Positions 1 through 64,000 of a stretch of 64,000 nt of DNA are shown here, piece after piece; within the stretch, counting starts at the first letter, position 1, and the number at the start of each line of letters is the position of its first letter. Where the stretch lies: contig NW_026865718.1 of the NCBI RefSeq assembly GCF_026571515.1, positions 124,001 through 188,000 of the forward strand, written 5' to 3'. This DNA is from Ruditapes philippinarum. Taxonomy: Eukaryota. A model generated the notes under the pieces. It was not told the DNA's origin. It was given only the letters and a program-made list of their open reading frames with translations, and made no database searches. Both the position numbers and the translations under genes were made by a program.

Positions 1-823
1 TTAGAAACTTTGTATTTTTGTAGCTCTATCATCTGTAGTGTATGTTACATTTTTTGAAATTGTGAGATTCGTGTAATAGTTTCCAGACAAGCTTTACTAC
101 AAAAATCGTTCTAACAGTGATTAACTCAGGTTATTTATTCTCATCAATTGAGCCTTACTAAAGATCACAATAATGTTATCAATGGTTTTGATTAGTTTCA
201 GGTTTTCTGCTGATTTAATAGAGCTTCAAGCAGCTAAAATAAATATCTATAGATTAAACTACATTAACAGGGAATTAAAATTATTTTAACCACCAATAAG
301 AGATTAAAGAAACATTATGCTCATTCTTTCCCTGTCAAGTTGAGTTAGAAATATATTATAACAGATTGACTATTGTAATGATAATTGACCGATAATTGAT
401 AATGAAAAATATTTATGGCACAATATAAAAAAACTATATCATAAAAAGACTGCCCCACCTTTTAGGAATTTAATACTGATACATTCTGAATGATATTTAT
501 AGAAATTTCTGTTGGTCATGAGGAGTATCGACTTTTTTTTTCATAGTAAAATATTAAATTTAACACACATAATTATGGCAACTGTTTACAGACCATTTAC
601 AGTTGGATGGGAATTATGAATGTCATTTTAAACAACTTTAAACATAAGATATAACACAGGTATATACCATTGTAGGGTTGATGTTTTAAAGAGGTCTTGA
701 GAACTTTTTTACAGTATTGAGTATGACTTTAAATGACAATGTTGTTAGGCAATGAGGCCATCTATGTATCATCGTATCTTCTGATAAAGTACAGTAAAAC
801 TTAATCCATATGTGAAACTTAAA

Positions 824-1156
824 TTTATCACACACCAGTGCCGCTTTTACGACTTCGAAAAATGGTATTGCACAGCCGTGCATATATTTTAACACGTCAT
901 TATTTTTGTTGTATAAACATAGCATTAAGATGCACTAAATGTAAGTATTATACTATAGGCGGGTCAATGTAAAATGTTTCTTTTTCACTTCAAACGGTCT
1001 TTATTTTTGGTATGAGATAAATTGAACATAATATTTGTGTAAGTTTAAAACTAAATTTTAAAAATTATTAAAACCCAAAAGCCACAGGCTCACATAATAT
1101 AATTTTATTCAACTTGTTCAATAAATTCAGTATTGAACTTACACTCATTTAATATC
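824..1156. repeat. Dispersed non-autonomous element; further copies at 15986-16303 and 17375-18546 (the latter interrupted)
   Basis: Shared blocks gacttcg.aaaatggtattgcacag, actataggcg.gtcaatg and taattttattcaact.gttcaata...gaac.tacactcatt.aatatc. Confidence 0.75.
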
Positions 1157-1900
1157 AGATATTGAATGAGTGTAAGTAGAAAATAACTTAGAATATATTT
1201 CATTGACAAGTTTGATTAAGTGTGAAATGAAGTTTGTTTAGCAAAACTTGACTAAGAAATGAAGACTTGCATTTAAACATTGACCTACAATGTTTGTGAG
1301 TCTGCATTAATGAAATTGAATCTGTCTAGAGCTACACAGTCCCATGGCTTGACAGATTAAATTGCAATAATGATGACTTAATTGATACCTACCTACCTGG
1401 TTGAAATTATGTTTTGAACCTTTATGAGTATGAAGAAAAACTTAAGCGTCAAGTGTGTGCAATGATAAAAAAAACAGACCCTTGTTATGACCAGTGAAGG
1501 TAAGGTTTATGTTTGCTTATCTGTCCAGTTTAACCTGCCAATACACCTGACTATTTAAATTTAGAGTATTTTGGTATTGAGACCCTTTGAAATTAAAATA
1601 AACTAATCCAAGGTCATAGCAGGACATGTTTATTATATAAATTTTAAGCCAAGAGGTAAATGACTCTTTTGTGAATCAACCATAAAATTATGGAAACAAT
1701 ATATATTTTATAAAAATATTTCATATGATAAAGCTTTATACACTTTCATATAATATGAATGAAACAGCAGAATTGATCAGATATTCATCGTCATGACATT
1801 TAAAGAGTTGCCGTCTGCATATTTTACTGTGATAAGAGACTGATTTCTACGTGAATATTGAATTCACCTACATATCCTTGACATGTTGCATTGGTTTTAA

Positions 1901-2272
1901 AGCAGCATGCCTCCAGATGTGCGAAAATTTATTATATTTCAATAAATCAAACTTGTGAAAAATATACTTGGATTTTAGGTCATGGAAAAGTAGAAAGATT
2001 CAAGATTCATGTAATAATTTACATGTTATGAGCCAAAAATAGTGAAATTTTCATAATGTATAACTATTATATTTCTACTGCGTTACTAACGCAGTAAGGG
2101 ATATTTTACATTTTTGACCTTCTTATTTTTTGTAATAAACGTGGGTTGTAAGACTAGTGTCATTGATAATGTGTATATTGCTTAATTCTTTAATTTAATA
2201 TATAATTTTATACATTTAATTTCATTTTCAAAATTTTCATGAAAATAGGCATTAATCTGGAGGCATGCTTAT
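1901..2272. mobile_element. TTAA-flanked MITE (Kolobok/T2-like), family X copy 1
   Basis: TTAA|agcagcatgcctccagat ... atctggaggcatgcttat|TTAA; internal similarity to 17022-17338. Confidence 0.75.
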
Positions 2273-3222
2273 TTAAGAGAGGGCACAGGGTACAGCCCAG
2301 TGTTCACTAAATCTTAGTGAATATTGGGCTTCTATAGGCTGTGTGGAAATTGAAAGAGAAGGAGAGTAAATTGCTTGCTTACTTGCAATTTCTAACAATT
2401 CCCTGAATATTCACCTCTGACTCATAATATCCGATACAAATGGATTTTATATGGGAGCATTCCCTCAGTTTTCCTACACATAGATGTTAACCATGCAAGC
2501 TTCATTATAGATGCATGTTTACCCCAGAACGCAGTCTGATAATAAAAAAACCATGGGTTACGAGTTTGATCCCCAGTTATATTAACACTTGGATCAGTGG
2601 GTTTCTGGTGGCAACTATATTGTATAAGACGGTTTGAATATTTTTTATTTGGATCTCTACAAATGTGAGTTTTTCCAGTCCTACATGTATCTTTGGGTAC
2701 AAAGAAACTTACTGTTAAAACTTGGAAAGTATAAGAATTAATAAACGCAACATGTTGGCCACACTTATGTGAATACCAATAAACCCCGAAGCTTTAATAG
2801 TAAAAGTTTGATTATACCCCAGGATATGATTGGATTTGATGGGAAAAAAATCCACATTTTCAGAATTCGAAGTTTCATGTCTTGTTTCTTAAAAGATCCT
2901 GTAACACATGTTTTTATGGTTTTATATCATAAATATGATGCTAAAATAGATTTATCAATATTGTAAGTTCCAAAAAGCATTATTTGTAAAGATATTACCG
3001 AATTTAACATTTCATGTAAATAAAGGGAGGTAATTAGAAATTTATTTTCTGTAAAGTCCAAGTCAAACTTTTCAATAAAAAATGAATGCATGTATTTTAA
3101 TGATAACATTTAATGTGCACAAATATTTGCAGTACATATTTTACATATTCTTCGATGTTTGAAAATTGTTTTATAAGCATAATTATATACAAATGTACAA
3201 ATTTAAAATTTCACTTAATCGT

Positions 3223-3553
3223 TTTTTTTTGTTTTTTTTTTTTATGCGTTTATTTAAGGTCGCCGCCGGAAAGCCCATATGGGCGACCGTACACTCAAGT
3301 CGGGTCATCATAGAGCGTCCCGCCGAGATTTTTTTTCGATTTTTTTCCAGCTTTATTGGTGGAGGAAGACCCCAGGTGCCCCTCCGGGCATTATTTCAGG
3401 CACGAGCGGGCACCTGGGTAGAACCACCGACCTTCCGTAAGCCAGCTGGATGGCTTCCTCACATGAAAGATTTCGACCCGAGTGAGGATCGAACCCACAG
3501 TGGTGAGGGACCTGTGATCTCAAGTCAGCGACTTTAACCACTCGGCCACGGAG
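3223..3553 (-). mobile_element. tRNA-derived SINE (bivalve MetaSINE-like core), young copy with TSD
   Basis: Minus strand has A-box TGGCCGAGTGG, B-box GGTTCGATCC, core tgtgaggaagccatccagctggcttacggaagg...ggtcttcctccacca and an A-rich tail. Flanked by tcacttaat(c/t)gt at 3211-3222 and 3554-3565. Confidence 0.9.
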
Positions 3554-3919
3554 TCACTTAATTGTGGTATACAACCTCAATTATAACATACAGGATCTGT
3601 AAACTGAATACAAATGTGTGACCTGTCCTTCACCATGTTTACCAATAAATGACACTAGTTTATTGTCCCATCTTGATGTATCTTGATGTAATTATGCATT
3701 ATTTAAGTAGTCATATAAACTACACATCAAAGGTAACGACAGTGTATTAAATTTTGTGAACCTGCATAAGTAAGTAGATTCAAAATAGTAGAGATGGTAA
3801 TATTGTCTAGTTAGAGAAAAGCTTTCAGACAGTCAGACTTGTGAGTACATTTACAATACAACAGATGTAAGTAAATGTTTTCATATTGATTAACTGCTGT
3901 AGATGTAACAGGATATTAA

Positions 3920-4274
3920 AGGGCCTCCACTGAGGTTTAAAAGCCTAAAACATAACATTTGAATTTCTTACATAAATGAGCCAGAGCACTTTAAACAGAA
4001 ATATATGCAAAGATAGTTGAGAAATATACTTTGAAATAAATTGAAAATCGTATTTTTATGCTTTTCTTAGCCTGATTTAAGTGAAAAGCGTTTAAACGCT
4101 TTTCACTTTAGCTCATTTTCTTTACAATTTGAATAATTATTCTTGAAAAACTAAGTGTGTGAATGATCTTAAATTTTGGACAAAGATCAGTGGTCTAAAC
4201 CTACATCAAATGGTACTTTTATCTAGAAAAATATTTTCAGTCCCATCATGTCAAAAAACCTCAGTGGAGTCCCT
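3920..4274. mobile_element. TTAA-flanked MITE (Kolobok/T2-like), family Y
   Basis: TTAA|agggcctccactgaggttt ... aaacctcagtggagtccct|TTAA. Confidence 0.8.
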
Positions 4275-4534
4275 TTAACAGGATATTATCTTAACAAGGT
4301 AATTGTGAAGAGGAGTAAGATATAACAGGATATATACTATATAGTATGACAGGATATTTTTTCATATTTTCTTTATATTATTTATCATCATGATTTTCTG
4401 TAAAGATTTTTTTGAATGGATATTTTGCCTTGACTAAATAAATGTATGTGTTGAAAAAACAAAGCTTGACAGAATAAATAACATTTATATATAAATTTTG
4501 TAAGATAATTCATTACAAAATATTCTTTCCAAGT

Positions 4535-5370
4535 AATTGCTTGAGAAATTACAATCTTTAGTCTTTGCTTGAGAAATTAAATAACAGCCATTGCTTGAGA
4601 AATAAAATTACAGTCTTTACTTAAGAAATAACATTCTTTGCTTAAGAAATTAAATAACAGTCTTTACTTGAGAAATTATAATCTTTTCTTAAGAAATAAC
4701 ACTCTTTGCTTGAGAAATTAAATAACTGTCGTTGCTTAAGAAATAACAGTCTTTGCTAGAGAAATTAAATTACAATCTTTGTCTAAAAAAAAATAACAGT
4801 CTTTACTTGAAAATTTATAATCTTTTCTTAAGAAATAACAGTCTTTGCTTGAGAAATTAAATTACAATCTTTGCTTTAGAAATTACAGTCTTAGCTGAAG
4901 AAATAACAGTCTTTGTTTGAGAAATTAAATAACAATCTTTGCCTAAAAAAACAGTCTTTGCTTGAGAAATTACAGTCTTTGCTTACAAGATGACAGTCTT
5001 AGCTTGAGAAATTACATTCTTTGCTTAAGAAATAACAGTCTTTGCTTGAGAAATTAAATTACAACCTTTGCTTGAGAAATTATTTTCTTTGCTTTAATAA
5101 GAAATAACAGTCTTTGCTTGAGAAATTAAATTACGATCTTTGTCTAAAAAAATAACAGTCTTTGCTTGAGAAATTAATTTCTTTGCTTAAGAAATAACAG
5201 TCTTTGCTTGAGAAATTAAATTACAATCTTTGCCTAAAAAATAACAGTCTTTGCTTGAGAAATTACTATCTATACTTGGAGAAAATAAGTCTTTGTTTGA
5301 GAAATCACAGTCTTTGTTTGAGAAATTACAATAAATTATAACATTAGCTTGAAGAATTACAACTTTGCAT
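4535..5370. repeat. Minisatellite, 21-26-bp units (tttgcttgagaaatt[aaat]aacagtc)
   Basis: Tandem units directly visible. Confidence 0.9.
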
Positions 5371-5483
5371 GAGAAAATACTCCACCATTTATTTATTGTC
5401 AAAATCATTCCCTGCCAATTACAACATTTGCTTGGCAATTTCAATGTTTTCTAGGTTAATGAAAAGTGGTAAACATGTTCATC

Positions 5484-5875
5484 CAGGCCATTGCTTGGAT
5501 TTTTTTTTGCAAGGCCATTGCTTGAAATTATTTTTTTGCCAGGCCATTGGTTTGAATAATTTTTTGCCAGGCCAAAATTTGATGGGTTTTTTACCAGGCC
5601 TTTGCTTGATATTATTTTTTGGGAGGCCATTGCTTGGAATTATTTTTTGCCAGGCCATTGCTTGGAATTATTTTTTGCCAGGCCATTGCTTGGAATTATT
5701 TTTGCCAGGCCATTGCTTGATTTTTTTTTACTAGGCCATTGCTTAATATTGTTTTTTGCGAGGCCATTGCTTGGAATTATTTATTGCCAGGCCATTGCTT
5801 GATATTATTTTTTGCCAGGCCATTGCTTGGTATTATTTATTGCGAGGCCATTGCTTGGAATTATTTTTTGCTAGG
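5484..5875. repeat. Minisatellite, about 28-29-bp units (ccaggccattgcttggaattattttttg)
   Basis: Tandem units directly visible; accounts for ORFs 5369-5734 and 5602-5802. Confidence 0.92.
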
Positions 5876-6277
5876 TCAATTAGCATGGTAATGTTTTCTT
5901 TATAGACAGGTGTATATTTGCCAGGGTACTATTAGATTATGATTTGTTAATTTATCACTACATGATATAAGGTCATTGCCAGGTAATTGCTTTGACAAAT
6001 CTTTGCTTAGAATAATATGTCATATTATAATACATATTACTTATTTAACATCGGGTATTGTGTCTTTTTGGACAAAATATGTTCTGCACAGGCTTTGCGC
6101 TGAAAAACAATCTCTAAACATACAGATGCTCCCAATTTATAGAACATGATATTGTGAGGGAAGGATAAGTATTCAAGTATACATGTATATTTTGATTAAG
6201 GAAAAAAGAGGTATAGATACTAAGAAACTCAGCAAGCAATAAAACCTAAATTGTGTTTTTATTTTTTTGTAGAAATT

Positions 6278-6379
6278 ATGGAAACACCAGTGGAGACACA
6301 GTTTGTGGCATCAGATTATGGGAAGAACTGGGTGAAGATCCTAGTAGTGAAGAGAGACACAGAAAAACATTACATTAAG
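6278..6379 (+). CDS. UOX: Uricase coding exon 1 (METPVETQFVASDYGKNWVKILVVKRDTEKHYIK)
   Basis: ATG at 6278 lies just after a polypyrimidine/TAG acceptor (6272), implying an upstream exon, probably UTR. YGK motif; donor GTTAGT at 6380. Confidence 0.9.
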
Positions 6380-9300
6380 GTTAGTTCCCGACTCATTTAA
6401 TTGTTTGTTACTTTTTCTGTGAAAATAACTTCACAAGGACATGGATTATGTGAGTTATTACAATGATTGAATATAATTATTGCTTGATTAAGCTACTACA
6501 CCCTTGCTTTGTTAACAGAAATGGAAAAATAAACGGTTATCTTATCTTACAATGCTATTTACAATGGTTATTAATTATGCTAATTTACATTTTGTAGTTT
6601 TAAACACATTGTAGTTAATAACTTAATATGGTTATCAAGATACTGTTCTTGCTATGGCTATCATTTTATTTTTGAACTTACTGTATTTTTAAACTTACCT
6701 TGGTTATAAGCATATATGTATTATACTTACCTTGGTTATCAATATACTGCAGTTATTCACTCACCATGGTTATCAACTTAATGTAGTTATTCACTCACCT
6801 TGGTTATCAAAATACTGCAGTTATTCAGTCACTATGGTTATCAACTTATTGTAGTTATTCACTCACCATGGTTATTGACATACTGTAATTATTCACTTAC
6901 CATGGTTATCAACTTACTGTAGTTATCCACTTACCATGGTTATCAACATACTGTAGTTATTCACTCACCTTGGTTATCAACATCCTGCAGTTATTCACTC
7001 ACCATGGTTATCAAAATACTGTAGTTATTCACTCACCATGGTTATCAACATACTGTAATTATTCACTTACCATGGTTATCAACTTACTGTAGTTATTCAC
7101 TTACCATGGTTATCAACATATTGCAATAATCAACTTACCATCATTATCAACTTACTGCAGTTATTCACTCACCATGGTTATCAACTTACTGAAGTTATTC
7201 ACTCACCATGGTTATCAACTTACTGTAGTTATGACTTCACCATGGTTATAAACATATAGCAGTAATCAACTTACCATGGTTATCAACTTACTGTAGTTAT
7301 TTACTCAACATGGTTATCAACTTACTGTAGTTATTCACTCACCATGGTTATCAACTTACTGTAGTTATTCACTCACCATGGTTATCAACTTACCGTAGTT
7401 ATTCACTCACCATGGTTATCAACTTATTGCAGTTATCAACTTACCATGGTTATCAACTTACTGTAGTTATTCACTCACCATGGTTATCAACTTACTGTAG
7501 TTATTCACTTATCATAGTTATCAACTTACTGTAGTTATTCACTTACCATGGTTATCAACATACTGTAATTATTCAATCACTATGGTTATCAAAATACTGT
7601 AGTTATTCACTCACCATGGTTATCACAACTTACTGTAATTATTCACTCACCATGGTTAGCAACATACTGCAGTAATTAACTCAACTCACTGTGGTTATCA
7701 GCTTACTGTAGGGATTCACTTATTATGAATCTTACTGTAGATTGTTATCAAGTTACTGTAGTCATGAACTCACCATGGTTGTCAACTTACTGTAGTTATT
7801 CACTTACCCGGGTTAATAACTTGATTAACTGACCCCATTGTCTATACTTTTTCTACTGGTTTTTATTTGTCCATGATTCTGATTTTTATATATTTTATCA
7901 AATTATGATATATATTTCATGTTTTTTACAGGAGTTGGAGGTGTGTACAGCATTAACATTAAACAACCACAGGGATTATATATTTGAGGATAATTCAGAT
8001 ATCATTGCCACAGACTCACAGAAAAACACTGTACATGTTCTTGCCAAGCAACATGGGGTATGTAGACATAATAGTTAAAGTTAACATCATGTTATTAGTT
8101 ATAAAGATGCATGTACATGTAGTTGATATGTTATATGGCTCATAAAGGCATTTGGTATGTTATATGTTTCATAATGACATTGGATATGTTATATGGCTCA
8201 TATTTAATGCATTTGCTATGTTATATGGCTCCTAAAGATATTGAATATGTCATATGAAACGTTTCATAAAGACATTGGATATGTTATATGCTTCATAAAG
8301 ACATTGGATATGTTATATGGCACATAAAAAACAGTTGATATGTTATATGGTCCATAAAGGCTTTTGATGTGTGATGTGGCTCATCAAGAAATTTGATATG
8401 TTATATGGCTCATCAAGAAATTTGATATGTTATATGGCTCATATAGACATTTGATACATAAAATGACCCAAAATGTCTGGTTATAATAGTCCTCACCTAG
8501 CAGATTAGGTTATATAGTTGTGAAAAACTGTTTATATAAAGCCATATAAATTTTTTAATATCTCTGTAATATAACAAAATGCTGCACCATTCTTTCTTTG
8601 ATTTAAAATAGAAAAAAAAAAAATTTGCTGCAGCATGTCATAATCACCACTATTGTTCATTGAAAATTCTTGGGAGTAATTAAATTACGAAAATTAACCT
8701 ATATTAAAGATTTATAACATTTGTAGCTTCTTTTCAATTTCTTTAAGTTATGTGAAAGCTTTTTTTGTTTCAGGTCAAAAATATTGAAAAGTTTGCTCTA
8801 ATACTTAGCAACCATTTTTTACGAAAATATCCACATGTTGTGGCAACAAAAATAAACATTGAAGAGTACCCGTGGAAAAGAGTTGATATTGTAAGTTTCT
8901 CTTTTGTTTATGGAAATGTATTGTAAATTTCTTGGACATATTCAGACTTTTATGCTCTGTGACTTCACTAGAGGACAAAGTGCTCAAAGGTGAGCTTTTT
9001 GATAGCATGAGGTTCAGCCTCGTCATATTCTTCATGTGGGTAAGTTATCCAGCTAGCTTATGTAACATTGGATGTTCTACATAGATGGTTTTTTTTGTGA
9101 GTTGCACCCGAGTTCTTCCTCAATTTAATAAAGCTTGAAAGTCAGCATATGAGCTATAATGTGTTGGTGCAAAGTAATACACAACAACAACAAAGTGATA
9201 CCATCAATGTTCTGTTGTTTTCCCCAGTTTGTTCAACATCATCTTCTTAGCCACATTGTAGACTGCAACCAAACTTTACTGGAATAATCTGTAGTTTGTC

Positions 9301-12300
9301 TTCTTCAAAATTTATACAAATATTTCAAGTCTGACTTAAAATTCAAAATTTATAAAATGATGTCCATCGGATAAAACTTGACATAGTCATACATATCATG
9401 TAAGTTCTTTATGTTCACATAGACTTACATAGGAAAACACATTAATCTTGTGTAAACTTACATGACCTATAGCTTAGATATTTTGCATGTATCATCATTG
9501 CCTAGCAGATTTCTTCAAAAATTATCTACCCTAGAGAAAGCCAAAACTATCTTTCCTGTTTTTTTCGCTATATGAACAAATTGTGTTGGTGCATTGTTTA
9601 AACCCCCCCCCCCCCCAAAAAAAAAAACCCTATAAGTCTTGGGAGGGACTTGATATATTCTGTCTTACTTTTCACCATCTACATAAATTTATAATGATTT
9701 TATATATTTCATTTCATGTATTATATTTGTTTATGATTTTATTCTAAATTTAGCTATTTACTGTTTTACCTTTTCATGTATGGTTGCTGCAGTATTCATT
9801 AAAAAAACAATTTATGTTTGAATTTCAGAACGGAGAAAAACATGTTCATGCATTCCAGTTTGTAAGAGATTGTTTGCGAGTATGTGAAGTTACGCAGAAA
9901 CGTGGAGGTAACAATATGAATCCTTTAACTGTTGAATTTACTGAATGAACTTGCCCAACTTCCAATACGGCACAGTCCATTTATCCATTTAAAGGGATAT
10001 GATGATTAAAATTTGGAAGTTTGCCAAATAACCATATAAAGGTCAGTTAGACATCTACGATCTGTAGATTGGACTGGTTCTAGACTAATGGCAGAAATTT
10101 GCTGGCTGTTTATGTTCCAGTGTTAAAAGAGTTTGCACTTTACAGTACCGTCTATCAACAGGCTCAGTCAAACTGAGTCTGCAACATTTTAGATTTTGCC
10201 GTTTTTGACTTTCTTTAGGGTTTCTTATTTCTTTAGTTTAACAGTAGGGCTTAACTTATATTTCACTATCTGGTTGGTTTTATTGATACTTTGAGAAATT
10301 ACATGCTGATTTTCATTGAAAAATCATGAAATGAGCTACTTAACGTACTTTTTAAATATAATTGAAAATACAGTTTTAGAGAAAAAAAACATAAATAATC
10401 TGCATTATCCTGGGTTTTCATTAGTAACAGATTGGCGATCAATATCATTGAAATGGTTTTAAAGTCTGTTGTATTTCCAGCTTGTAGATCTTGACCCCAT
10501 TGCAAAATTTGTTTTTAGTTGTCTCGTGTGTTACTTATAACTACAGTAACTTACATTGTTTAAACTCGGGGAAATCATAAACAGTATGTTCTCTAATACA
10601 GGTGAACCATTGGTCAGAGCTGGAATCCGAGATTTGAGAGTTTTGAAGACTACGCAGTCGGCTTTTAAGGATTTTGTAACAGACGAGTTTCGTACCTTGC
10701 CAAACACGGATGATCGAATAATGTCAACTATAGTAACAGCAGACTGGTGGTACAACACGTCAGAAGGGTTCTGTTTTGATAAAGCATGGTATGTTTTGTA
10801 GGAGAACCATTTACGTGGCTATGACTTGCCTGAAATCTTATTTTTTTATATTGGTTCAAGTCAGTTTCAATTCAGGATTTGCTTTGCTGTGTTCATAACC
10901 CTGAAATGATAAATCAAATGATTCAACGGGTTTGTTAATTTGTTGTGTTTTTTTGCCAGCTGTCCATCTGTGATCAACATTAGCTGTGGCATTAAAATAA
11001 TCATTTCAGAATCAAGATCCTTTATACTTCAATTGGATGTGACCTTGACCTTAAAGTTAAAACATTTTTGGAAATATTGTTATAGAACAATTTTAGGAAG
11101 ATACATTTTAATCAAAATAAGCTAATTTGGAAACATTTTTTACTGTAAGAAGCAATCTACAAATAAATGGCAAAATTGAAGATTTGGCAAAGAAAAACCG
11201 AAAAGAACTGACAATGAATAATCGTTTTTGATTAACAATAAAAGCATTGAATTTTTTGTAAATTCTAGAAATGAATAATCTTAAGTTTTTTTCTGGATTA
11301 TAATTAGGGAAGCTGTTAAAGCAACTATACTAGAGAAGTTTGCGGGTCCACCAGACACAGGAGTGTACTCAGCATCGGTCCAAAACACATTATATATCTC
11401 AGCTAGATCTGCCATTACACGAATACCACAGGTAAATAGTAACTTTACACGATTACCACAGGCAAATAGTAACTTTACACGAATACCCCAGGTAAATAGT
11501 AACTTTACACAAATACCACAGAAAAATAGTAACTTTACATTAATACCCCAGGTAAATAGTAACTTTAGAAGGATAAATAGTACATGTAACTTTACACAAA
11601 TACCACAGAAAAATAGTAACTTTACATTAATACCCCAGGTAAATAGTAACTTTACAAGGATTAATAGTACATGTAACTTTACACAAATACCACAGGAAAA
11701 TAGTAACTTTACATTAATACCCCAGGTAAATAGTAACTTTACAAGGATTAATAGTACATGTAACTTTACACAAATACCACAGGAAAATAGTAACTTTACA
11801 CAAATACCCCAGGTAAATAGTAACATTACACAAATATCCCAGGTAAATAGTAACTTTACATTAATACCCCAGGTAAGTAGTAACTTACACAAATACCCCT
11901 GGTAAATAGTTACTTTACATTAATACCCCAGGTAAATAGTAACTTTACAAGGATTAATAGTACATGTAACTTTACACAAATACCACAGGAAAATAGTAAC
12001 TTTACATTAATACCCCAGGTAAATAGTAACTTTACAAGGATTAATAGTACATGTAACTTTACACAAATACCACAGGAAAATAGTAACTTTACACAAATAC
12101 CACAGGAAAATAGTAACTTTACATTAATACCCCAGGTAAATAGTAACATTACACAAATATCCCAGGTAAATAGTAACTTTACACAAATACCCCTGGTAAA
12201 TAGTAACTTTACACAAATATCCCAGATAAATGGTAACTTTACACAAATACCATAGGTAAATAGTAAATTTACACAAATACCACAGGTAAATAGTAAATTT

Positions 12301-13471
12301 GCACAAATACCATAGGTAACTAGTAACTTAACATGAATTTCCCTGGTAAAGAGTAACATTACAGGAATACCCAAGGTAAAAAGTAACTAAATTTATATCC
12401 CAGGTAAATAGTTACTTTGCACAAATACTCCAGGTGAACAGTAACTTAACATGAATATCACAGGTAAATAGTAGCATTACACTTACACTACAGATAAAAT
12501 TGTTGAATTGTTTGAATTGTAATTGAAAATCATGAACTGTTACAGCATTGTTATAGAATATCCCAAACCTATTAACTGAAACTGTAAATGTAGTCATAAA
12601 ATAAAAAGTTCATATTTAGTCCTCTATATATTAAATATTCATAAGTACAATTTTGTTTACATATACATATATGTCCTTAAATTATTCACAACAAATTATT
12701 TCAGGTAAAGCATGTTCCTCTCATTGATATTTTCAGGCAATTATAGATGCAGTCTATTATTGATTAAATGATGTTTGCTAACTGTCTAATTTCCATACAT
12801 TACAGATAGATAAAGTGGAGATTACTCTACCAAACAAGCATTACTTTGATATAGATTTCTCCAGATTTCCCAAACTTGAGTTTAGTGGCTGCAATAACAC
12901 TCAAGTAAGTTGTGTTTGGTTTTTTAATGCGGGGAAAAATATAGCATTGTACTTGTTCTTTTTAATACTGTTTCTCTTACATGGACTATGTTTTGAAGTG
13001 TTACCAACATGTTATTCTTATATAAGATTGAATATGGGGCATCTGTGGCTGAGTGATTAAACTACTTGCCCTTCACTGTTGTGGGTTCGAATGTCAACAG
13101 GGACTTTGGATTCTTTCATGTGAGGAAGCTATCCAGCTAGCTTATGGAACGTAAGTGGTTCTACTCAGGTGCCCATTAGTGCAAGTAAAGCAGGAAGGAC
13201 CTACACTGTGTTGGTGTTATGTAAAACCCTACCAAAATAAAAAGGGTGAAAATTATATTATGCTTGCCATATGGGCTGAATATGGTCAGTTCTCTCTAAG
13301 CTGAAAGCAAATATTTGAATAACAGCATGTTAACTTGATATTGTAGGATACATATATAAACATATGTATATTGTATCTGTTTTATTATATTTTAAGGTGT
13401 ATATGGCCGTTGACAAACCCTCTGGAAATATCCATGCTGTTGTACAGAGGAGCAAAACTTCCAAATTGTAG
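6278..13471 (+). CDS. UOX: Urate oxidase (uricase), 8 coding exons: 6278-6379, 7932-8057, 8774-8890, 9829-9907, 10602-10788, 11308-11431, 12806-12904, 13397-13471 (909 nt, 302 aa)
   Basis: Manually spliced at GT-AG junctions with consistent phases. Uricase motifs YGK, IIATDSQKNTV, EEYPW, LRVLKTTQSAF, TLP..DDRI, YSASVQNTLY, LPNKHYF and DKPSGNI are present, and the protein ends in the peroxisomal PTS1 SKL-stop. Confidence 0.96.
6690..7820. repeat. Minisatellite, about 34-bp unit (ttattcactcaccatggttatcaacttactgtag), in uricase intron 1
   Basis: About 30 tandem units visible. Confidence 0.95.
7932..8057 (+). CDS. UOX: Uricase coding exon 2 (ELEVCTALTL...IIATDSQKNTVHVLAKQHG)
   Basis: tttacag acceptor, GTATGT donor, catalytic TD motif. 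Confidence 0.95.
8124..8456. repeat. Minisatellite, about 29-bp unit (gatatgttatatggctcataaagacatt), in uricase intron 2
   Basis: Tandem units visible. Confidence 0.85.
8774..8890 (+). CDS. UOX: Uricase coding exon 3 (VKNIEKFALILSNHFLRKYPHV...EEYPWKRVDI)
   Basis: tttcag acceptor, GTAAGT donor, 39 codons in phase 0. Confidence 0.93.
9029..9193 (+). mobile_element. 5'-truncated degenerate SINE copy in uricase intron 3
   Basis: ttcatgtggg..tatccagctagcttatg...ttcttcctc...aagcttgaaagtc..catatga...tgtgttggtgc plus (caa)n tail. Confidence 0.6.
9829..9907 (+). CDS. UOX: Uricase coding exon 4 (NGEKHVHAFQFVRDCLRVCEVTQKRG)
   Basis: tttcag acceptor, GTAACA donor, HVHAF motif. Confidence 0.92.
10602..10788 (+). 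CDS. UOX: Uricase coding exon 5 (EPLVRAGIRDLRVLKTTQSAF...DDRIMST...FDKA)
   Basis: Lies within ORF 10556-10801; uricase signature LKTTQSxF; AG/GT boundaries in phases 1 and 2. Confidence 0.96.
11308..11431 (+). CDS. UOX: Uricase coding exon 6 (EAVKATILEKFAGPPDTGVYSASVQNTLY...TRIPQ)
   Basis: FAGP..GVYSxSVQxTLY motif; donor CAG|GTAAAT at 11431/11432. Confidence 0.93.
11415..12480 (+). repeat. 30-bp minisatellite (ttacacaaataccccagGTAAATAGtaact) derived from the uricase exon 6/intron 6 junction
   Basis: The first unit is the true exon end plus donor; about 35 units follow. Confidence 0.95.
12806..12904 (+). CDS. UOX: Uricase coding exon 7 (IDKVEITLPNKHYFDIDFSRFPKLEFSGCNNTQ)
   Basis: PNKHYF motif with catalytic His; tacag acceptor and GTAAGT donor. 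Confidence 0.94.
13037..13243 (+). mobile_element. Degenerate copy of the same SINE family in uricase intron 7
   Basis: gtggctgagtgattaa (A-box), gggttcgaat (B-box), tgtgaggaagctatccagctagcttatggaa...gtggttctactcaggtgccc, A-rich tail. Confidence 0.8.
13397..13471 (+). CDS. UOX: Uricase last coding exon (VYMAVDKPSGNIHAVVQRSKTSKL*)
   Basis: DxPxGxI motif; PTS1 SKL then TAG. Confidence 0.93.
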   Translation: MYMAVDKPSGNIHAVVQRSKTSKL

Positions 13472-14153
13472 ACTGGTTTGTTAAGATGAGAAATTTGACT
13501 ACACTGTATTGGGTGCCGTAGAGAAATGTATTCAGTAATGGACACAGTTGATACAAAAATCTGTAAAAAAAATAATATTGTTTGTGACAATGTGATGTTG
13601 TTGTATCAGAATATCTCCCACCAAATAGTCTTCAATTTTTCTCTGTTCAAGAAATATTTATCTTAGGTCATTTTGTAAAATATGTGTTTTGTTGGTTGCC
13701 GTTATGTAATTTATATGTTGAAAATAATGTAAACCCATCTCGTTTTTGTTGTGATTGTGATAATCAGATGTTTCTTTGTTGAATATATACATGTATGTAT
13801 ATATACATACCCGCTGGTAAAAGATTTGGTCTTGTTTCAGCAATTTAACAATATTTTAATGATGACCTATTGATGACTTATTTTTTTTAGTATTTTTAAC
13901 AAGTAGTTCCAGTTATTTCATTTATTTTTTTATTTACTTAATTTTTTTTTAGTAGGTGATTGTGTTAACTTGGTTTCATAGAACTAGAAAGGTTTTTCTT
14001 TTGTTTCTTCGTATCTTTTTTTTTTCCAAAAAATTATAATACTTTTATAGTTATTTAAGTGACAAAACATACAGTTCATATCAAAAGTATACAATATGCA
14101 CAGAGTATTATTATAAACATTTATAGGATGTAAACTTGTATATTTTTTCATTT

Positions 14154-15240
14154 TTTGTGTCGCCTTGAAAAGGTGACATATAGGGGTTACTTTTGTCGTC
14201 GGCGTCTGTGTCATTGTCGTTGTCGGCGTCCCCTAAAGCTTGTCCGGAGCATAACTCAGTCACTATAAGTCTGATTGACTTCAAACTTGGTATGCATGCT
14301 TCTTTCAAAAACCTGAAGTGCAGTGCACAAGGACCGGTACTCTGCAGTTCTTATTTTTTGAGTTATTGCCCTTTGTTAATTTTCATACTTTAATTTTGTC
14401 CGGGCCATTTCTCTTCAACTAAAAAAGCTATGGACTTGAAACTTCATAGGATGATAGATCTAATTAAGAAGAAGTGCAGTGCACAAGAACCGGTACTCTG
14501 CACTTCTTAATTTTTGAGTTATTGCCCTTTGTTAATTTCATACTTTATTTTTGTCCAGGCCATTTCTCCTAATGTATAAAAGCCATGGACTTGAAACTTC
14601 ATAGGATGATAGGTCTCATAAAGAAGAAGTGCAGTGCACAAGAACAGGTACTCTGCATTTCTTATTTTTTGAGTTATTGCCCTTTGTTTATTTTCATACT
14701 TTAATTTTGTCCGGGCCATTTCTCCTTAAGTATAAAAACTATGGACTTGAAACTTCATAGGATGATAGATCTCATTAAGAAGAAGTGCAGTGCACAAGAA
14801 TCGGTACTCTGCATTTCTTAATTTTTGAGTTATGGCCCTTTGTTAATTTTCATACTTAATTTTTGTCCAGGCTATTTCTCCGAAAGTATAAAAGTTATGG
14901 ACTTGAAACTTCATAGGATGATAGATCTCATTAAGAATAAGTACAGTGCATAAGAACTGATACTCTGCATATCTTATTTTTTGAGTTATTGCCCTTTGTT
15001 GATTTTCTTACTTTATTTTTGTCCTGGTCATTTCTCCTCAAGTATGAAAGCTATGGACTTGAATCATCATAGAATGATAGATCTTATTGATAAGAAGTGC
15101 AGTGCACAGATATGCTGCTCTGCACTTATTATTTTTTTAGTTATTGCCCTTTGTTATTTTTCATATTTCATTTTTGTCCTGGCCATTTCTCCTAAACTAC
15201 ATTGTTCACAAGGCGACACATCCGACTCGCGGAGTTCTAG
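14154..15240 (+). mobile_element. Helentron-associated non-autonomous element (HINE/DINE-1/DTC84-like) with an internal tandem array of about 156 bp (about 5.5 units)
   Basis: 12-bp sub-terminal inverted repeats tgtgtcgccttg (14156) and caaggcgacaca (15209); 5' hairpin tgtcgcctt..aaggtgaca; gtc-type microsatellite; 3' hairpin actc-gcg-gagt then ctag; inserted in a T run. Confidence 0.85.
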
Positions 15241-15342
15241 TTTTGTATTCATTTTTTGTTTCTATATAATCCAGAGCAATATTCATTGAATGCTGTTTTA
15301 TTTTATTTTTTGTTGTTTGTTTTGTTTTCTATTGTACACATT

Positions 15343-15547
15343 CAATGGAACCTCTGTACAGCAATACCCTCTTTACAACAATACACTCATTATAACAATA
15401 CCCTCATTATAACAAACCTATTTACAACAACAGTACCTTTTTTCCAAATGGAAGACTTCAAATTGAATTTAACCTCTCCAGAGCAGAACCTTGTAATAGC
15501 AACCAAAGTCGTCTCCCAAAGGGTGTTGCTGTGCAAAGGTTGAGCTG
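15343..15547. mobile_element. Degenerate MITE with imperfect TIRs (Tc1/mariner-like ends)
   Basis: aacctctgtacagcaataccct versus agggtgttgctgtgcaaaggtt. Confidence 0.45.
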
Positions 15548-17021
15548 TATACCCGGGAATGTATTAATAAAATTAGATAAGTAAAAATTTTAATTGACTT
15601 AAACAGCTAATAGTGACACATATAAATTCTTAATTGTTGGCGGGTTAGTTCTGCAGTACAATTTTATTTTTCTATGATTTACTGAGGGGAAAAAACTGTG
15701 ATAATTTTGCTAACATTAATGCCAGAATATAAACAAAGCCAGGTCATAGCTTTTTGTTTGTCTTTTTTATTGTTGATAGTTTTTCATCCTGTTTTGGCAT
15801 TCAGTTTAAATTTCAACATCAAAACAGGGTTGTATGTTTTTAAAGTAAGTCTAGTCAACATAGCTTTTATTCTTATTGAAGACCATTTACCTCATGAAAT
15901 GTTACTTAAAGTTATGGTAACTGCAAATGAATCTTTGTTACAAGGTGTCCTATTTTATGATGTGTTGTCTTAGTGCAGTAATGAGTTTCATCACATGCCC
16001 GTGCCGCTTTTGCACAGCCACGAGGTGATGCCATTTGCGTTATACAAAAATAGTATAAAGTTGCGCTAAATTTTAGCGTTATACTATAGGTGCATCGATG
16101 AAAAATGACTCTTTCTCACTTAAACAGCCTTTACTCTTGGTATGTGATGAAAAGAATATTAAATTTGTGAATGTTTATTACTGAATTTATTGAACTCGCT
16201 GAATAAAATAATATCCTGCTCACCAGAGCCTCACACAATATAATTTTATTCAACTCGTTCAATAAATTCAGTATTGAACTTACACTCATTCAATATCGTC
16301 TATATCTTATATTAAATATTAATAGGAGTTAACCTATTACTGCACATGTGCATGATTGTCCTATAATTATGTAATGCAAATTTACTAAATACTTGCCTTG
16401 CTGTTAATACATAGTTTTTAAAAATATGTTTATTAATTAATAAGTTTGAGGTGTTATGAATTATTTAAAATCTTTTTGCGTCAAAATTGACTTAACAACT
16501 GTTTCTTGAAAAAACTTGGAAGATATTCAAAGAAAAAATCTCTAAAAGTCACGAAAAACTTTGCTGTAATGGTGCTTTGTGACATACAGGTATTGCAATT
16601 TTGTGAACTGTTTATGTGTATATGGCATGTTTTCTTGATTGAATGCAATGTTATCATAAATATAATTACATGAACAAAGACAGTGTTATTTTGTTTTCCT
16701 TAAAATATGAGGTAGAAGCTGTCCCCTTGGTTAAATCTCTGAATTTATGAAATCGGCTCAATTAAAACTTTTAAACATTTGTCAACTTCGTAGTATAAAC
16801 GGGCAAGTGCACTTAGAGCTGAGGACTGGACTATCTCAGCTCTGATATTTGAAAATAAATTTTTCTAAAAGTACATAAAGTGATTCATTATAAAAGTAAT
16901 TTTCATGTACATGTATTGCATTGATGCATACTTGTACATTGTTATCATTGTTATTCTCTTTTTAATTTTGAATATTCCTTATGATGTTATATAATTATGA
17001 CTCCAAACACAGTGTTATTAA

Positions 17022-17338
17022 AGCTGCATTCCTCCAGATTTGCCGAAATATTTTTAAAAATCAAACTCGTGAAAAATGTACTACAATTACATAAAAAGTA
17101 AAAGGATTCAAGTTATAATTTACATGTTATGTGCGATTAAGAACTGATTTGCAGTATTTATTATCATGTTTCTATAGCATGACTCTGGCCATAAGGACAT
17201 TGTTTTGCATATTTTGACCGCATTTGGTTATTTACATTGGATTGTAAGTGCTGTTTGCAATGTGTAAATAAGTGTCTTTGTTCACTTCACAATATTTTAC
17301 TTTTTAAATAATCAGCAGGAATCTTGAAGCATGCGGCT
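17022..17338. mobile_element. TTAA-flanked MITE, family X copy 2
   Basis: TTAA|agctgcattcctccagatt ... aatcttgaagcatgcggct|TTAA; shares aatcaaact.gtgaaaaat and ataatttacatgttatg with 1901-2272. Confidence 0.72.
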
Positions 17339-18122
17339 TTAACTTCAGAAAAATGATCTGAACAGTATGGGTGTTTATCACATACTTGTGTCAATTTTAT
17401 GACTTCGTAAAAAATGGTATTGCACAGTTGTGCATATATTTAGAGTTGACGTCATGTGCATTTTATCCTGTCACTTGGTTCAATTTCGACCCGATAACAA
17501 GGTGCCGTATATTTTTACTGATCTACGGCACTTGATCACGTGGTATGCATGTTTGCCGGACTACTTTTCAAGAAAAATATAAAAACTGTCGTTAAATCTT
17601 CTGTGTGGAGAATAACGAGTTTTGGAAACGTTGATAAAACTTTGTTTGTTTATTTTATTTCACTCTATAATTTTTCAAGCGAAATAAAAATTATTAAAAG
17701 TGAAAAAAATGTAAAACTTAACTCGTTTGCGACATTAAAATAGCGTACTTGATTTGATTGTTTTGCACGTGCTGTTTGGCGCTACATTGTGACGTCACGT
17801 AAACAATACTTTAAACGTCTGTACAGCGTTAACGACTGAATAAAAAATATTGGTGTTCGGATTCATTTTCTTAGTTAGACCATTTTCTTTCTTTCTAGAT
17901 AGTTTTCACAACAAAATTCGACAAAAAATTGTGTTTATTTATCACATTTTTCAAACAAAATGGCGCCCTCAATGTGAAAATACACAGGGAGATAATAAGA
18001 ACGGCGAGTACATTGTTGTAGAAAAATTAGAGCCTTCTTTGTTTATATAGAAACATTTCCGATAGTGAGATTAAAGGAAGTTCGCTTAATAAAATTCTTT
18101 AAAAAAACGGTGACAGGATAAG

Positions 18123-18270
18123 TAGAATAATAGATTGGTGCCGTGGATGGAGAAAGTTTATCTGGCTCTGCTCCGGAATTTATTGGGTTCGCCTTCGGCT
18201 CACCCAATAAATTCCTCCGCCTCGCCAGATAAACTTTCTCCATCCATGGCACCAACCTATTATTCTCTAT
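18123..18270. repeat. Long foldback palindrome of about 150 bp (MITE-like)
   Basis: agaataatag.ttggtgcc.tggatggagaaagtttatctggc pairs with gccagataaactttctccatccatggcaccaacctattattct; inner arms ggaatttattggg / cccaataaattcc. Confidence 0.85.
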
Positions 18271-19941
18271 ATACAAACATAGTGTAAAGACGCGCTGAAT
18301 GTTAGCGTTAAACTATAGGCGTGTCAATGAAAAATGATTTTTTTGTGCTTTAAACAGTCTTTATTTTGGGTATATGATATATAGAATATTACATTCATGT
18401 AGGTTCATTATTTAAAATTTATTCAAATTTATTGAACTCATTGAATAAAATTATATTATGCTCGCAAGAAGCACACGTAATATAATTTTATTCAACTTGT
18501 TCAATATATTAATTATTGAACCTACACTCATTTAATATCCTCTATTTATGCCCAGCACATTAATACTAAGAATGACTTTGACCTGTAAAAATTTTATTTT
18601 TGAAATTTGCAAATCTCAGCATGTTTTTGTTATTTAAAATTTGAGAAGGTGTTAGAGGTTTTATGTGTAACAACTTCCTTTTGTTTTATTTTCTGAAATG
18701 ATAGGAAATAATTTATTTACTTGTGTGCATAGATTGCAATTCTTTTATATATATAATGCATATATTCAGAAACATTTTTGTTAAACCATTTATTATTCAG
18801 ATATATTATGATTGTTTTAATGCAGTTTTTGTTTCATAGATGTTGTAATGGTTTTGTGTTAATTTCTTTCAGGGTCCCTCATGGCCTTGTTACAATTCAT
18901 TTTGCCACTACTTGACGGTACATGTATATATTGTAGAAAAAAGTTGAATACATTAGTTTCATAAATGAAGAAATTGAATTTTAATCTTTTACTGACATAA
19001 AGGTCAAATTGAAATGTCCTAAAAATGTCAACTTTTATGGATCTTACTAAAAATTCTAGGGAGGAATACCACTAGAATGGCTGATGCTAGAGATATTCCA
19101 TAGAGTTCCAGTGGTATTCCTGATTTCCACTGGAATCCATTGTTATTCCACTGGTATTCTAATGACATTTTTTTCTCACACAGAGTCATAGACTTGTTAG
19201 TTACACTAACTGTTAGTTACAGTTGAAGGGTTATCTTTATTATTATTTATTGCTTTTAGCATAATTGTTTATATAAATGGACCTCATATGTGATACAAGT
19301 ACTAAACAGAATTATAGATCTACCACCTTTATGTGCTGTCATCTGCAATGTTTATGCATATCATTTGCATGTGAATATTAACACTTTAATATGACTATAT
19401 TTACTGTTAAAGCAGCTTGTCACTAGGTTTCTGAAAACTTTGAATTGTTCTAATAAAATGTTGTCAAGTTAACAAATGTAGTGATTTCACTTAAAAATGA
19501 ATTTATCATGCAGGTATCCCTTGCTTTCACAAAATTAAAAAAAAAAAAACATCACTTGCATATGTTTGTGTGTATTCTATAAGCTTATTGAGGGTCTATC
19601 CTCTCTTTCAGGCACTGAAGGTACGGAACCATCTGTTTCCTATTCCCAGTCTGTTTCCTATTTGGTTTCTATATCATATGTATGTGAACAAACAATTATT
19701 CTGCCAATTTCAGACAGCACAAAGATAGCTTAATTTCCTCTGATATGGATTTTATTCAAGAATTAATTATGTGTTTAAGTTTCTTTACTTTAATCACAAT
19801 TTTTTTTGAAAGCCAGAATGGCTGGAATGTGAAACAATTTTAAAGGGAATATACCCAACATAATAATGTTTGGGGACTTCTTATATACATTTATGTAGTC
19901 AGCTGTTATGTTGTGTTTATTTTAAGATTGAAATTATTAAG

Positions 19942-20132
19942 ATATGAGCCACGCCATGACAAAACTAACATAGTGTGTTTGCGACCAGCATGGATCCAGT
20001 TTCTCTACTTGTAATATGGTTTGTGAGGGAACAGCATGGATCCTGATCAGATTTTTGTGGATGTGCAGGCTGGTCTGGATCCATGCTGGTCGCAAACACA
20101 CTATGTTGGTTTTGTCATGGCGCGGCTCATAT
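19942..20132. mobile_element. MITE with long TIRs (tgagcc.cgccatgacaaaac...), copy 1
   Basis: About 55-bp terminal inverted repeats; second copy at 22176-22336. Confidence 0.85.
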
Positions 20133-20384
20133 AATGACCACCTGTGAATGCAGACCAGGAAAACTTTTATGACCACCATTCTATTTTTGTTTATGTCAAT
20201 CATTGTGCAGGAGTTACCTGTATTGAGAGACCTGTCAACAAGGATTGCTTATGTTGAGGTTACACATTTCTACTGTAGAGGTTTGATTGTTGTTACAAAG
20301 AGACTTGACATTGTTATTTGAAGGTTTGGTTTCCATTATGCAGGGGTTTATGGTTGTAATATAGATGTTTAACTGTGGTAGTTA

Positions 20385-21455
20385 GATGCTTAACATCGTT
20401 ATTAGATACTTGACATTGTTATAAGATACTTGACATTGTTATAACATACTTGACTTTGTTATAAGATATTTGAGTTAATTATTAGATACACTTGACATTG
20501 TTTTTTAAGATACTTGACATTGTTATAAATTACTTGACATTGTTATTAGATATTTGAGTTAATTGATAAATACACTTGACATCGTTATAAGATACTTGGC
20601 ATTGTTACAAGAAACTTAACATCGTTATAACATACTTGACATCAAATTAGATATTTGACATTGTTATTAGATACCTGGACATCGTTATAAGATACTTTAC
20701 TTTGTTATAAGATACTTGACATTGTTATAAGATACCTGGACATCATTATTAGATTCAATGTACATGACATTGTTATAAAATACTTGACATCTATATAAGA
20801 TACTCAACATTGTTATAAGATACTTGATATTGTTATAAAATACTTGACATCGTTATGAGATACTTGGCATTGTTATAAGATATTCGACATCGTTATAAGA
20901 TACTTGGCATCGTTATAAGATACTTGACATTGTTGTAAGATACTTGACATCATAATTAGATACAATGTTATAAGATACTTGCCATTATTATAAAATACTT
21001 GACATCTATATTGGATACTCGACATTGTTATAAGATACTTGACATCGTTATAAGATACTTGACATCGTTATAAAATTCTTGACATCTATATTAGATACTG
21101 GACATTGTTATAAGATACCTGGACATCGTTATAAGATACTTGACATCGTAATAAGATACTTGACATTGTTATAAAATACTTGACATCTATATTAGATACT
21201 TGACATTGTTATAAGATACCTGGACATCGTTATAAGATACTTGACATCGTTATAAAATACTTGACATCTATATAAGATACTCAACATTGTTAAAAGATAC
21301 TTGACATTGTTATAAGATACTTGACATTGTTATTAGATACTTGACATTGTTATTAGAAACTTGACATTGTTATTAGATACTTGACATCCTAATTAAATAC
21401 TTGACATCCTTATAAAATATCAATAAAAATCAATATTAGAAACTTGACATCGTAA
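20385..21455. repeat. Minisatellite, 20-bp unit (gatacttgacattgttataa)
   Basis: About 50 tandem units visible. Confidence 0.95.
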
Positions 21456-22175
21456 TGTAGGGTCCGGAAATTTAAATATTTAGTGGTAAACTACCATCAT
21501 GTTGAGGCATCCTCCATGTACAATTGGGTTTGAAGCAATGTATAGTGAAACTACGTGTGTATAACCACTAGGTGGAAAGTAAAGTCTTTGTTGAATGAAG
21601 GTCTTTTAATGCAGGTATATCTGTACCATTACAATTGTTATTTTTTTATTTAAATGGATGAGGGCAATATTTTTCCTTAATATAATTTTCTTGTTTTTCG
21701 ATTTTGTGAAGAAAATAAATAATAACAAGGAATTGTTTTGTTGTAATTTGTTTACAAGTTTTGATGAAGTTGGTTGTGTCTAACTGACTATGTGGCACTC
21801 GACTACCTAACATTACTTTGCTGGGGGACAGCTACTGCTAGCTACAGCTAGGTAGCTCCTCTTTTATATTGTTTTTTTTTTTCTGTGAAATAAAATTGGA
21901 CAACAAAATGAGAGAATCACTGTAAGAGAGTATGATTTTTTTTTCTTCTAAAAATATAACAGTGTAGATATGTCGATAATTACTTGTGTTGCCTAGCAAT
22001 ATTCTTGTCTTTACAAAAAAGCCACCTAACATTTATAGTGCTTCATTTAGACACTTAGGTGGCTACAGGAACGGTAGGTAACTGTTTTTTCCCCTTGATG
22101 TCATTAATTTTGTAAGCTGTTAAATAGCGAAATGAAAAATAGGTAAAACGATAGAGTGGCCACCTAAAAATCCAA

Positions 22176-22336
22176 ATAAGCCGCGCCATGACAAAACCAA
22201 CACAGTGCGTTTGCGCACAGCATGGATCAAGACCAGCCTGGATCGAACAGTATGAATCCTGACCAGACTGCGCGGAGTCTGGATCCATGCTGGTCGCAAA
22301 CGCACTGTGTTGGTTTTGTCATGGCACGGCTCAAAT
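22176..22336. mobile_element. MITE with long TIRs, copy 2
   Basis: agccgcgccatgacaaaaccaacacagtgcgtttgcg ... cgcaaacgcactgtgttggttttgtcatggcacggct. Confidence 0.85.
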
Positions 22337-24405
22337 GTAAGCACGCCCCTCGGACACAGAAGATAAATACTAATCTCTACATGTGTCTGTGTTTATTTCG
22401 GATTAGAATTTATGCCCGAAAGTTGATTCTACATAGAAACATGAATTTTCCCAAACAGAACTGCATCGTATTTCAATACTTCATGTAGTTATGAATATGA
22501 TTTTGAAAATTAAAAAAAAAAATTGTACAGCCCGATCAATGTTAAATACTTGATATATAAAGAATGCTTTCGGTAAATAAGCAACCTTTCAACTCCGCGT
22601 TAAAGTTAAAAATATTACACGGGCTTGCCCATCTTTCAACCCGTCATTTTTTTAAAGGAAATTGCAAAATTCACGGATCGTATAGCGAACAGCGCAGACA
22701 AAGATTAGACGGCACAAATGTGCAAGTTAACCTTAGTCTGCACTGGTCGCATGGGCAGGCTATGGGATTAAAATAGTTCATTCGAAGTGTTTCTTAAAAG
22801 TTTTTATCAGTTCTCTTGTTCAGCACTTTTCCTTCCCATGAGAAATAATTTAGTCCATATTTATTCAGTACAATTTTATCTTTTCGATCTCATTAAAATA
22901 TAGTCAAATGGGTAATGTATTCACTTTAAATATTCCATCCAGCAAAATATTCCATCCAGCAAAATATTTCTTCAGTTTCATGAACGTGTTCTAATCGGTT
23001 CTCCTTAATATATATCAAAGTGCTGCAGCACTGAATGCGACGGACATGCAACCGGAGAGACACCAAGGCTTCTTTTAGAAAAACAAAACAAAACAAAAAC
23101 AAAACACAAAATATATAACAGAGAAAAATTTGTTCCATACAAGTTCGAGATTTGTAGAGCAAAAAATTTTGTGTCCCAAATTGATATAATTCAGATTTTC
23201 TACTTTCAAGCACTTAAATACAGAATGAAATTTATGCCTAAAAACTCTGGTCAAACTTGTAAATCAGTGTCCTAATCGATTTATTCTAAGAAATGATATG
23301 TAAATAGAAAAAAAACTATCAACGAAATATTTCTAGAATAAATCCAGGCAAATAAACTTCAAACATAATACATTGTACATTTGAGAATGCTATTTAGAAT
23401 TGCTTCGTGTTTTATCATAGTGGGCATACAGACAATAAAATATAAGTCATTTGTATTTTTATTTCTCTTGGATATGTCTCATTAAAAAAAATTGGTTAAA
23501 ATCATCAGCAATTAATAGTGTATTTCTTAGATTTTTTTATTTACAAGGTAAAGATGTAGAGGCCAGAGCACATCGTTTTTATTTTAATTTAAATGTCACT
23601 TAAGCACTACAGTGTTTACTTGTCCTTTTCAACTTCACACTAAATTCCATTTTCAACTTGTTTGCTTCTTACAATTGTATAGCATTTCTAAAAGTATTGC
23701 ATTACAATCCGCTGGTTTATTAATTACTATTAATGTGTACTTCCTAATCGCCTGTCCAAAAATCAGAACAGGTAAAGCAGAATCTATTTTTAGAATATCG
23801 AAGGTTAACTCATATCATGACCTAGTAAAATATGTAAACAAACCACGAGAATCGGAAGTAGAACTGATATTATAACTTCCTTACCATGATTTCAAGACTA
23901 CATGGCGGTAAAGTGTCTTACATGCATTTTCAAAAATAGATATTTATACTAGCCATTGAACTGTATCTAATATATTAATAACTGCTGAATATTCAGCTAA
24001 ACCCGCGGTATGAGTCACGAAAATAGTTCTTCTTTTATTAATGCGCGAGTTATCCTAGAGTCACGAAAAACTTTTGATTTGTTAATAATAATGTTTTGTA
24101 TAATGTAGAAATATTTATTTCCTACTAATAATGTCATGGAACTCAGAGGTTACACCTTTATTGTAGTATAATTTGCTGTCCTACTTTTTCGACAGCGGTA
24201 AATCGTTTCAGCAGTAATTTGCATATTGCGCAATAATACTACAAGACTACAACGTTTTTATCAATAATATACGTTCATATTTTAACTTGGATAACTTAAT
24301 TTGAAATTGAAAAGGCTAGATATGGAAGACATTAAGATATCCAGACAAAGTATGGGAGTTTTGAAGGATCAAATTCATGTACTATTTCTTGGGCTGTTAA
24401 TTGGT

Positions 24406-25668
24406 TTAGGACACATTGCGCGAGTGTAGCCAACGAAATCCCATGTGTAGATGACTTAGCTCTGAACGCGCCTGAGGGCGCGTCCGTCGCAAAAATTGGA
24501 ATATTCCATTCCATTCCTTGGCCCCGCCCAAACACTGCAAAAGCTCGAGATTAGGCACGAGCATTTTCATCTCAGCGGCAGAAGTTAGTATAGGGGTGTG
24601 TCCAAGAATGATAATAACTCCACCCTTTTTCAAGCATTCAGTAAGAGGCTTGAGAAAGATGGAAGATATTTCTGTTTTAACTACTTCCGAGTTGATGAAA
24701 CGAATAAAAACAACATCTACGCTCCGTGCAGGTATTTTCGGCTCAAGGGCATTTGCACAGTAAATTTCGTCAACCCGTTTCGTTGCAAATTTGACCATAT
24801 GTGCGCTTAAATCGCTGCCAATTGTGTAACTCTCTGGAAGCGCTTGCTTCATCGTCCATAGGAATTGGCCAGTGGAGCATGCGCAGTCGAACAGACGTAG
24901 ATCCTTTCGTCCAAGTGACCTCAAGTAACGTATTGTAAACTCTCGAATATATACTTCACCCTCTCCTAGCGAGAGAGCCAGTTTTTCGTCTATCTCCCAT
25001 CCTTCTTCGGGTGCCTGAATTTCCTCTTTGGCCTGTCCTATCAGTGCCGGAAATGGAAAGGTTAATTCGTAATTGGACATTCCGGACTCAAGAATTTCAT
25101 TCATCAGACAAATCTTCTCGCCGGAAGTCATCTCATTGTAGAAAACCACATACCCACTTTCCATTGTCCTTTGATCCACAAGTCTTCCCAGAAACATACT
25201 CGGCGTAACGTGACTGCAGTGCAGTTCCCGGATTTTATTGCGAACATACTGATGCGACAAGATCCTTCGCCCTACAATAACTCTGTCGCAATTATTTGAT
25301 CTTAATAGGAACACACTTTGAGGCAAGTCATCGCGATTTTCAAAGTACTTCTGAATTTTTCTTCCGGCAACTTTATTCCAATCAATACCACCGTCTGCTT
25401 TTGTTCCTTCCGGTATTGCACGCGCTTGATACATTTCTACTTCCGCTAGAATGAGCTTAAGATTTCTTACGTCATGGTCGTCATTTGAATGATCGAAAGC
25501 ACTTGTAAGTAAATTCTTTGCATCATCCCACTTATTCTCAGAGATAAGTTTCTGCGACTCATAAAGTTTTTCCCGCGATATTTTCGAATGCACATCACGA
25601 AAAACGCCATTAAAATTGAAAGTTGTGTCACCTTCGCTGGCAGTCGGTAAACTTTTTTGTTCTGCCAT
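24406..25668 (-). CDS. Intronless class I SAM-dependent transferase, isonocardicin-synthase (Nat)-like / methyltransferase-fold protein, about 420 aa
   Basis: SAM motif I variant LFDCACSTGQFL, motif II IGSDLSAHMV, VDVVFIRF and LKKGGVIIILGHTP. First ATG at 25668 in aaaATGG context (the ORF track starts at an upstream TTG). The Nat-like resemblance is from recalled motif pattern only. Confidence 0.8.
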   Translation of the reverse strand: MAEQKSLPTASEGDTTFNFNGVFRDVHSKISREKLYESQKLISENKWDDAKNLLTSAFDHSNDDHDVRNLKLILAEVEMYQARAIPEGTKADGGIDWNKVAGRKIQKYFENRDDLPQSVFLLRSNNCDRVIVGRRILSHQYVRNKIRELHCSHVTPSMFLGRLVDQRTMESGYVVFYNEMTSGEKICLMNEILESGMSNYELTFPFPALIGQAKEEIQAPEEGWEIDEKLALSLGEGEVYIREFTIRYLRSLGRKDLRLFDCACSTGQFLWTMKQALPESYTIGSDLSAHMVKFATKRVDEIYCANALEPKIPARSVDVVFIRFINSEVVKTEISSIFLKPLTECLKKGGVIIILGHTPILTSAAEMKMLVPNLELLQCLGGAKEWNGIFQFLRRTRPQARSELSHLHMGFRWLHSRNVS

Positions 25669-25720
25669 TTTTACTTCAGATGTGAAATTCAAATGAAAAT
25701 GGACGTAAAATTGTGGTCAG

Positions 25721-25728
25721 TTTATATA
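25721..25728 (-). promoter_or_regulatory. Candidate TATA box (TATATAAA) of the SAM-transferase gene
   Basis: + strand tttatata reads TATATAAA on -, about 55 nt upstream of the ATG. Confidence 0.5.
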
Positions 25729-28700
25729 TGACCTATCAGAGGGTCAAACGTAAATAGCAACGTTCCAATTTCTAGATTATTTGCTTACTACATTGATAAA
25801 GTATGATATGTCGACTTCATAATTATTATCTTAAGTTTGACCAAGTCATAGTATTATGTTATCATAGTTACCAACTGAAATATTTATTCATTTTACTCTA
25901 GCAGGGCAATGTTCAAGACCGAGTCTATGATTCGGATTGATAGCGGATTTATGTGCATCTCTGTAGTATAGATATTTGATCTTAGTTTGTTTCACAGACA
26001 AAATATTGTACAAGCTTAATAGCGAAGAATGTACGTGTTATGATAATATACAAATACAATTTGAGTTCAAATATTTTCATAATCTTTAAAATTAAAATGA
26101 GTCAACGCAAGTTTTGATCAAATCCAGTACATGCTTCATTGTCAGCTTTTTGAGATAACCACAAATACCGGTTGGAATGACGGGATGTCGAAAAATTGTC
26201 CAACATGGATGGCAAAATGTATTTAAACACGACTTCATAAGTGGAAAACCTACTTCTTGGTACATTAGGAATGCCTTCTGTCACGGAAGTGTTCTTTATA
26301 AAGGAAAGAAAAAAATTGTTACATTTTAATGTTAGAACTGGAGAGCCTAATCAGTGTTCAATTCAGCCCGACATCCTCCTGTTCATACCTTAAAATCCCC
26401 GGTCTACTATCTGCCTACATGATGGTGTAGCAGGTACACGACTGCCTATCATTGTCTGACGAAGACTGAGAATGGCAAAACGGTGTCGATCTTAGGTTCG
26501 AGCGTGGATGGCCGGGCATGGTATTGCTGTGAAGATCTCTATAGACATTTAGTTTCAAGGTGAGTAGAACACGTGTCTAGCGCACGCTGACAGAACGCAA
26601 TATAGCACCGTGAAAGCTACGTAACATAGTCTTTATCGTCATGACGCCGCACATGGACAAAGCCCTTTTAAGAGATAGCTCGACAAATTCCCCTGAGAAA
26701 AGACAGACGGATACTCGCATATACCTACTCATTCATTTAACCATTTAATGGTACATTTATAATTTGGCAAGACCGAATATCTCAATTCATGCCAAGAAAT
26801 TTGTAAAATTTTGAACAAGAAAGATCTTGACATACTGTTCCAGACAGGCCAATCAGCTATCAGATGAAAACAGATTTTCAGGATATTTATTTCTTTCATC
26901 AAAACGCACCTATACACTCTCTTAACTGCAACATTTTTGGCAACATAAATCATTTAGCTATTGAAAATTAAAATGCCTTTAGTCAATGATGTAGTGATAG
27001 TCTCGCGGATAATGTTATATCAAGAGAGACAACTCTTCCAAGCTTACTCAATTTATATCACCCCTTTTACCAAGGGAGACAATTCTTCCAAGCTTATCTA
27101 ATGTCACTCTATTTTGACGTTGTAATTGTATCACCCGTTTTACCAAGAGGGACAACTCTTCCAAGTTTACTTAATCTCGCTGTTGTACCACTTAGGAAAG
27201 CATACAGTGTAGTCGTATGCTATAATTGCTCTATTTATAATAATTGCACAATAATAATAGTAATTATAACAGGTTTGGTGTACGTTTTATAATTACCACG
27301 TGTATGTCTCACGGATCGAATGCCTACCAGTTGACGTGTACAAACATAACAGATGGCTGGCTGCCTGGAAGTAAAGTTTGAGCTGATACTGTTGTATACG
27401 GTTATAACTTTTCAGAGCACAATGCTTTGGCAGTAGACGATTTGTTTATGCGCGCGCATAGAACAATTTCAGTCATGGGGCAAACATCTACCGGAAATAT
27501 GGACAGACATATACCGGGGCTCAGTAGTGGTAGCCGGTAGGTTAGTCCGTCAGTCCCATAATGTACCTCAATGAACATTCAATTTGATCATTTTGTTGTG
27601 TTGATTTTTCTGTACTTCCAGAGAAAAAACATCATTCACTCTTGATTTGTTCAATCAATTACTTTAGATTTGTTAATTTCAATCCGTTATATAAATAGAT
27701 CACTTGGCTCAGTGTTATGAGGAATGAATTATATGCCAGATAGCAGGTCCGTTGCAGATTCGAATCCCGATTGTAAGCTAGGTAACACCAATTTCATGAT
27801 GTATAAAATAAACTCTGTTATCGGGCAACAACACTATAAATGAACATAGACAGATGGTGGTACAACCCATGCATAAAATAGAAAAACTGTTTGTTAAAAA
27901 TTGTATTTTTTCTTCAATTCTTTAAATGTTAATTAAATGATATTCTAAATGCATTACTTTTTTACTGACATTCTTTCTATATATATTTGTTCATACAACT
28001 GTCAAATATAGGTTAACACAAACATATAAAACCAGTATAATCAAATATATGTAAATAATATTAAGGGTTTAAAATGTATGTACAGCTATTATACAAAATG
28101 TATATTCAAATGAAACAAAAAACAGGTAGCTAAAATTAATTTCAATAATTCATCACAAAACTTACACTTTCTCCAAATTCACCAAATAACGACAATAGTC
28201 ATATCATGTTGAAAACTAGGTTTGTACAAATATAAAAAGACAGTCAGTGCATAATAAAACTTGAACATTTTTTGTATGTGCAAGGCTAAAAAAGGCTTGC
28301 TTAGTTTCTACATCTTGAAATGACGTCATTTATAAACAAAATTATAAATATAAACAAAAACTAAACAAAATAGATAAATCATTTAGTCAATTGATATAAT
28401 TCAAATAAATGAGAAATAAAGGACAAAATTTGTTAACATCAGATAAGATACTGCTACTGCATTCAAAACAAGACCAGTATATCCTCTAAAATAACGACCA
28501 AAGGGCTCATTTTACCGTGACGTTTCACATTTTGTATCTCATTTTATGACAAGCTTTCAACAATACAAAAAACAATAAACTCAAAACGTAATATCCCAAA
28601 TTAAACATGACATGTTTAACCTGACTCATTTTATCAACCGATGTTTTAATTTATCTATACAACATGTACACATGTTCAATTACAAAAAAAAAATTTGAAC

Positions 28701-31700
28701 AAACTAGGACACCTTTGTAATTCACACCAGCGTAATCTACCATATAATTTATCCCTGTAAACCTAGATTTAAAGCAACGTTCACGCATTTATTTTTGCAA
28801 AAAAAAATAACATGCTTGATATGTACTACACATCATAAACTTCATTTGTTGTCAGTAAGCCAAAACTGGTTCTAAATTTATTAACATTTAGTTATTTTCG
28901 AGCACATACTGTTGCATAATTACGAAATACCTGTTACAAAAAAAATCTAAGAAAATGCACCGTCATTATTTCCGTATAAATGACGCGTTTCGGGTAATTA
29001 AAATAATCTGACCGCGTATAGGTATTCGGATTTCAAAATAAAACCTACACCAGAAAAAAATCCTATAATAAAACAATAACAATTAGACGATTGTTTGTAG
29101 TAGATGCAATAATGAATTTAAACTGAATTTCCTTATTTAAATTATTTTAATCGGTCGCTGTTTCAATCCATAGTTTACCGCGATACGGCCGGAAACAAGG
29201 CAAATGAAAAATGCAGCCGACAAACTTACAGTGGAGAGAACTGGACACCAAATTTGCGACACAGAACGTTTTGTTATAGACATAGAATTTTGCTTCCGGT
29301 TTTTTTTTCACAAACAATATTATTTCATGAAATATGATCAAAATTCCTAATCACAAACCGCAATTTTACTCTGCGTTATCAATCATGTTCAAAAATATGA
29401 CATGCCTAATGTTAATTGTAGGTTTACAAAATGCCAACTATATTTTTTTTATAAATAAAATACTACAATTCAACGTCAAATGATTAAAACAAAAACAAAA
29501 AAGCTCTACATTCCATATTTTTGTCTCGTTAAGTGACTTTTTTTTCTCTCGCTGCAATAGAATATGAACGGTACGTAATGTAACAAAAATAAACATATTG
29601 TTATCTTTAAAATCAGTTGTTATTTATGTCATATTGTTGGCTAAAGGATCGGAATTTAGTGTAAAAGTTGCCAAATCCTTATACTGTAGATAATTGCCTT
29701 GAGACCATGGGTCTTAATTGAAGATAAACATCTTACTATAACTTTGACAGGGACGTTTTGAACTTTTAAGAAAAGCCTCGTTTTGAATTAGTTTATCACA
29801 CGACGGTACTAATGTAGTATTATGCGAACAGTTGAGACTGGTATGCGTACCCTTTAAAAATGTAGGAGTAGAAAAATGCTGAAAATGTTCAAGCCAAGCC
29901 TGTTATAAGATTCTTTCCTGGGTAGATAAATGCAAGCAAATAAACATCTTTAGTAAACCTGGTATGAGACATATTACACAATGTAAACATGCACACAACT
30001 CTAGAGATATATAGTAATAGTTTAAATATTCACTGGACTAACAACATGTAAAGGTTTTGAAGTTTTTTTCGTAAATTAAAATGATAATTAACTTGATAAA
30101 AAAGATATGGTTTTCAAAAAAAGGTGAAAAACAACAAAAACAAAATAAATATAACAACTCTAGCCATATCAACCATAGATATACATGTACAAATAACAAT
30201 GTCTGGTAATAGTAAAGTCTAGTATATTCATAAGTTTTTTTTTTTACGATTAGTTCAACATGAAATAAATATTACATAATAAAACAAATCAAAACAAAAA
30301 ACAACCAGGAGTATATGTATAATGTATAAAGATATGAATGTTTTAACATAACAACCTTCTTCATTTTGTTACTGTCCCCCTCTTTTTCCCCCGCTCCCCC
30401 TTCCTATAAAAATATCTCATTTAAATAATTGAACATCATCAACAAAACATAGTCTTCCCTTTTGTTAACCTTATCTTCAAGTCTTACATAAAAACTTACC
30501 TAATAATGAGTTTCAATCAATCAATTAACTTAAACTTTATCTTGCAAAGAAGAATCGTTTAGCTAAACTTTGCAACATTTAACAAATGATTTCGTGCACA
30601 CAGAAAATTAAAGCAGACTTGCAGAGAAATTACTGAAAACATTACTGAAAAAAAGTCCTTACATTACTGCATTATTACTGAAAAATTAAAAAAAATGAAA
30701 ATTTATATGAATGTCGAACAAAATGTAATCATATCTATAAATAAATAAAAATTAAATAACTGAGGCAGTACAACACAAAACTGGACCTTGCTTATATAAG
30801 ACATCTTTAATATTCTAGTCAGTTAAGTGTAATGTAAAACAGTTATTATCCATTAAAGCTTATGGTTTATTAATCAGAGTTTAGCATTAATAACGGACCT
30901 AGAAAAATTATATAGTGTCGAAGCTAAATACAAAAGTACAGGTATATATTACAAATAGGTATTTGAATTTGGTATGCTGAAAAAAAAACTCCCCCTCCCC
31001 ACAAAACACAACTGTAACATATTCAAAATGATATAAGCTGGGGATAATTATATTTGCACATTAAAGTAAGTGGCTCTTTTATAGTGACAATAAAACCTTT
31101 TGTTCATTCACAACATTTTTTTCCTTAATGTGTATAAAAATAAATACAAAGCATAAAAAAGCATAACATGTAGAAAAAAGCTTATATTTAAGTGAATTCC
31201 TGATCACTTATTCATAAATAGTAACAACCTGTTTTGATAAATATTAAGTTCACAACTTTTGTAAAATGTCAAAACAAAAATATTTTGTACGCGATAGAAA
31301 AACTATCACAACATTGTTGACAAAGGATAGCTATGTAGTTGTATTGAAATACAAAAGTTAGAGCGTTATTGAGAGTCGTAACAATTTCAGATAAAATGTT
31401 TGCATTTTTTTTAATTTTTCTTTTACATTATATATAATTTCATCCGTAGCATTTGTCTCCCGTCAGCTTTGGAAACGACTAAAACGGTATGACGTCATAA
31501 ACATATCAAAACGTGGAAGTCTTGCTTGAAAAACATCAAAAGTTGCACGGTATATATTTAATTTAATTCGGATAACTCGAACTTTCTTATAACTCGAATA
31601 ATAGCCAACCTGCACGGAAAAATGTGTGTCTGACGCCCGTTCGTAACAAAATTATCTCGCATTAATACAGAACGCTATTTATGAAAAGAATTCTACGCTA

Positions 31701-33193
31701 TTTCGCGACCATTTCATAGGGATAACGTAACCTTGGGGCGTTTTTTCTTATTGGATCGACCTAATTTTTTTAGTGAAAGCGGAACCAGGATCGCGCGAAG
31801 TGCAGAAGCACCAAGCGTAAAAAGGTCCAGTGAATAGCTGTTTCATTTAATAATCGGTTTTTGATACCATATCGTTCTTTAACATTTTAATAAAGCGTCA
31901 CTTAGTGTACTTAGTTAGAACATAGCGCCAGCAACGTCACGGCGAATAATAAGGTAATATGCAAAAACGGTTAGTCTTTCCGTCAGATAGTTGTTTCCCG
32001 ACAAAATACATAGATTAGATATATATTTTTTTCTAGAGAACAAAGCGTAAATGACACGTTACACGTCAACGTTTGCATTACAAAGCTGATTGCTAAACGT
32101 ATTAACGTTCATTTGACAAGCACGTCATGTATGTTTATTAACCGGATATCAATACCACGTTGCGTTAATCATTAACGTCTGAGCTACACAAGACACTTCG
32201 TGTAAAAACGTCAGTTTCCGGGTTATTCCGTAACCACTTTCGCGATAACGTAGAATGCCCTGGTTCCCGTTGTGTCATGTAATTTTACAAAATTGCAATA
32301 TTGACCATTATAGGGCTAAGACCTTAAATATCCCTTGCGTTTATCTGATACAAACGTTTACCTACCGTGATCAAATAACCCATATATACGTGTTTTATAG
32401 TTTTTCAAGAACAAAAATTAGGCTTAGTTTTCAAATAAGCTGGCAATTCTTGCTACAAAACAATGGAAATTCTTAAAACGAAAATATAAAATGGGTGTTT
32501 TTTTTGTTATAAATGTATGTGAAAATCTGACATGCATTTTAAAAAAAGGTACATACAGGATGGAAGATGAAAAGTTACTACGGCTTGAGATGGACACCCT
32601 AAAAAATGTAACTTTTTGATTATTTTTTTTCAAAGCAGCTGAAATTTTTTCAAATTAAATTCAACTAAGAAAATTAAAAGTGAAAAAAGTCACACAATCA
32701 CAAATACATGAATAACGATGCAAAATATATATTTACCAATTACATATTAAATAGTGAAATTCATTTCCTTTAAAACTAATATCTTTAACAGTCGCGTTAA
32801 AATATCCGGTCTCAAGATCATTAATTTTAAGTAGCGTTATGTTAATATAACGAATTGAGTTCAAGTAGAATAGGTAAGAAATTTAAAAATCATTGCTTAA
32901 AAATTAACAATTTTTGCAAGCACCGGTACCATCGGCTTCATTACTTAAGTTTTGACGTAATTTCCTGTTTGAACAATTTACTTGCATTATTTGCATATTA
33001 CAAAAACAACAACAAAACAGTGTGTCCAATCTCCTGGTAACAAATCCTGCTTATTCTAATACATTGTATATAAATGATTTACAAACACACGATCTGAATA
33101 ATTTAAATATCATTAATACTCTTGTAAAAAGATTTCTACTGTAGTTCTAAAAATACAAAGTCGCAAAAAATTACATATCGAATTACGACGATT

Positions 33194-36100
33194 CTATAAC
33201 ATTATTTCCGGTTGATGGAGTATGGACGTGTTTGGTGTACTCATGTCCGGGCCTTCGTCATCGAAGACATCTAGTTCGTGAAACAAATCCGGGTCTCTGA
33301 TCCATTCTATTTCCGGTTCCGCTTCTGGCATGATCACGCACATAAATCTTCTTCCGGTTCGATTGTCCGTTGGATAAATTATCAAAGGACTGAAATGCTT
33401 TGCATCAGACACAAAATCAATGAGTTTGTTGTATATATCCGGAAACTGATGCCTCAAGCTCACACCACGATTTCTTAATTTACGCTGAATGTTCACAAAG
33501 CACAGTTCCCGCGTTTTTCTGTCGTCTGATTCATTCGCGTGCTGATTCCCGGGAACAGCAGTTAAAATCAATGTGGACGGACTGTCAGTATCCTCCTGTT
33601 TTGGATGCATGTGAGCCGGGCTCAATCTCAGTTTGGCACATTTCTGAATAATAGACTCCATTCTACGCGGCATGGGCTTCACGGGAAGCTTTGGCGGTAT
33701 CACAATTGCCACATGTATCACATATTTAAGTTCCGGATTGTATTGTTTGCACGTTTCAGTAAGTATTCCAAGCTTTGAACCTAACATTTTCGCGTGCGGT
33801 AGCTCTTTCAAGCATATGTACACAGGAGGTACCCATAAACTCTCAATACCGTAAATCAAGAAATCTTCCGAAGAACTGATGTCCGGAAATGCGAACACAA
33901 CACAACCACGACCTTGTGATAAGTAGCCACGACGAGCTATCCTAGAGCATTGATACTGAAGATGAGGTTGTTTGTTAATGTATTTAATCACATGTTTACA
34001 CGCACTATTAATTCGACTATAAATACACACGCGTTTGTGCGACTCCCAATGAAGTTTTCTACAATTCCGACTACAGTAATACGAGAAACAACTGTGGCAT
34101 GTCTTAAAGAATTGTTTGGCTTCTTTAAGATTCGTTTCGCGTTTACACGACGTGTATTCACATTTTACTAGATTATATTCCGCATTTTCATCACTAACTT
34201 CGTTTCCATTTTCACAAACACTAGAATTATACTCACGCGCACTAAGATTAAGAGACAGTCCAGGAGGGGTATCTGGGGAAAAGACAAAATCATCGGGTGT
34301 TCTCGGAACTATTCGCCCATTTTCGTCAATTCTCATTCTGCCAGTTCGATGACCATCCAAAAGAAGCAACCCGTCTAATATTTCATCAACTGATGCGTCA
34401 CCGCGAAGCTTGTTTTCGAGATAACCATTCGATACATTGTCAGCATGAGCGTTTGTGAGAATCACATGAAGATCCGGAGACCCGTCCATCGCCAGGTCGC
34501 CATTTTGGTTGGAATGTCTGCCCAAGGCCATTACGGGAAAGCTGAAGGTTCTATCTTGCAACTCGTTAAGCTGTTCAGCAAAACCATTCTCCAAAATGCT
34601 GCTATACCGTCGTTTCTGTAAAAATTCAAACAAAGTTTCACCATCAGTTTTTGTTTTAAGTTCAAGAGCATGCAACCATGGTGGAAATTTAACTGGAAGT
34701 TCACTATTTACCTCAATGTCAGCATTTCTAGCGATATTCTTACCTTTTTTATTCTGAGAACTCGTGTCACTTGAGGCCGCTGCCGGAGAAGCAAAACGGC
34801 CAGGTCTCCTAAATCTAAACTGAGGCAGGGAGGCTCTTAGGCTCTGAGGCTTTTTAACGGTACGAGAACTGGTGCTCGAACTTGTGTTCGAAGCACTGCC
34901 ATTTTGGCGTAAAGTGTTTGTATTTTGCTCTTGGGATCTACTCACATGATTTTCATCCGAGAAATGAACTTGTGTCCGTCTTGGCGCATGCGCACTAGTT
35001 TCACTATGTTTCACACTATGATCGGTTAATATAGGTTTGCGTTCTGGAACAGGTGGGGGTGGGGATATAGTCCTATTATTCTGAACAGGTTTGTCATCAC
35101 TAAATCTGTCTGTAACAGTTTCTTTTGTAGGCGTAGGGGGGTCAAATCTTACGTTGGATGAAGGTTTCTCCTTTGTGGGACTTGTGACAGGAGATTTACC
35201 GTCCGATGGACTAGATGCCTTACTTTTGGCGTCATTTTGCGCTTTCTTTTCAAACATTTCGCGAAGTTTTGCGAACGGTACAATTGCTATAGGCTTAAGA
35301 TTGTCTTTCTTTTCTTTTTTCCTAAATATATCGCTAGGTAACTGAGGAGTGTTATGAATAGGCGCTTTCTCCGGCGTAGTCGGCAACAACGGGGCACGGA
35401 GAAGCCGTGCTGCTGGGGAGATAGAACTAGTTGGGGTAACGCGCTTTTGGATGATAACTGTATTAGACTGGGGGGTTACGGACGGCGAAGGGGAGGTGGT
35501 CAAAGAGGGAGGATAGGCAGTCGACCCTACAGTGGAAGTCGAACCAGTCCTGGCATATGTAAACAAACTTTGAGTACTGCCACTTCGCGAAAATGACGAC
35601 TTTCTAAACCAGTCTGGGACATTTAATTTCGAAAGTGATTTAGAAACTCGAAGTTCGTGTTCTGACGGGGTTCTAGACAGTTGCCCAGGCTGTGCTGTAT
35701 CGTCAAACACGTCATCTAAATTAGTTTCTAAAGTTTGTAAACTTTTAGACTTTGGAACCTTTCTATTTGCAAACCGTCCTTTACCAGGTTTCCTAGGCAA
35801 CCGGTGACTCTCACTTGGTCCTGTAATCGCACTCATGCTTGCAGCCCTTTCCAGAGGATACTGAAACGAAAGATAATAAGGATCTTGTAAGGACTGTCCA
35901 TGTGCGTTGACGTCATCAGTGACGTCGGCGTCAATATCCGTTTCAGTTGCGAGAGACGATATCGATCCGTACCGTAAAAGCTGCTCAAACATATTTTCGA
36001 GAGATTCTTTCGTATGACGGATTTCTTCGCGTTTATGATGGGAAAACATACAATTTGCATGCAATTTATCGTAATCGGCTTTTTCGTAAGATGAGTTTGC

Positions 36101-39100
36101 ACTGCTATATCGCGAACCGTAAAGCTCTTCAATATGACGGGGTGACGGGAGGGAATGGTAATTATCCATGCTTGTATTACTTCCGTAGGTCATATTCCAA
36201 GACGCCATGTCTGATGGCAAACTTTCTGTAGATTGCTGATGAATTTCGTGACGTTTCAAGTATTTCCTTGGAGTAGAGGCTAAAGATGTTCTATGCTGTA
36301 AGAACTTATCTTCAAAACTTCCGTTTGATAGATTTTCAGCACTTAGAAACCTTTCCCGCGATTTCAATACTTTCAATCTTGAAATAGACGGTTTCTTGTG
36401 TTGAGATTCAAACGTGATATTCACTCGTTCATTTGTAACCGGTTGTTGCAGGATAGATGTGTATTTCTTTAAATTATGCTTAAAAACTTTCCGTTTCACT
36501 CCTTTCAATTCCTTTGATCTAGATAGAAGATCGGAAGGTTTAGTCGCCGGTGACCGGACGACACGTGACGTCACTTCCGAGTCACTCAATCCTCTTATTC
36601 GGGCAGCATTGTATGTATCTTGTAGACTGTGAAAACTTTCTTCTAAACTGTTTAAAGAGTCATCATCCGAAACTAGGGAACAAGACCCAATAGAATCTAA
36701 TTGCTCATCTTTATAATTATCATTCTCTAATTTCACATTATCTGTATGTTCAATAATTTTCAATTCCACGTCATTTATGTCACACTCCTCTTCACTTTTT
36801 AACAAGCTATCGTCAATTTGTATTCCAAGTTTTGAAATATATTCAGTTTTATTCGGCAAGCTTGTGCTACTCGGCTCTTCTAATGAAGAAATGTCACTGC
36901 GTTTGTAATTATATCTATCATCTATGCCTGGAGAATGTCCAACTTGCGTATTTTGTTTGACATTATTTAAATTTTCTGATTTTGGCAACGAATCACTGAC
37001 ATTCTGATCTTTAAAATCCAATTGACTAGCTTTTAAATTGTTTTGTAATGGTGTACTATTGTCTTTTACAATGTTATTTGGTGACAAAATTGATTCTATA
37101 CTTTCAGTAGCATTGTTACAAAATCCGACATTTTGCTGATCATTATTTTCTACACTTTTATTATAAGTAACGTTCTTATCTGCTTTATCTTTATATTTTT
37201 GATCGTTAGTATTGGATTTTTCAGGTTCTTCATAGATTTTTCGATAATTGGGTCCGATTTTATGCTGAGGCGGTGTTGTTTTGTCCTGAAATTCTTTTGT
37301 ATCTTTATAAATCTTATCTGAACAATTATCTATATTGTTATCGCTGTTCAAAATCTCTCTATCATGTACATTGTCCGTTTGCCTCGGATCATTAGATTTA
37401 TGAATTCTATCCCCTATGCTCAATGTCAAACTATTGTCTTTTTCAGATTTAAATTGATCGGAAATATTTTCCGGTTGAACACCTTCAGGGTGGTCAGCTG
37501 ACAACTGTAGGTCTCTAGACTTATCTACTTTTATTGCACTTTCTGAGGTAAGAACACTCCCAACTGGACGCGCATGCGTATTACTTTGACTAGAATTTCG
37601 AGGCAAATCGCTTTCAAATAAATTGTCTACAAACGTTTCATAAGAAAGGCTATTATTTTGCTTAAAGTCATCACTTTCTAATGAACTGTTTTTTTGGTCA
37701 TTATCATTAATAGTCCCTGTCTCATTTATATTAACAGAATTTAAATCATTCAATAAGTCATCAACAGACGTTTCAAGGTTCGATTTCTGTTTTGCTCTTT
37801 TCTGTTTTTGACTATCTACACCTACACTGTCAATAATATCATCAATATTAGTTTCACGTCTTGACGTCCACTCTTCTTTCAATGGTGTAGAATGAACGGG
37901 AATATGTGATGTCACTGTTACTTGTTTCTCAAATATATCATCAATGTTTGTTTCTATGTGTGATTTAGATGGTGTTATTGTCCTACGACTTGATTTTCTT
38001 GCTGGTTTTCTAATGTCTTTATTATCTTCATTAATTTCACTTAAAACATCATCAATATTTGTCTCAATACTTGAATTTGACCTAGTTTTTAAATCATTGA
38101 CAGACTCACTTTCAAATATATTATCAATATTAGTCTCTTTTTTCACTCGTTTACCTATCTTTGCATCATTATCTGTGCGATGTTTTGTTTTTGATAAACT
38201 TTCATCATCAAGTTCGTCATCTATAGAAGTTTCCAGTCGATTTTCTTTCAAACTTTCATTTACTGAATCAACATTATTTTTAATATTTTGTTGACCTTTA
38301 TTGTCTAATCCATGATGTTTACTTAATCCAGTATCATCTGCAAGTCTGTCGTTATTGTCAGTATTTTCTGAATTTACGTCACTTAAATCCGCGGCTTTTT
38401 CTGCACTTTTTCTGGTCAAGTATTCAATTTTTTCTGTCAAGCTGCTAAGTGTTTCACCAAGTCCTTCGGGATGTTGTAAATTATTCATTTCTTTCACACT
38501 TAAACTACCCGTTTTATCACCATCTCTATCGATTACAAATTTCTGATCAAGATCTTGTATCAAATAATCTTTATCGATCGCGTTTGGATCTTTATTAAAA
38601 GATGATATATCTTGCTCAGGAAACGGAACATGTTCAGATATCGGACTTAGTTCTGATTGAATAATATACTTTTTAAAGTCAATTTCACCAACAGTGTTTG
38701 TCTGTTTACTTTCATTTTCACTTTCAATGCCTGTTTTTGCGATCGATTTTTCTGCGTCAGCATAACTAGAGAGATTTGGCAATTTTGATGGCGGAGAATA
38801 ATGGTCTTGATTGATTGACAAAGATATTGGTTTTTCTATTTTTTCTTCAGATTTACTTTCTTCGTCTTCAGAAGTTATCGGAGAAAGAGGCCCGTCACTG
38901 CGAGTATCCGAATCTGACAAATTGTTTCTATCTGTGACGTATGATCGTTTTTTAAATTGCGTGCTTATATCTTCTGTGTGTGAAAATTTAAATCCCCTGG
39001 CATCGTCTGGTAATGTATGGGAGATTACTGCATCGCCATATTCTGGAGATAATCCGACAGAGTTCAAGTTCGTGAATGTTTCAAAGTTCCTTAGTTTACC

Positions 39101-41425
39101 TTCATCGTCATCTTCATTTGACTCATCAGCAATTACTAAAAAGAAGGAATCATCATCGCTGTCAAGATTGAATTGAAACGCTGCCAAATCATCGTCGTCA
39201 GGGTCGTATTCACGTAGCGGGGGGTCGGAGCTATCTGATGAATTGTCTGAATCAAAATGCCTGTCAGTATCACTTACGGTTTGTTCAGAGGGGTGTTCAT
39301 GTATGATTTCATCATTATGTGCATTAAGGGAGTCTGTAGAGTCAATATGGCCGTTCTCTGAAATGTGTGCATTTATTTGGGTCATTTCATCAACCGCAGG
39401 CAAAGATTCAGCTGATGATATGCATGAGTCATCACTTGCAGCTTTACCATTCATATTAAAATTTTCTGATTGATTCTCGCTTTCTTGTTCTAGAATCTCT
39501 TTCCCAGAACTGCTATCGGCATCACTCTCATTTTCATTACTTCCGGTATTTGCACTAAGTAAACTGTTTAGACTGTCATTTAGAAAACCACTTACGAGAG
39601 AGTAACTTTCGTATTTTCCAAGTCCCTCTGTCGTCTGTCCACTGAGATCAGACGACATACATTCGCCCGAGGCCCTGTCAACGTTAATGACCGGTAAGTT
39701 ACTTAGGGAATTATTTGCGTTATTATTTCGATCGATGTAACTATCACTATCATTTGATTTTACGCTTAACACCGTTATGACTGATTCACTGCTGCAAGAC
39801 TCGGTGTCTGAGAATGGTTCCTCTGTTAAATTGTCTAATGCGCATGTACGAATAGGTGACGGCGGTAAATCGTCGTCTGAAATCTCAGAAATTTTATAAT
39901 CATCCTCTGCCGATTTTAAATGAAGATTTTCTTTCATAGTTTCTGGCGTTTTACTTAACTGGCTACTTAATTCAGCATTATAAATCTCATCATTTACTTC
40001 ACATAATTCATCGTTTGTGTTTTTCACATTTGACCCCAGGTTGACATTACTGTTGATCTTACCGCTATTTAAAGCCGCCCCCTCATTAATATTCAAGTCA
40101 CATACCGTATCAGAGGGTGCTACTTTCGACTCAAGAACATGCTGCTCATTTAAGTTTGCATCCTTGCTTTTTGAATCATCAAGCGGAAAATTGCTTTTAA
40201 CATCGTCTGCTTCATTTCGCTTCAGTGGCGTTTGACTATGTTGAGGCTGACACATTGCATTTATTTCAATTTTGTTAAGTAACATTCCTGACTCGGTAAT
40301 TTGATCAGTTTTATGGTCATTATTTACTTCATTTTGTGAAGATCCCGATGTTATCAAGTTTGTATCTTTTACGCTTGCATTATTGCTACCGGTAAACTCC
40401 GAATGTTGATTTATTTCTGATATATCACAAGATTTCAATGTTTTATCATTACCTACAGCAGAGGTTTGACTATCACCCTCTACTGAAAGACCACCCTCCC
40501 CACGTGCATAAGGGTCAAGGCCCTCCTCCCCCCGGTCACTTGCTTCATTTTCGCACTCCTCCATGATTGTATCTAGCGACGTTACCCCATAAAATGCCCC
40601 GCCTCTTTCTTCAGAATCCGAATCCGAATCGGACACTTGGATTTCATACACGTGCTCGTCATCGCTAGAATCTGTATCATCGTCACTTTCAACGTCAGGA
40701 TATAAGTCTATATAGCCACTATCCCCACCCGTATCTTTATATTCAAAGTTTGCAAACCTTTGTGAAAATGGAACATTCGGACTTAATGAAGAATTACTGC
40801 TCGGACTGGAACCAAAAGATAGAGAATTAGTATCATGGGAATCATTGTTTACTTGTAAATTTAATGCCCTATTAGGATTTGAAACAAAGTCTCTTACAGT
40901 CCTTCTAGTTTTAATAACACAGGGATTTTCATCACCAGTTTCTTCCTCCCATTTATATTCGTCCCATGTGGTCAGTGTGTCGACTGTCAAACTGTCGTCT
41001 GCACTAGAAATGGAGGACAAACTGTCGTCTGCTACTGGCACAGCCTCAGGCAAGCGTTCTTGCACGGGGTTATGGCGATCGTATACAACGTCCTCGAGTA
41101 CAACTTGTTGATCGTCTGCTAACCTTGAATTTAAGACACTCCCTTCATCAATGCTCAGATCGATACCTCGTAACTCTCCCAGTCGTGGTTTGGTCAATTT
41201 TGCCCTATCTGGTGATTTATTATGAAAAGTGGATTTTTTATCTACAGAATATTGCAATGATTTGTGTGGACTAGAACCGAACCCGGCTGCACCTGAGGCC
41301 TCCTCCTCTTCAGCCAAAAGCCTCCATGAAAACATTATGGTGATTATAGTGGCGATAGCTGCCGTCAAGAACCGTTCAAATGCCCCGTCCGGAGCACCGC
41401 CGGCTGATGATGGTAATCTATCCAT
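33194..41425 (-). CDS. AJM1: Apical junction component 1 (AJM1/ajm-1)-like protein, 2743 aa: long acidic/Ser-rich disordered region plus C-terminal MYND-like zinc finger and AJM1 domain
   Basis: 8.2-kb uninterrupted ORF with GCCATGG Kozak context. C-terminal [73 protein letters not shown] and FMCVIM match the AJM1 family pattern. Confidence 0.85.
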   Translation of the reverse strand: [2743 protein letters not shown]

Positions 41426-42411
41426 GGCGATGTATGATGAATTGATCTATTTCATTAAACTTTAACACAGCGTAATGTCAACATTAACAAGAAAACACCT
41501 GACACTTAATTTATCTTCATATTTCACATCACTTTACTTATTAACCTGATCCCAAGAGCTTATCAATCAATTCACTTATCCTTTTACTAAGTATTATTAA
41601 ATCCAGTATACTCCATTTTCCTGACGAATATTACATTATCCTCAGAGAAAGTTGAACTGCCTCCAGCCTGCCATATACCGAAACACGAAATTCCCGTAAA
41701 ACGTCATGGTAGACATGTATAACAAATATGGCCTCCATCCATTGACCCAATAAGAAATACCGATCTTGTCACGTGTTTTAGAAGTTAAATATAGCAGTGC
41801 AAACTGTCACCGGAGGGTAAACAAATCGTTATCAAGCCACAATAATAATGTTTGTGTTCTTTATCATCTTACAAAAGGCGACAATTTGTATTTTAGCAGT
41901 TTATTTCTATCGAGCAGAAGAGTTATGACTGTTTAATTCAATAATAACATGTTAAAACGCATACATGCGGCGATTAGCCGTGTAATTAAGGCGAAACGCG
42001 ATATCGATTTTAAGGTCAATGTCAGTTAAAACCGCATTTTAATTTACGACATCCTAGGTTTACGACAATAAATGGACCCTTTAAAGATTAAATGAAACCA
42101 CGGCACGATTCGAACTCTCGCAACTGAAACGTTTATAAATAAATATAAGTTTACAATACATAAAAAAATAAATATTGGAAAAAAAAAATGAAATATAAGC
42201 ATATAGGTTAATAATTAAACGTGATCGAATACATTGCATTGATTTTTAAGTTGACATATGTATATTGTAAATATTCATCATCTTCATTAATAGCTATTCG
42301 ATCAGTACTGTATAATAAATTACCAAACATTTAATTAATACTTAAATTATTGTATTGATCAAAGAGTAATTAAGATCTAGATTCTTAAAAATTGAAACAT
42401 TGTTTGATCTA

Positions 42412-42790
42412 ATCATCACAAATCATCATCATCATCATCATGATCGTGAAGAAACTGACAAAATAAATCATCATCACTATCATCACCACCAAAGGAGATC
42501 TTATATCGTAACACATATCAACAACATAGCATTGATATTATGCATCATCAAAGTCACCATCATCTTTCATCATCATCCTCATCATCGTGAAGAAATTGAC
42601 ACAATAAATCTGCATCATTTCCAGAAGAAATCTAATATGGTATCATATATCATCAACATAGCATTGATACTATACTTTATCAAAATTATCATCATCATTA
42701 CCATTATCATCTCATCATCATAATATAATCATCATCATCATCATCATCAACAACAACAACAACATTATCATCATGAAAAATCATCATGAA
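42412..42790. repeat. (CAT)n/(CAA)n-rich low-complexity region with an internal duplication
   Basis: atcgtgaagaaa.tgaca.aataaatc and atcaacatagcattgata-like blocks occur twice among CAT runs. Confidence 0.8.
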
Positions 42791-43681
42791 TTGCTGTGAT
42801 GTGCTTATAATATGTTATTGATCTCCATAACGAAAAAAAAAACCTAAACAATCTACATTTGTAATATCTGTAATGACTCACTTTCCAGATTTTAACAGAG
42901 AATTCTGATGGTTTTTGCTGTAGCAGGAATCGATATAATAAAGTAGAGATGATAACAATAATTTTAGGTATATGACAGGAGTTCGGAGTTTAAAAATACA
43001 TGCTACAAACTTCAAAATGACACTGATAGCAACTGTATACCATCTACAGAATTTTATTTGAAATGTGAATGAATGCATTCGTGCGAAACACAAGTCATTT
43101 TGTATAGCGAGAGCATTTTTTTCTTTTAAATTTCAATATGAATGTGAAATGTAAATATAGCAATTTGTGAGAAACACCAATTTAAACTTTCATTTATGAA
43201 TCAGAGAATGTTGATGGTATAGATTAAATGTGAATGAAAGGGTTTAATGTAGTTGAAATAATATTAGGTAACCGTAAAGATATCAATAGCTCTATAGTGG
43301 CTTAATCCCTGTCAATAGTCGTTGATATATTTATTATCTGTTAATAACATGTGAAATTCCTTAAATCCCGAAATATTTAAAGCCTAACGAAAATAGTTGA
43401 CCTTACAAAAATGCGAAAAGAATTCCGAATTACGTAAGGTTTTTTTTTTTATTAAATTGATATAGCACCGACACAAGAAATGTTAATAAGTTTCTTAAAC
43501 GGTCAATGTGGCTAGATATCTTTACTGTACATTAATTTAAATAGGTGGAATTTTGTCAACGCACATAATATCACCCCACGGTCTACGTATTTCTCCTTGA
43601 ACAAAACGAACTAATATTATCTATCAATAGCAAAGATTTTCTTAATTTTCGCCTCACTTCACTAAATGTTTAAAAAGACCG

Positions 43682-43748
<67 letters not shown>

Positions 43749-43769
43749 TTTTTCTTTCTTTCTTTCTTT
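43682..43769. repeat. (CTTT)n microsatellite
   Basis: Directly visible. Confidence 0.97.
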
Positions 43770-45380
43770 GATTCAACAGGCCATTCAATACGTGATTGTT
43801 TAATGTTGAACTTATTAAAGAAACTTTTAGCATGTTAGTACCCACTCATAGTCTCTTTCATTTCCTAACATGTACTATACAATTTAGTATTAATAATGTA
43901 TATATCAAAATAGACATCATTATATTATCAATGTATAATAATGTACGCTTGAATAAAATTTCAAAGTGTTTAAATACTTAACTTGCATGGTTACGTGTGA
44001 AATTAATCATCAGTGAAATATGACATTGTTAGATTGATGAGTTGTCGGGGGGTTACTTAGCCATGTAGATATCTACAACACAACCAAGAAACTCGAGTAT
44101 GTGTGTTACCCCGAAGCTGAAATCTAACTATGTCCCCGTCGCGCTCTCTATACATTTTATACTACAAAATACATTATTTTCATCCGTTTCAAACGCTGAT
44201 ATATGTACTAAAAACATTATTTTCATGCGTATCAAACGCTGATATATCTATCTTATTTTAGGGGGGGGGGGGGCACAAAGAATTGTGTGTGGGGGTTAAG
44301 ACGTCGTTGTTGGTGTTATTCGTCATCGAAAAGTTATCTATGATAATTTAGATCATATCTCATATCCCATTCATGTTTGTTTTTATTATATCTAGATGTT
44401 CGGTCAAGTAAAACATTTGTTTTTATTTTGAAATAATGACACATTACGATATTGTTGTTTTTACTTGTTTTTTTTTCTGTCCTTTAAATGCCCTGGGGGA
44501 TATTAAGTATGTACATATATATTATGTAATATTTACTGACAAGTAACAGTAAAGGCACAGCGTAAGTAAACAATGTTGAAAGTAAATTTAATTTACGAGA
44601 TATCTTCTGTAATAAAGTAGTAAGCCTCCAGATCCACGCTACAACTACTGTTTAAATGAAAATTATGAAAGTGTTTTAAGCAGTTAATAAAAAATATTGT
44701 CTATGTACAAACTAACCAAGTTTATACATAAGTACATGTATTTAATAATCCACAAAAATAACCTAAAAGCATTAACCGTTAGTAACGGTATATAGATAGA
44801 TGGCGATAAAGTATAGCATTTAGTTGCATATATTTCATTGAATATCATATGAATATTTATAAACCTTATAAACTCTTGTAACATTGTTCTTTACTTATTT
44901 TTTTTAAAACTTGGATCTCTCAGTCATATGGAGTTGCCACTCCACGAGGCACTACCACACAATTATTTCATTTATCTAATGTGCTCTTTGCTAAAATCTG
45001 TACCCGCAAACGCCACTACCGTAAACTGCACAATTTACCTGTCTATAATGTACAATATTGGCGATCCTAAAGATTATGTTGTGACAGGTTTTATTGCAAG
45101 CTGTTAATGTTCATATCTAAATAGAGCATCCATTATTGTCCTGTAGTCGAGACTGTTATCATAATCAAGTTATCTACAATCAATGCACGAGATATGTATT
45201 TCCCCGTTACAAAACCGCATTGTCAAATGAAAACAAGATGTCTCTTTAAAAAAGATACCCGGTCGTGGTAAACCTGGTTAATAGAACAACTGGTCAGGTT
45301 TATTTCGCTAATTTCAATGCAACGATAACTATACTGGATATGTATGCTTTATCACGAAGACAAATTATTATATCATTTGA

Positions 45381-46101
45381 GGTAGTCTTACTGCAATGCT
45401 TTCCCGCCAAAAAAATCTAACATCGCCCAATATCGTAATAAATCGATCATTTCCGGAACGTTATTTTTCACAATCTTCGGTATTTAATCATTTTTATCCG
45501 TTTAAAACTGGAATTTAGTACATATCGATAAAGGATGAATGATTATATAGAGGATATTTGTTTAGTTCAGTGTAAGATCGGAATATATTTCACCGAGTGA
45601 GCACGAAAAGGTATATTTCATGAGTGGAGCAGCCACGAGAGAAATATGAACTTTTGGTGTTCACAAGGTGAAATATATTTCGATCTTACGCTAAACTAAA
45701 CAAATTTTCTTTTTATTATATGCAAATAAACGTTTTAAAAAGACATTAAATCTAATACTGAATGAAAAGCGCGCCAAATAATAATACAACGTGACGTCAT
45801 TTACGACGTCACGTCATTAAGTTGGTACCCAGTACTGTGTACGCTGGTATTTCACTGAAACAACGTAAGGGGCTTAAATTCAAAACAGTGAAATTATCAA
45901 AGTGGTAATTTCACTGTTTCAAACAGTGAAATTACCAGTTTTATATCACTGATATATTTCTATAAACCACCGAAAAGCATGTAATAAATATAATCAAATG
46001 CCCACGATTTTGAAAAAAAAAATGGTACGGAAATAACCGATTTGCTACGATATTGGCCGATGTTAGATTTTTTGGCGGGAAAGCATTACAGTTAGACTAC
46101 C
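45381..46101. mobile_element. Foldback MITE with inverted arms of about 110 bp, carrying a nested element (about 45548-45990)
   Basis: ggtagtct.actg.aatgctttcccgccaaaaaa.tctaacatcg.ccaatatcgta at the left and its reverse complement ending gactacc at 46101. The inner element starts atagaggatatt. Confidence 0.75.
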
Positions 46102-49081
46102 GACTACATAAAAGGTATACACCTCTGTATATTGTATACAAATCAAACAAGACTAAATGAAATCAATTTGTGTGAATGGAAATAACTTATGGTTATTAGA
46201 TACACATCTATGTACAGCTTTTAGACATAAGTGAACATCAATTATTGTGATTAGACTAAGTTAGCGTTAAGTGTGGTTTCAGATATAAGAAAACGTTACG
46301 TTTATTTGACAAGGATGGACGTTTCGTATGGTTGTACCAGATACAAGTGAAAGTAACTCAGAATTATTTGACATAAATGATTATTGGACATAAATGAAAG
46401 TGAAATATGGTTTTCAGATATATGTCAGCGTAAATTATGGTCAACCTAACTTATGGTTGTAACTAGACATAAAGGAACTTTATTTATGGTAATTAGTCAC
46501 AGAGGACCATATCTTTTCAACAATCGTCTATCTCTGGCATTAATAACTCGGTTATTTTTATGTTAACATGATAATCTCTTCTTTTAAACAAGACACCATG
46601 CTTTAAGGTATTAAAATCAGTATTCTAACCACTGTACAAGCTCATCATGGTATATTATCTTGTCGTCTGCTAAAAAAGATCATGCAAATGATATCGATTC
46701 TTTTAACAATTTGCAGACGACAATACACTTGAAGCAGAAGATACGAATTTACGGATGTTATTCAGCAGACGAGCACATTACCAGACGACCTGTCACAGGG
46801 TGTCGTATAACATTTTAACAAAGACGTTTCGTAAATGCAATTAGATACGCTTCTGGCACCGTTTTAAATTATATAAATAATAAACTGGTACGTCTTTTCA
46901 GTCTTTGACAGGGTACGTCTGCCTACTAAGCATATTATCTTCAAACGACTAGAGGCTAAATCTATTCATTTTTGTAAAAGTAGTTCAGTTGAAGAGATGT
47001 GAGTTCATTTGACAATTTTAGTCGAATGCTTTTGAGATATTATGGTACAATACACATAACATATGGAATAACCCTCGTTTAAGTGTGACCTAATTATTGC
47101 GTGCGACGCGTCATCATGTCCATCACATTTATGTAAAAATATTTCAAAATACATATAGGAATGACAGATTTGTTGTCAAAAGATGAGCATCAAGGCGATT
47201 CTATAAACAAATAATTTTATTTTGGACTTAATAGTGTGACCTTGACATTTATGCTGGAATCCTTGTTTTTGCGCGCGACACATTGTCGTCTTGTCTGATA
47301 AATCATTATGTAGTTACCAAGAATGACAACTAGGTTGTTGATCGCACACGATCATCGATGCTCTTTTATGAAAAAAGGTCCTGACCTTTGACCTATAAAC
47401 CTAATAAAAAATATATCTAAAGTCTGAGTATAACCTTGACTTTTGCATTACAAACCTGGGTAAGTGTACATTAAAGGAAACAAGTATGGCATTTCAAAAA
47501 AAAATGCCAGGGATCGCCGTTCAGCCAGGCCGATGTTAAATATGCTTCCGCATATGAAAACATGGCGGATGATTTGTCCTGTCCATTATGCGCATCTTTT
47601 TGAAATTCTTTTGCGTCCATTTTATTATCATGTGGTATTAAACTTTATGTCTGATTGGCTTAGGGCAAGCGGTGTACGGGTAAAAATTGTAAAATCTTGT
47701 TAATTGTAAATGTGGCCAGCAACGGCGACAACAAGCTTAAGATATACAAAGCTTTTGAAAAAAAAATCAGGAAAACCACATTCCCCTCCCCCTTTTCTTT
47801 CTTCACGATATACCTAATTGTTCGTCGGAAGGAGATTTAGGAATCGATGACAGATCAAACAACACCAAGTCTTATTACAGAGTTTCACAATGGGTGTATA
47901 TAATGATATACGTTAATTTGCGAACAAATCGATCCGCATCATGGAAACAGATGTCGCGGTGTACGTATATGAACGTAGTAAGTATCATTTGTATTAATAA
48001 TTATTGATGTTATTTACAGAAAGGCATGTTGACCATTTCTTCTGTAATTGCATATAACTGGCAGCAATTTCGAAGATAATTCCCCTCTATTAGAAACGGC
48101 ATATTTAAATGACATGATATACATGCGCAAGAAAGTATGGCAATTCAATTACGAAAAAAGCCCCCATTACGCAGCACAATAGTAGCAGGTCGTGCATAAT
48201 AAGACCATCGATGTTATGGTAATGTGTATATTAATGTCGACCTTTTTGACGAAATGGGTGCCATCGTTTTTATCTAACAATATCGCAATTCGCATTGTCG
48301 TTTTAAAAAGACATGTCGTCAATAATTTTGATATATGCATATGTTACGAACGGATTGCTCATAATGATCTTTAAGGGAGATTTTTTTTATTGTACCCTAA
48401 CCATATCTTTGGCGATGGTTGGCCAGCACAAAACTGTTCCTCTTTTCTTCAACAATGACCATAACTTTAATACTTTTGATATTATTCATTTTGATATTTT
48501 TCATTTTTAACGAACAGGCTACTTACTTCACTTAAATGCCCTACAGACATAAACAATGTAAAAAAAATGTAACACATGTAGCATGTCTGTACAAGAGGAT
48601 GAATACCACTTTAAAATCGTTAAAAACAATACTAGATCATTATGTCGTGCTAGTCAATACGTAACCCGAAGAGCTAATTAATTGATTGATTAATTTATTT
48701 ATCGAACACGCCTTATTTCTCTACGTTGTCTGTTACGCTGATTGATTGAAAAGATACTGAATGCAAATATTAATGCAACAATAAATGTAATAGTAGTGTT
48801 ACATTATTGACAACTGTCATGAAAATTGAAATCAGTTAATTTGATAAAGAGATAATGTTACAAGTTACGACCACTGTGCCAGTGGCTGGTTGCCAGACGC
48901 TTGCATAATGGTAAATTAATCTTCTCAATGAACTAGAAAAAAAATTGCAATAACTTCAAGCTACTGACTACATTAGATAATTCAGAATTCGAAAGCGTGT
49001 TTATAGGGATAACGTATTTAAAAGCACCGCATAGTTTTTAAACAACCATATGAAATAAAGACAAACTCCCTACAAACACAC

Positions 49082-49301
49082 TAAGGTGTCCCGTTAGAAC
49101 CATCGCGACACACACACATACGACACACCATCGTGTTTTCGTTATTTCTACTCTTCACCATCGTACTTTCGGCTTTTCATCATCTTACCTTCGACTTTTC
49201 ACCATCATGGTATTGTGTTTTCGACTTTTAACCATCGTGTCTTTATGTTTTCGTTGTTTCTAGTTATGTGTGTGTAGCGTTGGCCCTAACGGGACACCGT
49301 A
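49082..49301. mobile_element. Small MITE with internal caccatcg..ttttcg repeats
   Basis: TIR ggtgtcccgttag / ctaacgggacacc with TA ends. Confidence 0.7.
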
Positions 49302-51989
49302 ATGCACAGAAGCCAAACAATACAAATGTACCGCGTAAGGGGTTCGAACTTGCCATGTTTAAGCTATAAAAACAGCCACGGTCGTCCCTTGAAAAAAAGA
49401 ATGATTATTATCAAGAAACTTTACCAGTAAGTTGTCCGTATTAAAGTATGTACTGGTCGTCGCTATAACACGGCGAAATGAGGACCATATTTATCAAAAC
49501 ACTTTCCCTACTAAAGCAACGCCATTAAGGATTTTAACTCTTTTTTTTCATCAACCAGAGTGCATACATCTCAAATATCACCAGGAAACGTAAAATAGAG
49601 CGAAAAAGAAAAAAAACTAAAAAAATGTCAAGAAATCTCTCTGCAAGTTTCTTTGATTAAATGACCCTGTTGTTTTTTTCTGGCAGTTTGCCGCCAATGT
49701 CTATCACAATATAAAGTGGTGCACGAAATGTTATTGTCCGGTTCTTGAGATTCGTAGCTTATCATTTTTTCCTCGTACGGTACAGATAAAAAAAAAGTCG
49801 GACGTATCATTACATTAGATAATTTATCATTTTTCCATAAATATCATTTAACAATTTTGTGAAGTTGGCGGCCTAGCGACGTGAAGTTGGCGGCCTTAGC
49901 GGCGTGTAGTTTGCGGCATAGCGGTGTGATTTTGGCTTACGTTTTTAACACTAACAGATACCGGAAGGTATGGCAAATCTTTACACTAACCAAAACGTTG
50001 CTTTCATTTTGGGATCATTTTACAGCCGTTTTTTTTTAATCAGTTTTCGATTCATTGCATGACATTTTTATGCAGCTAAGTTATTATTTTTGACAAAACC
50101 CTTAATAAAATTAAGTCGAATTTGAAGACATCTTTCAATCTGGTTTAGTACAGAAATATCAATGCTAGTAAAAAGGTAATATTCCGCTACATTTCCCATC
50201 AAACAAGTTTAAATTATCAAGTAAATTATAGTTATATTATAGACCCCAAACTCATCATAACATTCTCTATCTAAATTACGTGTCTAAACAATGGAATTAG
50301 TGAAGTAGGAGGAGAAAAAACAATGTTACGTAATATATTTTCTCGACAATACTGATCTTCTGTTTACGATGAGAGAGGCTTTTTTTCTTGTATAAAACTA
50401 ATGAAAAAACAGAGAGGCGATTGATTGATTGATGTATATCTTCACATGGGAAGGAAGTATATTTTGATATTTCATTATTTTCTACAGAGATTTACGACGT
50501 ATATTTACACCAGTAAGGTTAGTTTGTTCTATAGTAATCAGTAATCGGTAATAAAACGAAATAACCGAATAAAGCAAAATTAGTTCTATGATTGATGAAT
50601 TATATGTAATAGTTGGGGGAATACATATTCAAAAGGACAACCTTTCTGTCGGCGAAACTCTGATATATGCAGAATGAAAGTGGATAGTGGTCCCCTTGGA
50701 TGTTTCAAAGATTTTCACATCATTTTAGTCGAAATGAGTCAGAAAGTTTTAGAACAAAACATTTGCAAGATTGATTTCCAAATTTACTTACATTGAATAT
50801 TCATGAAATAAAAACATTGTCCGTCAAGCGATAATTTTTTTTTTTACCAAATCAATCAATGATTTTATTTTCAAAGACGATCAATATAAAATGTATCATG
50901 TTTTTCTTTAAACAAGCTGCGTTGTGCTTTTGAAAAAAGTCATGACCCTTTTTCACAGTTAATTGCATTAAAACTTTTATTGACATACTATTAATTGTCG
51001 TATATAATCAGTATTATCATGCCATTTGACACCATAATTTGGTATAGACATGTAAAAACTAGAAAATATCATTATGTACTAACAGCAAGTCTGAATTTAT
51101 GTTAATTTGTAAAATGTACATTGTATTATTCAAAAGATAAGAGTGTAACAATTAAGTGAAAATACTTATGTTGTAGCTAAAACTTTAGGTTAAACATAGA
51201 CTTTTCAAGTACATGTATTAAATTATTAATTTGCATGTCTGACTAATTTTCAAAATGTCTTCATTTCATCCTTTGTAAGTCACGTATGTTTATAGCATTT
51301 ATTGTAAAGTCCTCATATTTGCATGCTAACATGTATTGAGAGAAGTAAAGATTATCATGATATGTTGAACAAGACCTATATGCATTGACCAACCTATTTC
51401 CTCACCCCCATCCCCCACCGTCAACGAAGAATACAGGTTGACAAGTTTAGTACTTTTTAATATACTTTTCCCTTTACATGACACTTTAACAATCTTCTTT
51501 CACTACGTTGTCATTAAATTTAATAGTTTATTATAATAGATACCCGGAGCGTTTTTTTAAACCATGATACGTTACAAACGCCACGCTGAATTTAACACAT
51601 GGAATGCAACCTTAAGGGGGTATACGAGGATAAAAACATACTTTTGATAAACACACATTTATCTTTTTGCGGCTTTTTTATTTGAAGGAAATAAAAAAAA
51701 GAAAACATTAATGACCTATATATAAACTATGATCTTGTTACTTTACAATACTAAAGAGAGTGAATCATCCAAACTTCTGCAGGGTGACCTTGAACCTTTA
51801 AACATTGTGTAGAGTAGTGGCCCAGAAGTAGAACACGCACATTGGGTTTGAGAGGTCTCCGGTGCGAGTCGCATCAGGGATACTGCAAATTCCCCGAGCA
51901 TGAAAATTAACTCTACAGTGCTACACTTTACTAAAAAAGTTTACTTAAGGTGATTATTGGTACATGAAAGGGCAGGATAATTCCGTGGA

Positions 51990-52570
51990 TGGCTATAATA
52001 AGGGCTGCCTTGTGAACTAATATTAAATGGGCTGCCATGGCGTGGGTGGTCCTAATATGAGCTGCCATACTGTGGGCTGACATAACGTGGGCTACCCAAA
52101 TTAGGACGGCCATAGTGTGTGCTAATATTATATGGGTTGCCATAACGTAGGTTGCCATAAGGGCTGCCATACTGTGGACTGCCATAAGGTTCGGTTCCAT
52201 AAGGTAGGCTGCCAAAATAAGGGTGGCAATAATGCGGGCTTATATTAGATGGGCTGCCCTGACGTGGGTTGCCATATGGGCTGCCATAATGTGGGCTTCC
52301 ATGACGTGGGTGCCGTACTGTGGGCTGCCATGACGTGGATGCCATTATGTGGGCTGCCATGACGTGGGTGCCGTACTGTGGGCTGCCATGACGTGGATGC
52401 CATTATGTGGGCTGCCATGACGTGTGTGCCGTACTGTGGGCTTCCATACTGTGGGATGCCATGATATGGGCTTGCCATGATGTAGGCTGCCATTAAATGT
52501 GCTGCCATAAAATGGACTGCCATAATGTGGGCCGCCATAAAGTTGACTGTCATAAAATTGTCAGCCATTT
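51990..52570. repeat. GC-rich minisatellite, 14-17-bp units (tgtgggctgccatgacg)
   Basis: Tandem units of variable length. Confidence 0.85.
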
Positions 52571-53259
52571 TATGGAAAGAAAGGTGGATTCAAGTGCCTT
52601 AATGGCCAGGGATAAATGTAGTAAAGTCGGTAAAGTTTTTCATGCGCATTAAACTAAAATTTATAAATTGCAATTTGACAGAGTGTATGTGATATGGCTA
52701 GAAAAATATGATGCTTCTGATGCGATCAAAAAGATGTACTACATGCATATCCAATAAACGTATAGAATAACACACACAGTTCACTAGAACGAACGTGAAC
52801 AGACTAGGTCAATTGTAAAATATTCAAATAACAATCGATCTAATAAATAACTCTCTCGCGATTATTTTTCTCTATCAAAAGCCTGCTAACGTTCACTGAG
52901 CATAACAGTATTTCAGTAGATGTCTATTTTTTTGTCTAAATAGCGCTTACAAGTGTTAAATTTCGGAACAGTTTAAGAAACCAATGCATCGTTACTATAT
53001 AATTATAATATAATTGTTTAACAATTTATTTATTGACTACCTCAGTGAAATTCAGTAAATGTAGACATTGCAAGAGTTTTATATTTCAAAAATGTGAAAA
53101 AAAGTTTTGAGCCAGCGTGATTCTCATTTAGTTTCTTGTTGTTGTTGTTGTTATTATTTATATGTTTAGCAAACGCGTTATGAAATATCATAACTTTTGT
53201 TCATTAATCCGCAATTATGAGAAAGAACAAACGCACGAACTCGCTTACATTAATTTATT

Positions 53260-53535
53260 AATCAATCAATCAATCAATCAATCAATGAATCAATCATTCA
53301 ATCAATCCCATACCATCCTATCTGTCCTCAATCCATGAAACAGTCTCCTTTTCTGAACTTTTATCTTGTTCATTATTTCTTCCGTCCGCTCGACCATTTG
53401 ACATTTGTCATACACTCATTCGTTTTCTTCACCCCCCCCCCCCCCCCCCTCTCTCCATTCATTCATTCGTTCATTCATTCATTCTCCCTCCCTACCTCCA
53501 TTCATTCATTCATTCGTTCATTCATTCATTCATTA
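53260..53535. repeat. (TCAA)n and (ATTC)n microsatellites with a poly-C run
   Basis: Directly visible. Confidence 0.85.
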
Positions 53536-54820
53536 GTTAGTTCTTTGAAGAAACCTTTAAGAAGAACTGTCAAAGCATTTAATTCATAAAATTTCGAGTG
53601 AGTTTTCTCTAAATCCAGATTAGATAATCTTTCTATGAATCAAGCAGTAATTACAGAAAATTATCATGAAACAAGTGTCAAAAATACAAAAGGATTAAAA
53701 GACGATAAAGCTATTATCCTTAAAGATTAAGTTAATACTTAATACTAAAAGACGAAAGAAGCAGTGACGCATTTAGTACCTGAAAATGGCTCTATCTGTA
53801 ATTCCGGGTCACCTAGGAAACGGTTTCATATTTTCATCAAACCTGCAAATAGAACAAAATCAATTTTAAAACCTGCATGTGCAGTTTGAACCACTGGAAA
53901 ATTGTATGAATATATATGATTAGATGAATATAGCAAGATCTGTTCCAAAATGTGAAAAGGTGCCACCTTTTATTGACGTCTGATGTTACAAAAGTGCGAA
54001 AAGTGTCATCATTTACACTCTTTGATGCTACAAAATTTAGATGCTTTTGCTTACGTCACTGAAAATTTGTTTACTTCGATTCAATCAAAACATCCATGTA
54101 AGTACATGTACATGTACATGTATATATCAAAATGCGTAGTATAAAAAACATGAAATATAAAACCGAAAAGATGTTATGTTATGTAAAGGATAAAACAGGC
54201 ATTAAATAGTTTACATAATAAAAGTCAAATTTAGCATGTATCAAATTGCCATGGAAAATATTACGATGCATAAATATAAAAATTGAGACAAACAATCAGG
54301 AAATAAACCTCATCTCACGTGCATCTCACGTGTTTCTCACGTGCTTCTCGCGTGCATAAAAAGGGCTTATTATAAGTCCATCTTCACAAAAAATATCATT
54401 ATTAAAGAGATATTTGAAGTAAAAACAAAGGACCTGATAGATCATTTAGATATCGCCAGTCGCAAATATCCAGTTAAAATGTCCTCTTTTTTTAGTTGTA
54501 GAGTTTTTACATATACTCCATCTTTAGTAACAACTTCGCCTTTGGAGGAGAGTTTTCAACACACCAAAGAAATTGATAAAATAAAAGAAATATTTTTGTG
54601 AGGTCTTCTGGGGTGTTTTTAATTCATACCTTTTAGTTGTTTTTGTTTTTTCTTTTTTCTTCAGTGGTATGCTCATAGCAAAGTGCGAAGAGCAAGCACC
54701 CTGCTTTTACGAATGAAGGTAGATATAATTTATTTACGGGTGCATTTTCCTTTTAATATAATATTAAAATAAATTGAAAAATAGAATCGTCCATGACCTT
54801 CTCAAAAGCTTCCAGTTAAT

Positions 54821-55031
54821 TATAAATATAATATAATATCAAGTCTCGTCTTAGATATATTTTTATCTGGGAGGGGAAGTAACTCCTTTACCTTTAAAGG
54901 GTAAAAATTTGATATTCATTAACCGGTTTTAATAATATGACGGTTCGATAAGTTTATGTGTCACTCACGACTAGACATTTCTGGAAACTCAGGGGGAAGG
55001 TCAAAAATTTTTTTCCCTCAGTTTTTAAATT
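54821..55031 (+). repeat. Split direct repeat A1 of Ngaro element
   Basis: Matches 60918-61119 (atatcaagtctcgtc...ctgggaggggaagtaactcc...ctagacatttctggaaactcaggg...cctcagtttttaaatt) with small indels. Confidence 0.9.
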
Positions 55032-55619
55032 TCTTTAAAGTTAATTACACGTTTCTTTTATTGTCTTATTCGGGTATTAATTACTTTAGAATATCTTGAA
55101 CGTTACGTTGCCCGAATTATTTCCAGTAATTTTTCTTCTTTTATCGCTAAATTGCTATTTATTCTCATTTTCCCGTCGAAGCACGTGGGGTAGAACTAGA
55201 AGTGGCAATGCCATGGCGTGGCGGCCATATTTCACTGTTTAAGTGCACCGTATTATAATAACATATATTTTATAAATCTTATCAACAAATTTATTCGAAT
55301 GAAAGTAAATGCTAGTAACTAAAGGAATTTTTATAGAATTCATTAAAATCCACAGACCACGTGGTGTCTTAGCAGTGCAAGCCACATAATACACATTTTT
55401 ATAATATTCATAGATTTAGTTCAAAACCGTTCTTAAAATTTCAACATTAATTATTGATAAAAGAATTGATAAAATAATTTACTTATAAATGAATGAATTT
55501 GAATAATATGAATGAAATTAAGAATTATTGCAATAAATAAGATGTTGCTACATTTATTAAATTTGCTGAACATTCCACTTTTAATTTCTGTTTTAATTTA
55601 TTTTACATATACGGCCGAT

Positions 55620-56864
55620 ATGCCTCGTCCGAAAAGGAAACTTCCACTTGCTGGACAAGTTGATCAACGTCGTCAAAGGAGGAGGGCAGCTGCAGCTTCC
55701 CCCCCTTTTTCTGGGCCTAATGTTCCTGCTCCACTTACTAATTATACACCTCATCCGCTGGCAAGTAGTGTACCTGCTCCATTATACTCTAGTGGGAATC
55801 AACATTTTCAGTGTGCGGTACCTCCTCCACCAGTTCATGGCTCTGTTGCATCATATGCAACTGCAAGTAGAAACCAAGACTTTCAGTTTCCTCCACCTGG
55901 CTTTCCTGCTCCACAAATTAATTATACATCTGGTCCGCTGGCAAGTAGTGTACCTGCTCCATTATACTCTAATGGGAATCAGCAATTTCAGTGTGCGGTA
56001 CCTCCTCCCACAGCTCATGGCTCTGTTGTTTCATATGCAACAGCAAGTAGAAACCAAGACTTCCAGTTTCCTCCACCTGGTCCTAGTGTTCTTCAACCAC
56101 ACCCTGATGTTTTGGATCAGCCTCCAGTTATGGCAACACCTGCTGATCATAGTTTAGGTAACCTTTTTCCTTTACATTCTGTTTGTACCAATATGTGTAT
56201 GCATATTTCACAAAAAATTAAAGAGCAAGTCTGGTCAGGTGAATATATTGATTTAGGATTACTGTTACAAAAAGAACCATTACCAGAGGCTCAGTCTATT
56301 AAAGTTTTAAATGGCAATATTGTATTAGACAGTAGTCCAAAAATACATGAAATGAAGAACATAAGTTCATGGACTGACGCATTTTTAATATATATTCAAA
56401 TAGTTATTATGAAAAGTCCCTCTCTTGCCTCGGAGTTAATACAGTACATGCACATGGTCCGCCTAGCTGCAAAACGTAATTCATTTGGCTGGCTGTATTA
56501 TGATAAAGCTTTTCGACAGAAAAAATCTATGCATGCCGATATGAAATGGTCCTCTATTGATGGCGAACTTTGGTTGCTTACAATGACTGGTACTTCACAT
56601 GTTAGACAGCCTCAAAACCAGTTATATAAATATAACTTATGTTTATTCTTTAATAATAAAGGCTTTTGTACAAAGTCTGGATGCCCTTATCAGCATCTCT
56701 GCAAAAATTGCAGAGGTCCCCATTCAGCTATTTCATGTGGGATTCGAACCTCAACTTCTATGCAAAATCCGTTAAATAATTTCAGGCCTAGAGTCGTTAA
56801 ACCACAAGGCCCAAGATTTAGTGCTCCTCGAGCGTTTGTTGGAGTTAGGTACATCACCAATTGA
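55620..56864 (+). CDS. Gag-like ORF1 of Ngaro element (Pro-rich N-terminus, C-terminal CCCH/CCHC zinc fingers)
   Basis: Likely start MPRPKRK at 55620. WTDAFLIY, GWLYYDKAFRQK and CLFFNNKGFC..CPYQHLCKNCRGPH..C are typical of YR-retroelement ORF1. Confidence 0.85.
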   Translation: MPRPKRKLPLAGQVDQRRQRRRAAAASPPFSGPNVPAPLTNYTPHPLASSVPAPLYSSGNQHFQCAVPPPPVHGSVASYATASRNQDFQFPPPGFPAPQINYTSGPLASSVPAPLYSNGNQQFQCAVPPPTAHGSVVSYATASRNQDFQFPPPGPSVLQPHPDVLDQPPVMATPADHSLGNLFPLHSVCTNMCMHISQKIKEQVWSGEYIDLGLLLQKEPLPEAQSIKVLNGNIVLDSSPKIHEMKNISSWTDAFLIYIQIVIMKSPSLASELIQYMHMVRLAAKRNSFGWLYYDKAFRQKKSMHADMKWSSIDGELWLLTMTGTSHVRQPQNQLYKYNLCLFFNNKGFCTKSGCPYQHLCKNCRGPHSAISCGIRTSTSMQNPLNNFRPRVVKPQGPRFSAPRAFVGVRYITN

Positions 56865-58456
56865 CATAAAACGTTTAAAGATATGGTTAAAGGGTTATGA
56901 GGTTGCTGAACAAAATTATCTTTTGAATGGTTTTAGAAAAGGATTTGGACTCCAGTACTCTAGCCAACAGATTAGTTATGAATCAAAAAACTTAAAATCT
57001 GCCATTTTAAATCCAAAGGTATTAGAGGTAAAATTAATTAAAGAAGTTGAACTGGGTCGGATTTTAGGCCCATTTAATGAAAAACCATTTTCTAATTTAA
57101 GAGTCAATCCTCTGGGATTAGTCCCCAAAAAATCAGGGGGTTGGAGATTGATTACTAACCTGTCTCATCCTATAGGAAATGGAGTTAATGATTTTATTGA
57201 TTCAAAGTATTGTTCAGTTCATTACTCCAAGTTTGACAATGTTATTGAAAAAATTCAAATATTGGGTAAAGGGACTGAACTTGGTAAACAAGATATTTCT
57301 TCTGCCTTTAACCTGTGTCCAATTAGGCCAGAAGATTTCCCACTGTTGGGGATCAAATATAAAAACAGATACTGGATACAAAAAATGCTGCCTCAAGGTG
57401 CATCAATAAGTTGTGCAATATTTGAACGTTTTTCTTCCTTTATCCAGTGGGCAGTTTCAAATTATACAAAATCTTCTAACATTGATCATTATCTAGATGA
57501 TTTTATTTTTTTGGGTAAATCTGGAACTAAAGATTGTTCTAAGTTGATGTCGGATTTTAAACATATCTGTGATGACATGAACATTCCACTAAATCCGGAT
57601 AAGTCTGAGGGTCCAGTTTACTGTCCTTACCTATTTAGGTTTTGTACTTGATACAGACAAATTGGAAGTCCGTATTCCATCGGAAAAAATAGAGAAGGCT
57701 AAAGATTGTATTAATGAAATTATTCATAAGAAAAAGGTCAGGCTAAACAAATTCCAGTCTGTTGTTGGTCTTTTAAATTTCTTTACAAGAGTGATTCCTT
57801 CAGGGCGAACATTTAATTGTGGTTTATACAGAGCAATGTCTCGGGCTAAACGCCCAAATCATTTCATTCGAATTTCTTCCTCAAACAAAGAGGATTTAAT
57901 GATGTGGCTTCATTTTTTAGAGCATTATAATGGTATATCTGTTTTCAGCAACCTTGATTGGGTGTCAGATAATAAGCTCCATTTATATACTGACTCTGCT
58001 GGAAATAGAAATTTGGCCTGTGGAGCATATTTAGATGGAGAATGGTCAGTTTTTAAATCGCCAGAGTGCTGGGGTGATGAAATTTTCAAAGACATAACCT
58101 TTTTAGAATTAATCCCAATTGTTTTGTCATTTTATTTGTGGGATTCCAAATTAAAAGGGAAAAAAATCATTATTCATACAGACAATCAAAGTCTTGTCCA
58201 AATTATTAACAATAAATCTTCACGCAACAATCGTGTAATGATATTAATGAGACAGTTGGTTCTTAAATTGTTGCTGCAAAACATTCAGATTAAAGCAGTT
58301 CATATCGAGTCAAAAGAAAATGGTATTTGTGATGCCATCAGTCGTCTGCAATATTCACGATTACTATCTTTATTGCCACATAATGCATGTAAAGTTCCAC
58401 TTTCAATTCCACAGGACTTCCAGCATTTTTGTGCAGCGAAATTGACCATCTTGTAG
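56821..58456 (+). CDS. Reverse transcriptase-RNase H of Ngaro element, split by a +1 frameshift at about 57617-57619
   Basis: PLGLVPKK..WRLITNLSHP, KQDISSAF, LPQG, HYLDDF; RNase H LYTDSA, ITFLELIPI, HTDNQS, NGICDAISR. Removing one T from gtttac restores EGPVTVLTYLGFVLDT. Confidence 0.92.
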
Positions 58457-59292
58457 ATCAGTCTTTGTCTGCCAATACGCATAGAACTTACTGTTCTGCA
58501 CTTCAAACCTTTGACAAATTCAGATGTTCACAGTTTAATAATAAAAGTTGGCCCCCGCCATTATTTCATATTACTCATTATATAGCTTATATGTCATTAA
58601 GCGGTTATGCATACAAAACTGTTAATTGTCATATATCTGCAATCAGTTTCATAAACAAATTGTATAATTTGACAGATAACACTCAATGTTTTTTAGTCCG
58701 CAAACTTCTTGATGGTATGAATAGGTCTCAAAGGCGTAGGGACACTAGACAGCCAGTTACCATTAATTTGCTACATCTTCTGGTTCACAACCTCAAATTT
58801 GTCTGCTTGTCCCATTATGAATCCATTTTATTTACAGCGGCATTTATGGTTGCATTTTATGCTCTCTTGAGAGTGAGTGAAATTAACATTATTAGTAAAG
58901 AAGATGTATATTTATCTGATTCACACTTGTGTCTTAATATCAGACATTCAAAGACTGATCAATTACATAGAGGTTCCATAGTGAAAATTCCTTTAGATAG
59001 AAATTTGTCCGGCCATCTCAAGGAAGTAATCCTTCATTATATGGCAGTGCGTCCCACCTCTGGCTACCAATTCCTCTCCCATTTAGATGGTTCACCACTT
59101 ATGCCTTACCAATTTAGGTCTGTTTTAGCAAAAACCTTAAAATATTCAGGTATAGACTGTTCTAGACTCAAAAGTCATTCCTTTCGAATTGGTGGTGCTA
59201 CTTACTGGATTATGCAAGGCTTTTCAGAAGATGAAGTAAAAAAAATGGGCAGATGGAGCTCAAACTCGTATAAGCTCTATGTGAGGCCATAG
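58429..59292 (+). CDS. Tyrosine recombinase of Ngaro element
   Basis: Catalytic set: LLRVSE (R), HSKTDQ (K), HSFRIGGAT (HxxR), MGRW, YKLYVR (Y). Confidence 0.95.
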   Translation: MCSEIDHLVDQSLSANTHRTYCSALQTFDKFRCSQFNNKSWPPPLFHITHYIAYMSLSGYAYKTVNCHISAISFINKLYNLTDNTQCFLVRKLLDGMNRSQRRRDTRQPVTINLLHLLVHNLKFVCLSHYESILFTAAFMVAFYALLRVSEINIISKEDVYLSDSHLCLNIRHSKTDQLHRGSIVKIPLDRNLSGHLKEVILHYMAVRPTSGYQFLSHLDGSPLMPYQFRSVLAKTLKYSGIDCSRLKSHSFRIGGATYWIMQGFSEDEVKKMGRWSSNSYKLYVRP

Positions 59293-59337
59293 TATAGTTA
59301 GTCCATGTTATCATTCTTTTGCATTTTTCCATATTAG

Positions 59338-59939
59338 GTGAACAGTCCAGCCATTCAGTTTGGTTGGTTGGCTCCTCAATTTTAAGAGATGCTCATCAGT
59401 ATGCAAAGTGTAACAGTACATTTGGTGAACATTTACAATTTAATACAATTGGTGTAAACGTTGTTTGGCGCTATAGACCAGGCTTAAAAATTCAGCACCT
59501 TTATAATGATATTCAGTTATTAGCCACTGAGCATAATTCTGTGCCAGATATTTTGTTTATTCATTGTGGAGGAAATGATTTGGGTCAAACCAGTCTTTCC
59601 TACATTAATTATTCTTTAAAGGCGTGTCTTGCAGATTTATTACATTTATTACCAGGTACGAGAATCATTTGGTCTGCTATTCTTCCTAGGCTCCATTATC
59701 GAAATGAAGAAAATCATTTCAAGTTAAATAAAGGAAGAAAACGTATCAATAGCACCATGGCAAAATTTTGCATATCAAATGGTGGTGGCTACATACATTA
59801 CCCAAGAATTGTTGAAAATCAACTATTTTTCAGAGATTTAGTACATTTATCTTCCTTTGGTAACTCCATATTTGTGGACAGTATAATGAATGGACTGTGG
59901 TCAATTCTAAATTGTGAACTAGTATCGTATCCATGTTAG
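59338..59939 (+). CDS. SGNH/GDSL-type hydrolase of Ngaro element (no own start ATG; begins at a splice acceptor)
   Basis: Block I VWLVGSS, block III HCGGNDL, block V DLVHL. Preceded by a polypyrimidine tract and TAG ending at 59337. Confidence 0.85.
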
Positions 59940-60088
59940 CATGAGCATATTTCTAATTATGAGTTGGTAGTTATTAAAGGGGCCATGTCTGCCACTTTCT
60001 GCGCAGTTTTTCTCCATCCAATTTGGGGGTATTGTATGGCAGAGGCTTGCATGCAAATCACCAGGCTGATGTGGATCCAAGCCTTTTG

Positions 60089-60921
60089 GCAGGCACTTGC
60101 GCAGATTTTTAATGCATTTGCAATGTACAAGGGTGTTTAGCAAACAAAATTGTTTTTATAATTTTAAACATGATTGGATGTAGCTGTTTCAACAAGATAT
60201 ATTTTCCAAATGTCCGAAGTGAAATATAAATTTCCGATTGTCCGGAATGATACATAAATTTCCGATTGTCCGGAATGATACATAAATTTCCGATTATCCG
60301 GAATATGAACAAATTTCCGATTATCCGGAATATGAAAATAAATTTCCGATTATCCGGAATATGAAAATAAATTTCCGATTATCCGGAATATGAAAATAAA
60401 TTTCCGATTATCCGGAATATGAAAATAAATTTCCGATTATCCGGAATATAAAATATAAATTTCCGATTGTCCGGAATACTTTATTACTATGTAACGCTCT
60501 CCAGTCTGAACAAAATAACTTCTGATTTTCCAGAGTTTGTACATTCAATCATGTATATATATATTCTTTATATGTAAATTTCCGAACATCCGGAATTATG
60601 GTGGTCTGCCATATTGCCCCTTGGGATCAGCGCAGCACCAAAAAATTCTCTTGTGCATTGCAAATGTATTTTACAGCCATGGCCAAAAACTGCCAAACTT
60701 ATTTTATATGCGTTGATTGACATTCTTAAGAATATAATATTGTTAAATTGTTTTTGTATTAATGTTATAATCCTACAGAGATTATTGTAAGACATTGATA
60801 TTTACAATTACATGTATTATTATTTTATAAAGAAAATAATAATTCAAATAGATTATAAAACAGTTAGCTTTACTCTGTTTTTATTATATTGTATATTTAA
60901 TTGAAACCTTTCCCTGATAAT
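60089..60921 (+). repeat. Split direct repeat B1 of Ngaro element
   Basis: Nearly identical to 61808-62644 (gcaggcacttgcgcag...ccctgataat). Confidence 0.95.
60228..60477. repeat. Minisatellite of about 28-29 bp (aaatttccgattatccggaatatgaaaat), about 9 copies, inside B1; repeated at 61947-62197 in B2
   Basis: Tandem units directly visible. Confidence 0.95.
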
Positions 60922-61119
60922 ATAATATATATCAAGTCTCGTCTTTAGATATATTTGTTATCTGGGAGGGGAAGTAACTCCTCTAACCTTAAAGGTAAAA
61001 TTTGATATTCATTACCGGTCTTTATAATATGACGTCATAAGTTTATGTGTACTCACGACTAGACATTTCTGGAAACTCAGGGAGGAAGGTCAGAAATTTT
61101 TTTCCTCAGTTTTTAAATT
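60918..61119 (+). repeat. Split direct repeat A2, abutting B1
   Basis: Copy of A1 fused directly to the end of B1 through a shared TAAT. Confidence 0.9.
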
Positions 61120-61807
61120 CCCTCCACACCCCCACCCTTTCTATGGTCTTTTGCTGCTTTCTTTTATTGTCTATTTTCAGATTTGTCCACAATTTAGGGT
61201 TCGTCATGGCTGTCGTAACCATTTCCAAAGTGGCTGCTCATTATGCGGGAACATGGATGCCTCGTATAATAAAGTGTTTCACAATGGGCTTAGAATCGAT
61301 GGAATGGATAAAATAGTAGTTCACAACATGAAAGTGTTCAAACTTGTGTAATGAAACATTATTATGTCTTTCAAAGGATTCAGTTTTCCTTTACATACGT
61401 ACATTTTATTTAGATACCATTAATTGAAAATTATGGCATGGAACATTACTTCTTGTGTACTGTGAACATTATTTATGTCATTGATTCATTGGAAATTAAA
61501 CCCTTGCATTTAATTTTATGCATATTTAAAATTATTTAAACTTTTTAATGCCTTACATGTACAGTAGACATACTATATTGTTAAAGATTAATGTATAATC
61601 AATTCTTTAATTATAATTGTAACTTAATACAGTAAGCAAGTCTATCCATTTGTAAATATGTAAAACTTAAGTGTAGAGATTATTAATTTGACAAATGTTT
61701 GTGATAAGCAAAGCTAGTGTTGTCAGTTGTAATTGTATTAATCAGTTTGTTTCTTAATACTGTTTCTAATTCTATATGCAGTAAGCCCATTACTTTCAAT
61801 TTCTTGA

Positions 61808-62644
61808 GCAGGCACTTGCGCAGATTTTTAATGCATTTGCAATGTACAAGGGTGTTTAGCAAACAAAATTGTTTTTATAATTTTAAACATGATTGGATGT
61901 AGCTGTTTCAACAAGATATATTTTCCAAATGTCCGAAGTGAAATATAAATTTCCGATTGTCCGGAATGATACATAAATTTCCGATTGTCCGGAATGATAC
62001 ATAAATTTCCGATTATCCGGAATATGAACAAATTTCCGATTATCCGGAATATGAAAATAAATTTCCGATTATCCGGAATATGAAAATAAATTTCCGATTA
62101 TCCGGAATATGAAAATAAATTTCCGATTATCCGGAATATGAAAATAAATTTCCGATTATCCGGAATATAAAATATAAATTTCCGATTGTCCGGAATACTT
62201 TATTACTATGTAACGCTCTCCAGTCTGAACAAAATAACTTCTGATTTTCCAGAGTTTGTACATTCAATCATGTATATATATATTCTTTATATGTAAATTT
62301 CCGAACATCCGGAATTATGGTGGTCTGCCATATTGCCCCTTGGGATCAGCGCAGCACAAAAAAATTCTCTTGTGCATTTGCAAATGTATTTTACAGCGCA
62401 TGGCCAAAAACTGCCAAAACTTATTTTATATGCGTTGATTGACATTCTTAAGAATATAATATTTTTAAATTGTTTTGTATTAATGTTATAATGCCTACAG
62501 AGATTATTGTAAGACATTGATATTTACAATTACATGTATTATTATTTTATAAAGAAAATAATAATTCAAATAGATTATAAAACAGTTAGCTTTACTCTGT
62601 TTTTATTATATTGTATATTTAATTGAAACCCTTTCCCTGATAAT
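61808..62644 (+). repeat. Split direct repeat B2 (right terminus of element)
   Basis: Copy of B1; it explains the duplicated ORF-track peptides 60109-60312 and 61828-62031. Confidence 0.95.
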
Positions 62645-64000
62645 GTTCATTTTAATTTCTTTACATCACGTGATTTTCATGTTCGCAAAAAAACAGAAAG
62701 AACTGGACTGACAAGAACAGCATCAGAAACAAACGTTATTAAAGCATCTTAGAAACTGGAGGAACCATAATAAATAAATTAATAAATAAATAAAAAATGA
62801 TGAAATAAATGTCCAAATCAGCCCCTTTACATATTATATTCAGGAAAAATACTAAACTTCAACATAATATAAGAAAAGTTTACTACTTAGTTTTATGTAA
62901 ATTGAGGTATAAATAGTTTATCAGATTAAAACGCGAAGCTTTCAGCATAATGACTGAAGAAGATTTAATCCATATTCATCAATACTAATTATACGACAGG
63001 TGTCCTAGTGGATCAATGAAAATGAAAAAAACACCCAGTCATATCAAAATATCTCAAAACAGAGAGACGCAACAAAAAATAAACACAATAAACACATCAA
63101 CAACAAAAACAAATAAAGCTATATGATACCTGTTCAGAATTTCTATAAACATATTAAACTGATATTCTCCCAGACATTTATCGATATATAATGTTGTCAA
63201 TGTCGGCAAAAGATAAATAGAACGACTTTCACAACTTGCACGTGAATTCTATTAATGAGAGAACTTATTTTCACTATGCCTGTGAAATTGAGACTGGTAC
63301 CGATTATTTTCTTCTGGACACCTGTCGTCAGTGACAACGATTACGTGAATCAATCACAGAACCAGTCTTTTGTGCTGACTATTGATTGGTCCATTTCAAT
63401 TTCTGGAATTGTTTTTAAATTAACTGAAAATGAATCCGGACTGTATTGTTGAACGCCGGCGGAACCAAAGGGCGTCGAGTGGCAGTTTACACGCGATGTA
63501 AAAGAAGAAAGAAAATGCGCTCGCTTTCTGAGTGTTCTTATTTGATTTTTCTCCTTTAAACAATCGTTTGAGAAAGTTACTTTCACTGGAACAACAATAT
63601 TTGCCTGCGCTATTTAAACGACAATATGATATGCATTTTAAATGTAAGAATGGGTTTATTCATTGAAAAATATTTCATCAAATTTTAAAGTCAACGAACA
63701 TGAAGTCTCAATTAGATCATTGTCAATGGAAAGGATAGTATCAGCTTCTTTTATTGCACAACAAACAACTTTTCGGATGTATCAAATCTATGAAATTTTC
63801 ATTTTGTACGCACAACACCATATATGTCCTGTTTTCCTGTACATTATTTTAAGGGCTTTTTGTTGGGTTTGTTGTTTTTGTGTGTTGTTTTAATGTTGTT
63901 GTTGTCTTTGTTCTTGTCATGACCTTGTCTGAAGACCGGTGTGTTGATTAATATGATTAAACGTATAATTTATCAATTTATATTTATTAAGTTAATTAAC

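What the first reader, a model, noticed from the sequence alone, without database searches (positions are those of the whole stretch)
24406..25668. Intronless, bacterial-type Nat-like (isonocardicin synthase / aminocarboxypropyl transferase) gene embedded in an animal genome
Seen: a single-exon ORF of about 420 aa with a class I SAM fold (FDCACSTGQFL, GSDLS, IRFINSEVV, GGVIIILGHTPIL), a TATA box, a Kozak-like start and downstream AATAAA. It is flanked by host-type MITEs and host genes, so contamination is unlikely. Recalled knowledge: the DxACSTGxFL / RFxNxEVV / GHTPxL pattern, with an upstream GRR...LG.LV...FYNE...FP segment, resembles actinobacterial and proteobacterial proteins annotated as isonocardicin synthase (Nat), which transfer the 3-amino-3-carboxypropyl group of SAM rather than a methyl. 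I do not recognise it as a standard metazoan methyltransferase family. It also has an extra N-terminal helical, TPR-like segment of about 110 aa. Inference: a horizontally acquired, domesticated enzyme that may make an unknown aminocarboxypropylated metabolite in a mollusc.
Basis: partly seen in the sequence, partly recalled or inferred. Interest (0 to 1): 0.8.

Follow-up and report, generated by a model that had tools for sequence, protein, structure and literature searches.

The report
Unclustered clam Nat-like transferase paralogue
This is a real, transcribed, intron-less Manila clam gene of the bacterial isonocardicin-synthase (aminocarboxypropyl transferase) family, whose presence in molluscs and likely ancient bacterial origin were published in 2025. 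This copy is the uncharacterised sister paralogue lying outside the bursatellin gene cluster, and in this assembly a mobile element has cut off its last seven codons.

Summary
The ORF is real (window 24406-25668, minus strand, 420 aa).

- **Genome and family.** The genome is Ruditapes philippinarum. Mollusc Nat-like aminocarboxypropyl transferases (ACT), with a proposed ancient bacterial origin, were published in 2025 as part of the bursatellin/oxazinin (bur-ox) cluster (PMC11869996). One of them was assayed in vitro.
- **Two paralogues.** Molluscs carry two old ACT clades, each found in bivalves and gastropods. Clade B sits beside the FmtATR NRPS in Mytilus, Mizuhopecten and Sinanodonta. In this clam it sits between a P450 and an FMO. 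The window gene is clade A, about 39% identical to clade B, unlinked to the cluster and biochemically untested.
- **Broken 3' end.** The last 28 codons, the stop and the downstream poly(A) signals lie in a 1,478-bp high-copy Helitron2-like element. It is inserted 7 codons before the native stop. Other public runs, including transcript-like contigs, carry the empty site, which encodes a 399-aa protein ending FQFYILRRTD. The insertion is therefore polymorphic.

Verdict: observation partly confirmed, interpretation supported, and the kind is already published. This is a new member of a known kind.

The parts
25721..25728 (-). TATA-like box TATATAAA, 53-60 nt upstream of the start codon
   Evidence: Read directly. 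RNA and transcript-like contigs give no cover above 25643, while DNA runs do, consistent with a transcription start close to the ATG.
24492..25668 (-). Native coding sequence, part 1: codons 1-392 plus the first base of codon 393 (single exon). This is the Nat-type aminocarboxypropyl transferase paralogue 'ACT-A'.
   Evidence: ORF. End-to-end alignment with 399-404-aa mollusc orthologues. PDB 8zhu at E 4e-30. Model pLDDT 91.6 and Foldseek TM 0.88 to 8zhu/8zhv.
25474..25668 (-). Animal-specific N-terminal extension of about 65 residues, containing two of the three predicted N-terminal helices
   Evidence: Bacterial homologues and Nat begin at about residues 65-75 of this protein. The extension is shared with rotifer-type sequences (GIYKKP.N.HL against GVFRDVHSK). 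Helices 29-43 and 47-60. No TPR Pfam hit.
24868..24888 (-). SAM-binding motif I of the family, D-C-A-C-S-T-G (res 261-267)
   Evidence: D261, A263, C264 and G267 are invariant, and S265 and T266 nearly invariant, in 57 family members. The motif aligns with DAACSTG of Nat.
24679..24702 (-). Family motif RFINSEVV (res 323-330)
   Evidence: R323, F324 and N326 are invariant; S327, E328 and V329 are nearly invariant.
24586..24603 (-). Family motif GHTPIL (res 356-361)
   Evidence: P359 and L361 are invariant; G356, H357 and T358 are at least 90% conserved. Identical to GHTPVL in Nat apart from I/V.
23014..24491 (-). 1,478-bp non-autonomous high-copy transposon (Helitron2/Helentron-like) inserted into codon 393
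   Evidence: Copies at 95-99% identity over most or all of the element, with 10,994 first-look candidates. Reads and contigs that skip exactly 23014-24491 with no target duplication. A terminal 10-nt arm GTCCGTCGCA (24482-24491) pairs with the subterminal TGCGACGGAC (23036-23045) (I15). Palindrome GTGCTGCAGCAC near the other end. No ORF over 95 aa inside.
24406..24491 (-). Transposon-encoded tail of the assembly's ORF: the last two bases of codon 393, codons 394-420 and the TAA stop (residues 393-420, LRRTRPQARSELSHLHMGFRWLHSRNVS)
   Evidence: Residues 390-420 match hundreds of places genome-wide. pLDDT drops to 53 and then 45 after residue 400.
22991..23013 (-). Displaced native 3' end: the rest of codon 393 (Y), then I-L-R-R-T-D and the TAG stop
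   Evidence: Frame reading ...YILRRTD*. Sequence. Joined in frame to 24492 in the empty-site contigs and read. Orthologues end FQFYICKRTD, and FQYYV is conserved down to bacteria.
22703..22990 (-). Native 3' untranslated region (at least this far), with an AATAAA near 22861-22866
   Evidence: The 918-nt contig of X15 runs from the ORF through the empty site to 22703 and beyond. Sequence.

Best explanation
**What it is.** The gene is the Ruditapes philippinarum member of 'clade A'. This is one of two ancient mollusc paralogues of the bacterial Nat (isonocardicin synthase) family of SAM-dependent 3-amino-3-carboxypropyl transferases.

**Shown here**
- It shares Nat's whole two-domain fold and every family-invariant residue.
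- It is a single-exon gene integrated in clam DNA, and it is transcribed at a low level.
- It has been inherited vertically since before bivalves and gastropods split.
- It is not the cluster gene. The ACT next to the FmtATR NRPS, P450 and FMO (the bur-ox cluster, whose Mytilus ACT was shown in vitro to make tyrosinol O-homoserine ethers) is clade B. In this clam, clade B lies on another contig.
- In the assembled haplotype a 1,478-bp Helitron2-like element landed in codon 393. It replaces the conserved C-terminal YILRRTD with 28 transposon-encoded residues and gives the mRNA a foreign 3' end. Other individuals carry the intact 399-aa allele.

**Inferred**
- The enzyme binds SAM in the Rossmann domain and transfers the aminocarboxypropyl group, releasing methylthioadenosine, to a hydroxyl of a small aromatic metabolite. 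The acceptor is probably a tyrosine-derived compound, related to but not necessarily identical with the clade B substrate.
- The ancestor came from a bacterial NRPS-plus-ACT cassette. It was duplicated early in molluscs, and clade A dispersed away from the cluster.
For: **Family membership**
- 8zhu at E 4e-30, residues 147-391.
- model pLDDT 91.6; 8zhu/8zhv at TM 0.88 and E 2e-27, against 3.5e-9 for the next fold.
- invariant D261, A263, C264, G267, R323, F324, N326, P359, L361, W224 and E238 are all present.

**Host integration and expression**
- a host repeat lies inside the ORF.
- DNA contigs of two studies cover the ORF and its upstream flank.
- RNA raw reads (X23) at depth 0-4 across 24553-25642 and none above 25643.
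- an X15 contig at depth 27 joins the ORF to the native 3' UTR.

**Species**
- P0060 is 100% identical to the clade B copy on contig C4160 and is named R. philippinarum.

**Two clades, each with bivalves and gastropods**
- clade A supported at 99, clade B at 98-99, and A+B together at 86-98.

**The cluster gene is clade B**
- M. galloprovincialis NRPS VDI72206.1 next to clade B VDI72207.1 on one 627,705-bp contig.
- M. edulis CAG2199363.1 and CAG2199366.1 flank clade B CAG2199365.1.
- Mizuhopecten OWF45614.1 and OWF45616.1; Sinanodonta locus tags _036132 and _036135.
- clade A lies on other contigs or chromosomes (VDI70785.1, OWF39958.1, Dreissena, M. trossulus).
- in this clam the order on C4160 is P450 (10.3-14.9 kb), ACT-B (16.27-17.48 kb), FMO (20.3-23.3 kb).
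- the FmtATR NRPS is on C2246.
- the window holds no P450, FMO or NRPS exon.

**Insertion polymorphism**
- the joint 23013->24492 appears in X15, X1 and one X23 read. An X2 contig enters the element.

**Published biochemistry of the sister clade, and oxazinin-1 in Manila clam**
- PMC11869996.

**Bacterial cassette**
- 27 of 80 bacterial loci have an A-domain gene in the 6-kb flank of the ACT, mostly just upstream.
- L053 carries A-T-R then ACT. L052 carries an A-T-R-ACT fusion plus a CmlA-like hydroxylase and a formyltransferase.
- the animal clades group with these NRPS-linked bacterial ACTs at support 97.
Against: - No assay exists for any clade A protein. The chemistry (aminocarboxypropyl against methyl transfer) cannot be read from sequence, and no paper on the determinants in the Nat structure was found in the held library.
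- Clade A and clade B differ at only nine positions that are each at least 90% fixed within a clade, and none lies in the catalytic motifs. A different substrate is therefore not indicated by sequence.
- Expression evidence is thin: a few reads from 4% of one RNA run, and contigs of a run whose RNA status is only guessed.
- That McalACT itself is clade B is inferred from the paper's statement that the assayed enzyme is the clustered gene, plus linkage in three other Mytilus species. The M. californianus accession was not available.
- The trees are quick-search, unrooted and flagged for composition heterogeneity. The direction of transfer rests on taxonomic breadth.
- Bacterial homologues with the highest pairwise identity (gut Bacillota, Cardinium) lack an adjacent NRPS.
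Confidence: 0.75

Rival explanations
1. The window gene does the same job as the cluster ACT. It would be a second isozyme that O-aminocarboxypropylates N-formyl-tyrosinol in the bursatellin/oxazinin pathway, differing only in tissue, timing or regulation. No new metabolite would be involved.
For: All catalytic and family-invariant residues are shared. Only nine clade-discriminating positions exist, none in the motifs. McalACT is reported to be promiscuous towards N-acyl tyrosinols and thioesters. Manila clam contains oxazinin-1.
Against: The two clades have been kept apart at about 38-40% identity in both bivalves and gastropods since before those classes split. That is unusual for pure redundancy. 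Clade A is unlinked to the cluster in every species checked.
Confidence: 0.3
2. In this assembly's haplotype the gene is a fresh pseudogene. The transposon insertion removes the conserved C-terminal strand residues and the native 3' UTR, so this allele makes little or no active enzyme.
For: The insertion falls inside the last predicted beta-strand (388-396). It removes Y393, which is conserved in at least 90% of 57 family members down to bacteria. The only ORF-to-3'UTR transcript evidence laid (one X15 contig of a run only guessed to be RNA, and one X23 read) is of the empty-site allele. No full-length annotated R. philippinarum protein for this locus appeared among 5.8 billion proteins, whereas the clade B copy is annotated.
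Against: 392 of 399 native residues and every catalytic motif are intact. By chance the transposon-encoded tail starts LRRT, resembling the native ...LRRTD shifted by two residues, and the model keeps the strand at pLDDT above 90. Transcripts of the insertion allele cannot be told apart from other copies of the repeat, so their absence is not shown.
Confidence: 0.35
3. The protein has reverted to, or always was, an ordinary methyltransferase, or has another SAM-dependent activity. The Nat resemblance would reflect fold only.
For: Pfam and NCBIfam see only generic methyltransferase domains. The PMC11869996 authors state that ACT activity cannot be easily predicted from sequence.
Against: Similarity to Nat covers both domains, is 18 or more orders of magnitude better than to any methyltransferase, and includes the family-specific motifs. 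Both biochemically tested members of this family, Nat and the Mytilus ACT, transfer the aminocarboxypropyl group.
Confidence: 0.08
4. The ORF is bacterial contamination or a mis-assembly, not a clam gene.
For: It is intron-less and its non-animal relatives are bacterial.
Against: A host repeat with thousands of copies is inserted in it. It sits 148 kb into a contig with host genes and retroelements. Independent runs of several studies hold it with its flanks. Orthologues in about 15 mollusc genomes follow the species tree. GC is 0.39, against 0.29-0.36 for most of the window.
Confidence: 0.01

Closest known systems
Isonocardicin synthase Nat (Nocardia uniformis nocardicin pathway; PDB 8zhu/8zhv)
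   Same: Same two-domain fold across all of Nat (TM 0.88; about 300 aligned columns). Same motifs (D.ACSTG.FL, R..N..VV, GHTP.L, C-terminal FQ). Sequence E-value 4e-30. Nat transfers the 3-amino-3-carboxypropyl group of SAM to a phenolic oxygen, as stated in PMC11869996.
   Different: About 28% identity. The clam protein has an extra helical N-terminus of about 65 aa. It is an animal nuclear gene with a TATA box, not part of a bacterial operon. Its substrate is unknown.
bur-ox aminocarboxypropyl transferase (McalACT type; mollusc 'clade B'), Venugopalan & Schmidt, JACS 2025, PMC11869996
   Same: Same family, same length (397-401 aa), same N-terminal extension, same invariant residues. Both are intron-less and both occur in bivalves and gastropods. 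The two clades are each other's closest relatives.
   Different: Only 38-40% identical. The window gene belongs to the sister clade A, is not adjacent to FmtATR, P450 or FMO in any species checked, and has never been assayed. The paper's main text does not mention paralogues.
Bacterial NRPS-linked Nat-like ACTs (for example loci L053, L052, L062; Streptomyces, Kutzneria, Xenorhabdus, Burkholderia, Rickettsiella, Legionellaceae)
   Same: They group with the animal clades at support 97. They are encoded next to, or fused with, an A-T-R NRPS module like the mollusc FmtATR. In L052 a formyltransferase and a beta-hydroxylase are also present.
   Different: 26-38% identity. They lack the first 65 or so residues. 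They are operon genes, and their products are unknown.
Other aminocarboxypropyl transferases (nicotianamine synthase/CntL, MccD, BtaA, TYW2, TapT)
   Same: Same formal chemistry with SAM, as listed in PMC11869996.
   Different: None of these appeared in the PDB sequence search up to E = 10 or among the listed fold matches. The paper notes a lack of pairwise sequence identity among the few characterised ACTs.
Helitron2/Helentron-type non-autonomous elements (own knowledge of the class)
   Same: Insertion without target duplication at a T-rich site. A 5' terminal sequence forms an inverted repeat with a subterminal 3' sequence, followed by a short hairpin. Very high copy number.
   Different: No Rep/helicase ORF in this copy. 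The family was not compared with any curated repeat library, so the class assignment is provisional.

Membership tests
Nat / isonocardicin-synthase-type aminocarboxypropyl transferases | Significant sequence similarity to Nat across the catalytic domain and the preceding alpha/beta domain | tested here: met
   phmmer against PDB: 8zhu_A at E 4.3e-30, query 147-391 against chain 82-319; next hit at 3e-3.
Nat / isonocardicin-synthase-type aminocarboxypropyl transferases | Same three-dimensional fold as the solved Nat structures | tested here: met
   AlphaFold2 model at pLDDT 91.6 and pTM 0.89. Foldseek gives 8zhu/8zhv at E 2e-27 to 3e-26, target TM 0.86-0.89, about 300 columns. The best non-Nat hit is at 3.5e-9.
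Nat / isonocardicin-synthase-type aminocarboxypropyl transferases | Family-invariant residues (D-x-A-C-S-T-G-x-F-L, R-F-x-N-S-E-V, G-H-T-P-x-L, W224, E238, R242, F390-Q391) | tested here: met
   All are present in the window protein. 20 columns are invariant and 32 more are at least 90% conserved over 57 sequences from molluscs, rotifers and bacteria.
Nat / isonocardicin-synthase-type aminocarboxypropyl transferases | Transfers the 3-amino-3-carboxypropyl group of SAM (methylthioadenosine released) rather than methyl | not testable with these tools
   Needs an enzyme assay. It has been shown only for Nat and for the Mytilus cluster ACT (PMC11869996).
bur-ox cluster ACT orthogroup (McalACT type, clade B) | Falls in the same orthologous clade as the cluster ACT | tested here: not met
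   The window protein falls in clade A (support 99). The clam's other copy on C4160 falls in clade B with the Mytilus, Mizuhopecten and Sinanodonta cluster genes.
bur-ox cluster ACT orthogroup (McalACT type, clade B) | Physically linked to the FmtATR NRPS and/or the soluble P450 and FMO genes | tested here: not met
   tblastn of the clam's P450, FMO and NRPS pieces finds nothing in the 64-kb window. Clade A genes are on other contigs or chromosomes than FmtATR in M. galloprovincialis, M. edulis, M. trossulus, Mizuhopecten and Dreissena.
bur-ox cluster ACT orthogroup (McalACT type, clade B) | O-aminocarboxypropylation of N-formyl-tyrosinol | not testable with these tools
   Biochemical assay required.
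Horizontally acquired bacterial gene fixed in an animal lineage | Physically integrated in host chromosomal DNA | tested here: met
   A host high-copy transposon lies inside the ORF. The gene sits 148 kb into contig C14205. Contigs from independent runs span the ORF and its flanks.
Horizontally acquired bacterial gene fixed in an animal lineage | Patchy animal distribution with broad bacterial distribution | tested here: met
   Named animal hits are molluscs plus Rotaria socialis only. There are 101 confirmed bacterial loci across Actinomycetota, Pseudomonadota, Bacillota, Bacteroidota, Chlamydiota, Bdellovibrionota, Cyanobacteriota and CPR. Many database hits are unnamed, so absence elsewhere in animals is not proven.
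Horizontally acquired bacterial gene fixed in an animal lineage | Animal sequences nested inside bacterial diversity in a rooted tree | tested here: inconclusive
   Animal clades group with NRPS-linked bacterial ACTs (support 97), with other bacterial groups outside. However, the trees are unrooted, quick-search and compositionally heterogeneous.
Helitron2/Helentron-like non-autonomous transposon (the inserted element) | Insertion without target-site duplication | tested here: met
   The empty-site joint 23013->24492 skips exactly 1,478 nt with only 1 nt of ambiguity.
Helitron2/Helentron-like non-autonomous transposon (the inserted element) | Asymmetric terminal inverted repeat plus a hairpin near one end | tested here: met
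   10-nt perfect arms at 24482-24491 (terminal) and 23036-23045 (22 nt from the other end) (I15). Palindrome GTGCTGCAGCAC between that arm and the end.
Helitron2/Helentron-like non-autonomous transposon (the inserted element) | Similarity to a Rep/helicase-encoding autonomous partner or to a curated Helitron family | not tested
   No repeat library was available. This copy has no ORF above 95 aa.

The most novel reading that the evidence does not exclude
Clade A is not a spare copy of the bursatellin enzyme. It would be a second, functionally distinct aminocarboxypropyl transferase kept across bivalves and gastropods for roughly half a billion years. It would act on a different acceptor, or at a different step, and so mark an undiscovered class or branch of homoserine-ether (or nitrile) metabolites in molluscs. 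The clam insertion/empty-site polymorphism would then be a natural knock-down for finding that product.
Probability: 0.4. Interest if true: 0.55.

Novelty: new member of a known kind. Interest (0 to 1): 0.38.

Why it matters
Animal-encoded natural-product pathways of bacterial origin are rare. The mollusc bur-ox pathway is one of the few with biochemistry behind it.

- **A second enzyme to test.** Every checked mollusc lineage keeps a second ACT, unlinked to the cluster and untested. The published pathway may therefore be incomplete, or molluscs may run a second aminocarboxypropylation reaction. This gives a concrete enzyme to assay.
- **A natural variant.** The polymorphic transposon insertion in Manila clam, a farmed food species in which oxazinin-1 was detected, offers a natural allele to correlate with metabolite levels.
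- **Origin of the pathway.** Bacterial operons pair or fuse an A-T-R NRPS with the same kind of ACT. One also carries a formyltransferase and a beta-hydroxylase. This suggests the core of the mollusc pathway arrived as a single cassette.

None of this overturns current knowledge. The central claim of the finding is already in the literature.

Tried and rejected
- **Contamination:** rejected, because a host transposon lies inside the gene and reads link it to its flanks.
- **bur-ox cluster inside the window:** rejected. tblastn with the clam's own P450, FMO and NRPS pieces finds nothing in 64 kb. The whole-genome Pfam scans listed no match on C14205.
- **Window gene as orthologue of the assayed Mytilus enzyme:** rejected on tree position and on accession and contig adjacency.
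- **TPR repeat in the N-terminus:** no Pfam support. Only weak feature-based Atlas neighbours, obtained with the Dreissena orthologue.
- **Clade-specific active-site differences:** only nine discriminating sites, none in the motifs, so no substrate prediction was possible.
- **McalACT accession or paralogue discussion:** not in the main text or the preprint, and no supplements are held.
- **Paper on the Nat crystal structure:** none found in the library.
- **Mollusc synteny from metagenome contigs:** only three loci were returned. Two short contigs (one clade A, one clade B) had no neighbouring genes.
- **Tools unavailable or skipped:** The Atlas could not take the window protein itself. The search of protein representatives was not used, because it carries no names and could not settle taxonomic distribution.
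- **Restrictions:** No spliced model was needed, since the gene is a single exon. The intact 399-aa protein was not typed or folded, because it would be a joined sequence. The 420-aa assembly ORF was folded instead.
Full report
**1. Observation**

The ORF listing gives one long ORF on the minus strand, 24406-25692. The ATG at 25668 is the start used by all orthologues, giving 420 aa.

TATATAAA lies at 25721-25728, and the start context is AAAATGG. Pfam and NCBIfam report only generic class I methyltransferase domains.

The 3' end is not what it seemed.
- A search of the window's own genome with the protein returned the gene itself, one intact paralogue (C4160, 39% identity) and hundreds of short hits to residues about 390-420 only.
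- DNA comparison shows that window 23014-24491 is one copy of a 1.48-kb repeat. Copies match at 95-99% identity over most or all of its length, and there are 10,994 first-look candidates.
- Orthologues are 399-404 aa and end ...GIFQFY[IV]CxRxD.
- In the window the ORF reads ...GIFQF and then runs into the repeat (LRRTRPQ...RNVS).
- The missing ...YILRRTD-stop lies intact just beyond the repeat, at 23013-22991.

**2. Is the insertion real, and is the gene expressed?**

Reads and contigs of four public runs were laid on 22700-25950 (3,251 letters).
- A joint 23013->24492 that skips exactly 1,478 nt, with no duplicated target, is present in three runs. These are a 918-nt contig of X15 (depth 27, running from the ORF straight into the native tail and 3' UTR), a DNA contig of X1, and one RNA read of X23.
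- A contig of X2 instead continues from the ORF into the repeat, as the assembly does.
- Both alleles therefore exist. The empty-site allele encodes the canonical 399-aa protein.
- RNA raw reads (X23, 4% of the run read) cover 24553-25642 at depth 0-4 and nothing above 25643.
- X15 shows the same limit, while the DNA runs cover the upstream flank.
- This fits a low-level, unspliced transcript that starts close to the ATG.

The element has three structural features:
- a terminal 10-nt arm (24482-24491) that pairs perfectly with a subterminal arm (23036-23045);
- a short palindrome next to that subterminal arm;
- no long ORF.

Together with the lack of a target duplication, I read it as a non-autonomous Helitron2/Helentron-like element. 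This is provisional and rests on my own knowledge of the class.

**3. What the protein is**

- phmmer against all PDB sequences gives 'Isonocardicin synthase' 8zhu at E 4e-30 over residues 147-391. The next hit is at 3e-3.
- An AlphaFold2 model built on 57 homologues has pLDDT 91.6. Foldseek puts the Nat structures 8zhu/8zhv first (E 2e-27, TM 0.88 over all of Nat). METTL6 follows at 3.5e-9.
- Twenty columns are invariant across molluscs, rotifers and bacteria, including D261, A263, C264, G267, R323, F324, N326, P359 and L361. The window protein has all of them.
- The extra N-terminus is about 65 residues, not 110. It is helical and has no TPR family hit.
- The last predicted strand (388-396) spans the insertion point. 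The insertion allele loses Y393, which is conserved in at least 90% of the family, but by chance continues LRRT.

**4. What is already known**

A full-text search for 'isonocardicin synthase' finds Venugopalan & Schmidt, JACS 2025 (PMC11869996). The paper reports the following.
- Bivalves and gastropods carry a 'bur-ox' cluster. It comprises a Fmt-A-T-R NRPS, an isonocardicin-synthase-like ACT, a bacteria-like soluble P450 and animal FMOs.
- Recombinant Mytilus californianus ACT converts N-formyl-tyrosinol and SAM to the O-homoserine ether.
- Outside invertebrates the closest homologues are bacterial, suggesting an ancient HGT that predates the mollusc classes.
- Oxazinin-1 was detected in Manila clam.

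The core of the finding is therefore published.

**5. Which gene is this one?**

The paralogue on C4160 is 100% identical to 'isonocardicin synthase-like [Ruditapes philippinarum]', which identifies the genome.

Trees of the hits resolve two mollusc clades.
- Clade A contains the window gene, Dreissena, Potamilus, Pinctada, Mizuhopecten, Mytilus, and the gastropods Batillaria and Pomacea.
- Clade B contains the C4160 gene, Sinanodonta, Potamilus, Tegillarca, scallops, Crassostrea, Mytilus and Haliotis.
- Each clade mirrors the species tree, and each is the other's closest relative.

In this clam, clade B lies between a multi-exon P450 without an N-terminal anchor and an FMO, at C4160 10-23 kb. 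The FmtATR NRPS is a 1,642-aa open frame on C2246. The 64-kb window contains none of these genes.

Accession and contig adjacency settle which clade is 'the' cluster ACT.

| Species | FmtATR NRPS | Clade B ACT | Location |
|---|---|---|---|
| M. galloprovincialis | VDI72206.1 | VDI72207.1 | one 627,705-bp contig |
| M. edulis | CAG2199363.1 and CAG2199366.1 | CAG2199365.1 (lies between them) | one 3,781,092-bp contig |
| M. edulis (RefSeq) | XP_071162172 to XP_071162177 | XP_071162181.1 | same 107,021,180-bp chromosome |
| Mizuhopecten | OWF45614.1 | OWF45616.1 | one 312,184-bp scaffold |
| Sinanodonta | ACJMK2_036132 | ACJMK2_036135 | one 156,443,777-bp contig |

Clade A genes lie on other contigs or chromosomes in M. 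galloprovincialis, M. edulis, M. trossulus, Mizuhopecten and Dreissena.

The window gene is therefore an ancient, unclustered paralogue of the characterised enzyme. The paper's main text does not mention paralogues.

**6. Origin**

- A scan of one genome per bacterial species found 101 loci with relatives, across many phyla.
- In 27 of the 80 loci kept, an NRPS adenylation-domain gene lies in the 6-kb flank of the ACT, mostly just upstream.
- L053 encodes ATP-grasp, A-T-R, ACT, aldo-keto reductase and a PPTase.
- L052 encodes an A-T-R-ACT fusion of 1,204 aa, an MFS transporter, a CmlA-like beta-hydroxylase and a formyltransferase.
- In a tree with named bacterial loci, the mollusc and rotifer clades group with these NRPS-linked bacterial ACTs at support 97.
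- Rotifer-type sequences share the N-terminal extension with the mollusc ones.

I infer that an NRPS-ACT cassette was acquired from a bacterium. The ACT then duplicated before bivalves and gastropods split, and clade A left the cluster. The trees are unrooted quick searches, so the direction of transfer rests mainly on distribution.

**7. Mechanism and confidence**

- Shown: family, fold, invariant residues, host integration, transcription, paralogy, polymorphic insertion.
- Inferred, about 0.6: SAM-dependent aminocarboxypropyl transfer to a hydroxyl of a small aromatic metabolite.
- Open: whether the acceptor is the same as for clade B. Only nine clade-discriminating residues exist, none in the motifs.
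- Open: whether the insertion allele is active.

**8. Limits**

- The paper's supplements are not held.
- The Atlas could not take the window protein.
- Earlier notes of this scan hold nothing on this gene.

**Verdict**

The discovery is already published for the family. What is new is modest: this is the uncharacterised sister paralogue, it carries a polymorphic transposon insertion in its last strand, and bacterial cassettes suggest how the pathway arrived.

Noticed in passing
window 23014-24491 (and more than 10,000 candidate places in G000): A 1.48-kb non-autonomous element with copies at 95-99% identity over most or all of its length. It shows no target duplication, an asymmetric terminal inverted repeat and a hairpin, so it is probably a recently active Helitron2/Helentron-like family in Ruditapes philippinarum. 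It is heavily represented in RNA reads (depth up to about 430 in X23).
   Followed up: partly
G000:C4160:10300-23300 (loci L017, L014): The clam's bur-ox core: a multi-exon P450 with a soluble N-terminus (minus strand), the intron-less clade B ACT (plus strand, 401 aa, 16271-17476) and an FMO (minus strand). A short duplicated fragment of the ACT lies just downstream, at C4160:17782-17994.
   Followed up: partly
G000:C2246:119147-124075 (L019 4148-9076, minus strand): The Fmt-A-T-R NRPS ('linear gramicidin synthase subunit D-like') is one 1,642-aa open frame. It is on a different 369-kb contig from either ACT, so the cluster is split or loosely linked in this assembly.
   Followed up: partly
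L052 3226-10443; L053 1721-8773; L062 2987-6903: Bacterial operons combine an A-T-R NRPS module with a Nat-like ACT, which is fused into one 1,204-aa protein in L052. L052 also carries a CmlA-like diiron beta-hydroxylase, a formyltransferase and an MFS transporter. This could be a bacterial counterpart of the mollusc bursatellin pathway.
   Followed up: partly
proteins P0142, P0034, P0126, P0130, P0149: Bdellloid rotifer (Rotaria socialis) and rotifer-like sequences of 396-406 aa share the animal-type N-terminal extension and group near the mollusc clades. This points either to an older spiralian acquisition or to a second transfer from a similar donor.
   Followed up: partly
proteins P0386, P0395, P0397 (VDI72214.1, VDI72213.1, VDI72206.1) and P0389, P0392: Mytilus galloprovincialis and M. 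edulis carry several near-identical full-length FmtATR genes on one contig, which suggests tandem duplication of the NRPS.
   Followed up: no
window 33194-41425, minus strand: A single 2,743-aa open frame, serine- and aspartate-rich, with a weak MYND-type zinc finger near the C-terminus (E 5e-4, below Pfam's cut-off). It is a host gene 7.5 kb upstream of the ACT.
   Followed up: partly
window 11281-12374: Overlapping repetitive ORFs on both strands (units such as ...VKLLFTWGI...).
   Followed up: no
protein P0181 (CAG2190258.1, Mytilus edulis): The clade A gene model is 750 aa. The extra 350 or so residues have no Pfam domain, so the model is probably a fusion artefact.
   Followed up: partly
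L026, L030, L035, L042, L048, L054, L056: Many bacterial holders of the family are intracellular symbionts or pathogens of invertebrates and protists: Cardinium, Amoebophilaceae, Chlamydiae, Legionellaceae, Rickettsiella. Legionella species also hold the closest full-length Fmt-A-T-R relatives of the mollusc NRPS (P0316, P0344, P0347).
   Followed up: no

Follow-up and report, generated by a model that had tools for sequence, protein, structure and literature searches.

The Xenopus elements DIRS-53_XT and DIRS-54_XT carry an SGNH hydrolase ORF, listed as their fourth and "with no proven function"; the accessible text of their description does not contain the word intron (10.1101/2021.08.05.455354). 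Esterases also occur in the ORF1 proteins (ORF1p) of CR1, L2 and RTEX LINEs, where the part of the source available describes an Arg-rich motif, a poorly conserved linker and a C-terminal SGNH domain, with no folded RNA-binding domain; the ORF1p of zebrafish ZfL2-1 (4c1b), a non-LTR element, is a single contiguous ORF with a coiled coil (PMC3905857). Rotifer Vesta elements, in the portion of the account available, are integrase-type LTR elements that carry a GDSL esterase as ORF3 (PMC5408684). A literature search that reached a part of the primary Ngaro papers found no description of a splice joining the N-terminal part of Gag (Gag-N) to an SGNH domain.

The element of interest lies in a 64,000-nucleotide stretch of clam DNA (hereafter the window). 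With DIRS-53_XT and DIRS-54_XT, as far as the available text describes them, it shares the arrangement A1-ORFs-B1-A2-B2, the order gag, reverse transcriptase/RNase H (RT/RNase H), tyrosine recombinase and then SGNH, and the lack of a methyltransferase match; it differs from these Ngaro-like elements in its bivalve host and in that its SGNH domain is predicted to be a second exon, fused to Gag-N (10.1101/2021.08.05.455354). Very probably, a spliced subgenomic RNA encodes the esterase of the clam element, with the opening 179 gag codons linked in frame to the esterase exon. The features on which this reading rests are as follows, in window coordinates.

54825-55031, plus strand: split direct repeat A1 at the element's 5' end, 91% identical to A2 at 60919-61119.
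55620-56864, plus strand: gag-like ORF1 of 414 aa, with a basic start, a Pro-rich duplication, a conserved core and a Cys/His-rich end.
55620-56157, plus strand: coding portion of predicted exon 1 (Gag-N, 179 aa), with its ATG at 55620.
55723-56080, plus strand: Pro-rich linker duplication, two 178-nt copies (55723-55900 and 55903-56080) of 91% identity.
56155-56163, plus strand: phase-1 splice donor TAG/GTAACC, cut at 56157/56158, its use seen in run X14.
56158-59337, plus strand: predicted GT..AG intron of 3,180 nt (Gag core, RT/RNase H, recombinase); family L040 has homologous introns of 3.1-3.2 kb.
56236-56244, plus strand: rival phase-1 donor CAG/GTGAAT inside the Gag core, cut at 56238/56239, with the top matrix score in gag.
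56776-58456, plus strand: RT/RNase H (PF00078, PF17917), divided between two frames in this copy, with the break near 57600-57650.
58393-59292, plus strand: tyrosine recombinase ORF (PF00589, E 5e-13).
58397-58457, plus strand: two candidate phase-1 acceptors 5' of the recombinase core, cuts at 58414/58415 and 58456/58457.
59312-59337, plus strand: pyrimidine tract and AG forming the phase-1 acceptor of the SGNH exon.
59338-59939, plus strand: SGNH hydrolase exon (PF13472, E 1e-7; model pLDDT 96.5; SGNH/GDSL folds).
60089-60921, plus strand: split direct repeat B1, 99% identical to B2.
60919-61119, plus strand: split direct repeat A2, 91% identical to A1.
61808-62644, plus strand: split direct repeat B2 at the element's 3' end, 99% identical to B1.

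The split direct repeats and the overlapping gag, RT/RNase H and recombinase ORFs (ORF list and Pfam) are those of a Ngaro-like element. No methyltransferase domain was matched by Pfam at E 0.1 in any of the element's five ORFs, which sets it apart from the DIRS-like and PAT-like groups. RT/RNase H forms a single frame in family L034. The gag ORF has no Pfam match, and its core can be aligned with those of 13 other families.

A preliminary description of this DNA had proposed the splice from the two sites and the missing start codon, and each of these particulars was borne out. Firstly, the donor TTAG/GTAACC at 56157/56158 is in phase 1, lies 538 nt into gag and 77 nt past the Pro-rich duplication, and is kept in all six other copies that hold the region. 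Secondly, the acceptor ...ttttccatattag/GT at 59337/59338 is in phase 1 within the SGNH frame (59298-59939), and its AG is kept in nine of the ten other copies holding the region. Thirdly, the SGNH exon has Met only at residues 141 and 184 of 200, past the Ser, Gly and Asn blocks. Joining the two sites yields a 379-aa Gag-N/SGNH protein, in frame and with zero internal stops; Gag-N, which carries nine Arg/Lys within its first 32 aa and is 20% Pro, would supply the start, and the splice would explain how an esterase lacking a start codon is expressed. The preliminary description mentioned neither the higher-scoring rival donor at 56238/56239 nor the two acceptors 5' of the recombinase core.

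The second exon has the sequence and predicted structure of an SGNH/GDSL enzyme. Ser, Gly, Asn and Asp-x-x-His fall in four blocks (G-S-S at 59370-59378, the Gly block at 59478, GGND at 59568 and D-x-x-H at 59835-59846), and both the structure model and the structure search indicate an SGNH alpha/beta fold: natural SGNH/GDSL enzymes appear from rank 5 on (TM 0.6-0.7), with designed scaffolds at ranks 1-4 and 6. The best PDB sequence match, a weak one (E 0.031), is the ZfL2-1 LINE esterase.

Splice-site phase was compared across the Ngaro families of the genome, whose SGNH domains are 24-63% identical (median 33%). The best acceptor before SGNH is in phase 1 in 16 of 18 families, four of the 22 family representatives having been left out because the motif was not found (binomial P 1.7e-6, assuming independent families), and the best Gag-N donor is in phase 1 in 13 of 14 (codon-shuffle null 0.60, P 0.005); since the families share ancestry, these P values overstate independence. 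A control stretch of the Gag core gave phase 1 in 6/14. An in-frame GT-AG pair of donor and acceptor is retained across families. Judged from sequence, the phase match across divergent families exceeds chance, which a single GT/AG pair does not. In the alignment, Ser, Asn, Asp and His are kept in 18/18 families (Ser being fixed by the search motif itself) and the block-II Gly in 17/18. In 12 of the 18, the open frame lacks any Met 5' of the catalytic Ser.

The Gag-N/SGNH join itself was found in five sister families of the same genome, among genomic copies, Logan contigs and database proteins. In family L088, three genomic copies (C3663, C11682 and C4991) show an exact deletion of the intron GCCG/GTAGGT...TTTAG/ATG; they differ in their 5' flanks, stand alongside four unspliced copies of the family and went back into the genome together with their terminal repeats. 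Spliced RNA of these elements can, then, serve as a template for new genomic copies. In family L045/L072, proteins P0003 and P0018 are continuous Gag-N+SGNH ORFs (384 and 387 aa) on Logan contigs of only 1,517 and 1,582 nt, with the junction CAG/GTAATA to attatag/GT; of 379 candidates, 107 were scored, and the 53 matches included no fused DNA copy. Five NCBI proteins of family L040 map as two exons to five loci with zero mismatches, at TCAG/GTAATG and ttag/GT. Protein P0052 likewise maps as two exons without mismatch to L075, and P0053 maps approximately, as two exons, to L076/L077.

These joins bear on two other readings of the locus. According to the first, translation of the esterase needs no splicing: ribosomes would begin at a non-AUG codon, reinitiate past the stop of the recombinase or read through, on unspliced RNA or on a message from an internal promoter, and the splice-like sites would be incidental. 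The SGNH frame is indeed open for 13 codons 5' of the acceptor, where gene call P0027 starts, and in 6 of the 18 families an in-frame Met does lie 5' of the catalytic Ser; however, the phase-1 acceptors in 16/18 families, the copies with exact GT-AG deletions and the fusion ORFs on short contigs would all be left unexplained, and we hold this reading to be very improbable. According to the second, the joins do nothing for the element and stem from cryptic splicing or from annotation artefacts. In its favour, donor 56157 also splices into unrelated flanking DNA, and several gene models (P0004, P0010, P0014 and P0016), which are not RNA, attach parts of the recombinase, or a different donor, to the SGNH exon. 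Artefacts would hardly preserve phase and catalytic residues at ~33% protein identity, or give spliced copies reinserted with terminal repeats, and this is the least credible of the readings considered.

For the element's own family, the proposed subgenomic splice is supported by its occurrence in the sister families and by the use of donor 56157 in one contig set; a direct 56157^59338 junction was not observed. That junction is absent from the contigs of runs X14, X8, X3 and X9, in all four of which both splice sites are crossed unspliced; contigs lose rare forms, and the RNA nature of these runs is a guess. Nor do contigs of the four runs branch at 59338, though X14 retains branches at ~1/10 of the main depth. 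Contigs of X14 do branch precisely at 56158, one of them continuing into a unique locus directly behind ...catttcag/G. This sole observed use of donor 56157 leads to an outside acceptor on C11126, upstream of which no family copy was found in 30 kb or by genome search. Raw reads provide no test of the junction: X21 and X22 are labelled RNA-Seq, yet 55-57% of their placed reads continue into unlike sequence, and the 12 loose ends shown are all broken at GATC, the pattern of a proximity-ligation DNA library; runs X23 and X24 gave 0 and 9 reads. As to a leader exon 5' of gag, no acceptor AG precedes the gag ATG in the window or in seven other copies, and this candidate was rejected.

These results raise an alternative that we consider unlikely, though less so than the two above: the splice is the ancestral route of the group, and in the element's own family it has become rare or been lost, or runs via the stronger donor at 56238, so that the esterase is hardly expressed. 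Consistent with this, the family's SGNH domain appears in the protein collection in unspliced form only (P0027, 29 contigs), with no fusion among proteins of 351-2000 aa or in a Gag-N search of longer ones. Spliced genomic copies are likewise absent from 13 SGNH-side and 14 Gag-N-side matches, the intron side being retained in 13/13. Donor 56157 scores low, at 1.8 on a rough matrix (its frequencies, and those behind the equally rough acceptor score, were not fitted to this genome), and has a phase-1 rival. Against it, the donor in use is 56157, the rival TCAG/GTGAAT at 56238/56239 showing no sign of use in the contigs examined; 56157 sits, relative to the core Trp, where families L040 and L072 have their donors (-25 and -24 codons); and the SGNH frame is intact in five young copies of the family.

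Under the preferred reading, splicing of 56157 to 59338, most family RNA would be left unspliced, as genome and Gag/Pol template, and a minor share would be spliced. Retroviral env comes with a start and a membrane anchor of its own. The analogy with env that had been drawn for this element holds for RNA processing and fails for the protein, which would join a soluble esterase in frame to Gag-N and leave out the Gag core: the exon has no early Met, and the whole of it is modelled as one soluble SGNH domain, with no own start, signal peptide or membrane anchor apparent. Like the spliced env/ORF3 messages of retroviruses and LTR retrotransposons, as the available text presents them, the predicted clam message would bring in an additional 3' ORF by subgenomic splicing past pol, and GDSL/SGNH cargo occurs in both (PMC5408684). 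For Vesta-type elements the same text describes no Gag fusion, whereas in the Ngaro element a large coding Gag exon would give the start and a tyrosine recombinase integrates (PMC5408684).

The predicted product, an Arg-rich peptide, a low-complexity tether and an esterase, has the layout outlined above for the esterase-type LINE ORF1p; unlike that of ZfL2-1, it would be built by splicing, next to a separate full Gag. By analogy, we tentatively suggest that the basic peptide holds the element's RNA or particle, while the esterase acts on membrane lipids, by binding or cleavage, as particles are assembled or transported. Two unrelated retroelement classes at the same basic-peptide-plus-esterase design are what this comparison suggests. 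The Ngaro SGNH ORF was already known, but without proven function and, here, without a usable start codon; a splice that defines the real protein makes its activity, its localisation and the need for it in retrotransposition testable. It is also likely that many "uncharacterized" bivalve proteins at NCBI are spliced transposon products.

Donor 56157 may also feed the recombinase, whose ORF has its earliest Met at residue 67, through the phase-1 acceptors 5' of its core. It is conceivable, if somewhat doubtful, that alternative splicing in Ngaro elements follows a retrovirus-like programme, in which one Gag donor and two acceptors place the same Arg-rich front on recombinase and esterase, the esterase fusion being a convergent copy of LINE ORF1p that takes the particle to or across membranes. 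No Gag-N/recombinase spliced copies occur among the exon-1 matches of L088. In the other copies of the present element that hold the region, the acceptor at 58414/58415 is kept in 10/10 and that at 58456/58457 in 9/10.

The predicted splice joins the N-terminal part of gag (Gag-N) to the SGNH exon of a Ngaro-type element, in which split direct repeats enclose four coding parts: gag, which has no Pfam hit, and RT/RNase H, tyrosine recombinase and SGNH hydrolase, all three identified with Pfam.

54825–62644, + strand: Ngaro-type element, split direct repeats enclosing four coding parts
54825–55031, + strand: repeat A1, 91% alike to A2
55620, + strand: gag start codon (ATG), between A1 and B1
60089–60921, + strand: repeat B1, 99% alike to B2
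60919–61119, + strand: repeat A2, 91% alike to A1
61808–62644, + strand: repeat B2, 99% alike to B1

The R. philippinarum genome contains roughly twelve copies of the window's family, together with at least 150 SGNH matches from related families. RT/RNase H occupies two frames in the window's copy (break near 57600–57650) and a single frame in locus L034; in locus L078 (2530–5259), gag and RT/RH form a single open frame of 910 codons. Many small indels separate A1 from A2 (window 54825–55031), and the A1 of sister copies is 98–99% like the window's A2. Faulty assembly, and not decay, may explain these A1 indels and the frameshifts of many copies (57600–57650 in the window). A 29-nt tandem repeat of about nine units lies within both B repeats (60220–60480 and 61941–62199), and a degenerate 15/29-nt repeat array lies 5' of the element (51900–52600).

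The preliminary description held that phase-1 sites give an in-frame join and that the SGNH frame lacks an early start, and both points stand. The donor (TTAG/GTAACC, cut 56157/56158) and the acceptor (ccatattag/GT, cut 59337/59338) are in phase 1; removal of the 3,180-nt GT-AG intron leaves a stop-free product of 379 aa, and the first Met of the SGNH part falls only at residue 141. Of 11 other copies of the window's family, 6 include the donor region and all 6 conserve the donor; 10 include the acceptor region and 9 conserve its AG. Alone, this says little, because most copies are young.

The anticipated conservation in related families was also found, in a comparison using one representative per family and rough scoring of sites. 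Across families whose SGNH proteins are 24–63% identical, the top-scoring AG within 54 nt upstream of the SGNH motif is in phase 1 in 16/18 (4 of 22 representatives were dropped, the motif not being found). The top donor between the gag start and the conserved gag core is in phase 1 in 13/14 families, against a codon-shuffle null of 0.60 for each family (P 0.005; with rough scoring and related families, such values serve only as a guide), and in 6/14 for a control stretch in the gag core. In the clade closest to the window, the top donor lies 21–29 codons upstream of the core Trp and encodes a G-N, G-E or G-D dipeptide. Exceptions are L038 and L065 (top donor far upstream) and L091 (phase 2).

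The join itself is visible in sister families. Firstly, in family L088 the exact stretch from GCCG/GTAGGT to TTTAG/ATG is missing from three genomic copies, which retain the terminal repeat, have differing 5' flanks and exist alongside four unspliced copies. Exact GT-AG loss is the expected trace of reverse-transcribed spliced RNA; the three copies may come from one event. Secondly, in family L045/L072, proteins P0003 and P0018 are continuous Gag-N+SGNH ORFs (384 and 387 aa) on Logan contigs without a stated run type; at 1,517 and 1,582 nt, these contigs are too short to hold the intron. Their join corresponds to CAG/GTAATA in L072 and attatag/GT in L045, and the 53 matches obtained by scoring 107 of the 379 candidates include no fused DNA copy. 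Thirdly, five NCBI proteins (gene models, which may or may not rest on RNA reads) align mismatch-free to family L040 as two exons, TCAG/GTAATG to ttag/GT, with introns of 3.1–3.2 kb. P0052 aligns at 100% to L075 (donor CAAG/GTGAGT), and P0053 approximately to L076/L077. More broadly, a search with the SGNH exon gave 150 representatives, of which 33 carry at least 45 residues upstream of the motif. At the protein level, 12 of the 33 begin with a basic stretch followed by a low-complexity linker (cut-offs chosen after inspection), including some whose names point to Mercenaria, Saccostrea and Crassostrea. Other proteins join the SGNH exon to recombinase pieces, and P0004, whose copy is without the normal donor, joins it to a later gag donor; gene models can thus attach this exon elsewhere. 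These results indicate that the subgenomic Gag-N/SGNH splice of Ngaro elements is real and conserved, as shown in sister families.

The three spliced L088 copies (L092, L093 and L094, on contigs C11682, C4991 and C3663) are short, non-autonomous Ngaro copies in which terminal repeats accompany the Gag-N and SGNH exons, and an open 237-aa fusion frame is retained in the L089/L094 copy. Beyond molluscs, too, there are related SGNH domains whose N-termini are long and of low complexity: of P0115 and P0129, seen at the protein level, the latter is named from the fish Astyanax.

That the window's family makes the same splice is likely. In sequencing run X14, contigs break exactly at donor 56157/56158, and one runs on for at least 255 letters into a unique site (G000:C11126:132447–132476, − strand; L051), starting just past a T-rich tract and catttcag/G. 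The family's donor is therefore functional; in this case it is spliced to a cryptic acceptor outside the element, on a contig with an estimated depth of 3–4 versus 68 (from the depth table). No source copy was found in 30 kb of C11126 or by genome search; the source insertion may be polymorphic or unassembled. In each of four runs, which come from four studies and are presumed to be RNA, contigs span the element in unspliced form, crossing the donor in three and the acceptor in four; neither the 56157^59338 joint nor a branch at 59338 appears among their listed pieces. The proposed splice is supported by the join in sister families and by donor use in X14; the predicted junction itself was not seen in these contigs. 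The protein collection holds only the unspliced form of this family's SGNH (P0027), and no spliced genomic copy was found, the intron side being retained in 13/13 matches. If this family makes the splice, these samples show it to be either a minor form or one confined to certain tissues. Two further runs labelled RNA-Seq (X21, X22) behave like proximity-ligation (Hi-C type) DNA: more than half of their reads against window 54700–60150 break, at GATC.

Passages of seven sources describe the function of the Ngaro hydrolase as unknown and give no splice for it (10.1101/2021.08.05.455354, PMC7192593, PMC5408684, PMC3905857, PMC8547959, PMC9341512, PMC6681497). Full-text literature searches likewise returned none; Goodwin and Poulter 2004, or Poulter and Butler 2015, or Repbase entries may mention splicing. 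The SGNH exon is modelled as an SGNH hydrolase fold (pLDDT 96.5) with catalytic residues retained, and the predicted fusion runs from an Arg-rich peptide through a Pro-rich tether to the esterase, leaving out the Gag core. PMC3905857 describes, for ZfL2-1 ORF1p, an Arg-rich motif, a linker and an active esterase, the last binding negatively charged liposomes; the ZfL2-1 structure is the best, albeit weak, PDB sequence match. By analogy, the Ngaro fusion may share this role: its Arg-rich end would bind RNA or the particle, and its esterase end would bind or cleave membrane lipid.

In the window, the recombinase ORF likewise has no Met upstream of its core. No Gag-N/recombinase joined form was seen among the sequences examined; such a splice is predicted from phase-1 acceptors at 58414/58415 and 58456/58457 (window 58397–58457), which would give open joined frames of 471 and 457 aa. 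The top recombinase AG has phase 1 in the window's element and in L040, L045, L050, L065, L077, L084, L085 and L091 (anchor uncertain), and another phase in L068, L069, L078, L082 and L088; the anchor motif is missing in 3 of 19 loci.
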